64,000 nucleotides of DNA from Planctomycetota bacterium (GTDB taxonomy: Bacteria; Planctomycetota; GCA-002687715; CAIWVZ01), in assembly GCA_044222185.1 (NCBI GenBank), contig JBGANV010000013.1, positions 1 through 64,000 on the forward strand, given 5' to 3'. A program made the position numbers and the translations under genes. The notes beneath the pieces were generated by a model that did no database searches, was not told the DNA's origin, and was given only the letters and a program-made list of their open reading frames with translations. Of the stretch, positions 1 to 64,000 are shown in pieces. Each line of letters begins with the position of its first letter. Position 1 is the first letter of the stretch.

Positions 1-572
1 CGCAGGCGCGCGAGAAGCGGCTCGCGGAGACGCTCCGGACGAGGGAGACGAAGATCGAAGAGCTGGTCGGCTGTCTCAGCCCCGCGCTCGCGCCGATGCT
101 CGAACCAAAGATCTTGGCGCTGCGCGACGAGGTCGAAGCCGTTCGACTCGAGATGGACGCCCTCCGCACGAAGCGCCTCGACGTGGAAAAGGCCCGCGAC
201 GACGTGAAGCGCATGGTTCAGGGCCTCGAAGGCGTCGCCGCGGTCCTGGGATCGGGCACGCTCCTCGAACGCCGCGAGATCCTGCGCGGGCTGGTCCAGG
301 GCATCGTGCTGGACCCCGCCAGCGGCGCCGCCACGATCACGTTTTTCGAGGTGCCGAGGACGCCTCGCAGGCCCGCAGAAGACGGCTGCGCGACCTCGGA
401 GGGGCGAGATGTGGTGCCCGGAAATGGAAAGAGCACGAGTCATTGCGACCCGTGCTCTTCCTACTCGATGGCGGGGGCAGGACCGTCAGGCTCCGAGAGA
501 ACGGCGGCGCCCTCGCGGCACCGCGGCCGGCTCACGATGGCGCTGGTTTGGGTCGCGGTGACCTCGCAATGA
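1..572 (+). CDS. C-terminal part of a large serine recombinase (5' part lies outside the window)
   Basis: Frame is open from nt 3. Near-identical to the last ~175 codons of the recombinase at 38957-40858, but ends in a different tail (..SSYSMAGAGPSG..LTMALVWVAVTSQ). Confidence 0.9.
   Translation, partial: QAREKRLAETLRTRETKIEELVGCLSPALAPMLEPKILALRDEVEAVRLEMDALRTKRLDVEKARDDVKRMVQGLEGVAAVLGSGTLLERREILRGLVQGIVLDPASGAATITFFEVPRTPRRPAEDGCATSEGRDVVPGNGKSTSHCDPCSSYSMAGAGPSGSERTAAPSRHRGRLTMALVWVAVTSQ
431..482. repeat. att junction 1 (hairpin plus 16-bp match to the tRNA-fMet 3' end)
   Basis: GAGCACGAGTCATTGCGACCCGTGCTCT is shared with 40780-40807. GATGGCGGGGGCAGGA at 467-482 equals 40816-40831. Confidence 0.85.
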
Positions 573-655
573 TCGATCAAAGACAACCGCCGACCGCGGG
601 GCGCAACTCGCCAGCGCCGCCAGTTCCTCGCGTACAACTTGCCTGCGCAGGACAC

Positions 656-880
656 TCACGATTCGCTCCGACGGCGTCGATGACCAGCTCCCATCAACTT
701 GCGCAGGGCGCTGTTGACGGCGGCATCACCGCGGAAGGCCTTCGCGACGTCCGGTTCCAGAAGAACGACGTTCGTTCCGGCAGCGTACCGCGAGGCATAC
801 TTGCCCCGCACACCCCCCCTGAAGTCGACCGCGCTCGGAAGAGCATCCCCACCGCTCTGCTTTCGCTTACGTGTCTTCAT
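656..880 (-). CDS. brnA: BrnA-like antitoxin
   Basis: DFRGGVRGKYASRY..VLLEPDVAKAF..VNSALRKL; overlaps and follows BrnT. Confidence 0.75.
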   Translation of the reverse strand: MKTRKRKQSGGDALPSAVDFRGGVRGKYASRYAAGTNVVLLEPDVAKAFRGDAAVNSALRKLMGAGHRRRRSES

Positions 881-1145
881 ACTGTTCGGCCTCCCGGCGT
901 GAAGCCCGGCGCGCGCTGATGATCCTGATGACGTCCTCGATCTCCGTGTGCGCAACCGCCAACAGCCGTCCCCGCGACGATCGACCCAGGGTGAAATACC
1001 TGGGCTCCTCGAAGGAGTGACCGGGATCGTCGACGGTGAGCGAACGAGGGTCCCCGAACACGGTTGCCGCTTCGTGAAAGTCGATGCGATGCTTGCGTCG
1101 ATTCGACGTTGCCTTTCGTTCGTCCCACGTGAATTCGAGTCCCAA
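867..1145 (-). CDS. brnT: BrnT family toxin
   Basis: FTWDERKATSNRRKHRIDF..EEPRYFTLG..IRIISARRA signature. Confidence 0.92.
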   Translation of the reverse strand: MGLEFTWDERKATSNRRKHRIDFHEAATVFGDPRSLTVDDPGHSFEEPRYFTLGRSSRGRLLAVAHTEIEDVIRIISARRASRREAEQYEDT

Positions 1146-1338
1146 GTCTCAGGTCCTCAGAGTGCTCTCGTCTCCCGGTGTCCATGACGGCCAACATCGT
1201 AGCGGAGATCCCTGGCTCGCTCCCATCGAGGACTCCGATCTTCCCGATTCGCACCCGACGAATCCTCGGGACATCGAGGTGTTGAGCATCGAAGGCAGCG
1301 TCAAACTGCGCGGACTCTCGGCGCGCTACTTTTCCCCG

Positions 1339-2418
1339 ATGAAACCTCCCCGCCGTCCCGCGTTCTCGCTTGCCGTCGCGATCCTCGCCGGCTTCCTGAA
1401 CCGAAGCCAGCACGACGCGATCGAGTACCTGCGCGAGGAGAACCGAGTGCTGCGGGAGATGCTCGGCACCGGCCGCGTTCGGTTCACGGATGACCAGCGA
1501 CGCCGCCTCGCGATCCGGGGTCGGGAGCTCGGACGCGCCATCCTCGAGGGCATCGCGACACTCGTGACACCCGATACGATCCTGGCGTGGCATCGTCGTC
1601 TCGTGGCCCGGAGTTGGACGTACAACCGCTCGGGTCGCGGGAACGCCGAAACCAGGAAAGAGATCACTCGGCTCGTCGTGCGGATGGCCAAGGAGAATCC
1701 GACCTGGGGCTACGATCGGATCCAGGGGGCGCTCAAGAACATCGGCCACGCCGTTGCGCCGAATACGGTGAAGAGCATCCTGAAGCGGAACGGGATCCAA
1801 CCCGCCCCTGACCGTGGGAAGACGACGCCGTGGAAGAAGTTTTTGAAGGCGCACGCCAAGTCGATCTTCGCGGCCGACTTCTTCACGACCGAGGTGTGGA
1901 CCGCGAAGGGGCTCGTTACGCATTACACACTGTTCGTGATCCACCACGCAACACGCGCGGTCCGGATCGTCGGCACTACGGCGAATCCTGGCGCGGTCTT
2001 CGTCGAGCAGTGCGCGAAGCTCCTGACCGATCCCGTCTACGGATTCCTTCGTGCGGCGCGCTTCCTCATCATCGATCGGGACACGAAGTTCACCGAGGCA
2101 TTCCGGGCGATCCTGAAGGACGCTGGCGTCCGAACTGTGCTCTGCCCCGCGCGGGCACCGAATTGCAACGCGATCGCCGAGAGATTCGTGAAGTCCATCA
2201 AAGACGAGTGCCTCGAGCGAATGATCTTCTTCGGCACGGCGTCGCTCGATCGCGCCTGCGCCGCATACGTCCCTCATTACAATTCGGAGCGGAACCATCA
2301 GGGCCGCGAGAATACTCTGATCGAGCCCCAGGCGCCAGTCGGATCGCAGGCCGGCGTCGTCCGGCGGCGCGAGCGGCTCGGCGGATTGCTGAGCTTCTAT
2401 CATCGTCGCGCCGCGTGA
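1339..2418 (+). CDS. DDE transposase, integrase-core (rve) type, IS3/IS481-like
   Basis: NPTWGYDRIQG HTH region; ADFFT, IDRD, NAIAERFV and HYNSERNHQG motifs. Termini were not clearly identified. Confidence 0.88.
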   Translation: MKPPRRPAFSLAVAILAGFLNRSQHDAIEYLREENRVLREMLGTGRVRFTDDQRRRLAIRGRELGRAILEGIATLVTPDTILAWHRRLVARSWTYNRSGRGNAETRKEITRLVVRMAKENPTWGYDRIQGALKNIGHAVAPNTVKSILKRNGIQPAPDRGKTTPWKKFLKAHAKSIFAADFFTTEVWTAKGLVTHYTLFVIHHATRAVRIVGTTANPGAVFVEQCAKLLTDPVYGFLRAARFLIIDRDTKFTEAFRAILKDAGVRTVLCPARAPNCNAIAERFVKSIKDECLERMIFFGTASLDRACAAYVPHYNSERNHQGRENTLIEPQAPVGSQAGVVRRRERLGGLLSFYHRRAA

Positions 2419-2541
2419 GCGGCAGCTTCCGGCAAGAGAGGCCATCGAGTGTCGTCATCGCCGGGGCGACGCTATCCCGTCGCGGTATCCGGTTGCTCGT
2501 GGACAGTGAATTCTATGCGCCAATTCGTCCCGGTTTTCGGC

Positions 2542-2602
2542 GCGATCGACGGTTGCACCACGCGGCGATCGACGTTTGCACCACGCGCGTTTTCACCACG
2601 CG
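2542..2602 (+). repeat. Tandem 23-bp repeat (2 full copies plus 1 partial)
   Basis: GCGATCGACGGTTGCACCACGCG / GCGATCGACGTTTGCACCACGCG / CGTTTTCACCACGCG. Confidence 0.85.
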
Positions 2603-2612
2603 AGCACGCAAC

Positions 2613-3101
2613 TCAGCGCTCATATCGACACTCCCGAAGTACAACCCAGGATCGAACTCCCTCGCTTAGTAGATTTCCGTGCGCAACGTCGAATATGCCC
2701 TGAAACTGGATCGGGCGACCGGGCAGCATCGCAAGCACCTCGGACACTGGGCCACCCCATTCACAGCTGATCGATTGATGCAGCACGCCTCCGATCGCCT
2801 GCGTCGCTGTCACCCTTATCGATACGGCTCGTCGCTCCACGTCGACCGACTGAATGACACCAGTACACCGAACCCAGCGTCCAACGACTCCGGTCATATC
2901 GTCCACCGGGTCTTGAAACGGATACCATATGGGGTTAGAATATTGACCCTCAGAGCTCGGAGTTGATTGCGTCGAGTCGCGCCGAGGTCGGTTCACATTG
3001 CCGGCCAGAAACAACCCTATCGCGATTGTCAAAGCGATCGCGAGCACGGGCCCAAAGACAGGGCCCGCCCGCCTTACGATAGTGCTACTCAAAAGGGGCA
3101 T
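2613..3101 (-). CDS. Membrane-anchored hypothetical protein, possible OB-fold; 5' region abuts the IS
   Basis: One TM helix followed by a beta-rich domain (GRWVRCTGVIQSV..ISCEW..PGRPIQFQG..VVLREC). Confidence 0.55.
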   Translation of the reverse strand: MPLLSSTIVRRAGPVFGPVLAIALTIAIGLFLAGNVNRPRRDSTQSTPSSEGQYSNPIWYPFQDPVDDMTGVVGRWVRCTGVIQSVDVERRAVSIRVTATQAIGGVLHQSISCEWGGPVSEVLAMLPGRPIQFQGIFDVAHGNLLSEGVRSWVVLRECRYER

Positions 3102-3130
3102 ACCACGGCATCCTCGGCTTTTTCTTAGGG

Positions 3131-4699
3131 TGCTGCCAACCACAGCATTCTGCACTTTCTGTTCGAGAACTCGTCACTGGCATTAGCACGGATCCCCCGA
3201 CGTTGAGTGACTCTCATCGGCGCATCATCGAGAGGGAAAGGCCATGGCAAGCCGCGGCCCACAAGAACGTTACGATCACCGGCTTCGTGATCTGGTGCGA
3301 GAGACGGGCGATAGAGCTGTCGCGGTGAGGCTCGGCGTGCCTCGCTCGACGGCTGCTGGTTGGGCACGATCCTCGAGACGGCCGGTCCTCACGATGAACG
3401 GTTCGGAGCCGATTGCTGAGCTTCCCCTGCGCGATGAGGTCGCGCGCCTTCGACGCCGAGTCTCCCGACTGACCGCGCTTCTTCGGGTTCTCTTTGCTGT
3501 CCTGCAGGCCTTCGACTTCAGGCTTCCGAACCGACGCCTCGCTTCCGGCGCCGGCAAGCAGCGTGTGGTTCGTGCCATCGAGGGCGCCGTCGACGCCGTG
3601 CCGCTCCGCACGGTCCTCCATGTGATCGGTCTGTCGGCGTCCCGATTCCATGCCTGGAAACGCGGCATCGCCGGCTGCCCTCTCGACGACCGAAGGTCTT
3701 GTCCGAAGACGACGCCCCAGCGCCTCACGATGGAGGAGGTCAGAGTCGTGCGCGAGATGGTCGTCTCCGAGGAGTATCGCCACGTCCCGACGGGGAGACT
3801 CGCGGTCCTTGCCCAGCGGCTCGGCCGCGTCTTCGCCTCGGCGACCACCTGGCATCGTCTCGTTCGAGAGAACGGTTGGCGCCGTCCGCGCACACGGGTC
3901 CATCCCGCCAAGCCGACCGTCGGCATCCGAGCCGCCGCTCCCGACGAGATCTGGCACGTCGACACGACGGTGATCCGGTTCGTCAACGGGGTGCACGCCT
4001 ACCTGCATGCCGTGATCGACAACTTCTCCCGACGAATCCTTGCATGGAAGGTGGCCGAGAACTTCGATCCGAGGAGTACGGTCGAGATCCTTGCTCGCGC
4101 TGCCAAAGCACGAAACGGCCGCGAAGGTTCGCCGATGCTGATGGCCGATGCGGGAGGCGAGAACTGCAATCACCACGTGGACGACTTCCTCGCCCCTGGC
4201 GTACTACGTCGCGTGATCGCAAGAACGCAGCTCTTGTTCTCGAACTCCATGATCGAAGCCTTCTGGAGGACATTGAAGCACCAGTGGCTGTTCCTGCATA
4301 GCCTCGAGAATTCTCGGCAGGTCGAGAGGCTCGTCGCGTTCTACGTAACCGAGCACAACTCCGTTCTGCCGCACGCCGCGTTCGGAGGTGAGACGCCGGA
4401 CGAGATGTACCTCGGCACCGCTGGCAACGTCCAGAAGACCCTGAGCACCCAGCGCGCGGCTGCCCGTGCCGCGCGCCTGGCCGCGAACCGATCTGCGCGC
4501 TGTGAGAGCTGTACGAGTCCCCAGGCGGGAGCCGAGCCCGATGCGGCCTGACGGGCCAACCATTCCACGAGCGGCACGACCGAGTACCTGGCTTCGACTG
4601 CCGACGCGGCCGGGCGTCCGCAACCTGTCCCCGCGTCCGGACCACCTCGCCCGTGTCGAGTTCTCGAACAGAAAGTGCAGAATGCTGTGGCACTCAGCA
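3131..4699 (+). mobile_element. Insertion sequence, 1569 bp, with 43-bp terminal inverted repeats
   Basis: TGCTG-N4-CCACAGCATTCTGCACTTTCTGTTCGAGAACTCG at 3131-3173 and its reverse complement at 4657-4699. TG..CA ends; no target duplication. Confidence 0.92.
3244..4551 (+). CDS. DDE transposase (rve domain)
   Basis: WHVDTT, VIDNFSRRIL, MADAGGEN, SNSMIEAFWRTLK and HNSVLPH motifs; N-terminal HTH. Confidence 0.92.
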   Translation: MASRGPQERYDHRLRDLVRETGDRAVAVRLGVPRSTAAGWARSSRRPVLTMNGSEPIAELPLRDEVARLRRRVSRLTALLRVLFAVLQAFDFRLPNRRLASGAGKQRVVRAIEGAVDAVPLRTVLHVIGLSASRFHAWKRGIAGCPLDDRRSCPKTTPQRLTMEEVRVVREMVVSEEYRHVPTGRLAVLAQRLGRVFASATTWHRLVRENGWRRPRTRVHPAKPTVGIRAAAPDEIWHVDTTVIRFVNGVHAYLHAVIDNFSRRILAWKVAENFDPRSTVEILARAAKARNGREGSPMLMADAGGENCNHHVDDFLAPGVLRRVIARTQLLFSNSMIEAFWRTLKHQWLFLHSLENSRQVERLVAFYVTEHNSVLPHAAFGGETPDEMYLGTAGNVQKTLSTQRAAARAARLAANRSARCESCTSPQAGAEPDAA

Positions 4700-5287
4700 C
4701 CGCAGGCGGCCGAGGCGCAGGCGCGCGAGAAGCGGCTCGCGGAGACGCTCCGGATGCGGGAGACGAAGATCGAAGAGCTGGTCGGCTGTCTCAGCCCCGC
4801 GCTCGCGCCGATGCTCGAACCGAAGATCCTGGCGCTGCGTGACGAGGTCGAAGCCGTTCGACTCGAGATGGACGCCCTCCGCACGAAGCGCCTCGACGTG
4901 GAGAAGGCCCGCGACGACGTGAAGCGCATGGTTCAGGGCCTCGAAGGCGTCCCCGCGGTCCTGGGATCGGGCACGCTCCTCGAACGCCGCGAGATCCTGC
5001 GGGGGCTGATCCAGGGCATCGTGCTGGACCCCGCGACCGGCGCCGCCACGATCACGTTCTTCGAGGTGCCGAGGACGCCTTGCAGGCCCGGAGAAGGCGG
5101 CGGCGCGACCTCGGAGGGGCGAGATGTGGTGCCCGGAAATGGAAAGAGCACGAGTCATTGCGACCCGTGCTCTTCCTACTCGATGGCGGGGGCAAGCTCG
5201 TCAGACCCCAAGAAAACCGAGGCCGAACGCCGGCTGCGCGCTTGCCTCACGATGGCGCTCATCTGGGTCGCTGTGAGCTCGCAATGA
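4700..5287 (+). pseudogene. 5'-truncated large serine recombinase (C-terminal ~195 codons)
   Basis: Begins at the IS right end. Near-identical to ~40335-40807; tail ..LTMALIWVAVSSQ. Confidence 0.9.
5146..5194. repeat. att junction 2 (left boundary of the complete element)
   Basis: Same hairpin as junction 1, plus GATGGCGGGGGCA at 5182-5194 matching the tRNA 3' end. Confidence 0.85.
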
Positions 5288-5444
5288 GCGGACAAAGAGA
5301 ACCGGCGCACGTTCGATCGACTGAGGTCGAGGAGTTGGATCTCGGCCTCCCTGGACGCCAGTCCTCGAACAGCGGCTCCTCGATGACGTCAGCGCCCACG
5401 ACGAATAGCGATGCTGCCGTGTGGCGATTGTCCGCGCGGCATGA

Positions 5445-7244
5445 TCAAAGGATCCGTAGCCGGAGGAAGGTTGAGACTCGAAATCCCGGTGCGAGCGTCG
5501 AGCCGCACACAGCCTGCGTGCCAAACGAGACGCCATGCAGCAACGGGTCGTTCGGCAGCACGTATGGAAGCGTCGCCGTGCCGTTCGCACTCGTCACTCC
5601 CGAACCCGTCTCGAAGACGGGCCAGAGGTGGAGCGTGCCCGGCAACCCGAGGTCGACCGCGGGGGAAAGCTCATTCAGACCGGCGAAGAATGTAACCGGG
5701 CTGCCAGCAGGCCACTGAACGGCTACGAACCCGCTTCCGCCGATCTGGTAGGCCGACGCCAATTCGGAAGTTGTCAGCGCCGGGTAGGCGCTCAGGGGAT
5801 CGATGTCGGCGGAGTCGACGAGGCCGTCCCCATCGCTGTCGGCGCCATACTGGAAAAGCGTCATCATGCCGAGGCTCATGTGCATGACGTCGTGGCAGTG
5901 GATCACCCAGCGGCCCGGGTTGTCGGCCAGAAACTGGACGGTCTGCGTGCTCGCGCCAGCGCCCACGGGCCTGATGAGGATCGTGTCCTTGATCGGCGGA
6001 GATGTGACACCGCCCGCCGCGTTCAGGAGGCGCATGCGGTGCCCGTGGAGGTGGATCGGGTGCCACATCTCCCCGTTCATCATCATCATCGACGTGTTCG
6101 TCAGCGTCACCTGCACTTCGTCGTTGGGCGACAACGCCATGGGCGTCACGTTGGGCCAGGCTTGGCCGTTGAACGTGAAAGCCATCGTCCCCGCGATCAT
6201 GTTCATGGCTACGCCGAGCGTCAGCGAATAGCTGCGGTTCGGCGCGGCCGTGATCGGTGGGACGGGATCGGCCGCAGCCAAGTCCGTGTAGGCGAGGAGG
6301 GTCCCAGTGGCGAGATTCGCCGGGACGTACGTGGCGGACGGCACTGGGTTCGTCGAACCCGCGTATGCGACGATTGCGCGGACGAGCGTAACGCCGCGAT
6401 TCGTAATGGCGGAAGCCGCCAAGCTCCACACGCCTGGGTTATTCAGATCGACGATGACGTCGTACCGTTCACCAATGCCGATAGGGATCGCCTGCCGCAC
6501 GACTGGGGTGATCCGCCGACCGTCGGCGTGCGTGACCGTCATGGGGTGCCCGTCGAGCGCGACCACATAGTGAGAGCGCGCCGCCGCGTTGATGAATCGC
6601 AGACGAAGACGCTGGCCGGCGTTTACGGTCATGGGCGTCTGCCCCGCGCTCGTCTTCCCGTTCATGAGGTGACCCGCGAAGGTGCTCGTCCCCGGGAACG
6701 CCGGCATGCTCATCGAGCCCATCATCGAGCTCATGCTGATCGCCCCGATGGAGTCGTCGAGGATGATCGTCCGCTCCACGTCGAAGGGCGGGTCAACTGC
6801 GGGATTGGCCGGGTCGACGATGAGCGCCGCATGCAGTCCTGTGTTCATCTGGTTCTCCGCATGCGGATGGAACCAGAAGGTCCCCGACTCACTTGGGACG
6901 AACTCGTAGGTGAATTCCTGGCCCGGTGCGACGGCGGGGCGCGACACGCCCGGCACTCCGTCCATGCCCGCCGGGATCTCGAGGCCGTGCCAATGGAGGG
7001 AACTCGGCTCGGAGAGGTTATTGACGAAACGGACCCGGAGCGTCTGCCCCTCTGTCACGCGGATCTCGGGGCCCGGCATCATCCCGTTGTAGGCGCCGAC
7101 GGTCAGCGTCGTGCCCGGCTGTGGCTGCACAGTCGCCAGACCGGCGGTAATCGTGTAGCCGACGGTCTGGCTCGTCAGTGGCCCGGTCAACGAACAAGCA
7201 AGCAACAGTGCGAGAGTGTATTGGTGCAGAAGACGGTTGATCAT
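5445..7244 (-). CDS. Secreted three-domain multicopper oxidase with an extra C-terminal domain
   Basis: HWHG, WFHPH, HPIHLHGH and HCHDVMHMSLGM copper ligands; signal peptide; DSDGDG linker; Met-rich loops. Confidence 0.93.
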   Translation of the reverse strand: MINRLLHQYTLALLLACSLTGPLTSQTVGYTITAGLATVQPQPGTTLTVGAYNGMMPGPEIRVTEGQTLRVRFVNNLSEPSSLHWHGLEIPAGMDGVPGVSRPAVAPGQEFTYEFVPSESGTFWFHPHAENQMNTGLHAALIVDPANPAVDPPFDVERTIILDDSIGAISMSSMMGSMSMPAFPGTSTFAGHLMNGKTSAGQTPMTVNAGQRLRLRFINAAARSHYVVALDGHPMTVTHADGRRITPVVRQAIPIGIGERYDVIVDLNNPGVWSLAASAITNRGVTLVRAIVAYAGSTNPVPSATYVPANLATGTLLAYTDLAAADPVPPITAAPNRSYSLTLGVAMNMIAGTMAFTFNGQAWPNVTPMALSPNDEVQVTLTNTSMMMMNGEMWHPIHLHGHRMRLLNAAGGVTSPPIKDTILIRPVGAGASTQTVQFLADNPGRWVIHCHDVMHMSLGMMTLFQYGADSDGDGLVDSADIDPLSAYPALTTSELASAYQIGGSGFVAVQWPAGSPVTFFAGLNELSPAVDLGLPGTLHLWPVFETGSGVTSANGTATLPYVLPNDPLLHGVSFGTQAVCGSTLAPGFRVSTFLRLRIL

Positions 7245-7692
7245 GCAATCCTCGGCTATTTGTGGGCAATGGGCGCGCGCGCGCCCGGGAAGATCTTACA
7301 CGCCGTCGGAATGTGTGGAGTTGTGAATTCCGAACCCCACCGCACCGAACTGGGGCAGTTCGAAAATGCGCTCGCATCGCATTCTCACGACGCCGCCGCG
7401 TCGTTCGTCGCGGACCGAGGTCCTGCGCACGCGGCCGAGCCATCTTCGGCGTGCGGTCCCTCGATCGCCCCCCCCCGAAGTGGAAGATCATCCGCCCTTG
7501 CAATGTCCGGGGTCGGCATGTCCAGATCCGGCGCGATGGCGTCGAACACTGCCGCTGACCATCCTCCTACGCTCGAAGCACGCCACTGCGTCCGCCCGCG
7601 GTCAGTGGCGAGCGAAATCTACGTCGTCGCCTTCACGGCGCGCGACAGTCAGCGATCGCACTGCGACGCGCCGCGATCGATCTAATACCCCG

Positions 7693-8232
7693 TCACGGGA
7701 AGATGAAGCTCGCAACGTTTGACAAGGTGATCGTCATTCCGTTGCAGTTGATGGTGCCACCGCCGCTCATGCTGCCGCTTCCCATTCCACCTCCGCCCAT
7801 CGTACCGCCGCCGGTCATGCCACCACCGTTCATCCCGCCGCCAGTCATGCCTCCGCCACCCATGGTGGTCTGCATCGTGACGACACCAGCCTGCGTGTAG
7901 GCCGTCGTTCCAGACAACGGATTCGGCAGCGACGCCGGATTGACGTTCACGACCAACGTCAACGCACCGTTGCTGTTCGTGGTTCCCATGTCCATGAAGA
8001 ACCAAGGTGTAGCGATACCGAGGGTGATGCCGCCCATCGTGCCCGGACCCTGGTTGAGCGACCCGGCGAGGATGACGTGCGAGTTGGCCGCTGCGTTCGT
8101 CACGCTGAGTGTGATGGTCGGCGGAGCCGGCGTGGTCGTCGCAACTGCGGACAGAGCCGGAACCTGCGCACTGACGATTCCGACCATGGCGACAAGCACG
8201 ATGAAGATCACGGCGAGTTTTGAATTAGGCAT
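7693..8232 (-). CDS. Secreted protein with a Met/Gly-repeat loop
   Basis: Signal peptide; GGGMT/GGGMN repeats; strong RBS (GGGAGA). Confidence 0.8.
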   Translation of the reverse strand: MPNSKLAVIFIVLVAMVGIVSAQVPALSAVATTTPAPPTITLSVTNAAANSHVILAGSLNQGPGTMGGITLGIATPWFFMDMGTTNSNGALTLVVNVNPASLPNPLSGTTAYTQAGVVTMQTTMGGGGMTGGGMNGGGMTGGGTMGGGGMGSGSMSGGGTINCNGMTITLSNVASFIFP

Positions 8233-8283
8233 ATGAAATCTCCCGAACGAGGACGGCGATTGAAGGCAATTCTAGGGGAGCAC

Positions 8284-8300
8284 TGCCAAGAGAATGCCAA
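8284..8300 (-). promoter_or_regulatory. Candidate sigma-54 promoter
   Basis: TTGGCATTCTCTTGGCA fits GG-N10-GC and lies ~50 bp upstream of the 8232 start codon. Confidence 0.5.
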
Positions 8301-8650
8301 CGCGTCGCGGACTGAACGATTGCCCCTTGTTCGTACGACGGCCATGAAACCAAGCGCATCCGAGCGACGCCCAAGAACGCCACTTGGATTCAATCGCAGT
8401 CCATGCACCAGCGGCTCTATGTCACGACCTCGAACCTCCACGCCCCGCTCAACTTCCCGAACCTCCTCCAGAATAGTCAGCGATCTTGACGCGCGGTCTC
8501 ACTCGGATCGAAGCTGCGTGAGACGGGACAACGCCGTTGGAGACCAACTCATCCTGAGCAGTGCGGCGCCGCGGTCGCTCATCCGGGCAACGGCTCTCCC
8601 TCCGCAGGTATGAGTATCGCGAAACCCCTGTTGGTGGGTTCCAGATAGAC

Positions 8651-10123
8651 TCATCGGCCCATCACAGCACTTCCAGTCGGCGGCGGACCACTCATTCCAC
8701 CGCGTCCCCCCGTCGGCCCCCCAGACCGTTGCGTCGGCATGGTACCGCGAACCGCCATCCGCCCAGGGGTCAATGTTTCGACGTCTAACGCCGACCACGT
8801 CTCGATTGCAGCAAGCGCCTTTTCGCGCTCCGCTTTCACCTGCGACAGAGTGAGCCGCGCGTCGAGGAGTGTGCGCTGGGCATCAAGTATCTCCAGAAAA
8901 CCCGTGCGATTCGCGGCGTACGACGTAAGCGCAATCGACACGGTTTGCTCTGACCGTGGAACGACCGTTCCCTCGAACAGCGTGATCTGGCGCTCGTCGT
9001 TCCGCAGGACCGCGAGGTTGAGAACAAAGCTCGCCGCCAAGTCGTACGCGTATTGTCGGCGCGCCAATTCCGCCGCATTCAGATTCGCTCGTGCTTGGTC
9101 GACAGCGCCCTGAATGGCCGCGAGGCGCGTCGGGAGGATAATCATGCCGCCGAGGGTCTGTGTGACCGTCCCGAGCAGGTTGAACGACAAGGAGAAGTCT
9201 GGAAGGTCACCCTGCTGCGCGAGATCGACCGAACGCACGCGACCTGCGACATCGCGCGCAAGGGCCGAGAGTTCGGGACTGCGCTCAGACCCAAGTCGGA
9301 TGAGCTCCGCGTCTTCGACGGATAGCAGCCGAGGCTTAGGCATCGCCGAGGGCAGCGCCACGGGCGCGTCTGGCGACCTCCCCAGGAGGGCATTCATCTT
9401 GGCGATAAGCCCCGCCGCCTGCGCACGCTGGGTCGCAAGCGTGTTCTGGGCGAGATCCAAATCGGTCTGCGCGCGGAGCAGTTCCTGTTGGCCCGCACTG
9501 CCGTTCTGCACGCGAGCGGAAGTCTGGGCGACGATTTGCCGCATCAGCGCGACGCCCTCTGCACCGATTCGGATCGTTTCGCCGAGGAGTGCAAGATCCA
9601 CGTATGTCGCGAGCACCCGTCCTTGCAACTGGAACTTCGCAGCCTCGAATCGCAGCCCTGCGGCGCGGGCCGCCTCAAGCGCGATTTCGCCCGCCGCCGC
9701 GACCTTCGACGGGAACGGAATGTTGGTCATCGGGTCGTTCGTGATCCCGAGAGTCGTCCGGTCCCACGCCTTCACGTTTTCCGAACTGAACATGTAGGAG
9801 AACGGCACGGCGGCATTCGGAAAGCTCGATGACTGCGGGACCTGCTCAATGGCCGAGCGCCACTCCCAGTAGCGGGACTGGAGTTCAGCGTTCGAGAGAA
9901 GCGCATATCGGAGGTAGACATCCGGCTCCGGGTCTCCAGATAGGTCCGGCAGCGCGGCTTCTTCCATCAGCGTCCTGCCGGCCTCTTCCGCGCGGGCACG
10001 CTCATCGTCCTCTCCCATCGGCCGGATCGCACAGCCGGCGAACTGGGCAAGCAGCGTGATGGCGAGCGACGCGAAAAAGCGCGTGCGGCCGCCGCACTGG
10101 GTCATGACACTCATCGCATGCAT
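8651..10123 (-). CDS. TolC/CusC-type outer membrane factor (lipoprotein)
   Basis: FAGC lipobox, OEP repeats, directly downstream of the RND pump. Confidence 0.88.
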   Translation of the reverse strand: MHAMSVMTQCGGRTRFFASLAITLLAQFAGCAIRPMGEDDERARAEEAGRTLMEEAALPDLSGDPEPDVYLRYALLSNAELQSRYWEWRSAIEQVPQSSSFPNAAVPFSYMFSSENVKAWDRTTLGITNDPMTNIPFPSKVAAAGEIALEAARAAGLRFEAAKFQLQGRVLATYVDLALLGETIRIGAEGVALMRQIVAQTSARVQNGSAGQQELLRAQTDLDLAQNTLATQRAQAAGLIAKMNALLGRSPDAPVALPSAMPKPRLLSVEDAELIRLGSERSPELSALARDVAGRVRSVDLAQQGDLPDFSLSFNLLGTVTQTLGGMIILPTRLAAIQGAVDQARANLNAAELARRQYAYDLAASFVLNLAVLRNDERQITLFEGTVVPRSEQTVSIALTSYAANRTGFLEILDAQRTLLDARLTLSQVKAEREKALAAIETWSALDVETLTPGRMAVRGTMPTQRSGGPTGGRGGMSGPPPTGSAVMGR

Positions 10124-10138
10124 GAGATCGCCTCCGGG

Positions 10139-13100
10139 TCAATGTCCCCTCAGCACGGGGATCGCAAGCTGCGCCGGCTCGACAGTCCCCCTCTTCATCT
10201 CGAAGCGCCACTTCCAAACGGCGTAGATCGCTGGATACACCATGAGTTCGAGCAAGAAGCTCGTGATGAGCCCGCCCATGAGAGGTGCGGCTACGCGCTT
10301 CATCATGTCGGCGCCGGTCTCTTGCGACCACATGATCGGAAGCAGGCCGATGAATGCGCACGCAACCGTCATCAGCTTGGGGCGGACGCGCTTCACGGCG
10401 CCGTGGACGATGGCTTCCGTGAGATCCTTGAAACTCCGCATCTTCCCTTCTCTGACGGCCTCTGCATACGCCAGGTCGAGGAACAGAAGCATGAACACGC
10501 CGGTCTCGGCGTCGAGCCCCATCAGCGCGATGATTCCCACTCCGACCGCGATGGACATCTGGTAGCCGAGGATCTTCAGGAGCCAGAGTGCTCCAATCGC
10601 CGAAAATGGAACCGCAAGCATCACGATCCCAGCCTTCACGAGTGACTTCGTGTTCATGTAGAGGATGACGAAGATCAGAAAGAGGGTGATAGGCACGACG
10701 ATCGTCATCCGCTCCTTGACTCGCAGCATGTTCTCGTATTGGCCGCTCCAGGCGAGTGAGTAGCCGCTGGGAACATCGAGACTGCGGTTGACGGATTCCT
10801 TCGCCCGCGCGACGTAGCCACCGATGTCGCTCGCCGCCGTGTCCACGTACACGTAGCCGACGAGAAGGCCGTTCTCGTCGCGAAGCATCGCCGGCCCTTC
10901 GACGAGCTTGATGTCCGCGAGTTCGCCGAGTGGAATCTGTGCTCCTGACATGGTTGGGACGAGGACCCGGTTCAACTCTGGGATGTCGTCCCGGAGCTCG
11001 CGCGCATAGCGAACGCTGACCGTGTACCGCTCGCGTCCCTCCACCGTCGTCGTGACCGGCTCGCCGCCGATCGAAGACATGATGACCATCTCCGCCTCTT
11101 GCACGGTGATTCCGTACCGCGCAAGTCGATCTCGCTTCAGTTCGAAGTCAAGGAAGTACCCGCCCCCTGTCCGCTCAGCGAAAACGCTACGGGTCCCTGG
11201 AACATCCTTGAGGATCGTCTCGATCCGGATCCCAATATCCTCGATCGTCTTGACATCGGCACCAAAGACCTTGATGCCAATTGGGGTCCGGACTCCGGTC
11301 GTGAGCATGTCGATCCGTGTCTTGATCGGCATCGTCCATGCGTTTGTCACGCCGGGAAATTGCATCTTCGAATTGATCTCGGCGATCAACTCGTCCTTGT
11401 CAATGTGCTCCGGCCAGATGTGCCCAAGGGGCGCACGAACCCAGGCAGGTAGCTCCGAATGCCACCGGCGCTTGCTGCGCCACTCCGAGGGTGGCCGCAG
11501 CAAGATCGTCGTTTCCATCATCGAGAACGGAGCAGGGTCGGTTGACGTCTCGGCTCGTCCGGCCTTGCCGAACACCCGCTTGACCTCAGGTACCGTCATC
11601 AAGACCTGGTCCATCCGAGCCATGAGATCCTGCGCGGCCGTCACCGAGAGCCCCGGAAAGGTCGTGGGCATGTAGAGCATGTCGCCCTCCCACAAGGGAG
11701 GCATGAACTCGGAGCCGAGCTTTTCGAACGCACTCGATCGCGAAGAAAGGAACGGCAGGTCGACGACGAGCGGCACCGCCGTGAGTGTGAGGATCACTGC
11801 AATTCCGATCGTCAGGGCCCGATGCTTGATGACGAATCGGCACGGCTTTTCATAGAGCGCAAAGAGCAGGCGGCTGATCGGATGCCGTTCCTCCGCGTAG
11901 TACCGGCCCGCCGTGACCTGGTTGTAGATCCATGCAAGCGGTCGCGGTCTGAAGCGCAACCAATCCATGCGCGTGAAGAGCATTCGAATCGCCGGATCCA
12001 GCGTGATCGCAAGGATCGCGGCCATCGCCATCGTCAGGTTCTTCGTCAGCGCAAGCGGTTTGAAGAGCCGGCCCTCCTGCTCTTCGAGCGCGAAGATGGG
12101 CATGAACCCAACGGCAATCACCAAGAGCGAGAAGAAGACAGAAGGCCCAACCTCCTTGAGCGCGCGCAGACGGACCTCGTGGTAGTCGCCGATGCGCCCC
12201 CCCGCATCCCAAAGCTGGAGCTTCTTGTAGGCGTTTTCAACCTCCACGATCGCGCCGTCGACGAGGATCCCGATCGAGATTGTGATCCCCGAGATGGACA
12301 TGATGTTTGAGGAGACGCCCATCAGGTACATCGGGATGAACGCCAGGATCACCGAGATCGGGATCGTGATGATCGGAACGATGGCTGACGGTATGTGCCA
12401 GAGGAAGATCAAGATCACGATGCTGACGACGATGAGGGCCTGAATCAGTTCGCTTGTAAGTGTGTCGATGGAGCTTCGAATGAGCTCCGAGCGGTCGTAT
12501 GTCGTGACGAGTTCGACCCCCGGCGGAAGCGAACCCTTCACGGATTCGAGTTTCTCCCGGATGCGGTCAATGACAGCCAGCGCGTTCTCCCCGTGGCGCA
12601 TCACGACGATCCCGCCGACGGTGTCGCCGATGCCGTCGAGGTCGGCAATCCCACGCCGGATCTCCGGGCCGAGGGTCACGCGAGCGATGTTGCGGACGAG
12701 AATCGGTGTCCCGTTCGAGTCCGTCGCGACGGCGATGCCCTCAATGTCCCCAACAGACTTGGCGTAACCGCGGCCGCGCACCATGTACTCTGCGCCGCTG
12801 AACTCGACGAGGCGGCCGCCGACATCGTTGTTGCCCTTGCGGATCGCATCTACGACTGCCGGGAGCGAAACGTTGTGAGCGAGGAGGGCCGTCGGGTCGA
12901 CGCTGATCTGATACTGCTTCTGGAATCCGCCAATCGATGCGACCTCTGCAACGCCCGGCACGGACTGAATCCAGTAGCGAAGGTACCAGTCCTGGAACGT
13001 GCGGAGCTCCGCGAGACTCTGCCGGCCGGTCCGATCTACAAGTGCGTATTGGTAGACCCACCCAACCGCACTTGCATCGGGTCCAAGCTCAGTCTTCACT

Positions 13101-13468
13101 CCCTCCGGAAGTCGCGGCGTGATCTTGCTCAAGTACTCGAGCGTGCGGCTGCGCGCCCAGTAGAGGTCCGTCCCGTCCTGGAAGATCACGTAGACGTACG
13201 AGAACCCGAAGTCCGAAAACCCCCGGATCGCTTTCACCCTCGGCGCACCCAACAGCGCGGTCACGATTGGGTAGGTGACCTGATCTTCGATGATGTCCGG
13301 GCTGCGGTCCCACCTCGAGTAGATGATCACCTGCGTGTCGGACAGATCGGGGATCGCGTCGAGCGGAACGTGGGCCACACAGTAGATCCCGATTGCGACA
13401 CCGACGGCCGCGAGAATGAGCACGAGGAACTTGTTGTGCGCGCAAAATCCGATGATCCGTTCGATCAT
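10139..13468 (-). CDS. cusA: CusA/SilA-type heavy-metal RND permease
   Basis: PLDAIPDLSDTQVII, EDQVTYP, GSEFMPPLWEG, DPAPFSMMET and RVRPKLMT motifs; 1109 aa. Confidence 0.95.
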   Translation of the reverse strand: MIERIIGFCAHNKFLVLILAAVGVAIGIYCVAHVPLDAIPDLSDTQVIIYSRWDRSPDIIEDQVTYPIVTALLGAPRVKAIRGFSDFGFSYVYVIFQDGTDLYWARSRTLEYLSKITPRLPEGVKTELGPDASAVGWVYQYALVDRTGRQSLAELRTFQDWYLRYWIQSVPGVAEVASIGGFQKQYQISVDPTALLAHNVSLPAVVDAIRKGNNDVGGRLVEFSGAEYMVRGRGYAKSVGDIEGIAVATDSNGTPILVRNIARVTLGPEIRRGIADLDGIGDTVGGIVVMRHGENALAVIDRIREKLESVKGSLPPGVELVTTYDRSELIRSSIDTLTSELIQALIVVSIVILIFLWHIPSAIVPIITIPISVILAFIPMYLMGVSSNIMSISGITISIGILVDGAIVEVENAYKKLQLWDAGGRIGDYHEVRLRALKEVGPSVFFSLLVIAVGFMPIFALEEQEGRLFKPLALTKNLTMAMAAILAITLDPAIRMLFTRMDWLRFRPRPLAWIYNQVTAGRYYAEERHPISRLLFALYEKPCRFVIKHRALTIGIAVILTLTAVPLVVDLPFLSSRSSAFEKLGSEFMPPLWEGDMLYMPTTFPGLSVTAAQDLMARMDQVLMTVPEVKRVFGKAGRAETSTDPAPFSMMETTILLRPPSEWRSKRRWHSELPAWVRAPLGHIWPEHIDKDELIAEINSKMQFPGVTNAWTMPIKTRIDMLTTGVRTPIGIKVFGADVKTIEDIGIRIETILKDVPGTRSVFAERTGGGYFLDFELKRDRLARYGITVQEAEMVIMSSIGGEPVTTTVEGRERYTVSVRYARELRDDIPELNRVLVPTMSGAQIPLGELADIKLVEGPAMLRDENGLLVGYVYVDTAASDIGGYVARAKESVNRSLDVPSGYSLAWSGQYENMLRVKERMTIVVPITLFLIFVILYMNTKSLVKAGIVMLAVPFSAIGALWLLKILGYQMSIAVGVGIIALMGLDAETGVFMLLFLDLAYAEAVREGKMRSFKDLTEAIVHGAVKRVRPKLMTVACAFIGLLPIMWSQETGADMMKRVAAPLMGGLITSFLLELMVYPAIYAVWKWRFEMKRGTVEPAQLAIPVLRGH

Positions 13469-13505
13469 GCCATCGCTCCGCGGTCCGGCTCTACCCGTCG
13501 AGTCG

Positions 13506-14999
13506 TCATCGACCTTGTCCTCCGTGCCCCTCGTGCCCGCCCGCTTCCTTCGCTCCCGAGCCTCCTCCCGATATGAGCGCCGCCTTCAGTCTGCTCTCGG
13601 AATCAATCAGGAACGTCGCGGTCGTCACAACGCTCTCGCCCTCGACAAGCCCAGATTTCACGACCCGACGTCCGCCGATGGCTGCCCCGAGCGTCAGCTC
13701 TCTGGGTTCGAAGCGGCCATTCCCTGTGTCGACGAATGCAATCTGGCGCGTGCCGCTGTCGAGAATGGCGCCGTCGTCGACGATGAGCTGTTCACCAAGG
13801 TCGACGGCGATCATTACGTTTCCGTAGGTACCGGGACGCAAGACGCCACCCGGGTTTGGGACTTCGATCCTCGCTCGCACCGTCCGCGTGGATTCGTTCA
13901 GGTAGGGGTACACGTAGCTCACCGTTCCCGAGAATTGATTCTCAGGTGACGTCGCAAGTGTCACGACAGCGGATTGCCCTACCGCAACTTCCGCCACCTC
14001 GTTCTGGTAGATGTCCGCGAGCACCCAGACCGTCGAGAGTTCCGCAGTCTCAAAGAGATTCGTGCCAGGCTGTATGGCGGCACCCTTCACCACGTTTCGG
14101 CGCGTAACGACTCCGTCGACTTTCGACGTGATCGTGACCCTCGTTTCGGGCTTCTTTGTGGCTGAGAGCGCGTCAATTTGTTCGGGCGTGAAGTCCCAAA
14201 GCAGGAGACGCTCACGTGCACTCTGTAGACTCTCTCGCGCGAACGACGTGTCACGCTCGCCACCCGACGCTCCCGCAAGCGCGACGATGAAGCTCCGCTC
14301 GGCCTCGAGAACTTCGGGGCTATAAACGATCATCACTGGATCGCCCTTTCGAACCGACTGACCCGTCGACTTGACGTACAAGTCTTCGACCCATCCTCCG
14401 AACTTGAGGTTTACGGCCGCGAGTCGCGTTTCGTCGTAATCGATTCGCCCGACGACGCGCAGCGATTTCGACACTCGCGTCCGTTCAACCCTGCCGAACC
14501 TGACACCGATGAGCTGCTGGCGATCAGGATGGATTGTCGTGATGGCGTGGCCTGGCACTGAGGATGGCGCGGGTACCTCGCCCTCCTGCATCGGCACGAG
14601 TGTCATGTTGCAGATGGGACACTCACCCGGACGATCGGACTGGTAGCTCGGGTGCATGGGGCAGTAGTAGCGGATCGGGTGGCCTACGCCCGGACGCGTT
14701 TCCTGCGCGCTGTGACCCGCTGCTTGGGACGCCGCTGGCACGTCGTGCCCGGCATGGCTCGCTCCCGTCTCCATCGGCAGACTCCGGGAAGCCGGAACAA
14801 GATCCATTCCACACTTGGGACATCGGCCGGGGCGGTCGGATTGCACCTCAGCATCCTCCGGCATGGGGCATACGTAGATCGTGCTTGTGTGTGTCCACGG
14901 CGGGAGCCGCACGAGTCCTCCCGGCACGATGAAGTGTGCGCCGATCGCGAGGACGAAGATGATGCCAAGCAGCTTGAGAAGGGCGGACAGGATCTTCAT
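13506..14999 (-). CDS. cusB: CusB-type periplasmic adaptor with two heavy-metal-binding (CPM..CPxCxM) domains
   Basis: YVCPMP..GRCPKCGMDL, YYCPMHP..GECPICNMTL and FLIDSESRL. Confidence 0.92.
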   Translation of the reverse strand: MKILSALLKLLGIIFVLAIGAHFIVPGGLVRLPPWTHTSTIYVCPMPEDAEVQSDRPGRCPKCGMDLVPASRSLPMETGASHAGHDVPAASQAAGHSAQETRPGVGHPIRYYCPMHPSYQSDRPGECPICNMTLVPMQEGEVPAPSSVPGHAITTIHPDRQQLIGVRFGRVERTRVSKSLRVVGRIDYDETRLAAVNLKFGGWVEDLYVKSTGQSVRKGDPVMIVYSPEVLEAERSFIVALAGASGGERDTSFARESLQSARERLLLWDFTPEQIDALSATKKPETRVTITSKVDGVVTRRNVVKGAAIQPGTNLFETAELSTVWVLADIYQNEVAEVAVGQSAVVTLATSPENQFSGTVSYVYPYLNESTRTVRARIEVPNPGGVLRPGTYGNVMIAVDLGEQLIVDDGAILDSGTRQIAFVDTGNGRFEPRELTLGAAIGGRRVVKSGLVEGESVVTTATFLIDSESRLKAALISGGGSGAKEAGGHEGHGGQGR

Positions 15000-15057
15000 G
15001 GCGTTCCTTCGTGTGACTCGCACTCGACCGCTCCGGGGCGTTGTCGGGCCTCGGCGA

Positions 15058-15588
15058 TCATGACGACTCCTCAGCCCCGGATGGATGTGGGCTCTTCATG
15101 AGCCCAAGCATGGATTCCGCGTTGCATCCGTCTGCATACGACGGACCGTTGACGACGAATGACGAGTGATCTGGGTTGAATCCGATCTGCGCGCCCTCAC
15201 CGCGTCCCTTCGAGATTGCGATCCGAGTGATCGCCCCATACGGCACGAGATCTTTTCGCACCGCCCGCGTCGTCGTGCCGCCGGGGTCATCGTATATGGC
15301 AAGCGCCAGCCACGTGGACGCAAGCCCGATGACGTGGCACACGTCCAGGACCTCGCCATTGGAAAGATAGACCCGTACAATCGGCATCGCATCCTTCGGT
15401 TCCGGACACCGGTCACGAATGAGGCCGCGCGGCTGCGTGCTGAAGAATGCGGGACCGAATGACATCCCGCGTTCGACCGCGGCACTTCGATGCGCCCCTC
15501 GACGTAAGGCGGGGGCGCGCCTCGTCCGCGCGTACTTGCCGCAGTCTGTGGACATTCGCCGTTTCGATTTCGCCTTGTTTCGGTTCAT
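15058..15588 (-). CDS. Hypothetical protein (start may be 15387)
   Basis: ATGA overlap with the upstream protease; globular C-terminal half. Confidence 0.55.
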   Translation of the reverse strand: MNRNKAKSKRRMSTDCGKYARTRRAPALRRGAHRSAAVERGMSFGPAFFSTQPRGLIRDRCPEPKDAMPIVRVYLSNGEVLDVCHVIGLASTWLALAIYDDPGGTTTRAVRKDLVPYGAITRIAISKGRGEGAQIGFNPDHSSFVVNGPSYADGCNAESMLGLMKSPHPSGAEESS

Positions 15589-16946
15589 GACTCTGGCTTG
15601 ATGACTGCGAACAGGTGGCGCGTCCTTCTTCGGACCTGCAAGAGGAGCGCGTGATGGCCGCGCAGAAACGGCTCCGACGCCGACTTAAAGTCTTCAAGCG
15701 TCGCCACGATCCGGCCGTCGGTCTCGACGATGACGTCACCCGGTTCGAGCTTCGCCCGCTCCGCGGCTCCGCCGGGCTCCACATCGAGGATCACGGCGCC
15801 CGGACGCGCATCGACCGTTTCGCCAACGCTCATGCCCAGGGGGGAGGTGAGGTTGGAATGGGAGGCGGCCTTCATCCGCTCGCGCGGAACAACCGCGATC
15901 GCCACGTCCCGCGCTCCCTTGGCGTTCGCCACGCGAGCGACGACATCCAAGCCGGGCCGAAGCCGCGCGATTATCGCGCGATCCGTTCCGTCGGATGGGA
16001 CATCGTCGCCGCCGAGCGCGATGAGCACATCACGCGGCCGTAGCCCGGCTGCGGCCGCCGGACCTCCGTCGCGAACGTCGGTGATCAGCGCCCCGATCGA
16101 AATCGGTAGACCGAGAGCCTGGGCGAGATCTGCCTCCAACGGCTGCGTCTCCACTCCGATCGAGCCCCGCACGACGTGGCCGGCGGCGCGGAGGGACCTC
16201 ACGATGTCGAGCGCAAGGTCGATCGGAATCGCGAATCCGAGTCCCTCCGAGTGGACGATGGCCGACGTCACGCCAACGACCCGACCTTCCGAATCGAGCA
16301 GTGCTCCGCCGCTGTTGCCCGGATGAAGTCCGGCATTCGTTTGGATGAACGGCACGTCCACCTCCCCGGGAAAGGTCCGCCCAAGGTATGTCACGATTCC
16401 CTGCGCCAGCGTTCCCCCGAGCCCAAGCGGAGATCCGATTGCGGACACGGGATCGCCCACGCGAAGGTTTCGCGTGCTTCCAAGGGGCGCGCACGGAACA
16501 CGCGGCGCATCGAGGACTCGAACGAGCGCGATGTCTGTATCGGGGTCGCTGCCGCGCAACTCCACCGGACGCCGCTTACCGTCTCCAAAGTCAGCCTCGA
16601 TCAGTACGCCGTCTTCGACGACATGGTGATTCGTGAGAGAGAATCCATCGTCGTCGATGAGGAACCCAGATCCCAAGACGCGAATCTTGCATCCATGGCC
16701 GGGAAGCGGCCCAAAGAGATCGTCCCGCGTTGTGGGGTGGAACGGACACGGGTGGCGCTGAGCCACAACGTGCAGCGTGAAGGACGCCCGTCGCGCCAAT
16801 TCGAGCCGGTCACCGCCGGCCAGGGGTCCAGCGACTGTCTCCGACGCCGGCTGAAACGCGCTGCAGCCGAGCACGACGCATGTGGCGAACGTCCAGAGTG
16901 GGAGGCCCAACCCCGAGAAGACCCCGTAGCCGTTGGCGGGTTTCAT
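15585..16946 (-). CDS. HtrA/DegP-family serine protease with two PDZ domains
   Basis: LGSGFLI, TNHHVV, TDIAL and PGNSGG catalytic triad motifs. Confidence 0.92.
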   Translation of the reverse strand: MKPANGYGVFSGLGLPLWTFATCVVLGCSAFQPASETVAGPLAGGDRLELARRASFTLHVVAQRHPCPFHPTTRDDLFGPLPGHGCKIRVLGSGFLIDDDGFSLTNHHVVEDGVLIEADFGDGKRRPVELRGSDPDTDIALVRVLDAPRVPCAPLGSTRNLRVGDPVSAIGSPLGLGGTLAQGIVTYLGRTFPGEVDVPFIQTNAGLHPGNSGGALLDSEGRVVGVTSAIVHSEGLGFAIPIDLALDIVRSLRAAGHVVRGSIGVETQPLEADLAQALGLPISIGALITDVRDGGPAAAAGLRPRDVLIALGGDDVPSDGTDRAIIARLRPGLDVVARVANAKGARDVAIAVVPRERMKAASHSNLTSPLGMSVGETVDARPGAVILDVEPGGAAERAKLEPGDVIVETDGRIVATLEDFKSASEPFLRGHHALLLQVRRRTRHLFAVIKPES

Positions 16947-17932
16947 CGCGTCCGAGCCTTCCCGTACCCGCGCGAGATCTTCGCATCGAGGATCAACCGG
17001 TGGAGTGTGTGGTTGTCCTTGTTCTCGGGATCGAGTTCACACGCCTTTTCGCAGTACTCATCTGCGTTAGGAAGCGCGCGTCGCTCAACGAAGAGCGTGC
17101 CGATGGCGAGGTAGGCGTTCACGAGCGTTTGGCGGATGCTCTCCCGCTGCTTCTGGAATCGATCCGTGAGTTCAGTGTCCCCGGTGGCCCCCGCCAGGTC
17201 CTTGATCACCTTCCATGCCGACTCGAGTTGGACGATCTGGTTCTCGATCCGACGTTGGGCGCGAAGGCCGCCGTGTGGCGAAGGCTCGCCCCCGACTCTC
17301 TCGGCACTCTGCAGATGCTCGGCGGCCTTCTTCATCGCTGCCTCGAGATCCTTGGAAGCGATGACCTTCGTTCCCGGATGAGCCGATGCTTCCTTCGCCG
17401 CAATCTCGACCACGAGGGCCTGGGCGTCCCGCGCCGCAGGAGTGTCGGAGTACTTCGAGCCGATCGTGTGCAACAGAAGCCGCGCGGCGGCCAGGCGCCC
17501 GTCCCCCACCGCGTCCTTCGCGTCGTCGAGGAGATCGGCGGCAAGTCCGTTCCTCACCTCACGGGTTCCGGCGTCCATCTGCGGCTTGAGCGTTGGGTCG
17601 AGCCGCGCAGCTTCGGCGTATTCCGCGATGGCCTGTGCAGGAAGCCCGATCTCGCGAGCGAAGACCGCGAGCTTGGCGTGTGCCTTCGCATCGGCGGCAT
17701 CAGACCTCGCTGCCATGATCGTGTAATGCGAGAGTGGTGCGAGATCTGATCTCGCGACGCTTCGCGTCGTCGGATCCAGGGAGTTGGATTCGATCGTGAC
17801 GTCTCGATCCGAGACGTTCGTGACCCGACCTATCACGACTTCACCCGAGCGAAGTTCGATCGACTGGATTTGGCCGAGCGATCCAGTCGAGAGGGCCGCG
17901 CCCATCACGACGATGAGTAATGCAGACTTCAT
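16943..17932 (-). CDS. Secreted TPR-like helical protein
   Basis: Signal peptide; TPR-like AEAARLDP and KACELDPEN; ATGA-coupled to the protease. Confidence 0.75.
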   Translation of the reverse strand: MKSALLIVVMGAALSTGSLGQIQSIELRSGEVVIGRVTNVSDRDVTIESNSLDPTTRSVARSDLAPLSHYTIMAARSDAADAKAHAKLAVFAREIGLPAQAIAEYAEAARLDPTLKPQMDAGTREVRNGLAADLLDDAKDAVGDGRLAAARLLLHTIGSKYSDTPAARDAQALVVEIAAKEASAHPGTKVIASKDLEAAMKKAAEHLQSAERVGGEPSPHGGLRAQRRIENQIVQLESAWKVIKDLAGATGDTELTDRFQKQRESIRQTLVNAYLAIGTLFVERRALPNADEYCEKACELDPENKDNHTLHRLILDAKISRGYGKARTR

Positions 17933-18128
17933 GAAATGCCTCCTGGAACATGCAGTTCCGGAATGCCACGCGAACCCGAGATGTTCGTGCCCTTCGATTG
18001 CCTCGATCCAGAGACCCGGATCGGAATCCGCGCGTGCTTGTGTTCAAGAGCACGCTGCCACAACGCCGGCCGAAGGTCGGAGCCGGCGTTTCCTGTCGAT
18101 CACGATCACGCGGATCGAAGCACGATCA

Positions 18129-18830
18129 TCAGTGGTGGTGGGAGTCGTGTCCCTGCGGGTCGTGCCCGTCGTGCCCGGGCTTCTTCTCGTCCGCCGGCAG
18201 CGGCGGAACGATTTTTCCTGCGGCGAGGTCCCTGGCTCTCTCAAGCATCTGCTTGGGGGCCTTGCGCACGTCATCGACCGCCTTCAGCGACGAGAGGCAC
18301 ACGAGCTCATCGCCGATCAGAACCATGCAGTTTGCATCTACCGGCTTCCCGGTGACCGGGCAGGTCTTGTTGTCTACGAACTTCGCCTTCGGATTCAGCA
18401 GCCTCGCGAGAACGAGCTGCGAATTCGCGCGCGCTTCCTTGACGCACTCTTTGCTTCCGACCTTGAACTCGTAGCCCTGAAGTTTGATCGTCTGCGCCTT
18501 GGCGTCGATTGCGGCACCCGTGACCGGGCAGGTCTTGTTTTCGATCTCCCTCGACTTCGGGTACGCGGACTTGTAGGCGCGCTCCGGATCGGCCTGGATC
18601 TTCTTCGCGCAACCGCCGCAGCAGTAGTAGATGCGGCCGTAGTCGGTGTCCACGAAGTTGGCGGAAACGGGGTTGCCCATGATCGGGCACTTCGCGTTCG
18701 GGTACGCAGGGACCGAAACGCTCGGGGCCGCGTCCGCTGGACCCGGTTTGGCCTTGCCGTCCTGTGCGACTGCGAACGCGATGGAGATCATGGACACGAG
18801 AACGACGTTGGTGAATCTGCTGAAGGACAT
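18129..18830 (-). CDS. Secreted YHS/TRASH-like repeat protein with a His-rich tail (copy 1)
   Basis: CPIMG..YYCCGGC, two CPVTG motifs, tail HDGHDPQGHDSHHH. Confidence 0.82.
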   Translation of the reverse strand: MSFSRFTNVVLVSMISIAFAVAQDGKAKPGPADAAPSVSVPAYPNAKCPIMGNPVSANFVDTDYGRIYYCCGGCAKKIQADPERAYKSAYPKSREIENKTCPVTGAAIDAKAQTIKLQGYEFKVGSKECVKEARANSQLVLARLLNPKAKFVDNKTCPVTGKPVDANCMVLIGDELVCLSSLKAVDDVRKAPKQMLERARDLAAGKIVPPLPADEKKPGHDGHDPQGHDSHHH

Positions 18831-18932
18831 GTGAGAACTCCGTCTTCGAGACCTTGGAAAGCGAGCTCGGGTCGATGTGACCCGGCACCAGGAATCGGAC
18901 CACCCGACAAACGCCGGGTGGGACGGAGCTGA

Positions 18933-19373
18933 TCAGATCTGCAAGGGCAGAGTGCGGCTACGCGAGGGTAGCGACAGCATCGCGAGTCCCGGCCGTGCCG
19001 GTGACCCCGATGCAGATTCTCGCGCGTGGACGATCAGCGATTCGACGGCGGGAGCGATAGCCGTGGCATCGAGCACTTTCGCGAGGCGAACAACCCCTGT
19101 CGCGCGGTCACTCGCTGGTCGGTCCGGCAACGAAATCCGGAAGCAGTGGCACGAACTCCCGTGCTCGTGATTCGCCAAGTGGGACTCGGTACCGGACCCG
19201 CGCTTCCGCTGACTCTCACGCTGCGCGGGTTGCACACCGGCTTCCTGACCCACGCAGCACCTACGTTCCGTGTGGCCGCGAAAAGCTCCGCAGAAGCAGA
19301 GCTGGAACGCCAGAGATCCCGGAAGCACGAGTCCAGGGATGACGGCCAGGATGACGATTCGGCGAAGTGCCAT
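18933..19373 (-). CDS. Cys/His-containing small membrane or secreted protein (DUF2946-like leader gene, copy 1)
   Basis: Hydrophobic N-terminus, LCFC, CC, HEHGSSCHC, C-terminal LPLQI. Confidence 0.55.
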   Translation of the reverse strand: MALRRIVILAVIPGLVLPGSLAFQLCFCGAFRGHTERRCCVGQEAGVQPAQRESQRKRGSGTESHLANHEHGSSCHCFRISLPDRPASDRATGVVRLAKVLDATAIAPAVESLIVHARESASGSPARPGLAMLSLPSRSRTLPLQI

Positions 19374-19648
19374 GACGCGCTCTGTGTCTCCTACGATCGG
19401 AGCGTCGGATCGCTTCGTTGGATTCTACTGGCGACGCGATTCTCGGCCCATCCCTCGCACTGGTTTTCGGCGTCTCGGACTCCGATGTGACTCCGCGTAC
19501 GACGCTGTCCGTACAGTGCCCCTACGCACGCGTTCGAAGCCGGTCGATCGGAATCGTTGGCTGCTCGGGTCCTCGAACGCGACGTGCTCGCCGAGCCGAA
19601 CTGCGAAAACGGCGCGACGTCAGACGGCGTCCATCCAGCGCTCCTGAA

Positions 19649-20185
19649 TCATCGATGCTCGTGTGTGTGCTCGTGGTGATCGCTCGGTTTCGACTGCGGT
19701 GACCCGCCGCGCAGGGAGCGCGATGTCGTTTCGAACCAAGCAGCGAGCTTCTGACGATCGGCGTTCGAGAGGCGCGCAGGCGGGTGCATGAGCTTGTACC
19801 TCGGGAGCGGCATCTCCTCCGACCGGACTTGCTCCGCGGCGTCATCGAGCACCGCCGCCTGATCCTCGACGACCTCCACTCCGAACCGCGAGAGATTCAT
19901 GTGCTCGCGAGCGTGGTGCACGTCGTAGGCGATCAACCAGGAGGCAGGAGCGACCCACGAGTAGGCCGGCCAACGCGTGGAGTCCGAGTGACAGTCGTCG
20001 CAAGCGTCCGACATGAGCTTCGCGACATCAGCCGGAGGGTGGAGGACGGAGTTGATGGTGCGCGCCGAATCGACCGGGGCGTTCGTGCGTTCGACGGGCA
20101 CGAACTGGATTCCGACGAACGCAACGAGGGTCACGATCAGCGTTCGCCGCACCCATCGACGCCCTTTCGTTGGCGGCGAGTTCAT
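19649..20185 (-). CDS. Haem-binding domain (c-type cytochrome) protein
   Basis: IQFVP..CDDCHS..WPAYSWVAPASWL..EMPL..YKLMH; His tail. Confidence 0.88.
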   Translation of the reverse strand: MNSPPTKGRRWVRRTLIVTLVAFVGIQFVPVERTNAPVDSARTINSVLHPPADVAKLMSDACDDCHSDSTRWPAYSWVAPASWLIAYDVHHAREHMNLSRFGVEVVEDQAAVLDDAAEQVRSEEMPLPRYKLMHPPARLSNADRQKLAAWFETTSRSLRGGSPQSKPSDHHEHTHEHR

Positions 20186-21489
20186 GGCTTGATCCCATCC
20201 GCGTCAAGCTCTTCCTGCTTGGCGACGTCCGCGGCCGTTCCCACTGGATGCTCGTACCAACCAGGGTCCCCTTCGCCGGAGAGTCTCTCGCGAACCTTCA
20301 GCACGGTCACCATGCCGCCCATGTTGATGTATCCGAACGGACCCGGGCCGCCGAACATCGGAATGCTGTTCGGAGGAATCTCCTGCATCTCGTGGTCGTG
20401 CCCCTCCATCGGCGTCTGACCCATCGTCATGTACTCCGGCAGGACCGCTCCGAGCTTCTCGTCGACGATCGAGGGATCGATGCCGATCAGATTCGGAATC
20501 CCGTGGCCCATCTGGTTCATCATGTGATGCGTCATGTGGCAGTGAAGGGTCCAGTCGCCCGGGTTGTTGGCCTCGAACTCGACGGCTCGTGTGCTCCCGA
20601 CTGGAACGAGTACGGTCGTCTCCGGCCATCGCGCGGAGTCCGGGATCGCACCGCCGTCAGTTTCAGCGATCCAGAAGTTCGTGCCGTGGAGGTGTATGGG
20701 GTGGTGGTCGGTGGCGCTCAGGTTGCCAATCCGGATTCGAACTCGCTCGCCGCGCTGCGCGATGATTGGCGACGTTCCGGGGAATGCCTTGCCGTTGAAC
20801 GTGAAGATGTTGAAGTCCGTCATCTCGTTCGGATCGGGACGTCTCGTTCCCGGTTTGATCGCCCACTCGTTCAACAGATAGACGTAGTCCCGCTGCGTGC
20901 GTCGCTCCGGTGGCTTGCGCGGATGGACGACGAACATCCCCATGAGCCCCATCGCCATCTGCACCATCTCGTCATGGTGCGGGTGATACATGAACGTCCC
21001 GTGCTGCTCGAGCCGGAACTCGTACTTGAACGTCTCGCCCGGCTCGATCGGCCGCTGGGTGAGACCGGCGACGCCGTCCATGCCGTTCGGGACGAAGATG
21101 CCGTGCCAGTGAACCGTGGTCGGTGACGGAAGCTTGTTCGTGACGTAGATTCGGATCCTGTCGCCTTCCACGGCTTCGAGGGTGGGGCCGTGGACGCGCC
21201 CGTTGTATCCCCAGCAATTCGCCTTGAGGCCAGGTGCGAACTCGTGCTCGACCGGGCCAGGGATCAGGTGAAAGATCTTGACACCGCTCACGATCTTGAA
21301 TGGAAGTGCGGCCCCATCAGGCGTGACGACGGGAACGTAGTCCTCGTTCGGAATGCCCGGTCGGATCTCGCTCCGAAGGTCCTCGTCCCCGAGCGTGCGG
21401 CTACGCGCAAATCCCTTGCTTCCGGACGCGATGCCGGCGGCCACCGCCATCGCGGATCTCTGCATGAAGGCGCGGCGATCAACGGTCAT
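20182..21489 (-). CDS. Tat-exported two-domain multicopper oxidase
   Basis: DRRAFM Tat motif; HWHG, MYHPH, HPIHLHG and HCHMTHH. Confidence 0.93.
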   Translation of the reverse strand: MTVDRRAFMQRSAMAVAAGIASGSKGFARSRTLGDEDLRSEIRPGIPNEDYVPVVTPDGAALPFKIVSGVKIFHLIPGPVEHEFAPGLKANCWGYNGRVHGPTLEAVEGDRIRIYVTNKLPSPTTVHWHGIFVPNGMDGVAGLTQRPIEPGETFKYEFRLEQHGTFMYHPHHDEMVQMAMGLMGMFVVHPRKPPERRTQRDYVYLLNEWAIKPGTRRPDPNEMTDFNIFTFNGKAFPGTSPIIAQRGERVRIRIGNLSATDHHPIHLHGTNFWIAETDGGAIPDSARWPETTVLVPVGSTRAVEFEANNPGDWTLHCHMTHHMMNQMGHGIPNLIGIDPSIVDEKLGAVLPEYMTMGQTPMEGHDHEMQEIPPNSIPMFGGPGPFGYINMGGMVTVLKVRERLSGEGDPGWYEHPVGTAADVAKQEELDADGIKP

Positions 21490-22948
21490 GGTAACGGCCC
21501 TCCGTCATGTCGGACTCGCTGAGCTTCGAGTGATCTTGGCTCGGAGAACCGAGACGCTCATGGTTCAGGCTGCCGGCGAGCAGCTCAGAGAGATCCAGCC
21601 TCGCCCTCCAAGCATCACGGAGCGACTCGACGTAGTCCCGACCCGCGTCGAGTTCTTCCCGGCGCGCCATCAGGACGTCGAAGACGCCGATTTGCATCGC
21701 GTTAAAGAATTGGAGCGTCTCGTGCGTGAGTCGTCCCCGAAGCGGGATGACAACTGATCGCAAGTAGACAGCGCGATCACGCAGCGCGAGGCTCCGTTCC
21801 CGCAGAGTGCGCGCCGCCGTCCGAACTTCGATGGCGGTGGCAGCGTAGTCGGCAAGGGCGTGCTGCAATGCGGCCGCCGCAGCGGCACTCTTTGCCGTTC
21901 CGAGATCGAAGAGCGGGATCGCAACCTCGAGCGACGGGCCGAAGCCCCAGCCGCCGACGGCCTCCTGCTTGACCGCCACTCCGGCGTCCGCGGACGGAAA
22001 CACGGTCTCCCACGATCTCACGCCGGCCTGCTGGGCGGCCTCGTCGACGAGGCTTCGCGACCGCGCGAGATCGAGGCTGATACGAACCGCGCGGGACTCG
22101 AGCGCCTCGATGTCGAAGCTCACCGCGGGGTCCTCGCCAAGATGTCCGCTGATCCGCCACGCTGTCTTCCGTCCCCATAGGCCGAGCAGCGTGTTCAGAG
22201 GCTCCCGCGCCTCGTGTTCGTGCGCTTCGGCGTCCGCGAGAGCCAGCCGTGCCGTCGCGGCACTCGACTCTTCGAGAGTCCGTTCGCGATCGATGACGTT
22301 GCCAGCATCGTGGAGGCGACGCATCAACTCCTTGCCCGCATCCGCCGCCTCGACGGCGCGGCGCCGCATCTCGGTGACCTGCTGAGCCGCTCGGATTTCG
22401 ACGAACTGCCGGCGGACGTCGAACGCAAGGCGCACGAGATCCCGCGTCACCTCGGCGCGCCGGGCTTCGAACGCTGTTTCGGCAACGCGCCGCCGGAGCG
22501 GCATCAGGAACACGTCCAGGAAGGACTGCGCGAGCCCGAGCTCGATCTCCGTTCCCTCGCCGAAGAATTTGGCGTTCCCGCTGAAGACCGGGTTCTTGAG
22601 AAGGCCGGCCTGGAGAAGCTCGGCTCGCGCGATTCCGAGAGTCTCGTAGAGGGCGGCCACGCGCGGGTTGTTCAGCAGAGCGATCTGGACTGCCCGATCC
22701 TCGGTGAGGTCCTCATCCAACCACTGTGGATCAAACGTCTGTGTCGACTCGCTCCACGTTCGGCCGAGATGCGCTTCGGCTCCGATTCGGGACGAGAGGT
22801 CCGACTCGACATCCGCCCTTCGCGTCGAAGAAGTCGAGCACCCCCCCAGGGCAGCAACCAGTGCGATGACGGCTGCAAGAATCAAGAACAACCTTCCGAC
22901 CGTCAGGCCTCGACGGCGATGAGGTGACGGCGGCGAACAGCAGCTCAT
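21479..22948 (-). CDS. Copper-oxidase-associated TolC-family lipoprotein
   Basis: LGGC lipobox, AVQIALLNNP, QAGLLKNP and NAMQIGVFDVL. Confidence 0.88.
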   Translation of the reverse strand: MSCCSPPSPHRRRGLTVGRLFLILAAVIALVAALGGCSTSSTRRADVESDLSSRIGAEAHLGRTWSESTQTFDPQWLDEDLTEDRAVQIALLNNPRVAALYETLGIARAELLQAGLLKNPVFSGNAKFFGEGTEIELGLAQSFLDVFLMPLRRRVAETAFEARRAEVTRDLVRLAFDVRRQFVEIRAAQQVTEMRRRAVEAADAGKELMRRLHDAGNVIDRERTLEESSAATARLALADAEAHEHEAREPLNTLLGLWGRKTAWRISGHLGEDPAVSFDIEALESRAVRISLDLARSRSLVDEAAQQAGVRSWETVFPSADAGVAVKQEAVGGWGFGPSLEVAIPLFDLGTAKSAAAAAALQHALADYAATAIEVRTAARTLRERSLALRDRAVYLRSVVIPLRGRLTHETLQFFNAMQIGVFDVLMARREELDAGRDYVESLRDAWRARLDLSELLAGSLNHERLGSPSQDHSKLSESDMTEGRYHDR

Positions 22949-23286
22949 TTTTCTTCTCCGTCGTGATGGTGCTCGTGATGCTCGTGGGCTGGGCGAGACT
23001 CGGGTGGCCGCGTCTCGGCGTTCCCGGCCTCGCGCCGCGATTCGGCAGCACGCGGAGCTGCTCCGTGCGCATGATGCGCGCCCACGCCAGGCGCTGATTC
23101 GGGATGCGAGATCATCGCGGGTACAGCCTCGATCGCGAGTGTTGCGGACCGCGCCGGACGGGGAGCCTCGTCGGCATCGACGGATGCGGGGTGATCGCGA
23201 CCGGGATCCGGCATCGGCGGAGCGATCGAGCATCCAAACGACAAGACGAGTGCCCCCGTGAGGGCGACGTAGTTCTTGCGAGTCAT
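22945..23286 (-). CDS. Small His-rich lipoprotein
   Basis: SFGC lipobox, DHPASVDADEAP, tail HEHHEHHHD; RBS AAGGAG. Confidence 0.78.
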   Translation of the reverse strand: MTRKNYVALTGALVLSFGCSIAPPMPDPGRDHPASVDADEAPRPARSATLAIEAVPAMISHPESAPGVGAHHAHGAAPRAAESRREAGNAETRPPESRPAHEHHEHHHDGEEK

Positions 23287-23349
23287 GCCCTTCTCCTTCC
23301 GTAGCGACGCCGCCCGCGGGGAACGCCGGCGGCGCTGTGGACTCACCGA

Positions 23350-24051
23350 TCACTTCTTCGTGTCGGACTGGTCGTGGTGCTCTTGATGGTGGCCGTGATC
23401 GCCGTGGCCATCGCCGGAATGGTGATCGGCCGACCGGCTCTCGGGCTTCGACTCCGCGGCCTTCGAGACCGACTCCTTCGCCTTCTTCAGGGTTTCAGCC
23501 GGCACCTTCTCGGCATCCTGAACGCACGTCGACGCCGAGAGATGGACGATCTCGTCTCCGATCACGATGAAGGCATTCTTGACGACCGGCTTCCCGGAGA
23601 TCGGGCACGTGGTGTTTCCCACATCCTTCAGCTTTGGGTTCAGCGCCTTCGCAAGAACGACCTGGGCGTCATCCTGCGCCGGCTTCACGCAGTCCTTGCA
23701 GCAGAGGTTGATCTCATACCCCTGGAGCTTGACCGTCGGCGAGCCTGCTTCGATCGCATCTCCGCTGACGGGGCACACCGTGTTCTTCGCCTGCGTCGTC
23801 TTCGGGTACGCGGCCTTGTAGGTGCCTTCGGGATCCTGCCGGACCTTCTTGTTGCAGGAGGCACAGCAGAGGTAGACGCGCCCGTAGATCGTGTCGACGA
23901 AGACCTTCGTTGAGGCTGGTTTGCCCATGACCGGGCAGTTGACGTTCGGATACGTCGGAACGCTCGTCTTCGGATTCGAAGCCGAGTCTTGCGCGAAGGC
24001 GATCGTTCCGATCACCACGAGCACACCGAGTGAGGCATTGAAACGGATCAT
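23350..24051 (-). CDS. Secreted YHS/TRASH-like repeat protein with a His-rich tail (copy 2)
   Basis: Paralogue of 18129-18830; CPVMG..YLCCASC, CPVSG..CCKDC and CPISG. Confidence 0.82.
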   Translation of the reverse strand: MIRFNASLGVLVVIGTIAFAQDSASNPKTSVPTYPNVNCPVMGKPASTKVFVDTIYGRVYLCCASCNKKVRQDPEGTYKAAYPKTTQAKNTVCPVSGDAIEAGSPTVKLQGYEINLCCKDCVKPAQDDAQVVLAKALNPKLKDVGNTTCPISGKPVVKNAFIVIGDEIVHLSASTCVQDAEKVPAETLKKAKESVSKAAESKPESRSADHHSGDGHGDHGHHQEHHDQSDTKK

Positions 24052-24253
24052 GTTGGTCCTTTGTCTTGGTGATGAAGAGTGAATTTCTGCGGCTCCGCGC
24101 CGGAAGAGGTCGCACGCGGAATTGAGGATGTCGGCCATGGCGGCGTCCAACGACGGACGTCGAGACCACGACAGAGATCGAAATCGACGGGCCGGATCAG
24201 TCCAGGGCTGCGCCTTGCGACGCAACCAGACCGGCCGTCTTTCGCCGCAAGGT

Positions 24254-24646
24254 CTAAATCACCAACGGACCCGAACGTTGCTTCGGTGGTGAGAAGTGGG
24301 GTGTCGGAGCAAGCGCATCGCCGACGTCGATGGTCTTGGAACGCGCCAGGAAGTCCATCATCGCCACAGGAATCACTGCGGGCGAGACGGGATGGTCAAG
24401 TCCTGCGGCCGGCGGTGTGGAGTCAGTTTCGTGCGCAGTGTTGAACGTGATGCACCGACCGCCGGCGACGGAGAGCATGTTCGCGAGCTGCCTTCCGACT
24501 GGGTTTGGCGCCGCCGGTTTGGTCTCGTGCTCGCGATTCGACGATTTCGTATGGCGGCAGAAGCAGATCGTGAGGGAAACTCCGTCTGGAACCACGAGAA
24601 GTGGCATCAACGCGACGAGGAAGGCCTTCAGCCGGGGCAGTCCCAT
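24254..24646 (-). CDS. DUF2946-like leader gene (copy 2)
   Basis: LLVVPDGVSLTICFC resembles LVLPGSLAFQLCFC of copy 1; ends GPLVI. Confidence 0.55.
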   Translation of the reverse strand: MGLPRLKAFLVALMPLLVVPDGVSLTICFCRHTKSSNREHETKPAAPNPVGRQLANMLSVAGGRCITFNTAHETDSTPPAAGLDHPVSPAVIPVAMMDFLARSKTIDVGDALAPTPHFSPPKQRSGPLVI

Positions 24647-24931
24647 GACTCGCAGCTTAATACGATTCTCGTGAGCGGGTCAACGAGGAGAGCTTGCAGT
24701 CTTCAGCGCTCTGTCCCGCGTCGGTGTCCGGCCATCACCTCGACGTTCGCCAACCCTGTTGCTCGCTTCGACTTGGCTCGATCGAAGCAACTGGGGAGGC
24801 CAGCAGGGCCCACCGCGGACGCGCACACCACGAACGACAGTGGCTCGGAGCGATGTAGGTTGAATCTTGAACCTCCGATGTGAACCTCATCGCGTCGCAG
24901 AATTCCTCGTCGCGGCCCGGAGGACTCGGCC

Positions 24932-25285
24932 ATGAATCGCCAACCCACGCGCTCCCTGGTACCTCGCCTGCTTGCCGTCGCGGCGCTCGCGATGGTCACG
25001 GGCTTTGTGACAAGTTGTCGCTCCGATGACGTCGGAGATCACGGCGACCATGGCCCACCATCAGTCATCGCGTGCTCCAAGTGCTACGAGCAGGTCGTCG
25101 TCCAGCGCTCCCGGATCGGGGGCCGAAACCCCCGCGGACGAGGGTCGCAGGTGGTCTTCAAGCATCACTGCGCCGACTGCAACGCCGAGATGACGATCAC
25201 GGACGAAGACGGCGTCGCGACGATGAGATGTCCGACGTGCGCCCCAGAAGGTGTCGCGTGTGATCGCTGCGTCGGGCCGCGTTAA
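24932..25285 (+). CDS. Lipoprotein with four CxxC motifs
   Basis: VTSC lipobox; CSKC, CADC, CPTC and CDRC; RBS GGAGGA. Confidence 0.75.
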   Translation: MNRQPTRSLVPRLLAVAALAMVTGFVTSCRSDDVGDHGDHGPPSVIACSKCYEQVVVQRSRIGGRNPRGRGSQVVFKHHCADCNAEMTITDEDGVATMRCPTCAPEGVACDRCVGPR

Positions 25286-25403
25286 TTCCCTCAATTCTGG
25301 TGCGGAGTCAGCGCGATGGGTCCGATTTGGGGCCGCCTCGGACCCATCCGGATGACCCGTCCGGCACTTTCACCGGCGGTATTTCACACCGTCCGCGGAT
25401 CGG

Positions 25404-26051
25404 TCACCCGCAACACTCGTCGCCTCTCCACGCCTCTCGTCCTTCGCGGACGATGAGCACGGCGACGAGGATCGCCGTCACGGGATCAGCCCACCACCAA
25501 CCGAAGATGCCGTTGAGCGCCACTCCGAGCAGGGTCGCCAGGGAAAGCCACCAACACGCGGTCGTCTGCCCCGCGTCGGCTTGCATTGCACGGCTTCCAA
25601 GCTCTCGACCGACTTGACGCTTCGCGCGAGCGAGCCGAACCATGACGACCAGCGAAACCGCCGTGAGCGCGATACCAACCGGGCTGAACTCCGGACGCTC
25701 TCTGAGACGGAGCGTGTTGACGGCGTCGAACACGACGTATGCGGCGAGGAGAAAGAGCGAGAGCGCAACCAAGCGACGCGCGCGATGCTCGATGGCTTCG
25801 ACGTGCGCTGCCGAGCCCACACCTGATCGCTCGGTTCGCAATCGCCAGATCATGATCAGCCCCGACGCGGACTCGACGAAGCTGTCGACGCCGAATCCGA
25901 AGAGCACGATCGATCGCGCAAGGACGGCCGCCGTGATGGCCACTCCACCTTCAACGAGGTTCCAACCGACTGTCAGGTACTCGAGACGGATTGCGCGACG
26001 GAGAATGTCCCGCCGTCCACCGGCCAGAGCAGAATCACGATTGGAGTCCAT
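25404..26051 (-). CDS. CDF-like cation transporter (short form)
   Basis: LEYLTVGWNLVEG, FGVDSFVES, WWWADP and EGREAWRGDECC. Confidence 0.9.
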   Translation of the reverse strand: MDSNRDSALAGGRRDILRRAIRLEYLTVGWNLVEGGVAITAAVLARSIVLFGFGVDSFVESASGLIMIWRLRTERSGVGSAAHVEAIEHRARRLVALSLFLLAAYVVFDAVNTLRLRERPEFSPVGIALTAVSLVVMVRLARAKRQVGRELGSRAMQADAGQTTACWWLSLATLLGVALNGIFGWWWADPVTAILVAVLIVREGREAWRGDECCG

Positions 26052-26652
26052 CGGCAACGAAGTGGGGTGGGGCCGGAGTCACGAAGCACCGGCTACTAAC
26101 GGATACAGGCGAAGGTTCGGGGACAGCTCATCGACCACCGCGAACGTTATCAGGCGCGGGATTCCAGACACCGCGTACGCACGGGCATCCCGCTGTCGGA
26201 GAGATAGAGAGGTCCCACGCCCCGCCGCCGCGTCCCACCATCTTCCCTCGACACGAGTGTCGCAGGCAGCGGTTCACGCGCGAGCGGCGCAGCCCAGGCC
26301 CGCTCTCGGGGTTCATCGAATGCACCGGCTTCCGCTCTGCTTCACCGATACATCACCGATTTCAAGCGATCGAGAGCGAGGCTGTGGTCGCGCGCTGACC
26401 GGAACGGCCGACCACGCTTTGAGATGCGACCGCCGCGGCGGTGAGCGAGCCTCGCATCGCCTCCTCGGTCGGTGAAGTTCGCGACTCCCGCCGCGACGGC
26501 GCGAACCCCGCCTGTTCCTCGGCGAATCGGGGCAAGATCCTCCGCTCGACGCCGACGCCGTGAACTTGCCCGCTTGCGACCGCCGGTGAAGCATCGGTGA
26601 ACATCATCTGCGCTCTGAGGGCGCTCCGACTTCACCGCCAGACCTCACCGGG

Positions 26653-26746
26653 TATGATCTGCGTCGCTCCGGGCAACCTCCAAGGCGACGTGTGTCGCAC
26701 ATCTCCAAGCCGCGCCCGGCCACCACTGTCTTGGAGACTCTCCATG
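26653..26746 (+). promoter_or_regulatory. Leader with -10-like TATGAT and CTCCAAG/CTCCAAG/CTTGGAG motifs (copy A)
   Basis: Homologous to 31921-32022 on the opposite strand. Confidence 0.6.
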
Positions 26747-28027
26747 TCGACTCCCGCGACTCTCGCGATCCGTCGCCGTCCGATTGCGTCCCTCGCCCCC
26801 GACCCGGCCAATGCCCGCAAGCACGGCGAGCAGAACCTCGATGCCATCACGGCGTCGCTTCGCCGCTTCGGACAGGCCGAACCACTCGTCATCCAGGCCG
26901 GCACGGGCCGTGTGATCGCCGGCCACGGGCGGCTTCTGGCCATGAAGCAGCTCGGCTGGACCGACTGCGACGTCGTCGAACTGGACGTGGACGATCTGAA
27001 GGCGACCGCCCTCGGCATTGCCCTCAACCGCACGGCGGAGCTGGCCGAGTGGGATGAATCAGTCCTCGCGAAGCTCCTCGACGAGCTGCGCGACCAGGAC
27101 GCACTCGACGGCGTCGGCTTCGCGCCCGGAGACATCGACGCCCTGCTCGCCGAACTTGACGCCCAGGCCGGGCCAGCGGAGCTGTCCGACGAGGGCCCCG
27201 ATGAACCGCCTGAGGACCCCGTATCGCGCCGCGGCGACCTGTGGGTGCTCGGTGATCATCGCCTGCTCTGCGGCGACTCCACCAATGCCGACGACGTCGC
27301 GCGCCTGATGGCCGGCGACAAGGCGGCCCTCATCGCGACCGACCCGCCCTACCTCGTCGACTACACCGGCGAACGGCCGAACGACTCCGGGAAGGATTGG
27401 AGCGCCACCTACCGCGAGATCGACATCAAGGACGCGGACGCGTTCTTCCGATCCGTGTTCACGAACGTGAAGGCGGTCGGCGCACCGAACGCCGCGATCT
27501 ACTGCTGGCACGCCCACAAACGCTCCGGCGACATCCAGCGCATCTGGCGCGACCTCGGCATCCTCGACCACCAGCAGATCGTGTGGGTGAAGCCGACCGC
27601 GGTGTTCGGCCGGGTCTATTGGCACTTCCGCCACGAGCCGTGCATGATGGGTTGGATCCAGGGATCGAAACCCGAGCATGACGGCGTTCACGAACACGAC
27701 TCCGTCTGGGAGGTCGACTGGGACGGGAAGGCTCGCCTCGTGGGGTCCGAGCACCCTACTTCGAAGCCCGTCGAGCTGTTCGCCCGCCCCATGCGCAAGC
27801 ACACGAAGCCGGGCCAAATCGTGTTCGAGCCGTTCTCGGGCTCCGGCTCCCAGATCATCGCGGCCGAGCGTGAGCGCCGTCGATGCCGCGCGATGGAGAT
27901 CAGCCCCGCGTTCGTCGACGTGGCGATTCGTCGCTGGGAGAAGGCAACGGGCAAGTCCGCCACGCTCGAGGACACGGGGCAGTCGTTCGCGGTCGTGTCC
28001 GAGATCCGGGAGGCGTCCCATGCATAG
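26744..28027 (+). CDS. ParB/Srx-domain plus N6A/N4C DNA methyltransferase (phage-type)
   Basis: PANARKH..IAGHGR ParB-N region; HRLLCGDS, DPPY, HPTSKP and EPFSGSGS. Confidence 0.92.
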   Translation: MSTPATLAIRRRPIASLAPDPANARKHGEQNLDAITASLRRFGQAEPLVIQAGTGRVIAGHGRLLAMKQLGWTDCDVVELDVDDLKATALGIALNRTAELAEWDESVLAKLLDELRDQDALDGVGFAPGDIDALLAELDAQAGPAELSDEGPDEPPEDPVSRRGDLWVLGDHRLLCGDSTNADDVARLMAGDKAALIATDPPYLVDYTGERPNDSGKDWSATYREIDIKDADAFFRSVFTNVKAVGAPNAAIYCWHAHKRSGDIQRIWRDLGILDHQQIVWVKPTAVFGRVYWHFRHEPCMMGWIQGSKPEHDGVHEHDSVWEVDWDGKARLVGSEHPTSKPVELFARPMRKHTKPGQIVFEPFSGSGSQIIAAERERRRCRAMEISPAFVDVAIRRWEKATGKSATLEDTGQSFAVVSEIREASHA

Positions 28028-28124
28028 ATGTCTCCTGCGTCGTCCTGACCCGCTCGCTCCATGGTTCATGTTCTGGTTCCTCATCGCGGCGCTATGCCTC
28101 GCCTACGGGATCGCGAAGCGGTGA
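28020..28124 (+). CDS. 34-aa single-TM peptide
   Basis: MHRCLLRRPDPLAPWFMFWFLIAALCLAYGIAKR; overlaps both neighbours; RBS GGAGG. Confidence 0.45.
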   Translation: MHRCLLRRPDPLAPWFMFWFLIAALCLAYGIAKR

Positions 28125-28627
28125 AGCGGAAGCTCCCATCGAGCGCGTTCGACGCGTACGTCAGCCTGGGCGCGGCCCGCAGCTACGAGGCCGTCGCCCG
28201 GCAGTTCGGCGTCACGAAGCGCGCCGTGACGGCGTGCGCTGAACGCGAGGACTGGCAGGGTCGACTCGCGGACGCCCACGAGAAGGCCCGGGTCGAGAGC
28301 GATCGCAAGGCCGCGGACGAACTCGTCGCCATGAACGCGCGGCACGATGGGATCGCTGGCGCGATCGAGACCGCCGTCGTGAAGTTGATGCGGGAGCTGG
28401 GCAACGAAGCCACGATGGCCGACCTGCGAATGGCCGCCCTAACGATCGAGGCGACACAGCGGGTGAGACGGACTTCGCGCGGGCTCGATGACGCGGCACG
28501 TCTCGCGCAGGCGGCGGAGCCGGCCGCTCCCCTTCCGCCCCGGATCATCGAGTGGCGGCTGATGACGCCCGAGCGGATCGCGGAGGAGCGTGCCAAGCAC
28601 CGGGTGCCCGCCGAACGGTCCGGGTAG
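28121..28627 (+). CDS. Small-terminase-like HTH plus coiled-coil protein (TerS-like 1)
   Basis: AFDAYVSLGAARSYEAVARQFGV..WQGR; follows the ParB-MTase as in phage packaging modules. Confidence 0.65.
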   Translation: MKRKLPSSAFDAYVSLGAARSYEAVARQFGVTKRAVTACAEREDWQGRLADAHEKARVESDRKAADELVAMNARHDGIAGAIETAVVKLMRELGNEATMADLRMAALTIEATQRVRRTSRGLDDAARLAQAAEPAAPLPPRIIEWRLMTPERIAEERAKHRVPAERSG

Positions 28628-28658
28628 GCCAACCGCCTCAGTCAGTTCGCGGCCGGAA

Positions 28659-28708
28659 CTTCTTCGTCGTCGCCTCCCCCCTACAGGAGACGCCTAACGG
28701 CGAAGAAG
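28659..28708. repeat. ~50-bp palindromic element, copy A
   Basis: CTTCTTCGTCG..CCCCCCTACAGGAG..CGGCGAAGAAG. Confidence 0.8.
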
Positions 28709-28725
28709 CCCCCCTCCGGGCGTCC

Positions 28726-28809
28726 TCAACTCACCGCCGCCCTGACCCGCTCCCGATCCACCCGCGCAACGACCAGCGTCGAGGTGATCGATCGGTGGTG
28801 AATCGCGGC
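28726..28809 (-). pseudogene. Remnant 3' end of a tyrosine recombinase
   Basis: Translates AAIHHRSITSTLVVARVDRERVRAAVS*, versus AALRHRSITSTLVYARVDRERVRAAVS* at 29734-29817. Confidence 0.88.
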
Positions 28810-28811
28810 GT

Positions 28812-29597
28812 CTACGCGCCCTTCTCAAAGCACTCCCACCCGTCCGTTTCATCAACTACGTCGTCGATCAGCTTGTAGGTGTACTCGTTCGGCGTGCCTG
28901 GAGCACTGGAAAAGGCCGCCTCGATGCTTGGAACGGAGAACCGTTGCGCGTCCAGGAGCCTCGCCTGACACATCCCGACCGCGCGGTCACGATGCTCGAC
29001 GAGGTGGAACTCAACCGCGGTGGTGACGAACTCATTCCACACATCAGACTTGGTCAATCGGATCGTGGAGATGGCCCGCGCGAGATACCCGCTGAGTTGT
29101 GCCGTCGTGATCCTTCCGACCGCCGCCAGCGTCGCGAGCGTACGAAGACAGACTGCGCGCGATGCGCCGCGAAGGCCCTCCTGCTCGGCAAACGCCATCA
29201 GGCCGTCTGCGTCGCCGTCAAAGGTCGAGGCGAGCACGGAATGCAGGGAATAGTCGCCCAGCCGGTCGGTGAGGCAGTAGAGCGTCTCCGGGTCGAACCG
29301 AAGGAAGTCGAGAGCCATGGTGTGCGCGCGCACCTCCCGGAACTTGGCGAGGAGGACCAGCGCGAGGCCGGCGCCCTGGAACTCCCCGTCCGAGACGAAC
29401 GGACGCCAATCCGCAAGGACGGCGCGGAGGGTCGCGAGGAGGGAACGAACAAGCTGCTCGCCCATCGCTTCCGCCCGTCGAAGCTGCGCGACTGGGCGAA
29501 CACCCCCGCACCACGCGATCTCCTTCCAGAGCGCGGTGGCCGCGCGCTGTGGGATGACGGGCAGGTTTCGAGACGAGGTGGACGATCGGCGTGCCAA
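28812..29597 (-). CDS. DUF1186-like protein (no SEC-C tail)
   Basis: LVLLAKFREVRAH, VLASTFDGD and LIDDVVDETDGWECF; TTG start inferred from RBS GGAGAGG. Confidence 0.65.
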   Translation of the reverse strand: MARRSSTSSRNLPVIPQRAATALWKEIAWCGGVRPVAQLRRAEAMGEQLVRSLLATLRAVLADWRPFVSDGEFQGAGLALVLLAKFREVRAHTMALDFLRFDPETLYCLTDRLGDYSLHSVLASTFDGDADGLMAFAEQEGLRGASRAVCLRTLATLAAVGRITTAQLSGYLARAISTIRLTKSDVWNEFVTTAVEFHLVEHRDRAVGMCQARLLDAQRFSVPSIEAAFSSAPGTPNEYTYKLIDDVVDETDGWECFEKGA

Positions 29598-29655
29598 TGG
29601 CCTCTCCGGTGGCCGGCGATCATACTCCGACTCACCGAAGCCGAATGACGGCTGA

Positions 29656-29704
29656 GTTCTTCTTCGTCGCTTCCCCCTATAGGAGAGGGGCGACGGCGAA
29701 GAAG
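29656..29704. repeat. ~50-bp palindromic element, copy B
   Basis: TTCTTCTTCGTCGCTTCCCCCTATAGGAGAGGGGCGACGGCGAAGAAG. Confidence 0.8.
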
Positions 29705-29733
29705 TCCCCCCACAGACTTCAGGCGCGGGAACC

Positions 29734-30609
29734 TCAGCTGACCGCCGCCCTGACCCGCTCCCGATCGACCCGCGCGTAGACGAGCGTGCTCGTGATCGAC
29801 CGATGCCGAAGGGCAGCCTGGACGACCGCGATGTCCCCCGTCCGGCGAAGCAACGCGGTCGCGAACGTGTGGCGACAGCTGTGCGGCGAGGCCGGTCGGT
29901 TGACTCCGGCCTTCGCGAGCCACTCGCAGAACCGACGGTGCACGTGGCGCGTCGTGATCCGCTCGCTGCCGCGACCTGCAAACAGCGGCCCGGTCGTGCG
30001 GTTCCCGAGGTACTCGCGGAGCAGGTCCCGAGTCGCGGCCGGCATGAACACGACCTCGGGCCTGCTGCCCTTGGCCGACCGGATCTGGATCTCGCAACGG
30101 TCCAGGTCGAGGTCCTCGACGTCGAGCGCGACGGCGGATCCGACCCGTATCCCGGTCGTGAGGAGGACCGTGACGAGGACGCGGTCCCGCCGCCCCTCGG
30201 GGTTGGTGTCAGCTGCCAGCGCGGCAAGGATGCGCTGCTGGTCGTCCTCCGCGATCGTCTTCGGCGGCGCCACTCCGCACAGTGCCCGTCGGACCAGCCG
30301 CGCTGGGTTCTGCGCGATCGCCCCTGCCTCGTGCAGGTAGCGGAAGAACACGCGGAGCGAGGTCCGCATGGCGTTCATGGAGAGCGGACACTTGCTCCCG
30401 CCACCCGCTCTCGCCCGCGCCTCGGGGGCGGCCAGGAAGCGCGCGACGGACTCGTGGCCGATCGTCGCAATGTCGTCCGGCTGGTCGGTGGATGCGAGCC
30501 ACCGCCGGAACGCACCAACGTGGCGGCGGTACTGGCCGATCGTGTGCGGCGATCGGCCATCGGCATCGAGTTGGACAAGGAACCGATCGAGGGCGTCTTG
30601 GAGGTTCAT
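29734..30609 (-). CDS. Xer-like tyrosine recombinase, catalytically intact
   Basis: TGIR, SAKG, HSCRH, LRH and TLVY supply the R-K-H-R-H-Y residues. Confidence 0.93.
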   Translation of the reverse strand: MNLQDALDRFLVQLDADGRSPHTIGQYRRHVGAFRRWLASTDQPDDIATIGHESVARFLAAPEARARAGGGSKCPLSMNAMRTSLRVFFRYLHEAGAIAQNPARLVRRALCGVAPPKTIAEDDQQRILAALAADTNPEGRRDRVLVTVLLTTGIRVGSAVALDVEDLDLDRCEIQIRSAKGSRPEVVFMPAATRDLLREYLGNRTTGPLFAGRGSERITTRHVHRRFCEWLAKAGVNRPASPHSCRHTFATALLRRTGDIAVVQAALRHRSITSTLVYARVDRERVRAAVS

Positions 30610-30666
30610 CTTGGAGGTGCCCTGAACGAGAACGGGCGGGCCTCGCGGACCCGCCCAGGGATCGAA

Positions 30667-31257
30667 TCACCCCGCTGTCGCGTACGGCAGCGACACGATC
30701 ACCCCGGCCTTCTGAGCCCATGCCAGCGCGAGCCGAAGTGCGCGGCAGGTCTTCAAGACCGTGGGCATGGCCTTGCCCTTGCCGCTTTTGGTCTTCGTGA
30801 CGATCTCGGATGCCTCGTAGGCGGCGATCTCCTCACTCGTGATCGCGCCTGCGACCCGCGAGGCGTCGAAGAACTTCATGGCGAGCGCGAGGTCGCCCTC
30901 GTAGCTCTTCACGGTCGCGGGCGTCTTGCCGCGAGCACGCATGTCCGAGAGCCAGCCATCGGCGATGGCCTTCAGCGTGGCGGGGCCGTCCACCCCAATC
31001 GCCGCGTGCGGCAGCTCAGGCGGCGTGCCGAATGCGGCCTCAGGCGCGTGGTTCTCCTCAAGCGTGGCGTTCGCGAGCGGGCCGGCCTCGGCGCCCTTGA
31101 CCCATGCCGGGGCTTCTGCGACCGGCGTCGCGGCCTTCTTCGCTCGCGGCTTCAACAGCTTCTGGACAACCGCACCGTCGACCGGCGTGGCATCTGTCGG
31201 GGGCGCTTTCTTGGCCTTCGTGGTGCGGGCAGAACTCGATCCGTTTGCGTTCTTCAT
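30667..31257 (-). CDS. Stand-alone integrase core-binding (SAM-like) domain protein with an Ala/Lys/Pro-rich N-terminus
   Basis: C-terminal ~100 aa align by eye with the N-terminal domain of the adjacent recombinase. Confidence 0.7.
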   Translation of the reverse strand: MKNANGSSSARTTKAKKAPPTDATPVDGAVVQKLLKPRAKKAATPVAEAPAWVKGAEAGPLANATLEENHAPEAAFGTPPELPHAAIGVDGPATLKAIADGWLSDMRARGKTPATVKSYEGDLALAMKFFDASRVAGAITSEEIAAYEASEIVTKTKSGKGKAMPTVLKTCRALRLALAWAQKAGVIVSLPYATAG

Positions 31258-31357
31258 CGGGGTCTCCATCGCGGCGCAGAATCGCGTCCGCGTGCGACAC
31301 ATGGAGCCGCCTTTCGCCGATCAGATCCAGCAGATTCTGGGCGCTGAAAGTGCGTAG

Positions 31358-31858
31358 CTACCCGGTGGTAGCGGTCCCTCCGAATTTGGGTGGCATCCAG
31401 GGCGAAAGCTCGGCACGTCGCTGTTCCGCCGCGATCCGCGCGTCCTCAGCATCCGCCTCCTCCATGAGGCGCGCGATCGTGGAGATGGTGACCTGTCCGT
31501 CGGGCCCCTTGCGCAGCGTCCGCTCCGACTCCATGACGACGGTCAACGCCCGCATCAGCGGGGCCGCAGCGGAGGTCGGCGCGGTCCGCAACGCATCGAG
31601 CGCCTTGCGCTGGAGCGCCTGCAGGACCTTCAGGTGGCGCTCGTTCATCTGGTCGAGCGTCTCGACGGCGCGCTTGTCGGCATTCTCGCGGGCCTGCCGT
31701 TCGCGGTCAGCGATGCGCTCCTGCCAACGTTCCTTCGCGGCGCGGGCAGCCACGGCCTTCTTCGACGTCGCGTACTGCTGCGAGACCCGGGTGTAGCTGC
31801 GACCGACGCCGAGGCTGAAGTAATACTCGAACGCGTCCGACGGGAGGCGGCGGGTCAT
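31358..31858 (-). CDS. TerS-like HTH protein 2 (paralogue of 28121-28627)
   Basis: RRLPSDAFEYYFSLGVGRSY..WQER..MNERH. Confidence 0.7.
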   Translation of the reverse strand: MTRRLPSDAFEYYFSLGVGRSYTRVSQQYATSKKAVAARAAKERWQERIADRERQARENADKRAVETLDQMNERHLKVLQALQRKALDALRTAPTSAAAPLMRALTVVMESERTLRKGPDGQVTISTIARLMEEADAEDARIAAEQRRAELSPWMPPKFGGTATTG

Positions 31859-31923
31859 GGAAGGCCCTCCGCGAGGGATGGCGCGCGGCGGCGGGGCCGG
31901 TGATGCGCAGGCTGAGCGGGCAT
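31855..31923 (-). pseudogene. 22-codon ORF, probable internally deleted ParB-MTase remnant
   Basis: MPAQPAHHRPRRRAPSLAEGLP resembles the MTase start MSTPATLAIRRRPIASLA. It has the same leader and is ATGA-coupled to TerS-like 2. Confidence 0.5.
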
Positions 31924-32022
31924 GGGATCTCCAAGTCGTGGGGGTCGCCCGGGTCGTTAACTTGGAGGTGTGCGCGACGGTCGCGCCTTGGAGGTGACCC
32001 GAATGGGCTGGCGCGCATGATA
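31921..32022 (-). promoter_or_regulatory. Leader with -10-like TATCAT and CTCCAAG motifs (copy B)
   Basis: CACCTCCAAGGCG..CGCACACCTCCAAG..CTTGGAGATCCCATG. Confidence 0.6.
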
Positions 32023-32553
32023 CGTCGCCGGGGTACGGAAGGTGTACGCGAGGTTACCGCATTGAACTGGCGGCGGGACTGTGAGTTACGACGGGGGCCC
32101 GTCCACGTCGGAGTCGACCGCCGCGCCTCCGCTCGGGCGCGACCCCCTCGAAACGCCGGGGAATCCGATCGGGTGGGGGCAGGCCCCTGCGCGTCGACGG
32201 ACTCCGGCGACCGTTCGGACGCTCGAGCCGCGAGCTGTAACCCGTGGTGGGGACGAGCCCTCCAGCGGTTGGACGATCCGCCGCTCGTCCAAATCACGGC
32301 CGAGAATCGTACACCCTCCGGTCACCTCGCGTATCCCATGCGTCCGCGACTCTGGGAAATGGGACACGGCGACCGCGCCGTCAGATTCTGCTGCCGACAG
32401 ACGGTCGCCTCGCGCGGCACGGAAGGCACCGGCCGCCGCTCGCTCTCGCGGTCGGTTGCTTCGGCCGCGTACCCACCTCCGGTCACTCGCGAGAATCCGC
32501 GCGAGATGTCGCGGCAGTTCCTCGCGCGATAGTGACGGGTGATCGCGAGGCGC

Positions 32554-33066
32554 TTACGCCGATGGCGATTGCGGTTGCGCGGATGACTCCGGACGCTCGG
32601 CAATGACCAGCCGAACGATGCGGGACGCCGCAGGCATCGCGGCCAGGTTCGGCGTCGCCTCCGCGCTCGACGGGACATCCGCGTCCGCTGCCGTTCGCCG
32701 GATTCGTTGAGCCGACTCGACCGCGAGCGCCAGGGCTCGGATGTCACGTGCGCTCAGCCCGCGACCACCGCCCGACGACGCGCTCCGCAGGTAGCGCAGG
32801 ATCATGGCTTCGATGGTCTCACCGAGTTGGTCGTGCCGGGCGTTCAGCTTCGCAACGTGCCCCCGGCTGCGCTCCCGATCCGCGAACTCCACCTTCGCGT
32901 CGATCAGGCGCTTCAGGTCCTCCCATGCGCCCTCGCGGCGCCACTCTCGGACCGTGTTCGTCCTCGTCACGCCACACGCCTGCGCGATCGCCTCGTCCGT
33001 CATCTTGCCGTCAAGCCATAGGTCCCGTGCACGATCGCGCACGGTTGCGGGATAGGGCTCAGTCAT
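32554..33066 (-). CDS. TerS-like HTH protein 3
   Basis: RDRARDLWLDG..EAIAQACGV..TVREWRREGAW. LNARHD and AVESAQRIRR are shared with TerS-like 1. Confidence 0.65.
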   Translation of the reverse strand: MTEPYPATVRDRARDLWLDGKMTDEAIAQACGVTRTNTVREWRREGAWEDLKRLIDAKVEFADRERSRGHVAKLNARHDQLGETIEAMILRYLRSASSGGGRGLSARDIRALALAVESAQRIRRTAADADVPSSAEATPNLAAMPAASRIVRLVIAERPESSAQPQSPSA

Positions 33067-33202
33067 GGTTGTTCCCCGCTCCTTGCGGGTGACCCCGATC
33101 GTAGGAGGGGGGTGTCGCGATCTGCGCTTCCCGCCCACGGCAGTTGCGCGGCGGCCGGCGTCGCACCCCAGGCCGTGGAACCTGTGCGCGGCGGCCCAAC
33201 CC

Positions 33203-33637
33203 TCAGGTGGGCAGCGCCGGGACCCCGAGTGGCGGGGGCACGGTCGCTCGCATCTGCGCGAGTGCTTCCCTCACCGACTGCGCGAACTCCTGAGGGTCCT
33301 GACGCTCGACCGGCTCGATACGGACCTTCCGCCCCCATCGGTCCGGGCACTTCCGCTCAAGCCGCCAGGCTGCAGCCTGCCACTGCGTCTGTGCGGCCTT
33401 CCCGATGATGAGCAGGTCGCGCAGCTCAGCTTGCGCCAGCGCCCTTTCTACTGCGTCCGAGAACTCGCGAAACCGTGTCCCGTCACCCCGCGCGCCGCGA
33501 CGCAGCCATGCGTAGAGCGTGTCTTTCGAGATGCCGGCCGCAGCTGCCGCGGTCTCGATGTAGGCGCCAGCGTGGATGTACTCGACGATCTTCGACTGGA
33601 TCGCGGGTGTGAGCTTGCAGGGACGGCCGGTCAACAT
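33203..33637 (-). CDS. TerS-like HTH protein 4 (distinct family)
   Basis: GRPCKLTP..GAYIETAAAAAGISKDTLYAWL..WQAAAWRLERKCPDRWG. Confidence 0.75.
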   Translation of the reverse strand: MLTGRPCKLTPAIQSKIVEYIHAGAYIETAAAAAGISKDTLYAWLRRGARGDGTRFREFSDAVERALAQAELRDLLIIGKAAQTQWQAAAWRLERKCPDRWGRKVRIEPVERQDPQEFAQSVREALAQMRATVPPPLGVPALPT

Positions 33638-33814
33638 TCGGGTGCTCCGCGTTGAAATGTACTCGTAGGCCGAACGCTTGGTGGCGGCACCAAGCAGACC
33701 ACGCCTCACGCCGTCTATCGGGGCCGCCGGACGGCCAGAACGAGACAGGTTCGGCGCGGCTGCAACCGTTACGTCTGTTTGGTGTACGATCCGCCGGCCC
33801 AAGGAGAACCCGGC

Positions 33815-34591
33815 GTGGGGCACAGCAGGCTCTCGAATCTTCCGAGAACGCGGTGGTGGAATGAAGTCGTCGAGCTAATCGCTCAGGGCGGCTCCGTTGC
33901 TGACGTGGCTGAGAAGACCCTCGATGCTGCACTCGACGGCTTCTCAGCCGCGGCAAACGATCGAGGCGTCATCCAGGCGTGCTGGCTTCTCATGCAAGTT
34001 CCCCTGATTGCGCAGGGAGAGGACGGGCTTGAGCGGCTTGCTGAGATCGGGATCCGCCTCCCAACGGACGCGAGCCCGACGGACCTCGCTGCTGCCCTCA
34101 CGGACGCTGCCGACGAATACCATCACGTCAGCCGTTCGCGGTCAGACCTTGGGGAGATGGCCGAACTCGCCCTCGTTGAGTCGTTCCATTCCGCTCTCTG
34201 GGAGGAGAATGCCACTCTTTTTGGCCCGAGTGCGGCTGACCTGCGCGTTGCGTTGAAGAGGCTCGGCTCTCAGCGGTCATTCCAATCGTTGACTCGAACC
34301 TTCTTCGCCAATCTCACCAAACGATTCCTCTCATACTTCCTCAGCCGGACCCTCTCGAATCATGTAGGCCCAGAGAAGCGATTCCATTCGATTAATGAGA
34401 GGCTCGCGTTCGACGAGGCCCTCGGCATTCACTGCTGGGAAGCCTCACGGATCGTCGAATCGTACGCGAGCGAATGGCGCGCCAAGATGGCGTACCACGT
34501 AGGGCACCTGAACCCCGAAGACGTGGTCGGGTTCCTGAAGAAATCGACGAAGAAGCTGGCGGCGGAGCTTGTGCGCCGCGGTGCCCCATGA
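33815..34591 (+). CDS. Helical hypothetical protein, QatB-like partner of QueC (starts M-G-H)
   Basis: RBS AAGGAG 8 nt before GTG; MGHSRLSNLPRTRWWNEVVELI; ATGA-coupled to the QueC-like gene. Confidence 0.7.
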   Translation: MGHSRLSNLPRTRWWNEVVELIAQGGSVADVAEKTLDAALDGFSAAANDRGVIQACWLLMQVPLIAQGEDGLERLAEIGIRLPTDASPTDLAAALTDAADEYHHVSRSRSDLGEMAELALVESFHSALWEENATLFGPSAADLRVALKRLGSQRSFQSLTRTFFANLTKRFLSYFLSRTLSNHVGPEKRFHSINERLAFDEALGIHCWEASRIVESYASEWRAKMAYHVGHLNPEDVVGFLKKSTKKLAAELVRRGAP

Positions 34592-36294
34592 CCGCGCGTC
34601 ACCGAATCGTCTGCGGGGCGGTGCCATCAATCGCGGCACATGCGAGTTCCAAGCGCCTGCGCTTCGTCATGGAGGGTCGAAATGCCAACATTCGCCTCGA
34701 GATCGACGCGATTAGCGACCGTCTGGTCAAGTGCATCCCGACGAGGTTCTTAGACCTACTGGAGGTCGCATCATACGTGTTTGCCGCAGACCAAGCGTGT
34801 ACGAGAGGTGGAGCCGGTGTCGACAACGTCGGCGCTCGTTGGCGACGCGACTTCGAGTTCCACATCGCTGTTCGCGACGCGGACTTCTGGAAAAGCGACG
34901 AGACATGCCGGGCACTTGAGGAGACGCTCGGCTTTCTCTCAGACGACAACTACAGTTTCGCGTTCTACCCGCTGACAGGTGAGCGGGTGGAACCAGGCTA
35001 TTTTCAACTGGATGACGCAGGTCTCAGGCCTGGTGTTCCGGACTGCGTGATGCTGTTCTCCGGCGGTCTCGACTCACTCGCGGGCGCAGTCCAAGAGTCC
35101 CTCGTCGATAAGCGTCGGGCGGTGATGGTCAGCCACGTTTCAAATCCTGTCTATCGGTTGCAGCAGCGTAGGTTGATCGACGGCCTTCGCGGCCGGGGCG
35201 CCGTTCCATTCCACGTTCCGGTCGAATTGAATACAGCGTATGCACAAGAGGACTCGCAACGGACCCGAGCATTCCTGTACGTGTCCCTTGCGGCGGCGGT
35301 GGCAAGGGGCCTCAACATCGACACGGTGCGCTTCTACGAGAATGGCGTGACGAGCCTGAATCTACCATTCTCCGCCCAACTCATAGGCGCCAGGGCCAGC
35401 CGGACGACTCATCCGAAGGCGCTGCGTGGATTCACGCTCCTCCTGGGCCTCGTCTCCGGGCAAAAAATGTCCGTCGAGAACCCGTTCATATGGGAAACGA
35501 AGACGGACATCGTTCGCCGCATTGACATGGGGTCCTGTCGCGAGCTGATCGAGCATGCGATCAGTTGTAGCCACCCGCGCTTGCGCAGCAACAGCAAAAC
35601 GCACTGTGGAGTATGCATGCAATGCATCGAACGGCGGTTCGCCATTTTGGCGGCTGGCCTCGATGAGGCTGATCCAGAAAGCAAGTACCGAGTCGCGCTC
35701 CTTCTCGGACCGCGGAAGGAAGGCAAAGACCGGACAATGGCGGAATCCATCGTCGCCAGAGCGCAACGCGTTGCAACAAGCTCCCGGGAGAGTTTCGTTG
35801 CGGCATTCCCCGAGGTCGCCCGGGCGCTCCGCGCCTTCGTCGGCCGGACCGAGGAAATTGTCGACCGGATCTGGGATCTCTACCGGCGAAACGCGCAAGA
35901 CATCATGGGAGTCCTCTCGGATGGGCTGAAAGCGCACGCGGACGAGTTCGTTGCGAAGCAGATCGACCGCACGTGTCTGTTGATGCTCGCTGGCGGGTTC
36001 GGCGAAGATGCGAGCTTACGCGGCCGGGTGAGCAGCGCCGCGAAACTGGCAACCGCGGTGGTCGCGATAGCGGCACCGGAGAACCAAGGCGTCCCCGTCG
36101 CGGAGTTGGCGCGGCGCACGAAGATCCCGCGATCGTTCTTCTACGAGAACCCCGCAATCAATCGGTTGAGGCAGGAGCAGAAGGGGCGTGCGTTTCAGTT
36201 CCGCGCTGAGCGTTCGGAGAGCCCGTCGCGCCCGTCGCGGAACCATGGACAATCAGTCCAAGGCGACGACGCACCCGACAGCGACGATTCCTAA
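34588..36294 (+). CDS. Long QueC-family (QatC/Cap9-like) PP-loop enzyme with a C-terminal HTH
   Basis: FSGGLDS, SQRTRAFL, YENG, RTTHP, ENPF, CSHP..HCGVCMQCIERR; C-terminal VAELARRTKIPRSFFY. Confidence 0.85.
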   Translation: MTARHRIVCGAVPSIAAHASSKRLRFVMEGRNANIRLEIDAISDRLVKCIPTRFLDLLEVASYVFAADQACTRGGAGVDNVGARWRRDFEFHIAVRDADFWKSDETCRALEETLGFLSDDNYSFAFYPLTGERVEPGYFQLDDAGLRPGVPDCVMLFSGGLDSLAGAVQESLVDKRRAVMVSHVSNPVYRLQQRRLIDGLRGRGAVPFHVPVELNTAYAQEDSQRTRAFLYVSLAAAVARGLNIDTVRFYENGVTSLNLPFSAQLIGARASRTTHPKALRGFTLLLGLVSGQKMSVENPFIWETKTDIVRRIDMGSCRELIEHAISCSHPRLRSNSKTHCGVCMQCIERRFAILAAGLDEADPESKYRVALLLGPRKEGKDRTMAESIVARAQRVATSSRESFVAAFPEVARALRAFVGRTEEIVDRIWDLYRRNAQDIMGVLSDGLKAHADEFVAKQIDRTCLLMLAGGFGEDASLRGRVSSAAKLATAVVAIAAPENQGVPVAELARRTKIPRSFFYENPAINRLRQEQKGRAFQFRAERSESPSRPSRNHGQSVQGDDAPDSDDS

Positions 36295-36401
36295 GTTCAA
36301 GCGAGCCAACGGCCGCCGTATTCGTCGACCCGACAGGTAGTCAACAAGTTCGGGTCCGGTCCAGAGCCTTGGGCGTTGATGCCCAGCTCCAAGGACCCGA
36401 G

Positions 36402-38291
36402 ATGCTCGATCCTCTGCACCTTGTCGAACTCCATCGTTCTGGCCTTTCCGACGACGCTATCGCTCGCTCCCGCATTCACTCCGCCGACGCCGACACAGCC
36501 GCCGCCCTCGTTGGCATCCCGTGTGGCTCCGCGATGGTGATCCCATACCCGGACGCGAGGCTCGGAAACGGGTCACCTTTCTGCCGTGTGAAGCCAGACG
36601 CGCCCAAGCCGGATCGCAACGGGAAGACGGCGAAGTACCTCTCGCCGACCCGCGCGTTGAATCCCGAGGGCAATCGGCTCTACTTCCCCCCGAATCTCGA
36701 CTCCGACGTTCTCGCGGACGCGTCGACCCCGATCCTGATCACAGAGGGTGAGAAGAAGGCTCTCAAGGCGACGCAAGAGGGCGTGCCGTGCCTCGGACTC
36801 GCCGGCGTCTACGCCTGGAAGAAGCGCGACGAGGACGACCAGTCCCAACCGATCGCCGACCTCTACAAGGTGCAGTGGCGCGGACGCCTTGTCGGCATCG
36901 TCTTCGACTCCGACGCGGCGTTCAACGACCTCGTGAAGGCCGCCGAGAAGGCCCTCCGAGATGAGTTGCGCCGCCGCGGCGCCCGGGTCTACATCATTCG
37001 GCTCCCCGAGCCGACCTTCGAGGAAGCCAAGGTCTACGGCTCGAAACTCGGCCTTGACGACTTCCTGTGTGCCCGCGGGGCGGATGCGTTCGGCGAACTC
37101 ATGGTGGCGTCGGCTGAGACGCTCCCGCTGGGCGCGAAGTCTGCTCGAGTCCTCATGGCGGAGGCCGACCCTGAGGAACCGGAGCTGATCCAGGGGCTTT
37201 GGCCCGAGGCCGGCTGCGGCTTCTTCGCTGGCGAGCCGAAGACGAAGAAGTCGTTCCTTTCCCTGGCCCTCGCGTACTGCGTCGCGACCGGCACGCCGTT
37301 TCTTGGACGAGCCGTACGCAAGGGCACAGTCGTCATCGTTGACGAAGAGAACGACCGACGCGAGCTGAAGAAGCGCATGCGGCGCGTCGCCGCGGGCCTG
37401 GGGGTTCCTGCCGACCTGGACGCGATCATCGTGGCAGCACCATCCGTCCTCAAGCTCGACAACCCAGACGCGATGAAGGAGCTTAGGGCGCTCCTCGATG
37501 AAGTGAAGCCCGCCCTGGTCGTTCTCGACCCACTCGTCCGCCTGCACCAGGGTGACGAGAACGAGGCGATGACCGTTGCGCCGATGCTCGCCGACGTGCG
37601 ACGGGCGTCACGACACTTTCGGTGCTCCGTCATCGTTGTGCACCACCTGAGGAAGAAGGCCGAGGGGACGAAGGCCAGCCATGGGCAACGGATGCGCGGC
37701 AGCAGCGACCTGCACGGTTGGCTCGACGCCGCGGTCTACTTCGAGAAAGGGTCCGACGATCTCATCAAGTTGACGTTCGAGACCCGCTACTGCGTTCCGC
37801 CCGACCCGATGTACGTGCAGCTCACGGACGGGGCGGACTCCGTGCGCTGGGAGCGAGTCGAGAAGTCGGACGAGGCGGGCGAGGAAGCTGAGCCGCTCGG
37901 GGCGATCCGACGGGTCCTTGAGGTGGCGGAGGTGCCGATCACTCGCGAGGAGCTTCGGATTGCGACCGGGCTCAGCGACAAGAGGCTCAAGGCTGGGATC
38001 ACGAGCCTCGTGGCGGCCAATCTCGCACTCATCGGGTCGCGCCCCACAGGCGGCAAGCCCGCGACGACCTTCTGGTTGAGGAGCCGCGGAGCGCCGGCCA
38101 CTTATTCGCCTTCCGGCTCCCCCTTAGAGGGGGGAACGACGGCGAAGAAGTCAGATGCATCGCCGGCAGATCCGTCGGAGGCCGGCGAACTTCTTCGCCG
38201 TCCTTCACCCCCTAAGGACGATCGCGGCGACGAAGAAGGGGTGCCCCCCGCAGACGCGACCGCGGACGAGGCGATGGGGGGTGATCCATGA
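36402..38291 (+). CDS. DUF3854 (Toprim) plus AAA_25 primase-helicase
   Basis: ITEGEKKA, VFDSD and GLDDFL; Walker A GEPKTKKS, VLDP, VHHLRK and RGSSDL; C-terminal wHTH. Confidence 0.88.
   Translation: MLDPLHLVELHRSGLSDDAIARSRIHSADADTAAALVGIPCGSAMVIPYPDARLGNGSPFCRVKPDAPKPDRNGKTAKYLSPTRALNPEGNRLYFPPNLDSDVLADASTPILITEGEKKALKATQEGVPCLGLAGVYAWKKRDEDDQSQPIADLYKVQWRGRLVGIVFDSDAAFNDLVKAAEKALRDELRRRGARVYIIRLPEPTFEEAKVYGSKLGLDDFLCARGADAFGELMVASAETLPLGAKSARVLMAEADPEEPELIQGLWPEAGCGFFAGEPKTKKSFLSLALAYCVATGTPFLGRAVRKGTVVIVDEENDRRELKKRMRRVAAGLGVPADLDAIIVAAPSVLKLDNPDAMKELRALLDEVKPALVVLDPLVRLHQGDENEAMTVAPMLADVRRASRHFRCSVIVVHHLRKKAEGTKASHGQRMRGSSDLHGWLDAAVYFEKGSDDLIKLTFETRYCVPPDPMYVQLTDGADSVRWERVEKSDEAGEEAEPLGAIRRVLEVAEVPITREELRIATGLSDKRLKAGITSLVAANLALIGSRPTGGKPATTFWLRSRGAPATYSPSGSPLEGGTTAKKSDASPADPSEAGELLRRPSPPKDDRGDEEGVPPADATADEAMGGDP
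38101..38238. repeat. ~50-bp palindromic element, copies C (38101-38150) and D (38190-38238), inside the primase 3' end
   Basis: CTTATTCGCC..CCCCCTTAGAGGGGGG..CGGCGAAGAAG and CTTCTTCGCCG..CCCCCTAAGG..CGACGAAGAAG. Confidence 0.8.
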
Positions 38292-38422
38292 TCGCCATCG
38301 AGATCGTCCCCTGCGTGGCAACGGGCTGCGACGGACTCATGCGCCCTGCCGAGGGGCAGTTGCTCGTCTGTTCGTGGTGCGGCTGCACGGTCGTCACCGC
38401 CGTCCCGGGAGGTACGCGATGA
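38288..38422 (+). CDS. 44-aa zinc-ribbon-like protein
   Basis: CVATGC..CSWCGC; ATGA overlaps at both ends. Confidence 0.55.
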   Translation: MIAIEIVPCVATGCDGLMRPAEGQLLVCSWCGCTVVTAVPGGTR

Positions 38423-38730
38423 CTGCGCCGTGCCCGCGATGTGGGGCACAGGCGGCGGCGCTTCCCATCCACGATGTCGAGATCCTGCCGGCCTTCGATC
38501 CAAACCATCGGACGACGGGGCTCATCGGTTGGGCGCGGATCCTCATCGGCCCGTTCCGGATCGATGGACTCGCCGTAAGGCGGCGCCTCGACGGGCGGTG
38601 GATCGTGACGTGGCCGGCGCGGCGAGATGCAGCGGGGCGCATGCATCCGTCGGTCATCCCCATCGACGACGAGGTTCGGCGCCGGGTCGAGGATGTGGTG
38701 CTCACCGCCGCACGAAAGGCGGTCCCATGA
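38419..38730 (+). CDS. SpoVG-like nucleic-acid-binding protein
   Basis: GLIGWARILIG.FRIDGLAVRR..GRWIVTWPARR..SVIPIDDEVRRRVEDVVL. Confidence 0.65.
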   Translation: MTAPCPRCGAQAAALPIHDVEILPAFDPNHRTTGLIGWARILIGPFRIDGLAVRRRLDGRWIVTWPARRDAAGRMHPSVIPIDDEVRRRVEDVVLTAARKAVP

Positions 38731-38956
38731 TCGCACCTCGACATGAGGACTCGCAGAGAACCGAGCAGCGGAAAGGCCTCGTCGAGGTCCAGATCGTCCG
38801 GGGCTTGAGTACCCCGCATCCCTGCGCCTGGGACGCGCTCCGAATGTTCGCGCGCATCGCGGTTCGGGGTGCGCTCGAATCCTCGATTCGACTGGATCCA
38901 TCGGCCGCGTCACGGCTCAGTGTGTCGAGCAGCGACACGCTGACGGAGAAGACATC

Positions 38957-38960
<4 letters not shown>
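38727..38960 (+). CDS. 77-aa hypothetical protein coupled to the recombinase
   Basis: ATGA overlaps with the SpoVG-like gene and the LSR. Confidence 0.5.
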
Positions 38961-40890
<1,930 letters not shown>

Positions 40891-41067
40891 GTGAAGGTGT
40901 GGATGATAGGTGACCGTTGGGGTGATTCAACAGGCACGGGCGAAGTCGGCAGGCTGCGGATGCGTCGACCGAGAGCGTCCGGAGGCGGGCGCGAGCGAGG
41001 GAACGGCGGCGTCGGCTCGGCGAGTCTGGGCCCGTGTGGCGCTGGCGGAGCCCGGCGGCGACGCGGT

Positions 41068-43851
41068 TCACCAACCGCGCGAGGTCCAGGCGTTCACGAG
41101 GCGCTCGGCGCATTCCGCCCAGGACTCGCGCGGGGAGCCCACCTCGGGAATGGTCACGGAACGAAGTGCGGGATCGTCCTTCAGAATCCCGCGCAGGGCG
41201 AGGATTCGGCGCTCGGCCGCTCCAGCTGGGCCCATGCGCGCCACTCCGACGAGCCCATCGACGAGCCAGGGCGCGAGCGATGGACCCGCCCGTACGACTT
41301 CATTGACCTTCTCCTGAACCCCATCGCCACCGATGTCGTCCAGCGACCGGGCGAGCGCGCGCATCCGGTCGTCCTCGAGAATCAATGTGTCGAGAGCGCC
41401 CAGGTCGTTCTCGGGCAACGCCTTTTCTTGGCGCAGTTCGACGGCCAGCGAGCGGGCACGCGCGCGGTCCGTCGCGTGCGGCGAACGCAGCAGTGCCTCC
41501 GCCAGCCGCTGGCGGATGATCGGCAACTCGACCTTTCCCGGCAGGTCGAGCGCCTGGCGCATGTGTGCCACCCCGTCCTGCACCTTCCCGGTCGCAACCT
41601 CCGCCCTCGCAAGCAGGAAGCTCAAGTCGCGGTCCGTCGCGCGGGCCGGCAGACCTTCGACGAACGTCCGAGCCGCCGCCGCGTCCCCGGCCTCGATCAG
41701 GTTCAGCGCGAGACGCCTCTCGACGTCGCGCCGCTCGTCCGGCGTCATGACGGCACCGTCGCTGGAGAGCGCGAGTCTCAAGTCCGCCGCAGCCTCCCGA
41801 CGTCGGTTGAGCACTTCACGAATTCCAGCGCGGAGCACCAGCAGTCGTCCGTCCTGCGGTTTCGCGGCGAGTTCTGCGCTGACGATCTCGTGCGCCTGTT
41901 TGAGCGACTCCGGCGTCCGATCGGAGAACAGCGCCCTTGCCAGCAGCGTCCGGCATTCCGGCAGCCGTGCGCGCTGGCTGGGACTCGCGCTGGCGCCCGA
42001 AAGGAACTCGATGACCGCCCGCAACAACACGACCGCCGGCGCGGGACGATTGGCGGCAACGAGTGCGGCCGCCCGGGTCTCGAGAACCTCGGGCGTCGCC
42101 GACGCAAGCTTCGTGAGCAATTCCGCCAGCTCGCGTGACGTCTCCACACTCGCCTCGAGATCGAGCCACCTGGCGACGATGTCGCCGACGATCGGGCGCT
42201 TGATGGCCTGAAGGTCCGCGACGAGGCTCGCCCTCGCCTCGGTCGAGGTGGCGACGACGGGCAACGCAGCTCCGACCGCCGCGACGACCTCCGCCGCACG
42301 TGCCGGTGCGAGGTCGACGGCGCCGACGGCCTGGATCAATCCGCGCACGGCCGGCTCACGCGCAGCGCCCGGCTTTGCCGCGACCTCGAGGAGGGCGCCG
42401 AGCGCGTCATCCGCGGTGCTCTGCAACGCGACGAGCGCGCGCACCATCGCAAGCTGGGGATCTGCCTTCTGCTCGGCCCTGAGGGCCCTCGCGAGTGCAG
42501 CCGCCGCGCTGGCCTGTCGTCCGTACTGGAGCACGCGGGCCGCGTTGCTCCGCACGTCCGGCGACGGGTCCGAGAGCGCGGCGATGATCGTCCCGAGCCC
42601 GCAGTTCAGGCGGTAGAGCGACGTCACGACTTGTGCGCGGACTCCGACGGCCTCGAGCTCGTTCCCGACGGGCGATCTGAATACGGCCTCGATCGCTTCG
42701 CAGTCCTTCTCCGATCCGACCTGCGCCAGCGCCTTCAACGCCGCAGTGACGACCGTGGCGCTGGTGTCCGTCAACCGCGCCACGAGTACGGGAGCAACCT
42801 CGGGCTTCATCTCCGGCTTCGCTTGCGCCAGCTCGCCCAGACTCTCGATCATCACTCCGAGCGTTTCGAAGTCCTTCTCGTCCTTCAGCGCTTCGACGAG
42901 CACCTTGATCGCGGACTTGACGACCTCGAGGTCGGCATCGCGCAGCTCGCGGCATTGCCGCGCTGCATAACGCCGAACCTCCGGCTCCGGATACCGCCCG
43001 ACGTCGAAGTAGTCCTTGGGGACCTGCTTCGCGACGATGGCCGCGTTGACGTTCTTCTTGACCTCGCGGACGAACCGCTGGTCGCGCTCGGCAATCGCGG
43101 ATCCGTACAGGTCGCGCTCCGTGAATCCGTCCGGGTGTTCCTGGACGAGTCGGTCGTACCACTGCTGCCAGGACTGCTGCTGAACGAAATCCTGGAAGGT
43201 GATTCGCTGCAGCGTCTGGAGGATGTCGCTCGCGACGCCAGCGTGGGGCTTGCTCTGCAAAAGGCGGATCAACGACTTGCTCGCCTGCATGCGCTCGGCA
43301 GGCGTGTCGACCACCTCGGCGAGGAGCCGGAGCGAAACCGCACTCGGTGCCCCACCCGGGGGATTCTCGATGGCGTTCACCATCACCTCGAGCATGGAGT
43401 CCTGTTGGTCGAACGCCTTGAAGCGTTCGGTCAGGTACCGGTCGCGCGCGGAGTCGGTCGCGCGGTACATCGGGATCAAGACTGGCAGGATCGAGCGATC
43501 ACGCTCGAACTCGAACGTCTCGACGATCCCGGCAAACGTGTGCTCGGGCAGGCTCTTCTCGGCGACCACTTCCAACAGCTTCGCGCGCGCGGCGGGCCCG
43601 ACAGAATAGAGGTCTTTCGCCTGGAGCGCGGCGCTGGCGGAGGTAGGAGCTGCGCGCAGGCTCTTCAGCCCGCGGGCGAGGGCCTCGTTCGCGCGAGTGG
43701 TGAGCTCACGGGACTCGGGGCGAGTCGTCGGAGCGGAGGTAGTCGATGAGACCGGCCCGGGGAGTTGGACGGATACCGCAGCGGCAAGCCGCACGCTGGC
43801 GCCCGCCCAGACGAGCAGGACAACGATGAGTATCCGAGGGTATCCCCGCAC
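41068..43851 (-). CDS. Exported HEAT/TPR-repeat protein
   Basis: Signal-like N-terminus; ALSDPSPDVRSNAARVL HEAT repeats; start inferred. Confidence 0.8.
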   Translation of the reverse strand: MRGYPRILIVVLLVWAGASVRLAAAVSVQLPGPVSSTTSAPTTRPESRELTTRANEALARGLKSLRAAPTSASAALQAKDLYSVGPAARAKLLEVVAEKSLPEHTFAGIVETFEFERDRSILPVLIPMYRATDSARDRYLTERFKAFDQQDSMLEVMVNAIENPPGGAPSAVSLRLLAEVVDTPAERMQASKSLIRLLQSKPHAGVASDILQTLQRITFQDFVQQQSWQQWYDRLVQEHPDGFTERDLYGSAIAERDQRFVREVKKNVNAAIVAKQVPKDYFDVGRYPEPEVRRYAARQCRELRDADLEVVKSAIKVLVEALKDEKDFETLGVMIESLGELAQAKPEMKPEVAPVLVARLTDTSATVVTAALKALAQVGSEKDCEAIEAVFRSPVGNELEAVGVRAQVVTSLYRLNCGLGTIIAALSDPSPDVRSNAARVLQYGRQASAAAALARALRAEQKADPQLAMVRALVALQSTADDALGALLEVAAKPGAAREPAVRGLIQAVGAVDLAPARAAEVVAAVGAALPVVATSTEARASLVADLQAIKRPIVGDIVARWLDLEASVETSRELAELLTKLASATPEVLETRAAALVAANRPAPAVVLLRAVIEFLSGASASPSQRARLPECRTLLARALFSDRTPESLKQAHEIVSAELAAKPQDGRLLVLRAGIREVLNRRREAAADLRLALSSDGAVMTPDERRDVERRLALNLIEAGDAAAARTFVEGLPARATDRDLSFLLARAEVATGKVQDGVAHMRQALDLPGKVELPIIRQRLAEALLRSPHATDRARARSLAVELRQEKALPENDLGALDTLILEDDRMRALARSLDDIGGDGVQEKVNEVVRAGPSLAPWLVDGLVGVARMGPAGAAERRILALRGILKDDPALRSVTIPEVGSPRESWAECAERLVNAWTSRGW

Positions 43852-43942
43852 GATGGCCTCAAGCTCAGATGCGCTCCACCGACATCGAGTGTCAGACGGG
43901 CCGCATGGTACCACGCTCCAACAACCGGTCGCGGCGTGTTGA

Positions 43943-44482
43943 TTACGCAACGACGTGCGGAACGCTCCCCAACCGATCCACGATCGACCGTGCGACCTGC
44001 TCGACTTCACCCGACCCGTCGACCAGGACGTGGCACGTCGCGCGGTACAGCGCGTCTCGATCGGCGAATTGGATGAACGCCTCGGTGCACGGATCCCCAC
44101 CGACGAGAATCGGGCGGTCGGACTCACCGGTCATCTCGGCCCGGTGCGCGAGCGTCCACGGATCGCACCGCAGGTAGACGACCTGAGTGCATCGGCGCAG
44201 CCACTCGGCATTCGCGGGCAACAGGATCGTGCCGCCGCCCGTCGCGATGATCTGGGACGGGCCCGTCAGAACGCTGCGAAGCGCGCGCCCTTCGGCTGCG
44301 CGAAACGCGTCGATGCCACGGGCGCCGATCCACTCCGCCGGCGTCGACCCCGTCTCGTTCGCGATGGCCACGTCCAGGTCCGCGAAGCTCCGCCCCAGGA
44401 TCGCGGCCAGCCTCTGGCCGACCGTCGTCTTGCCCGCCCGCCGCGGTCCGATCAGGGCGATGCGATCCGCTGGTACGCCCAT
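43943..44482 (-). CDS. aroK: Shikimate kinase
   Basis: GPRRAGKTT, DLD, FRAAE, ATGGG and RPIL. Confidence 0.93.
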   Translation of the reverse strand: MGVPADRIALIGPRRAGKTTVGQRLAAILGRSFADLDVAIANETGSTPAEWIGARGIDAFRAAEGRALRSVLTGPSQIIATGGGTILLPANAEWLRRCTQVVYLRCDPWTLAHRAEMTGESDRPILVGGDPCTEAFIQFADRDALYRATCHVLVDGSGEVEQVARSIVDRLGSVPHVVA

Positions 44483-45960
44483 GAGAGCGCTCCCGTCAGG
44501 CGATTCTCCACCTCAGCGAGCCCGCCCCAGAAAAAGTGCAGCTGCGCCGCCGCCTGCGCGAGGTACATCTCGTCCCCGCCGATGACGGTGAGGCCGGCGG
44601 CGGCGGCCTCCCGCATGAGGGGCGTTTCCCGCGGCCGGTAGTTCGTTTCGAAGACGATGCCATCAGGCTTCACCCAGGAGATGTCCACGGCACGACCCGA
44701 GGGATCGCGGAGGCTGCCGGCCGGTGTGGCGTTCAGCACGAGATCGAACGCCCGCCCGCCGACGACGGGCCGCGCGACGGCCGGCACCCCCACGAGCTGC
44801 GCCGCAGCCTCGGCCTTCGCCGGGGTTCGGCCAAAAAAGGCCACATCCATTCCGACGGAACGGAGGCCGATGGCAGCTGCCCGACCGGCGCCACCCACGC
44901 CGACGACGAGCGCCTTCATCTTCGATGGGTCACGTCCGCCGGCGTGGAGTCGCTTGCGGACCGGAACCGTGACGCCGTCCACGTCCGTGTTGTAGGCCGT
45001 CCATTTCCCATTCTCGAATACGAGCGTGTTCGCGGCGCCAGCCGACCGCACCCGGGGGTGGATCGCCTCCGCGAACGGCAGGATCGCTTCCTTGAACGGC
45101 GTCGTGACCGACAACCCTCGGATTCCGAGGATGCGGATCACCTCGCGAAGTCCGACGAGCGTCGGCGTGGTGAGCGGGATGTAGGTCGCCGGCAGGCCCA
45201 GGCCTCGGAAGACGCGGTTGAAGACGAGCGGACCCAGGCTCGACGCAGCTTGATCACCCAGCACGCCGAACGTGGCGACGGGCGGCGGGACGTCCGGACC
45301 GCCTCGGTACAGATCGACCAGGTCCTCGAGCGTCGGCACGTTGGCGGCCAGGAGCTCCGGCGCGGCCTTGCCGCCCGGCGGGGCGTATGCCGCGAAGATC
45401 CAAGGACTCCCGAAGCGGTCGAACAGCCATCGCGACGGGATGCCGACCGATCCGAGCCCGATCGCGGTCACACGACCCGCCTCGATGCGCGTCACGCCGG
45501 AGAGCGCCACGAGATCCAGCAGCGTCCGCGCCCGTGCCGCGATCTTGACCATGGCGATCTCCGGCGCCAGCAGTTGCCGCACCAGCCCAGGAAGGTCCGA
45601 CGGAACGGCCTCGAAGTCGTGCAACGAGACGATCCGCCGTACGTGCGGCGGCGTAGTCACCGAATGGCGGCACTCGAGCTCGGTATCGACCCAGGTCGCC
45701 CCCGCCTCCGCCGCTTTTCGCAGCAGCTCGAAGCGCTCGTCCTCGGTTCCGCGGTAGCGGCCACCGTCCCGCGGACGTCTGCAGGTTGCGATGGTCTCGA
45801 TCGGGGCGTGCGCAAAGACGCTGACGTCTGGCGGAGTCATGAAGTCCAGACGAATCTCCGCCGCAACGGCGCCGCGGCGGAATCCCGGCCTGGCCGCCAG
45901 GGCTGCGAGGTCGCGGCGGACGTCGTCCGCCGTCCCGCCGGGCAAGACGGCGACGATCAT
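44452..45960 (-). CDS. aroDE: Type I 3-dehydroquinate dehydratase / shikimate dehydrogenase fusion
   Basis: EIRLD, SLHDF and VKIA; SVTTPFKE, GAANTL, NTDVDG, GVGGAG and NATPAG. Confidence 0.92.
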   Translation of the reverse strand: MIVAVLPGGTADDVRRDLAALAARPGFRRGAVAAEIRLDFMTPPDVSVFAHAPIETIATCRRPRDGGRYRGTEDERFELLRKAAEAGATWVDTELECRHSVTTPPHVRRIVSLHDFEAVPSDLPGLVRQLLAPEIAMVKIAARARTLLDLVALSGVTRIEAGRVTAIGLGSVGIPSRWLFDRFGSPWIFAAYAPPGGKAAPELLAANVPTLEDLVDLYRGGPDVPPPVATFGVLGDQAASSLGPLVFNRVFRGLGLPATYIPLTTPTLVGLREVIRILGIRGLSVTTPFKEAILPFAEAIHPRVRSAGAANTLVFENGKWTAYNTDVDGVTVPVRKRLHAGGRDPSKMKALVVGVGGAGRAAAIGLRSVGMDVAFFGRTPAKAEAAAQLVGVPAVARPVVGGRAFDLVLNATPAGSLRDPSGRAVDISWVKPDGIVFETNYRPRETPLMREAAAAGLTVIGGDEMYLAQAAAQLHFFWGGLAEVENRLTGALSWAYQRIASP

Positions 45961-46844
45961 CGAAGGTGCTCCCGGAGGTAGGCCGCAACGGCGGCCGAAC
46001 GATCGCCGTCGGGCCGGGTCGCGGCGAGCCGCGCCAGGGCCTCCGACACGACGGAATACAGGCGGACGTCATCCAGCGAAAGGCGCGCGAACGCCTCGAC
46101 GTGCCGGCGCACGACGGCTTCATCTCCGCGGACGACCGGCCCCGTCAGCGCACTCGCCGCGCCATCCCGCGCCGCATTGCCCAAGGCTCCCTGTGCCAAC
46201 GCCACCAACGCGCCCCGCGCGACGGAGGATGGAACTCCTGCCCCGAGCAACGCACGCTCGGCCGCGTCGATCACGGCCAGGATCCCGTTGCCGGCAAGGG
46301 CGGCGCCGGCGTGATAAAGGTCTCGATGTTCGGCGCCCAACTCGAAGGGAGCGCCGCCCACGCTGCGCACGAGGCGAAACAGCCTGTCGCGGTCCGCCGC
46401 ATCGCACTCGATCGCACACGCGGCACCGGCGAGATCGGTCAACCCTGGGTCGCGTGCCGGGAATGACCGCATGGGATGGAGGGCAGCCGTGTGGCACCCC
46501 CGGACGCGGAGTGGGTCGAGCGCGTTCCTCCCCCGGCTCCCACAAAGGTGGACGACGAGCGGCGCAGGATCGCCGCCATGCGGGGCCGCCGAGCATTCCG
46601 CCACGACTGAGTCGAGACGGTCATCGGGGACGGCGATGATGGCGAGCGTCGCGCCGACGCATGCCCGATCGTGGGGCCTCGACTCGATGGGGCCAAGCAC
46701 GAGCTGAGCGGCCCTCCGACTCGCCTCCGACCCTCCTACGAGCGTCAAGGCCACGTGCCCCAGCCGCTGCCAGAGCCGGACCATGGAACATCCGGCCCGG
46801 CCCGGTCCGACGAGCGCGATGGTCTCAGCTGGCGGGTGCTTCAT
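45957..46844 (-). CDS. Rossmann-like plus DUF2520 protein (PanG-like)
   Basis: GPGRAG, AVPDD, LHPMRSF, LYHAGAALAGN and ALTGPVVRGD. Confidence 0.88.
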   Translation of the reverse strand: MKHPPAETIALVGPGRAGCSMVRLWQRLGHVALTLVGGSEASRRAAQLVLGPIESRPHDRACVGATLAIIAVPDDRLDSVVAECSAAPHGGDPAPLVVHLCGSRGRNALDPLRVRGCHTAALHPMRSFPARDPGLTDLAGAACAIECDAADRDRLFRLVRSVGGAPFELGAEHRDLYHAGAALAGNGILAVIDAAERALLGAGVPSSVARGALVALAQGALGNAARDGAASALTGPVVRGDEAVVRRHVEAFARLSLDDVRLYSVVSEALARLAATRPDGDRSAAVAAYLREHLR

Positions 46845-46862
46845 GGAAACGAGCGGTTGCGG

Positions 46863-47741
46863 TCAATGCGCCCCCGACTGGCGGTAGGAGGCCGTGCGTC
46901 GGACTTCCAGCGTCGGGTCGGCGGTGACGAGCGTGTCGTGCAGGCGACGGGCATCGTATTGCGACGAGCACAGGAAGTAGAAGGACCCACCACTCCCCGA
47001 AAGCACGGGAGGCCGGCCGGCGAGCGTCGTCAGGCGTTGACGGCGCTCCGCGAGAGGCGGATAGGCCCTCTCCGCCGCGGCGGCAAGCCGGTTGAAAGGG
47101 CGATGCTCGACCCCCCCGACGGCGAGCGTCGCGCCGGTTTCCAGGGCGCGCAGGAGCGGCGTGACGTCGCGAGGGGAGGTCACCGGTTCGAGGACGCGGT
47201 AGACGGCCCCGGTGTTGCACGCCACGTTCGGCAGGACGAGGACGACGTGTCGCACGCCCTTGTGGGGCAGCGCCTCGACGATTTCCCCCCGCCCGGAGCA
47301 TCTGGCCAGTCCGCCGGCCACGAAGAATGCCGTGTCGCTGCCCACCGTGGCCGCGATGCGGATCCTCGTGGCCAGGTCGATCCTCAGCCCGTGGAGCTGG
47401 AGGACGAGATCCAACGCGCAGGCGGCGTCGCTGCTTCCGGCGCCGAGTCCGGACCCGGGGGGCAGCTCCTTCTCGATGTGGATTCGAGCCGGAAGCGGCC
47501 GTCCCAGTTCGATCTCGGCTGCGCGGACGATCCGCCACGCCAGGTTGTCCGGCCCGTTCGGGACGTCGGGCCGATCCGCCGTCACGACGAGGTCGGGCGA
47601 CGGGCTCGCGACGAGGCGATCCCCGATCGCAATCGTCTCCATCACCGTGACGAGTTCATGGAATCCGTCCGGCCGCTTCCCAAGGATTTCGAGGAAGAGG
47701 TTGATCTTCGCGGGCGCGAAACCGGTGAGGGTCGTCTCCAC
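46863..47741 (-). CDS. ispE: 4-diphosphocytidyl-2-C-methyl-D-erythritol kinase
   Basis: APAKINLFL, GFHEL, GLGAGSSDAA, GSD and LSGSG. Confidence 0.95.
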   Translation of the reverse strand: METTLTGFAPAKINLFLEILGKRPDGFHELVTVMETIAIGDRLVASPSPDLVVTADRPDVPNGPDNLAWRIVRAAEIELGRPLPARIHIEKELPPGSGLGAGSSDAACALDLVLQLHGLRIDLATRIRIAATVGSDTAFFVAGGLARCSGRGEIVEALPHKGVRHVVLVLPNVACNTGAVYRVLEPVTSPRDVTPLLRALETGATLAVGGVEHRPFNRLAAAAERAYPPLAERRQRLTTLAGRPPVLSGSGGSFYFLCSSQYDARRLHDTLVTADPTLEVRRTASYRQSGAH

Positions 47742-47834
47742 GTCCGATGAATAACCGCACGTTCAATGGCCGACCAGACAGAGTGCGGCGACGGAAGCCG
47801 GCCAACGGTTCGCGGTTAGACTCTCCGAGCGGTC

Positions 47835-48518
47835 ATGGTGACGAGTCAGAAGATCATCGCGGTGATCCCCGCGTTCAACGAGGAACGGGCCATCGGACCG
47901 GTGATTGCCGGCCTTCGCGGGCATGTTTCCGAGGTGATCGTCGTCGACGATGGATCACGGGACGGAACGGCAGCCGCCGCGCGTGCAGCCGGGGCGACGA
48001 CACTGGCCCACGCGATCAACCGCGGGCAGGGTGCGGGTCTGGCGACCGGCATCCGGGCCGCGCTCGAATCGGGCGCGGACCTGATCGTCACGTTCGACGC
48101 CGACGGCCAGCATCAGCCCTCCGACATCGCGAGGCTCGTCGCACCGGTGGTCGCCGGAGACGCCGACGTGGCGCTCGGCTCCCGGTTCCTCGAGCCGGGG
48201 TCGAACGTGCCGCCCCTCCGGCGGCTCGTGCTCAAGCTCGCCATCTGGTTCACGTTCCTCACGACCGGGTTGCGGCTCACTGATGCCCACAACGGCATGA
48301 GAGCCCTCTCCCGCACCGCGGCATCGAAGATCCGCATCCGGCAGGATCGCATGGCGCACGCATCGGAGATCATCGGAGAGATCAAACGGCACGGCTTGCG
48401 GGTGCGCGAGGTGCCCATCACCGTCCGCTACACCGAGTACTCCCGCGCCAAGGGCCAAAGCGCATTCGGCGCCCTGCGAATCCTCATGGACCTCTGGGTC
48501 GGAAGGGGCGTGCGATGA
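47835..48518 (+). CDS. GT2 polyprenol-phosphate glycosyltransferase
   Basis: IPAFNEE, VDDGSRDGT, FDADGQH and GSRF. Confidence 0.93.
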   Translation: MVTSQKIIAVIPAFNEERAIGPVIAGLRGHVSEVIVVDDGSRDGTAAAARAAGATTLAHAINRGQGAGLATGIRAALESGADLIVTFDADGQHQPSDIARLVAPVVAGDADVALGSRFLEPGSNVPPLRRLVLKLAIWFTFLTTGLRLTDAHNGMRALSRTAASKIRIRQDRMAHASEIIGEIKRHGLRVREVPITVRYTEYSRAKGQSAFGALRILMDLWVGRGVR

Positions 48519-48871
48519 ACTCCCAGTTCCTCGTTCAGATGATCCTCACGCTCGTCATCACGGCCGTGATGATCTACGTGGCGATGCGGTGGCGCAGGGG
48601 TGAGATCACGGCGTTCCAACTGGCGGTCTGGGAGCTGTTCTGGGGTGCGGGAGTCCTCTTCGTCCTCTTCCCCGATTCCGCCACGAAGATCGCGAACCAG
48701 GTCGGTGTGGGCCGCGGTGCGGACCTCATCCTGTACGTATCGATCGTCACGCTCTTCTATGGCCTCTTCCGACTGATCGTGAAGATCGAACGCCTGAACC
48801 GGGACCTGACCGAACTGGTGCGGCAGAAGGCTCTCGAGGATCATCGCCGCGAGCGAAATCGAAGTTCATGA
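48515..48871 (+). CDS. DUF2304 membrane protein
   Basis: GVGRGADLILY..IERLNRDLTELVR; typical GT2 neighbour. Confidence 0.85.
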   Translation: MNSQFLVQMILTLVITAVMIYVAMRWRRGEITAFQLAVWELFWGAGVLFVLFPDSATKIANQVGVGRGADLILYVSIVTLFYGLFRLIVKIERLNRDLTELVRQKALEDHRRERNRSS

Positions 48872-50622
48872 CCGACCTCTTGCCCCTCTCGCGCGAGCCC
48901 GGCGATCCGTCGCCGGCCGCAATGCCCACGCCACCGGAGCCCCCTGGTTCAGCCACGGCCACGACATCGCCCGCGGCTCGACCCGCAATCGACGCGAGAC
49001 CGCTCGTTGGGCCCGCGCTTCCCCGCAAGTGGCTACTCATCGCACTCGTGACGGCGGCGGCGGTTCGCATTCCCGGCGTCTTCTGGGGCGACAACTTCCC
49101 CGGTGCGTTCCGCGGTCACCACGTCGACGAATGGACGCACGTGGTCAACTCGGAGTTGCTCGTCGATCCGCAGACGCCACCGCGCTGGCATCCGAACCCC
49201 TATCCGAAGGGCATGGCCGCCCACGTTGCCATCCCCGTACTGATCGGACGCGTGGTCACGGGGCAGCCGCTGACGAAACCCACCTCGATGGAACTGCGCG
49301 ACCGTTACGCGCCATCGGAGCGCACGCTGCTCTTCATCGGGCGCGGCGTGAACGTCGTTTATGGGACGCTGACCGTTCTGATCGTGTGGCTGCTCGCGCG
49401 ACGCCTCCTCCGACGCGAGGATGTGGCTCTCGTGGCCGCATGGTTCGCAGCACTCGGCGGGTTGCACGTCTCCCAGAGCCACTTCTTCCTCGCCGACGTG
49501 GGAGCGATTTTCTGGTTTCTCTTGGCCACATGGCTCCTGCTGCGAGATCTCGACGAGGCTGGTCGCCATCCCCTCGCATATGCGTTGGCGGCGGCTGCCA
49601 TGGGGGCATCGGTCGGGATGAAGCTCTACGTCGTCGGGTTGCCTGCGCTCGGACTCGCCGCGCTGATGCGGGGCCCGCGCTTGACCAGACTCGTGCAAGG
49701 GGCGGCGTTCTTCCTCGCGGCCTTCGTCGGGGTCAACCTCCTCTCCTATACACCGGCGGACATCCTCAAGACGATGACGGCCGGCATCACGGGCAAGGAC
49801 CTGCTGGATCCGTCAGGATTCCCGCGGATCTACGGGCTCGAGCTCCTCGCGTCCATCGGTGCTCCCGTCGCGTTGCTCGCGCTCGGTGGGGTCGGCATCG
49901 CGCTGATCACGGCGTTGCGCTCTCTGACGTCGCGCCTCGCCGTCAACGTGCTCCTGTGCATCGCGCTGCCCGCGTGCCTTCATGCCGGGATGTTGTTCTT
50001 CAAATTGCCCGGTCTGGGTCGATTCGACCCGTTCCCGCGTCACCTGCTGCCGCTGTTTCCGTGGCTTTGGATCCTCGCGGCCTGGGCGATCGGCGTGATC
50101 GCGCGGCAGGCGAAGGCCGAGGGGAGAGGAATCCTCTGGCTCGCCGTGCCTGTCCTGCTCTGGCAGGCTGGGCTCGTCGTCGACGGCGAGAAGGGATACG
50201 TGATAGAGCCTCGGAACGAAGCCATGCGCTGGTTGAGCGCCAACGCGGTCAAGGGGTCGACGCTCTATTGGCCCGCATATGAGAAGGACGAGACCACGCG
50301 CCTCGGGCTCGTCGCGGGGAAGTTCTTCCACGAGGGCGGCAAGCCGGACACGATCGTCGCCGAGATGTACCGCGTGAACCACTTCCTCTCGGGTACGGGG
50401 CCGCGCGAGAGCTACCCGCGCGACTACCGGCGCGTGTTCGACGGGCAGTCGCAACAACTCCTCGACGCGTGGCAGGCGCTCTTCCGCGGGCAGGCGGGCT
50501 ATCGACGCGTGACGACGTTCAGCGAGAACTACTGGATGCCGGAGTTTCGGCTTGCGGACCGCCTGCTCGGCAATCGGTCGCGGAATTACCTGACCGAGCT
50601 CGTGATCTTCAAGTCCGGCTGA
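48868..50622 (+). CDS. GT-C (ArnT/PMT-like) membrane glycosyltransferase
   Basis: HVDE loop after TM1; multiple TMs; GRGVNVVYG. Confidence 0.82.
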   Translation: MTDLLPLSREPGDPSPAAMPTPPEPPGSATATTSPAARPAIDARPLVGPALPRKWLLIALVTAAAVRIPGVFWGDNFPGAFRGHHVDEWTHVVNSELLVDPQTPPRWHPNPYPKGMAAHVAIPVLIGRVVTGQPLTKPTSMELRDRYAPSERTLLFIGRGVNVVYGTLTVLIVWLLARRLLRREDVALVAAWFAALGGLHVSQSHFFLADVGAIFWFLLATWLLLRDLDEAGRHPLAYALAAAAMGASVGMKLYVVGLPALGLAALMRGPRLTRLVQGAAFFLAAFVGVNLLSYTPADILKTMTAGITGKDLLDPSGFPRIYGLELLASIGAPVALLALGGVGIALITALRSLTSRLAVNVLLCIALPACLHAGMLFFKLPGLGRFDPFPRHLLPLFPWLWILAAWAIGVIARQAKAEGRGILWLAVPVLLWQAGLVVDGEKGYVIEPRNEAMRWLSANAVKGSTLYWPAYEKDETTRLGLVAGKFFHEGGKPDTIVAEMYRVNHFLSGTGPRESYPRDYRRVFDGQSQQLLDAWQALFRGQAGYRRVTTFSENYWMPEFRLADRLLGNRSRNYLTELVIFKSG

Positions 50623-50637
50623 CGGGGGCCTCGGTGA

Positions 50638-51636
50638 TCAGTCGCGGAACTTCGCGTGGCAGTCCTTGCAGCTCGCGCTGAGCTTCTTGAACTGACCCGT
50701 CAAAGTCGCGGCGTCGGCCCCCTCCGCCAGCATCTTGCGCAGTTCGTCGGCGCGGTCTCGCGACGCCTTCATCGCCTGCGCGAAGGCCACGGGCTTGGCG
50801 AGTGACGCATCCGTCAGGGCGAGCGTGTCGAGCACGGCGACGATGCGCGCGGCCTGGTCCACCGGCACGAGATCGGGGTGATCGGAGGGAACCTTCCACC
50901 CGGCCTTCTCGATCTCCTTCAGGTGGTCGTTCATCTCGTCGACTTCGACCATCCCTTTCACGAGGCCCTTCGGAAGTTCGAGCGGCGGGAAGTCGGCCGG
51001 CACTTCATCGAGCGCATCGGCGGACACGGGTGTCGCCCCAAGCGCACACTCGTAGAGGCCCTTGTAGTTCGGCGCCGTGCCCGAGACCTTCATGCGATCG
51101 ACGGCCTGTGCTGGCGGCATGAATCCGAGGGAGACCGCGACGGCGCCTGCTGCGCCGGCGCTCCGGTGCTTCCCATGGTGACAGTGGATGAACACCGGGC
51201 CGTCCTTCAGTGCGTCGGCCGTTGCGCGCGTCAGCTGCAGCCGCCGCGCATCGTCGAAGCCGTTGTAGCCGATGGGCAGGTGGATGTAGCGCATGCCGTG
51301 CTTGCGGGCGAGTTCGACGTCGGGCGCCGCGCCGTCGACGGAGATGATCGTCTTCACGCCCATGCCGGCGACGCTGTCAAAACCCGAATCACCCTCGGGG
51401 ACGCTCCCGGAGTAGAGCCGATCGCCATACGCGACGACGTTGTGCACACCCGCGAGGTCCTTTGGCTGGGAGTCGGCCAGCGTGGGAGCGACGACGATGC
51501 CCGCCGAATGCTGCGTCGCCGAATCCGTGGCGAGCGGCTTCTCTGCGTCGGAGGCGTGCGTGCAGGCCAGCATCGCGCTGAGGGCAGCGACGACCCCTGT
51601 GACGAACCAGATCCCCCAGATTCTGCGGTGAGTCAT
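50638..51636 (-). CDS. Exported CX5R phosphatase-fold plus cytochrome c'-like fusion
   Basis: HCHHGKHRS; C-terminal CKDCHAKFRD; signal or lipobox-like N-terminus. Confidence 0.78.
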   Translation of the reverse strand: MTHRRIWGIWFVTGVVAALSAMLACTHASDAEKPLATDSATQHSAGIVVAPTLADSQPKDLAGVHNVVAYGDRLYSGSVPEGDSGFDSVAGMGVKTIISVDGAAPDVELARKHGMRYIHLPIGYNGFDDARRLQLTRATADALKDGPVFIHCHHGKHRSAGAAGAVAVSLGFMPPAQAVDRMKVSGTAPNYKGLYECALGATPVSADALDEVPADFPPLELPKGLVKGMVEVDEMNDHLKEIEKAGWKVPSDHPDLVPVDQAARIVAVLDTLALTDASLAKPVAFAQAMKASRDRADELRKMLAEGADAATLTGQFKKLSASCKDCHAKFRD

Positions 51637-51955
51637 GGTGTATCTCGCGGCCGGACCTGCTCGCCCGTCCGACCCCAGATCGGGCCGGGCCAGCCGGACC
51701 AGGGCCGGTTTCGATGGAGGACGTTTGCAAAGAGGGTGCCTGCGGCGCGGTCACGACGGGTTCCCAGGGGAAATGGCCTCGCGAAGCGCCCTGGTGGGCC
51801 AGCGGCCCCCTCAGGGAGGGAGCCCGGATGCGGGACATCGTTACGGAACCGTGACGCCCGTCACCCTGCCAACACGCCGCGTGGCCCCCCGGAATGCGTG
51901 TCCCGCCTCCGTCTGCCAGGGATACAACCGCTCGACGGCATTTCCGGCGCGGGCG

Positions 51956-52810
51956 TCAGGGCAGAAGGACGTTGTCGATCAGGCGTGTGCGCCCCAGGTA
52001 CGCGGCGACGGCCACGAGGTCGCCCGCGTGAACCGCGTCGGCTCGCGGCTCGAGGGACTGCGGGTCCGCGATGGTCAGATACTGGACGTCGAATCCGCCA
52101 CTCCCGACGAGGAGATCGCGCGCCTCCCCGGTGAGCGTGTGCGCGCGGAACTCGCCGCGACGGAAGCGAGCGACGACGTGGTCCAGGCTCCGCTTGAGCA
52201 TGGGTGCCCTCGAACGCTCATCCGGCGTCAGGTAGGCGTTGCGGCTCGACATCGCGAGTCCGTCGGGCTCGCGCACCGTCGGGCAGACGCGAATCGACAT
52301 GTCCAAGTCGAAGTCGAGGTCGCGCAGCATGCGCCGCAGCACGACCGTCTGCTGGTAGTCCTTCTGTCCGAACAACGCGACGTCGGGACGGACTTGATTG
52401 AACAGCTTGGCGACGATCGTGAGCACGCCCTCGAAGTGTCCGGGACGGAACCCTCCGCACAGGTATTGCGGCAGCTTGAGCTGGGTGATGCGGGTTTCGT
52501 TCCCCGGTGGATACATCGTGTCGACGTCCGGGAGGAAGAGGGTGTCGGCCCCGGCCTTCCCCAAAAGCTCGGTGTCCCGCTCGATTGGCCGCGGGTAGCG
52601 CGAGAAGTCCTCGTTGGGCCCGAACTGCGTCGGGTTCACGAAGATGCTCGCGACGACTCGGTCTGCCACCGATCGGGCCTCGCGCACGAGCGCAAGATGT
52701 CCTTCGTGGAGAGCTCCCATCGTGGGAACGAACGCGACCCTTGCTCCGCCGCCACGCCACGCCCGAACCATGGCGTGGACCGCCTCGCGCGTACGGACCA
52801 CCTCGATCAC
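51956..52810 (-). CDS. panC: Pantoate--beta-alanine ligase
   Basis: VPTMGALHEGH, FVNPTQF, FGQKDYQQ, GLAMSSRN and RLIDN. Confidence 0.97.
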   Translation of the reverse strand: MIEVVRTREAVHAMVRAWRGGGARVAFVPTMGALHEGHLALVREARSVADRVVASIFVNPTQFGPNEDFSRYPRPIERDTELLGKAGADTLFLPDVDTMYPPGNETRITQLKLPQYLCGGFRPGHFEGVLTIVAKLFNQVRPDVALFGQKDYQQTVVLRRMLRDLDFDLDMSIRVCPTVREPDGLAMSSRNAYLTPDERSRAPMLKRSLDHVVARFRRGEFRAHTLTGEARDLLVGSGGFDVQYLTIADPQSLEPRADAVHAGDLVAVAAYLGRTRLIDNVLLP

Positions 52811-53313
52811 GACCAGTCCTCCGCACCCGCGACGCGAACGATCCGCGCCGAGCCCACCCGGAGCGCCTGGGCGCCGATGGTCCCGAGCCCGCCGGGGATT
52901 TCCCGGTCTGCCGCGATCGCGCTCGCCGGCACGAGCACGAAGGCGCGGTCGCAGAGGCGTGGATGCGGCACGTTCAACCGCGGCGTGTCGATGATCCGCG
53001 TCCCGAAGACGAGGATGTCGAGGTCCAGGCTGCGAGGGCCATTCAGTTCGCGCCGGAAGCGGCCCGCATCGCGCTCGATCGCGAGAAGGCGGTCGAGGAA
53101 TGCCTCGGGCTCGCACCGCGTCGTGAGTCTGAGGGCTGCATTCAGGTAGGGGCCCTGCGGCGGCCCTCCCACCGGGTCCGTCTCGAAGACGGGGCTCGCG
53201 GCGCGGATCTCCGTGTCTGCGCCTGAGAGCCGGCGACGGGCGAATCGCAGCCAGCTCAGGCGATCACCCAGATTGGACCCGAGTGCCACGAGGACGTCCT
53301 CGTCATCGCTCAT
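52807..53313 (-). CDS. folK: HPPK (2-amino-4-hydroxy-6-hydroxymethyldihydropteridine pyrophosphokinase)
   Basis: ALGSNLG, YLNAA, GPRSLDLDIL and PHPR..RAFVL. Confidence 0.96.
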   Translation of the reverse strand: MSDDEDVLVALGSNLGDRLSWLRFARRRLSGADTEIRAASPVFETDPVGGPPQGPYLNAALRLTTRCEPEAFLDRLLAIERDAGRFRRELNGPRSLDLDILVFGTRIIDTPRLNVPHPRLCDRAFVLVPASAIAADREIPGGLGTIGAQALRVGSARIVRVAGAEDWS

Positions 53314-53362
53314 CGACGGGTCCAACGGCCGGAGGGCGTTCGCTCGCGGCGTTCGGGCTGGA

Positions 53363-54225
53363 TCACAGGAGATCCTCTTCTTCGTCGTCGCCGGCGGCCG
53401 GTCGCGCATCGGGCGCCGGCACCCCATCGGCCGCCGGCTGGGTGTGCCGGCGACGCACGCGCTGCCTGAGCCACGACAACGGCCCGGTCAGCACATAGGC
53501 GGCGACACCCAATGGAACCATGATTTCGGGATTCCACAGGACGAACGCGCCCACGAAGATCAACGCGACCAGGAAGCGGAACGGTTTGCGGCCGCGGAAC
53601 AGCGTGTTCGTGACGTGGACGTAGGGGAACCGGCTCACCATGAGGAACCCGATGAGCGGCACGAGCACCGGCATGGCGTAGAGGACCCAGGAGTGCGCCG
53701 ACGTCGGATCCAGGTGGATGTTGAGGAAGGACAAGGCGCAGACGGTGCCCGCCGCCGCGGGACTCGGAAGCCCCTTGAACCGCAGGTGCGCGTCCTCGTC
53801 CGGCGTCGTCTCCACGTTGAATCGTGCGAGGCGGAGGGCCGCACACGCGAGATAGAGGACGGCGAGGACGACCGCGAGCTTGGGCGAAATCACCCCCGGA
53901 CTGGCCTCGACCATCACCTTGAACAGGAGCGCGGGCGCCGCGCCGAATGAAACTACGTCGCTGAGCGAGTCGATCTGGGAGCCGAAGTCCGACGCCGCCC
54001 CCGTCATCCGGGCAATCTTCCCGTCGACGGCGTCGAAGATCATGGCGAAGAAGATGCACCAAACGGCGTTCGTGTAGAGGTGCATGCGGGCGGCGTTTGC
54101 CTCGGCGACCGACCACGCTGGATCGGTGTGGAGAGAATCCGTCAGGTATGCGATCGCGAGGAATCCGCTGAAGAGGTTTCCGAGCGTGACGAGCGTCGGA
54201 AGCATCTCGATGGGGTTCATCCGCT

Positions 54226-54229
<4 letters not shown>
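53363..54229 (-). CDS. pssA: CDP-diacylglycerol--serine O-phosphatidyltransferase
   Basis: DAVDGKIAR..FGSQIDSLSDVVSFG, LRLARFN and FKGLPSP. Confidence 0.95.
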
Positions 54230-56621
<2,392 letters not shown>

Positions 56622-56965
56622 GGGTCAAACAGGGCAGTTTTCGCCCACGATCCGGCCCCACCCCGCGATTCCTCCGGGGAATTCCGCGGCACCCTCACAT
56701 CTCCACATCCTCACAACGCAACAGGCGTCCCTCGTCCGACCCCGGATGCGACGCGTTCTCAGGATCTTAATCCGTTACGCAGCAAGGACTTGATATGCAC
56801 TTGGGACCCTCGTCGACGGGTCACCCCTAAAGCCGCTTTCCCCAGCTTGAAAATGAGATTCTTCACAACTGTTGAGTTCGGGCGTATAAACCCACGACTT
56901 CAATCAGTTGATTGCAGCACCGAAGTTGGCCGATAGGTCGCTTCAACGAAAGGAATGGTTCGCTC

Positions 56966-57163
56966 ATGTCGATAACTGAGATCGAGGTCAGAGGGACCTC
57001 GTCCAACAACTATGAAGACGCTCTCTCCCGCGCGACCGAGTCGGCTCGGCACGTGTGCGAGACCTTCGTCGACATCGACGAGGTCTCGCGCTTCGTCGAG
57101 ATCGACGGGATGTCTCGCCGGTTTGGCGTCACCCTCAAGGTGACCTGCATGCGCGGTGACTGA
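56966..57163 (+). CDS. Dodecin-like small protein
   Basis: IEVRGTSSNNYEDAL..A..FGVTLKV. Confidence 0.65.
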   Translation: MSITEIEVRGTSSNNYEDALSRATESARHVCETFVDIDEVSRFVEIDGMSRRFGVTLKVTCMRGD

Positions 57164-57433
57164 CCACTGAGTCAGGCCGCCGCACCCTGCGGCACCTCAG
57201 AATCCGGCCGTTCGCGACAAAAGCGCGAGCGGCCGACTTCGTTTCCGGGCGTCTGTTTCACCACGCATCGAGTTCCTCGACGCCGTCGCGACGGAGTTTT
57301 CACGCCCGGCGCAAGTAGTGGTTCAGGGAACACGCCAGGTGGGCACGCGCCTGCCGCCACCCTTTCGACGAGTTACCATGTCGGCCCGTTTGGCGCTGTT
57401 TCGGCACCCTGCGGTGTGGAGAACGAGAAGCAC

Positions 57434-58468
57434 ATGACGAACGCGACGGATTCGAACGGCGATCTGGCGGCGGTCAAGCGCCTCACGGAGGCGTTCCAAG
57501 CCCTCAAGTCCGAGATGGCGAAGGTGATCGTCGGGCAGGAAGCCGTGGTCGACCAGTTGCTCACGGCGATCTTCGCCCGCGGTCACTGCCTGCTCGTCGG
57601 GGTCCCGGGGCTCGCGAAGACCCTCATGATCTCGACGCTCTCGAAGACCATGTCGCTTTCGTTCAACCGCATCCAGTTCACGCCAGACCTCATGCCGTCC
57701 GACATCACCGGCACCGAGGTCATCCAGGAAGACCGCGCGACCGGGACGCGCCAGTTCAAGTTCATCAAGGGTCCGGTCTTCGCCAACGTAATCCTCGCGG
57801 ACGAGATCAACCGCACGCCCCCGAAGACGCAGGCCGCACTCCTCGAAGCGATGCAGGAACATCAGGTGACGGCGGGCGGCAACCGTCACGCCCTCCCCGA
57901 GCCGTTCTTCGTTCTCGCGACGCAGAACCCCATCGAGCAGGAAGGCACGTACCCCCTCCCCGAGGCCCAACTCGACCGCTTCATGTACATGGTGCGCGTC
58001 GAGTACCCGACGGCCGACGAGGAGTTCCAGATCGTCCAGAACACGACGACGGTCCAGTCGTCGGCGATCAAGCAGGTGTTGTCCGCCGCCGACATCCTGT
58101 CGCTCCAGGACATGGTCCGTCGCGTGCCGATCTCCGACCACGTGCTGCGCTACGCGCTCGAGTACGCGCGGCGCACGCGCGTCACCACGCCCGACGCCCC
58201 ACCATTCATCAAGCAGTTCGTCGCCTGGGGTGCAGGCCCGCGAGCCAGCCAGTACATCGTCCTCGCCGCGAAAGCGCGGGCCGTCCTCAAGGGCCGGACG
58301 TACGTCTCGGGTGACGACATCCGCGCCGTCGTCCACCCGGTGCTCCGCCACCGCATCATCTGCAACTTCAGCGCGGAAGCCGAGGGGATGACGTCCGACA
58401 AGATCATCGATCAGCTCGTCGAGCAGATTCCGCGCACCGAGAACGACCCCGCTCTGGCGCGCGTCTGA
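57434..58468 (+). CDS. moxR: MoxR-family AAA+ ATPase
   Basis: GVPGLAKT, RIQFTPDLMPSD, DEINRTPPKTQ and YPLPEAQLDRF. Confidence 0.96.
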   Translation: MTNATDSNGDLAAVKRLTEAFQALKSEMAKVIVGQEAVVDQLLTAIFARGHCLLVGVPGLAKTLMISTLSKTMSLSFNRIQFTPDLMPSDITGTEVIQEDRATGTRQFKFIKGPVFANVILADEINRTPPKTQAALLEAMQEHQVTAGGNRHALPEPFFVLATQNPIEQEGTYPLPEAQLDRFMYMVRVEYPTADEEFQIVQNTTTVQSSAIKQVLSAADILSLQDMVRRVPISDHVLRYALEYARRTRVTTPDAPPFIKQFVAWGAGPRASQYIVLAAKARAVLKGRTYVSGDDIRAVVHPVLRHRIICNFSAEAEGMTSDKIIDQLVEQIPRTENDPALARV

Positions 58469-59364
58469 TGGCCGACCACGCAAGCCGCCTGCTGAGCCCG
58501 GAGACGCTGAATCGCGTTTCCGGCCTCGAGATGAAAGCCCGCCTGATCGTCGAGGGCTTCATGACCGGACTCCACGATTCGCCCTACAAGGGGGCATCCG
58601 TCGAGTTCGCCGAGCATCGCGAGTACGTCCCTGGCGACGACCTCCGCCGCCTCGACTGGAAGGTCTACGCAAAGAGCGACCGCTTCTACATCAAGGAGTA
58701 CGAGGAGGAGACGAACCTCAAGTGCTACGTCGTGCTCGACGTCAGCAAGAGCATGTCGTTCGCCTCCGGCGAGATGTCGAAGATCGAGTACGGCCGTCAG
58801 CTCTCGGCTGCTCTCACGCACCTCGTGTCGAGGCAGCAGGACCAGGTCGCTCTCGTCCTGTTCGCCGACAAGGTTCGCACGTTCCTTCCACCGCAGAACA
58901 ACCAGTCACACCTGCGCGCCATCTACCAGGCGCTCGTCGAAGCGACGACCGAGGAGAAGACGAACGTCGGCGCGATCTTCCACGAAATCGCCGAGCGCCT
59001 GCGTCATCGCAGCCTCGTCATCATCATCAGCGACCTCTTCGATGACCCGGACCGCGTCGTCTCCGGCCTGAACCACATGGCGCACCGCGGGCACGACGTC
59101 GTCGTCTTTCAGGTGCTGGATCCGGCGGAGCTCACGTTCCCCTACGACCGCATGACGCGCTTCGAAGGCCTCGAGGTCGACGAAAAGCTCCTGGCGGATC
59201 CGCGCGCCCTTCGCGCCGCCTATCTGGAGGAGATGCAGAGCTTCCAGCACCGCATCAAGAAAGCCTGCCTCGGAGGGCGGATGGACTACGTAGTCCTCGA
59301 TACGTCGCGGCCGCTCGCGGCTCCGTTGTCGTCGTACCTCGCCATGCGAGCGAAGTCGAGGTAA
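58468..59364 (+). CDS. DUF58 protein
   Basis: EFAEHREYVPGDDLRRLDWK and LDVSKSM. Confidence 0.95.
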   Translation: MADHASRLLSPETLNRVSGLEMKARLIVEGFMTGLHDSPYKGASVEFAEHREYVPGDDLRRLDWKVYAKSDRFYIKEYEEETNLKCYVVLDVSKSMSFASGEMSKIEYGRQLSAALTHLVSRQQDQVALVLFADKVRTFLPPQNNQSHLRAIYQALVEATTEEKTNVGAIFHEIAERLRHRSLVIIISDLFDDPDRVVSGLNHMAHRGHDVVVFQVLDPAELTFPYDRMTRFEGLEVDEKLLADPRALRAAYLEEMQSFQHRIKKACLGGRMDYVVLDTSRPLAAPLSSYLAMRAKSR

Positions 59365-59370
59365 TCGCGG

Positions 59371-61638
59371 ATGTTCGGCGAAGTCTCCATGCTCTGGTGG
59401 GCCGCCGCGGCGGCGATCCCCATCCTGATCCACCTGTTCACGCGGCAACGGTTCCGTCGCGTGCCGTGGGCGGCCATGGACTTCCTGCGCCGGGCCTTCC
59501 AGAAGACACGCCGGCGGCTGCGGCTCGAGAACCTGCTGCTCCTCCTCCTCCGCGTCCTTGCGCTGATCCTCCTCGCCTTGGCGCTGGCCGAGCCCAAGAT
59601 CAAGTCGTCGATCCTGGATGCGGGCAAGGACACCCGCCGCGAAGTCGTCCTGATCGTCGACAACTCGTTCAGCATGGCGCTGCGCGAGTCGTCGGGTGAC
59701 ACGCCGTTTCGCCGCGCCCATGACCAGGCCCTGCGCCTCGTTCGTGGCCTCGAGCGCGAGCGAGGCGATACCGCGACGCTGATCACCGCGGGTCGTTCCG
59801 CGTCCCTGCTCCTGCGCCGCGCGACCGACCTCGACCGCGTCGCCGCGGAAGTCGATCGCCTCGAAGTCTCCGATTCGGCGACCGACCTCCTCGGAGCTCT
59901 CCGCACGGCCGTCGCCGTCGTCGACGAGAAGATGCCAAAGGGCGTGGAGGTCTACCTCTTCACCGATCTGCAGAAGTCGGCATTCGTGCAAGACACGGAG
60001 TCGGGGGTGAAGCCGGCGCAGAGAAACGCGCCCGGATCGCTGCCCGCGCAGCCGAGCCAGCTGCTCGCGTCGCAGGTGACCGAGCTCAAGACGCGCGGCG
60101 CGCACGTCACCATCGTCGCCGGCTTCGGCCAGGAGGCCGACAACCTCGCCGTCACGAACCTCGAGTTGGGCAGCAAGGTTGCCAGCGTCGGGCAGCCTCT
60201 TCGCTTCGTCGCGACCGTGAAGAACTTCGGCCGCCGGCCCGCGAGCGGCGTGGTCAACCTTTTCGTGGATGGAGCCGAGACAGGCGTCGACTCGCAACCC
60301 ATCGACCTCGTCCAACCTGGCAGCACGCAGGTCGTGGACTTCCGTTACACCTTCCGCGAGCCCGGGCCCCATCAGGTCGAAGCCCGCTTCACGACGGACG
60401 CCCTCGAGGTCGACAACCGCCGCGCCCTCGCGGTCACCGTGCAGGACCACGTGCGCGCCATCGTCGTCGACGGCTCGCCGAGCACGGAAGCGGACGAGGA
60501 GGCCTCGTTCTTCCTGCGGACGGCCCTCGAACTCGGAGGGTCACCGACGCGTCCCTCGCTGTTCGAAGTGAAACCCGTCACGGAGGTGGCGTTCGATCGG
60601 GAATCGCTCACAGAAGTGGATCTGGTCGTTCTCGTCAACGTCGCCAACGTCTCCGAGCGCCGCGTGCGGGAACTCGAGGACTTCGTGACCCGTGGCGGCG
60701 GACTCGCGATCTTCGTCGGCCCTCGAACGCAAGCCGCAGCGATCAACGACCAGCTGTACCGGGATGGCGCAGGGCTCCTGCCGGCGAAACTCGGAACGGT
60801 CACGGGCGAAGTGGGGTCGCGCACGGTCGCCTTCGAACTCAAACCCGTCGTCACCGATCGCCCCCCGTTGTCGTACTTCAACGACGAGCGCGTTCGCGCC
60901 ATGCTCGTCGGCGCGCCGTTCTACCGCTACTACGCCGCGACGGTGAAGGCCGACGATCCGAGCGTGCGCGTCCTCGCCCAATTCGAATCGCCGACGGCCG
61001 CGCTGACGTCACCGTCACCGGCCGTCATCGAGAAGACCTTCGGCGCCGGTCGCGTGATCCTCGTCACGTCGTCGGCTGATCGCGAGTGGAATGAACTCGC
61101 CGTCCTCCCGACGTACGTGCCGTTCGTCAAGGAGATCGCCTACCACCTGGTGCGCCGCTCGTCGGCCATCGAGAACCTGACCGTCGGCGACTCCTACCGT
61201 CGCGAGATCGATCGCTTCGTGCGTGACGTCACCGTTCAACGCGGCGGAACCCAGGTCAAGGTCGTCAAGCCGCTCGCGCTTCAGGGCCGGACGGGATACG
61301 AGATCCGCGTGGACGACCTGACCAAGTCCGGCGTCTACCGGCTGGACTACGCCGAAGACAACGAGCCGGGCCGCAAGCCCATGCCGTCGAATTTCGTCGC
61401 GGTGAACGTGGATCCGCGCGAGTCCGACCTCACCCGGCTGACGTCGGAAGCCGTCGCCCAGATGTTCCCATCCGACGCACTCCGACTCGTGGACGCCGTG
61501 GAGGCCGAGAACGCCGGCGAGATGCAGGGAAACGATCGGGCGTGGTGGTGGGTGGTGTGGGTCGTGCTCGGTCTGCTCACGGCCGAGACGATCCTCTCAC
61601 AGTGGTTCGGCCGACCGGGCCGCGGAGGCGATTCGTGA
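59371..61638 (+). CDS. BatA-domain / vWA membrane protein
   Basis: IPILIHL..VPWAAMDFL, DNSFSM MIDAS, VNVDPRESDL and a C-terminal TM. Confidence 0.92.
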   Translation: MFGEVSMLWWAAAAAIPILIHLFTRQRFRRVPWAAMDFLRRAFQKTRRRLRLENLLLLLLRVLALILLALALAEPKIKSSILDAGKDTRREVVLIVDNSFSMALRESSGDTPFRRAHDQALRLVRGLERERGDTATLITAGRSASLLLRRATDLDRVAAEVDRLEVSDSATDLLGALRTAVAVVDEKMPKGVEVYLFTDLQKSAFVQDTESGVKPAQRNAPGSLPAQPSQLLASQVTELKTRGAHVTIVAGFGQEADNLAVTNLELGSKVASVGQPLRFVATVKNFGRRPASGVVNLFVDGAETGVDSQPIDLVQPGSTQVVDFRYTFREPGPHQVEARFTTDALEVDNRRALAVTVQDHVRAIVVDGSPSTEADEEASFFLRTALELGGSPTRPSLFEVKPVTEVAFDRESLTEVDLVVLVNVANVSERRVRELEDFVTRGGGLAIFVGPRTQAAAINDQLYRDGAGLLPAKLGTVTGEVGSRTVAFELKPVVTDRPPLSYFNDERVRAMLVGAPFYRYYAATVKADDPSVRVLAQFESPTAALTSPSPAVIEKTFGAGRVILVTSSADREWNELAVLPTYVPFVKEIAYHLVRRSSAIENLTVGDSYRREIDRFVRDVTVQRGGTQVKVVKPLALQGRTGYEIRVDDLTKSGVYRLDYAEDNEPGRKPMPSNFVAVNVDPRESDLTRLTSEAVAQMFPSDALRLVDAVEAENAGEMQGNDRAWWWVVWVVLGLLTAETILSQWFGRPGRGGDS

Positions 61639-64000
61639 ACCTGCACCTCCTCCAAGCGAACGCCCTGCGCGAAGGCCTCGTCTTCCGGAGTGCTCCGGCA
61701 GCGTGGGTGATCTGGCTCGTGATCGTTCCCGCCGTGATCCTCTTCGCATGGTTCTTCTACAGGATGAGCGGCGATGCCTCGTCACTGGTGCGGCGCATCC
61801 TCACGGGCCTTCGCGTGCTCGTGATGGCCTTCGTGATCGCTCTCCTCATGAACCCGTCGACGGAGACGCAGCTCGTCGACCGACAGAAGACGCTGGCCAT
61901 CGTCATGTTCGACGTTTCCGCGTCGATGGATCATCACGACGATTACGAGACGTCCGCCGAACTCGCCCAGCAGACCCGCACGGCGGCTGCTCTCCCGACC
62001 GACGCCCCGCTCGCGCTGAAGTCACGCCTCGATCTCGTGAAAGCCGTGCTCGACCGGCAGGACCGCAAGTTCCTCGACAAACTCGCCCAGGACCACGAGG
62101 TTCGGGTGTACGCCTTCAGTGAAGCGCTCCAGGGATTGCCGACGGGGGTGTCGGAGCTCGAAGCCCGCGGACGCTCGACGGCGCTCGGCTCGGCCCTCGA
62201 ACGCGTTCTGGAAGAGCCGGAAGTGAAGAGCCGACCCGTCGGCGGGATCGTCGTCATCACGGACGGCAAGAACACCTCTGGCCCGCCGCCGGACTCCGCG
62301 GCCGAGATCGCCGGTCGCCGGAAGATCCCGATCCACACCGTGGGCGTCGGTGACCCGCGCGCCATGCGCGACATCGAACTCGTGACCTTGCGCGCCGACT
62401 CGGTCGTCCTCGTCGACGACGAGATGGTGCTCGACTTGAAGGTTCGCAATCACGGGTTTCCCACCTCTCCCGTGGAAGTGCGCCTCAGCGACACCAAGGA
62501 CAACACGGTCTTCTTCCGCGAGATGAAGACGCTGGCCGAATCCGACGAGGACCAACTCCTCCAGATCCGCTACCGGCCGACGAAGGTCGGCGACCAGCAG
62601 TGGCGCGTCGAGGTGAAGCCGCTCCCCGGCGAACACAGCACGGACAACAACTCGAAGATCCACGAAGTCCGCGTCCGCAGCAGCAAGCTCACGGTCCTGT
62701 ACGTCGATGGGTATCCGCGCTGGGAGTACCGCAAGCTCAAGAACTTCCTGAAGCGCGCGGACGAGGCCTTCGACGCCTACTGCCTCTTGCAGTCGGCCGA
62801 ACCGCAGTTCATACAGGAGGCGTCCGAGAAGCTCCACCCGCTCACGGAGTTCCCCCAGACCGAGGCGGAGTTGATGAAGTTCGACGTCGTCCTCTTCGGC
62901 GACGTCGACCCCAACGACCGCGAGTACCTCGCGGCCGACACCGAGAAGCGCAAGAAGATCTTCGAGAACATCAAGAAGTTCGTCGAGAACGGCGGCGGGT
63001 TCGGGATGATCGCCGGTGCCAACTCGGCGCCACGAGCATTCAAGGACACGCCCATCGAGGACATCCTCCCGGTCGTCGTCGACCCGACGGAGGAGGCGCG
63101 TGGCCCGCGGGAGTACGTCACGACGTTCAAGCCCAAGCTCACGGTGCTCGGACGCCAGCACCCCATCATGCAGATCGAGGGTGACCCAGAGCGCAACGTC
63201 GCCTTGTGGGAACGCGAGGACACGGAGGTCCCGGGCTTCTATTGGTTCTCACGCATCAAGAAGGAGAAGCCGGGTGCGCGGGTTCTTGCGGTCCACCCGA
63301 CGGAGCGCAACGAGCACGGCGCCTACCCGATCTTCGTGAGCGGCACCTACGGCAAGGGCCCCGTGCTCTTCTGCGGCGTCGACGAGATGTGGCGCTGGTT
63401 CTATCTGAACGGCCCCATCTACGCGCATCGCTTCTGGGGCAACATGGTCCGCTACCTCGGTCGTGCGCGGCTCTATTCCGGCGACAAGCGTTTCCAGCTC
63501 ACCGCGAACCGCTCGCGCTACGAGGTGGGCGATCGAATCACGCTCACGGCGTACATCAAGGAGAACGACTACCGGCCTTCGGGCAAACCCGAACAGGAGA
63601 TCACGCTTCGCTCGCCGGCCGGCGGGGGCAGCGACCAGCGGTTGTTCCTGAAGCAGCTCGAGCCCGGGGTCTTCCAGCGCTCACTCGCTGCGACGGACAT
63701 CGGCGACTACCAAGCGTGGATCCTTCCCGAAGACAGCGTCTCGGACGACAAGATCTCCCCGGTCAGCTTCACGGTTTCGCTCTCGGACGTGGAACGGCGC
63801 GAGCCGATCCTGGATGAAGCCGCTCTCCGCGCGATCTCGAAGAAGTCGGGTGGGCGCTACGTGCCGCTTTCCCAGATCGATTCGGTTCTCGATGCAGTGG
63901 GCGCGGAAACCGTGGAAATCCCCCGCCGCCGCGAGTTCCGGGACCTGCGCAAGGAGCCGTGGCTCCCGGCTCTGTTCCTGATCCTCATCACGTGCGAGTG
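61635..64000 (+). CDS. vWA plus glutamine-amidotransferase-like membrane protein (runs off the window)
   Basis: GTGA overlap with the upstream gene; DVSASM, ITDG, YPRWEYRKL and EMWRW; no stop before the window end. Confidence 0.88.
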   Translation, partial: MNLHLLQANALREGLVFRSAPAAWVIWLVIVPAVILFAWFFYRMSGDASSLVRRILTGLRVLVMAFVIALLMNPSTETQLVDRQKTLAIVMFDVSASMDHHDDYETSAELAQQTRTAAALPTDAPLALKSRLDLVKAVLDRQDRKFLDKLAQDHEVRVYAFSEALQGLPTGVSELEARGRSTALGSALERVLEEPEVKSRPVGGIVVITDGKNTSGPPPDSAAEIAGRRKIPIHTVGVGDPRAMRDIELVTLRADSVVLVDDEMVLDLKVRNHGFPTSPVEVRLSDTKDNTVFFREMKTLAESDEDQLLQIRYRPTKVGDQQWRVEVKPLPGEHSTDNNSKIHEVRVRSSKLTVLYVDGYPRWEYRKLKNFLKRADEAFDAYCLLQSAEPQFIQEASEKLHPLTEFPQTEAELMKFDVVLFGDVDPNDREYLAADTEKRKKIFENIKKFVENGGGFGMIAGANSAPRAFKDTPIEDILPVVVDPTEEARGPREYVTTFKPKLTVLGRQHPIMQIEGDPERNVALWEREDTEVPGFYWFSRIKKEKPGARVLAVHPTERNEHGAYPIFVSGTYGKGPVLFCGVDEMWRWFYLNGPIYAHRFWGNMVRYLGRARLYSGDKRFQLTANRSRYEVGDRITLTAYIKENDYRPSGKPEQEITLRSPAGGGSDQRLFLKQLEPGVFQRSLAATDIGDYQAWILPEDSVSDDKISPVSFTVSLSDVERREPILDEAALRAISKKSGGRYVPLSQIDSVLDAVGAETVEIPRRREFRDLRKEPWLPALFLILITCE

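Follow-up and report, generated by a model that had tools for sequence, protein, structure and literature searches.

We analysed a 64,000-nt window (contig JBGANV010000013.1, positions 1 to 64,000) from the genome of a Planctomycetota bacterium, in which two adjacent genes on the same strand, here called A and B, encode proteins of 258 and 568 amino acids (Table 1). Gene A starts with the GTG at 33815 and ends with the TGA at 34589-34591. The stop codon overlaps the ATG start of gene B as ATGA, and the coupling of the two genes that was initially annotated can be read directly from the sequence and its translations. The predicted N-terminus of A is (M)GHSRLSNLPRTRWW. An alternative in-frame TTG at 33779 would lengthen the protein by 12 residues, and the start at 33815 is preferred because the homologues begin exactly with M-G-H; the clean ribosome binding site and the M-G-H start described from the sequence alone are thus retained. 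The pair is also richer in A/T than its flanks, as had been noted: G+C is 0.60-0.61 over 34000-35999 compared with 0.66-0.70 on both sides, and the GC3 of the two genes is 0.70-0.71 compared with 0.77-0.88 in neighbouring genes. Scans for sigma-70 promoters and intrinsic terminators over 33400-36600 returned no sites. A single 198-nt metatranscriptome contig lying on gene B was not counted as evidence of transcription, given possible DNA carry-over.

Table 1. Features of the A-B gene pair and its surroundings, with positions in the window.
Feature	Position	Strand	Basis or remark
Shine-Dalgarno-like AAGGAG	33801..33806	+	8 nt 5′ of the gene A GTG start; read from sequence
Gene A, 258-aa QatB-like all-helical protein	33815..34591	+	Translation, family alignment, AF2 model
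Gene B, 568 aa	34588..36294	+	
Gene B core, residues 1-468: QatC-like N-extension, QueC-type PP-loop domain, C-extension helices	34588..35991	+	
SGGLDS pyrophosphate-binding loop, B residues 158-163	35059..35076	+	Aligned homologues
Four-cysteine zinc motif, B C327, C340, C343 and C346	35566..35625	+	Aligned homologues
Gene B tail, residues 469-568 and stop codon	35992..36294	+	Tail-only search, domain scores, pLDDT
DUF3854 + AAA_25 primase/helicase-type gene	36369..38291	+	Pfam; 75 nt 3′ of gene B
Large serine recombinase, 3′ end overlapping the tRNA gene	38957..40858	+	Pfam Resolvase, Recombinase, Zn_ribbon_recom
tRNA-Met (CAT), integration site of the element	40818..40890	-	ARAGORN

At the N-terminus, the A family has the motif MGH(I/V/T)RLGxLP(R/K)(T/S)RKW; M1, G2, H3, R5, L6, L9, P10 and W15 are conserved at 90% or more in the family alignment. 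The glycine at position 2, singled out in the initial annotation, directly follows the start codon in all 79 A genes from the genome loci. Met-Gly was also found in 129 of the 148 top representative matches, the remainder being mostly fragments or mis-called starts.

In the AF2 model of A (pLDDT 86), the first helix begins at residue 13, after a tail of about 12 residues, and the model shows the ten-helix globular fold of QatB. Comparison with QatB chain 9y01_A using VIA-align gave Z 12.4 and an rmsd of 3.8, with 209 of 215 residues aligned; the second-best chain in this comparison reached Z 5.1. In a wide fold search, none of 48,161 other representative chains reached Z 8 (top Z 6.0). As modelled, A has the fold of QatB, which with QatC makes up the core of the qatABCD anti-phage system (PDB 9y01/9y02, 9vlk and 9zee). 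The two proteins differ in sequence: searches with A against the sequence models and chains of NCBIfam, PADLOC, Pfam and PDB gave no hit at E ≤ 1 to 10. When the A-family profile was set against four canonical QatB sequences with hhalign, the best-conserved motifs of the two sides were paired at a probability of 16%, which is not significant; a sequence-level link was rejected on this basis. Residue 10 of the A model aligns with residue 64 of the solved QatB chain, and the tail of about 12 residues is short compared with the disordered N-terminal tail of 30-90 residues in QatB. The MGTS motif of QatB (seen in canonical QatB from four plasmids) with its Pro16 and Trp18 is absent from A, which has MGH, P10 and W15 instead.

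For gene B, homologues align from residue 1 of the 568-aa form, and the core is common to all 119 homologues compared. Both motifs reported from the sequence alone were recovered and are invariant in 49 of 49 aligned sequences: S158, G159, G160, D162 and S163 of the loop (SGGxDS, as in QatC) and all four zinc-motif cysteines, which align with the Cys cluster of the solved QatC 9vlk_A. The threonine pair T278/T280 of QatC, which occupies the positions of Tyr/Asp in QueC and Cap9, corresponds to S271 and T273 of B. Across the family, position 271 is Thr in 41 of 49 sequences and Ser in 8, and position 273 is Thr in 47 of 49; Ser at position 271 is a conservative variant, and the Thr/Ser-x-Thr active-site loop is kept.

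The proposed long N-terminal domain matches a QatC-type extension. Foldseek aligned B with full-length QatC (9y01_B) over 473 columns (E 6.2e-19, TM 0.77 on the target), and matches to QueC (1.6e-5) and Cap9 (9nto_B, 4.6e-4) were far weaker. B also matched the PADLOC QatC model (3.9e-52) and, in a sequence search, the PDB QatC chain 9vlk_A (8.6e-30). Against the NCBIfam QatC equivalog NF041925 it scored 187.9 bits (189 bits in the genome search), below the cut-off of 280 bits, and B-family sequences are 25-32% identical to canonical QatC. Judged by sequence, B is a distant relative of QatC, and it has the full QatC architecture of N-extension, PP-loop ATP pyrophosphatase domain with Cys4 zinc site, and C-extension. 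Identification as a housekeeping QueC was rejected. B scored 25.4 bits against TIGR00364, far below the cut-off of 150.3, only the last ~60 residues of the Pfam QueC model match it, and the canonical QueC of the host (178.8 bits) lies on another contig, C1. With canonical QueC, B has in common the PP-loop Rossmann domain and the zinc-binding Cys cluster, whereas the substrate motifs are replaced as in QatC. In combination, searches against QatB, QatC and Cap9 place A with QatB by fold and B with QatC by both sequence and fold.

One difference from QatC is consistent across the family. An extra C-terminal tail of 95-448 aa follows the core in all 119 homologues, and it is here that the family varies; in one homologue it is a pPIWI-associated nuclease domain, and in others it is helical or HTH-like. 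The tail of B is unique. It comprises a helical segment with weak HTH similarity (residues 475-543) and a disordered, acidic, Ser/Pro-rich end (residues 537-568). It scored 20.8 bits against DUF6262 (cut-off 29), and residues 485-527 matched Rrf2 at E 0.046. The helices modelled in the HTH-like part have pLDDT values of 49-69, and the whole tail 34-69. A search with residues 469-568 alone recovered only the protein itself, and in a phmmer comparison none of the small HTH proteins encoded on this island matched below E 0.05, so the tail could not be linked to any family or to its neighbours. Thus the extra C-terminal segment of the initial annotation is present, and its HTH character is suggested weakly by these matches. 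The initial annotation suggested that it might regulate the element; no evidence tied the tail to control of the primase operon, and since the tail is not conserved, any regulatory function in this protein could not extend to the whole family. For the tail type seen most often among homologues (P0096, residues 470-673), an Atlas look-up returned weak helical/TPR-like leads (score 0.83, TM 0.53-0.62), which were set aside.

Co-folding of A with B returned a confident complex, with an ipSAE of 0.91 in all three runs compared with 0.00 for the best of three controls. Among 80 solved complexes, 58 pass the ipSAE mark, as do 2 of 110 mismatched pairs; these counts hold only roughly here because the alignments for the A-B co-fold were self-made. 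The runs share at least 86% of contacts, with partner pLDDT of at least 83. In the model, the C-extension helices and active-site loop of B (residues 260-274) hold the body of A, an interface like that described for QatBC in the available text of PMC13279940. Residues 1-10 of A contact B residues 223, 251, 255, 258, 260-274, 328 and 344-345. A and B are predicted to form a 1:1 complex with the first ten residues of A in the active site of B, the Met-Gly N-terminus entering it as in QatBC. As QatBC complexes have already been solved, this prediction may lean on likeness to them.

The predicted placement of the N-terminus bears on whether A is the substrate of B. B might instead modify a small molecule or nucleic acid, such as a 7-deazaguanine derivative, with A as a scaffold or regulator. 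This would fit with the QueC superfamily, most members of which act on small molecules according to the portion of PMC13329287 available, and with the available text of PMC13279940 and PMC13639016, in which QatC activity on QatB is not reconstituted. We nevertheless consider it improbable given the position of A residues 1-10 in the modelled active site, the invariant Met-Gly and the QatC-like replacement of the canonical QueC substrate motifs. Moreover, no gene for a TGT/DpdA-type enzyme, QueD or QueE is adjacent to the pair or appears in the flank tallies shown, and the host TGT (contigs C15 and C1) and QueD (contig C2) genes are elsewhere.

The pairing itself is highly conserved. Of 80 genome loci whose neighbourhoods were surveyed, 79 contained A and all 80 had B immediately downstream, and among 80 B-centred viral loci, A was upstream of B in 77, the other three being cut at the locus edge. 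In 68 of 74 pairs, the end of A runs past the start of B, with an overlap of 1-14 nt between stop and start. The same two-gene arrangement was confirmed in 171 genome stretches and is also present in 202 viral stretches, and the pair is kept together without QatA or QatD across many phyla. P0001 had no match among 50,697 GenBank phage records and one among 72,556 plasmids. Gene B is split into two ORFs in 5 of the 80 loci, and Gly2 is missing from one natural A-B fusion, P0301, which starts with MHPVRFG.

Searches of the genome carrying the pair (7.08 Mb, 16 contigs, 93.8% complete) agree with the reported absence of QatA, QatD, CD-NTase and TGT nearby. There were no matches to KAP_NTPase (QatA) or SMODS (CD-NTase), and TatD-family proteins (QatD) are encoded on contigs C8 and C1 only. 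The genes neighbouring the pair have neither KAP NTPase nor TatD domains (Pfam). At related loci, QatA and QatD are not among the families matched by at least two of 104 flanking ORFs (20 loci), and five related genomes had only weak P-loop matches, >80 kb from the pair. The missing QatA and QatD might indicate a functionless, decaying remnant of a qatABCD operon. We regard decay as very improbable, as both frames are intact with their ATGA overlap, the catalytic residues of B are invariant, the same two-gene form recurs in hundreds of genome and viral stretches, and B is so divergent from canonical QatC.

The pair lies on a mobile element integrated at tRNA-Met. The recombinase 3′ end and ~14 nt of the tRNA-Met are repeated at positions 1-~485 and 4716-~5200. 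The element carries a serine recombinase and a primase-helicase. The cargo position on a mobile element in the initial annotation remains likely, but nothing marks the element as a phage satellite. Genes around related pairs include serine and tyrosine recombinases, primases and some defence genes (among the 104 flanking ORFs, four HmaA-like SNF2 helicases, one BrxL and one Cas3).

Because the pair is often beside replication and recombination genes, it may have a role in the biology of the element and not in host immunity, in replication, lysogeny, transfer control or anti-host-defence, with the tail of B as a DNA-binding regulator. The adjacent same-strand primase-helicase gene and the weak HTH similarity of the tail are consistent with this, as are the related loci: 22 of 80 have a CHC2 primase-like gene downstream in the same orientation, a serine recombinase is nearby in 22 of 80, and serine recombinases make up 14 of 127 flanking ORFs on viral contigs. 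However, no third gene is common to more than 22 of the 80 loci, so the pair shifts between different element backbones like cargo. The G+C content of the pair is unlike that of the element, the tail is not conserved, and the closest characterised relatives are defence proteins. Overall, service to the element seems unlikely, though it is the alternative we take most seriously.

Among known defence systems, the pair keeps the B-like then C-like gene order and the stop/start overlap of qatABCD, and lacks qatA and qatD. Engineered QatBC alone guards E. coli from lambda-vir, and the G2D substitution in QatB abolishes defence, as stated in the available text of PMC13279940. In the part available, the qat clusters of the survey quoted in PMC13434339 include no form with qatBC alone. 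In type IV CBASS, Cap9-CdnD (PDB 9nto) likewise combines a QueC-family ATP-dependent enzyme with a partner for which the N-terminal Gly has been proposed or shown to be the acceptor. However, Cap9 is minimal, at ~185 aa, and has retained the canonical QueC substrate motifs, and it acts with a CD-NTase and with Cap10 (TGT family). A Cap9-type CBASS identity was rejected, given the lack of SMODS in the genome and the far weaker Cap9 fold match. The initial annotation also had QatC attaching a deazaguanine to the N-terminal Gly; for QatC, the reaction and substrate are not settled in the available text of PMC13279940 and PMC13639016.

The match of both folds to solved chains, the predicted complex and the conservation of pairing and Met-Gly sustain the initial view of a QatB-like protein with a QatC-like enzyme. 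We conclude that A and B are probably a translationally coupled, natural QatBC-only relative, though distant, of qatABCD, carried as cargo on the tRNA-Met mobile element, and the large unnamed A-B family may be a natural minimal form of Qat defence. By analogy with QatBC and Cap9-CdnD, from which we infer both a defence role and the chemistry, the initiator Met of A would be removed to expose Gly2, and B would activate a carboxylate with ATP and join it to the alpha-amine of Gly2. The carboxylate may be 7-carboxy-7-deazaguanine, a candidate because QueC and QueD are encoded elsewhere in the host genome. The modified A-B complex would then restrict phage, with the variable tail of B as an exchangeable output or sensing part, here a helical segment that is possibly DNA-binding. 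More tentatively, and with slightly less than even confidence, the pair can be seen as a separate, widespread two-gene immune system of mobile elements, in which a QatC-type ligase marks Gly2 of a short-tailed QatB-fold partner and the exchangeable tail replaces QatA/QatD as effector or sensor. Given the conserved His3 and the Ser/Thr loop at the active site, the adduct could differ from the CBASS deazaguanine.

The available text of the Qat papers leaves open both the way in which QatBC restricts phage and the group that QatC attaches to QatB, and the A-B family is a natural experiment on both. With the B-C core alone, a conserved substrate tail of ~12 residues and varied fused enzyme tails, it offers a simpler system for the adduct and the output. 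The defence gene catalogue would also gain a sizeable group, as the A profile alone matches 1,744 representative proteins (clusters) at E ≤ 0.001. At present, a member pair is annotated in RefSeq as two hypothetical proteins and B homologues are often annotated publicly as QueC (7-cyano-7-deazaguanine synthase); current models give A no name and assign the enzyme to queuosine biosynthesis.

Genes A and B form a real, conserved two-gene module of the Qat kind, in a new form. Both genes, A encoding a QatB-like protein and B a QatC-like enzyme of the QueC family, lie where the initial annotation had placed them, and the stop codon of A overlaps the ATG of B as ATGA. Alternative upstream starts at 33779 and 34474 would give longer ORFs in the A/B region; in the family alignment the homologues of A start exactly at M-G-H, matching the start at 33815, and the alignment of B homologues begins at residue 1 of the 568-aa protein. 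The pair is also richer in A/T than its flanks, as had been noted, with a G+C content of 0.60-0.61 over 34000-35999 versus 0.66-0.70 on either side and a GC3 of 0.70-0.71 versus 0.77-0.88 for neighboring genes. Part of gene B (35226-35423) has an identical 198-nt contig in a metatranscriptome library from sludge, a weak hint of transcription. DNA pieces identical to the same interval are also present, at low depth, in metagenomes of sludge from two other studies.

Features of the gene pair and its surroundings in the window
Feature	Position	Strand	Remarks
rve-type transposase gene	1084-2418
rve-type transposase gene	3244-4551
Copper-type/RND efflux cluster	5445-15023		Multicopper oxidase, outer-membrane factor, AcrB-type RND pump, CusB-like fusion
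Small HTH-type gene	33203-33823	opposite to the pair	Left neighbor
Shine-Dalgarno-like AAGGAG	33801-33806	+	Upstream of GTG at 33815
Gene A	33815-34591	+	GTG start, TGA at 34589-34591, 258 aa
Gene B	34588-36294	+	ATG at 34588, 568 aa
DUF3854/AAA_25 primase-helicase gene	36369-38291		Right neighbor of the pair
Large serine recombinase	38957-40858		Right of the primase-helicase gene
tRNA-Met	40818-40890		Next to the serine recombinase

The pairing is widely conserved. A search of genome contigs, with one genome per species, confirmed 171 stretches, and among the best 80 of these the A ORF was present in 79, and in all 80 a B ORF came immediately downstream in the same orientation (split into two ORFs in five). 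In 68 of 74 loci, the stop of A and the start of B share 1-14 nt. Conservation of Gly2, on which the initial annotation had depended, was confirmed: Gly follows the start codon in 79 of 79 A genes (74 by pattern, five by eye), and His is the third residue in 77. Among the top 148 representative protein matches to A, 129 begin M/V-G, 116 of them MGH, and the rest are mostly fragments or have mis-called starts. Twenty viral contigs carry A, 19 of them with B downstream; a viral search centered on B confirmed 202 stretches, and A lies upstream in 77 of the best 80, the remaining three starting at the locus edge. The sole A-family record among 72,556 plasmid records is on the Leptospira noguchii plasmid NZ_CP091938.1 (L094:4132-6776), where genes for 260 aa and 621 aa overlap by 4 nt and adjoin an IS982 transposase; RefSeq calls both products hypothetical proteins. 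One of the 148 database matches, P0301, is a 1,079-aa fusion in a single frame, with A at 4-250, B at 259-742 and then a long tail. Its N-terminus, MHPVRFG, lacks Gly2, and the fusion may be genuine or an artefact of sequencing.

The A protein had no match above noise in Pfam and none in PADLOC, NCBIfam or PDB sequences. Its family is nevertheless well delimited, with 88 word-indexed matches of ~259 aa, and a profile search at E ≤ 0.001 recovers 1,744 representative proteins (1,279 at 1e-10 and 558 at 1e-30). The AF2 model (43 sequences; pLDDT 86, pTM 0.87) is all-helical, with the first helix starting at residue 13. Foldseek ranked QatB (9y01_A) first (E 0.047, probability 1.00, TM 0.53/0.62), and all other listed rows had TM ≤0.30. 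VIA-align superposed model residues 10-256 on chain residues 64-287 (Z 12.4, rmsd 3.8, 209/215 residues), and the next unrelated chain reached Z 5.1. A helical model can attain a background-level Z by chance, and in a control search against 48,161 representative chains the best was 6.0, with none at Z ≥ 8; the QatB match is twice this background and covers the whole domain. In contrast to the predicted fold, sequence similarity to QatB is undetectable: hhalign of the A family against four canonical QatB proteins from plasmid qatABCD operons was not significant (probability 16%). In that alignment, the best-conserved motifs of the two families, RTDLGEMAxxAAxES and GTIDEGIARDAMxES, nevertheless fall opposite each other. 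As modeled, A is a QatB fold without a QatB-like sequence.

Gene B encodes a distant relative of QatC; the initial annotation had called the pair QatB/QatC-like. Residues 47-373 are recognized by the PADLOC QatC model (3.9e-52), and solved QatC chains were recovered by PDB sequence search (9vlk_A, 8.6e-30; 9zee_B, 2.1e-23). The best PDB match of the AF2 model (mean pLDDT 83.5) is likewise QatC, 9y01_B (E 6.2e-19, TM 0.77 on target, 473 columns), whereas QueC (1.6e-5) and Cap9, the QueC-family enzyme of type IV CBASS (4.6e-4), match over the central domain only. B scores 187.9 bits with the NCBIfam QatC model, below the 280-bit cut-off; its score for true QueC (TIGR00364) is 25 bits against a cut-off of 150. 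In an alignment of 49 family members, SGGxDS, R225, R227, E251-N252-G253, N258, P260, R272, T274, P276, T304, four cysteines and R349 are invariant. At the counterpart of QatC T278, 41 sequences have T and eight have S (S271 here); at the counterpart of T280, 47 have T. A housekeeping QueC role for B is ruled out, because the host carries its own QueC on another contig, C1 (178.8 bits), with QueD and two TGT genes elsewhere in the genome.

A complex of A with B residues 1-470 was predicted with an ipSAE of 0.91 in three of three runs; the best of three controls scored 0.00. Between runs, ≥86% of contacts agree, and partner pLDDT is ≥83. Of 80 solved complexes, 58 attained the ipSAE mark, as did 2 of 110 mismatched pairs; these counts are only a rough guide here because our own alignments were used. 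Residues 1-10 of A are predicted to contact B residues 223, 251, 255, 258, 260-274, 328 and 344-345, which make up the invariant active-site shell, and the body of A (87-129, 170-197) packs on the loop at 260-267 and the C-extension helices at 378-425 and 461-470. This interface mirrors that of QatBC as described in PMC13279940. Because QatBC structures have already been solved, part of the confidence may reflect likeness to them, although the lack of detectable sequence similarity between A and QatB argues against this.

The B family has a variable C-terminal module. Residues 1-468 are common to all 119 homologues listed and are followed by 95-448 further residues, which sort into seven or more groups unrelated to one another. 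Pfam names one tail among ten representatives scanned, a pPIWI-associated nuclease domain in the homologue P0107, where residues 502-597 match PF18165 (E 6e-10), a family of predicted pPIWI-associating nucleases; this is a hint that nucleases occur among the tails. The extra C-terminal segment described for B as HTH-like is present, but its HTH character amounts to weak similarity to DUF6262 and Rrf2 HTH at 485-527. A search with the tail region (469-568) found no relatives, and the AF2 model shows low-confidence helices and then a disordered acidic end. For these reasons, we treat the HTH reading as a lead and not a finding.

The reported absence of QatA, QatD and a CD-NTase nearby was upheld. 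In the host genome (93.8% complete), KAP_NTPase and SMODS had 0 matches each, and TatD occurs on other contigs only. KAP matches in five long-contig genomes were confined to weak P-loop similarities >80 kb away. Clustering of neighbors in the best 80 of 171 genome loci found no third gene common to more than 22: serine recombinase (22), a downstream CHC2 primase-like gene (22), DUF2924 (15), a sigma-70-like gene (15), tyrosine integrase (11), SNF2/NOV_C helicase (11) and AAA_24 (9). Among 104 flanking ORFs of 20 loci, the Pfam tally is of integrases, helicases and primase domains, with one BrxL and one Cas3; KAP and TatD are absent from the 25 listed families (85 in total), beyond which either might occur singly, and PADLOC detected HmaA-like helicases in four. 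Recurrent flanks of the viral copies are serine recombinase (14 of 127 ORFs), DUF2924, AAA_24, methylase, Prim-Pol and RusA. The SNF2 helicase with a NO VEIN C-terminus (~1,100 aa) lies upstream of the pair in its 11 loci, mostly on the opposite strand (for example L074:1146-4967, with 10 other related loci), and ORFs like it hit the PADLOC HmaA model at E 0.

Structure, partnership and distribution of the module are thus supported in silico. Of the substrate-plus-ligase pair initially proposed, the partnership is backed by the predicted complex and the conserved pairing; by analogy with QatBC and Cap9, A may be modified at Gly2, the adduct could be a deazaguanine, and the pair may act in defense. 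According to PMC13279940, engineered QatBC alone protects against lambda-vir, and QatB G2D and QatC active-site mutants lose defense; the paper gives no settled reaction for QatC. PMC13639016 reports that QatB G2 touches the alpha-phosphate of ATP and that QatD is bound by the N-terminus of QatB, so the short N-terminal tail of A would fit a system without QatD. In the excerpts of PMC13329287, qatA or qatD is near only ~1/3 of QatC-cluster genes and the remainder are not described; in those of PMC13434339, full qatABCD makes up 98.1% (n = 619) of qat clusters and no qatBC-only form is listed. The terms QatC-like and QatB-like were not in use in the full-text literature searched, on which supplementary tables outside that scope may bear.

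The initial annotation had placed the pair in a satellite cargo slot; no marker of a phage satellite was found in the window context. Copies of the terminal ~480 nt of the recombinase gene, each followed by ~14 nt of the tRNA-Met 3′ end, occur at three sites, 1-~485, 4716-~5200 and 40350-40831 (95-97% identity over the first 300 nt), which suggests relics of repeated integration at tRNA-Met. The CusB-like fusion protein of the copper cluster carries heavy-metal-binding domains. At scattered sites in the island, around a tyrosine recombinase, lie the genes of three paralogous small proteins (28061-28627, +; 31358-31858, −; 32554-33138, −), which share 32-35% identity over 104-136 residues and have no firm Pfam family. 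Repeats of 35-93 nt with 77% identity, ~1 kb apart at 28676-28816 and 29672-29824, flank a DUF1186 ORF (28812-29600), and a third, short copy is at 38118-38152, close to where the primase gene ends.
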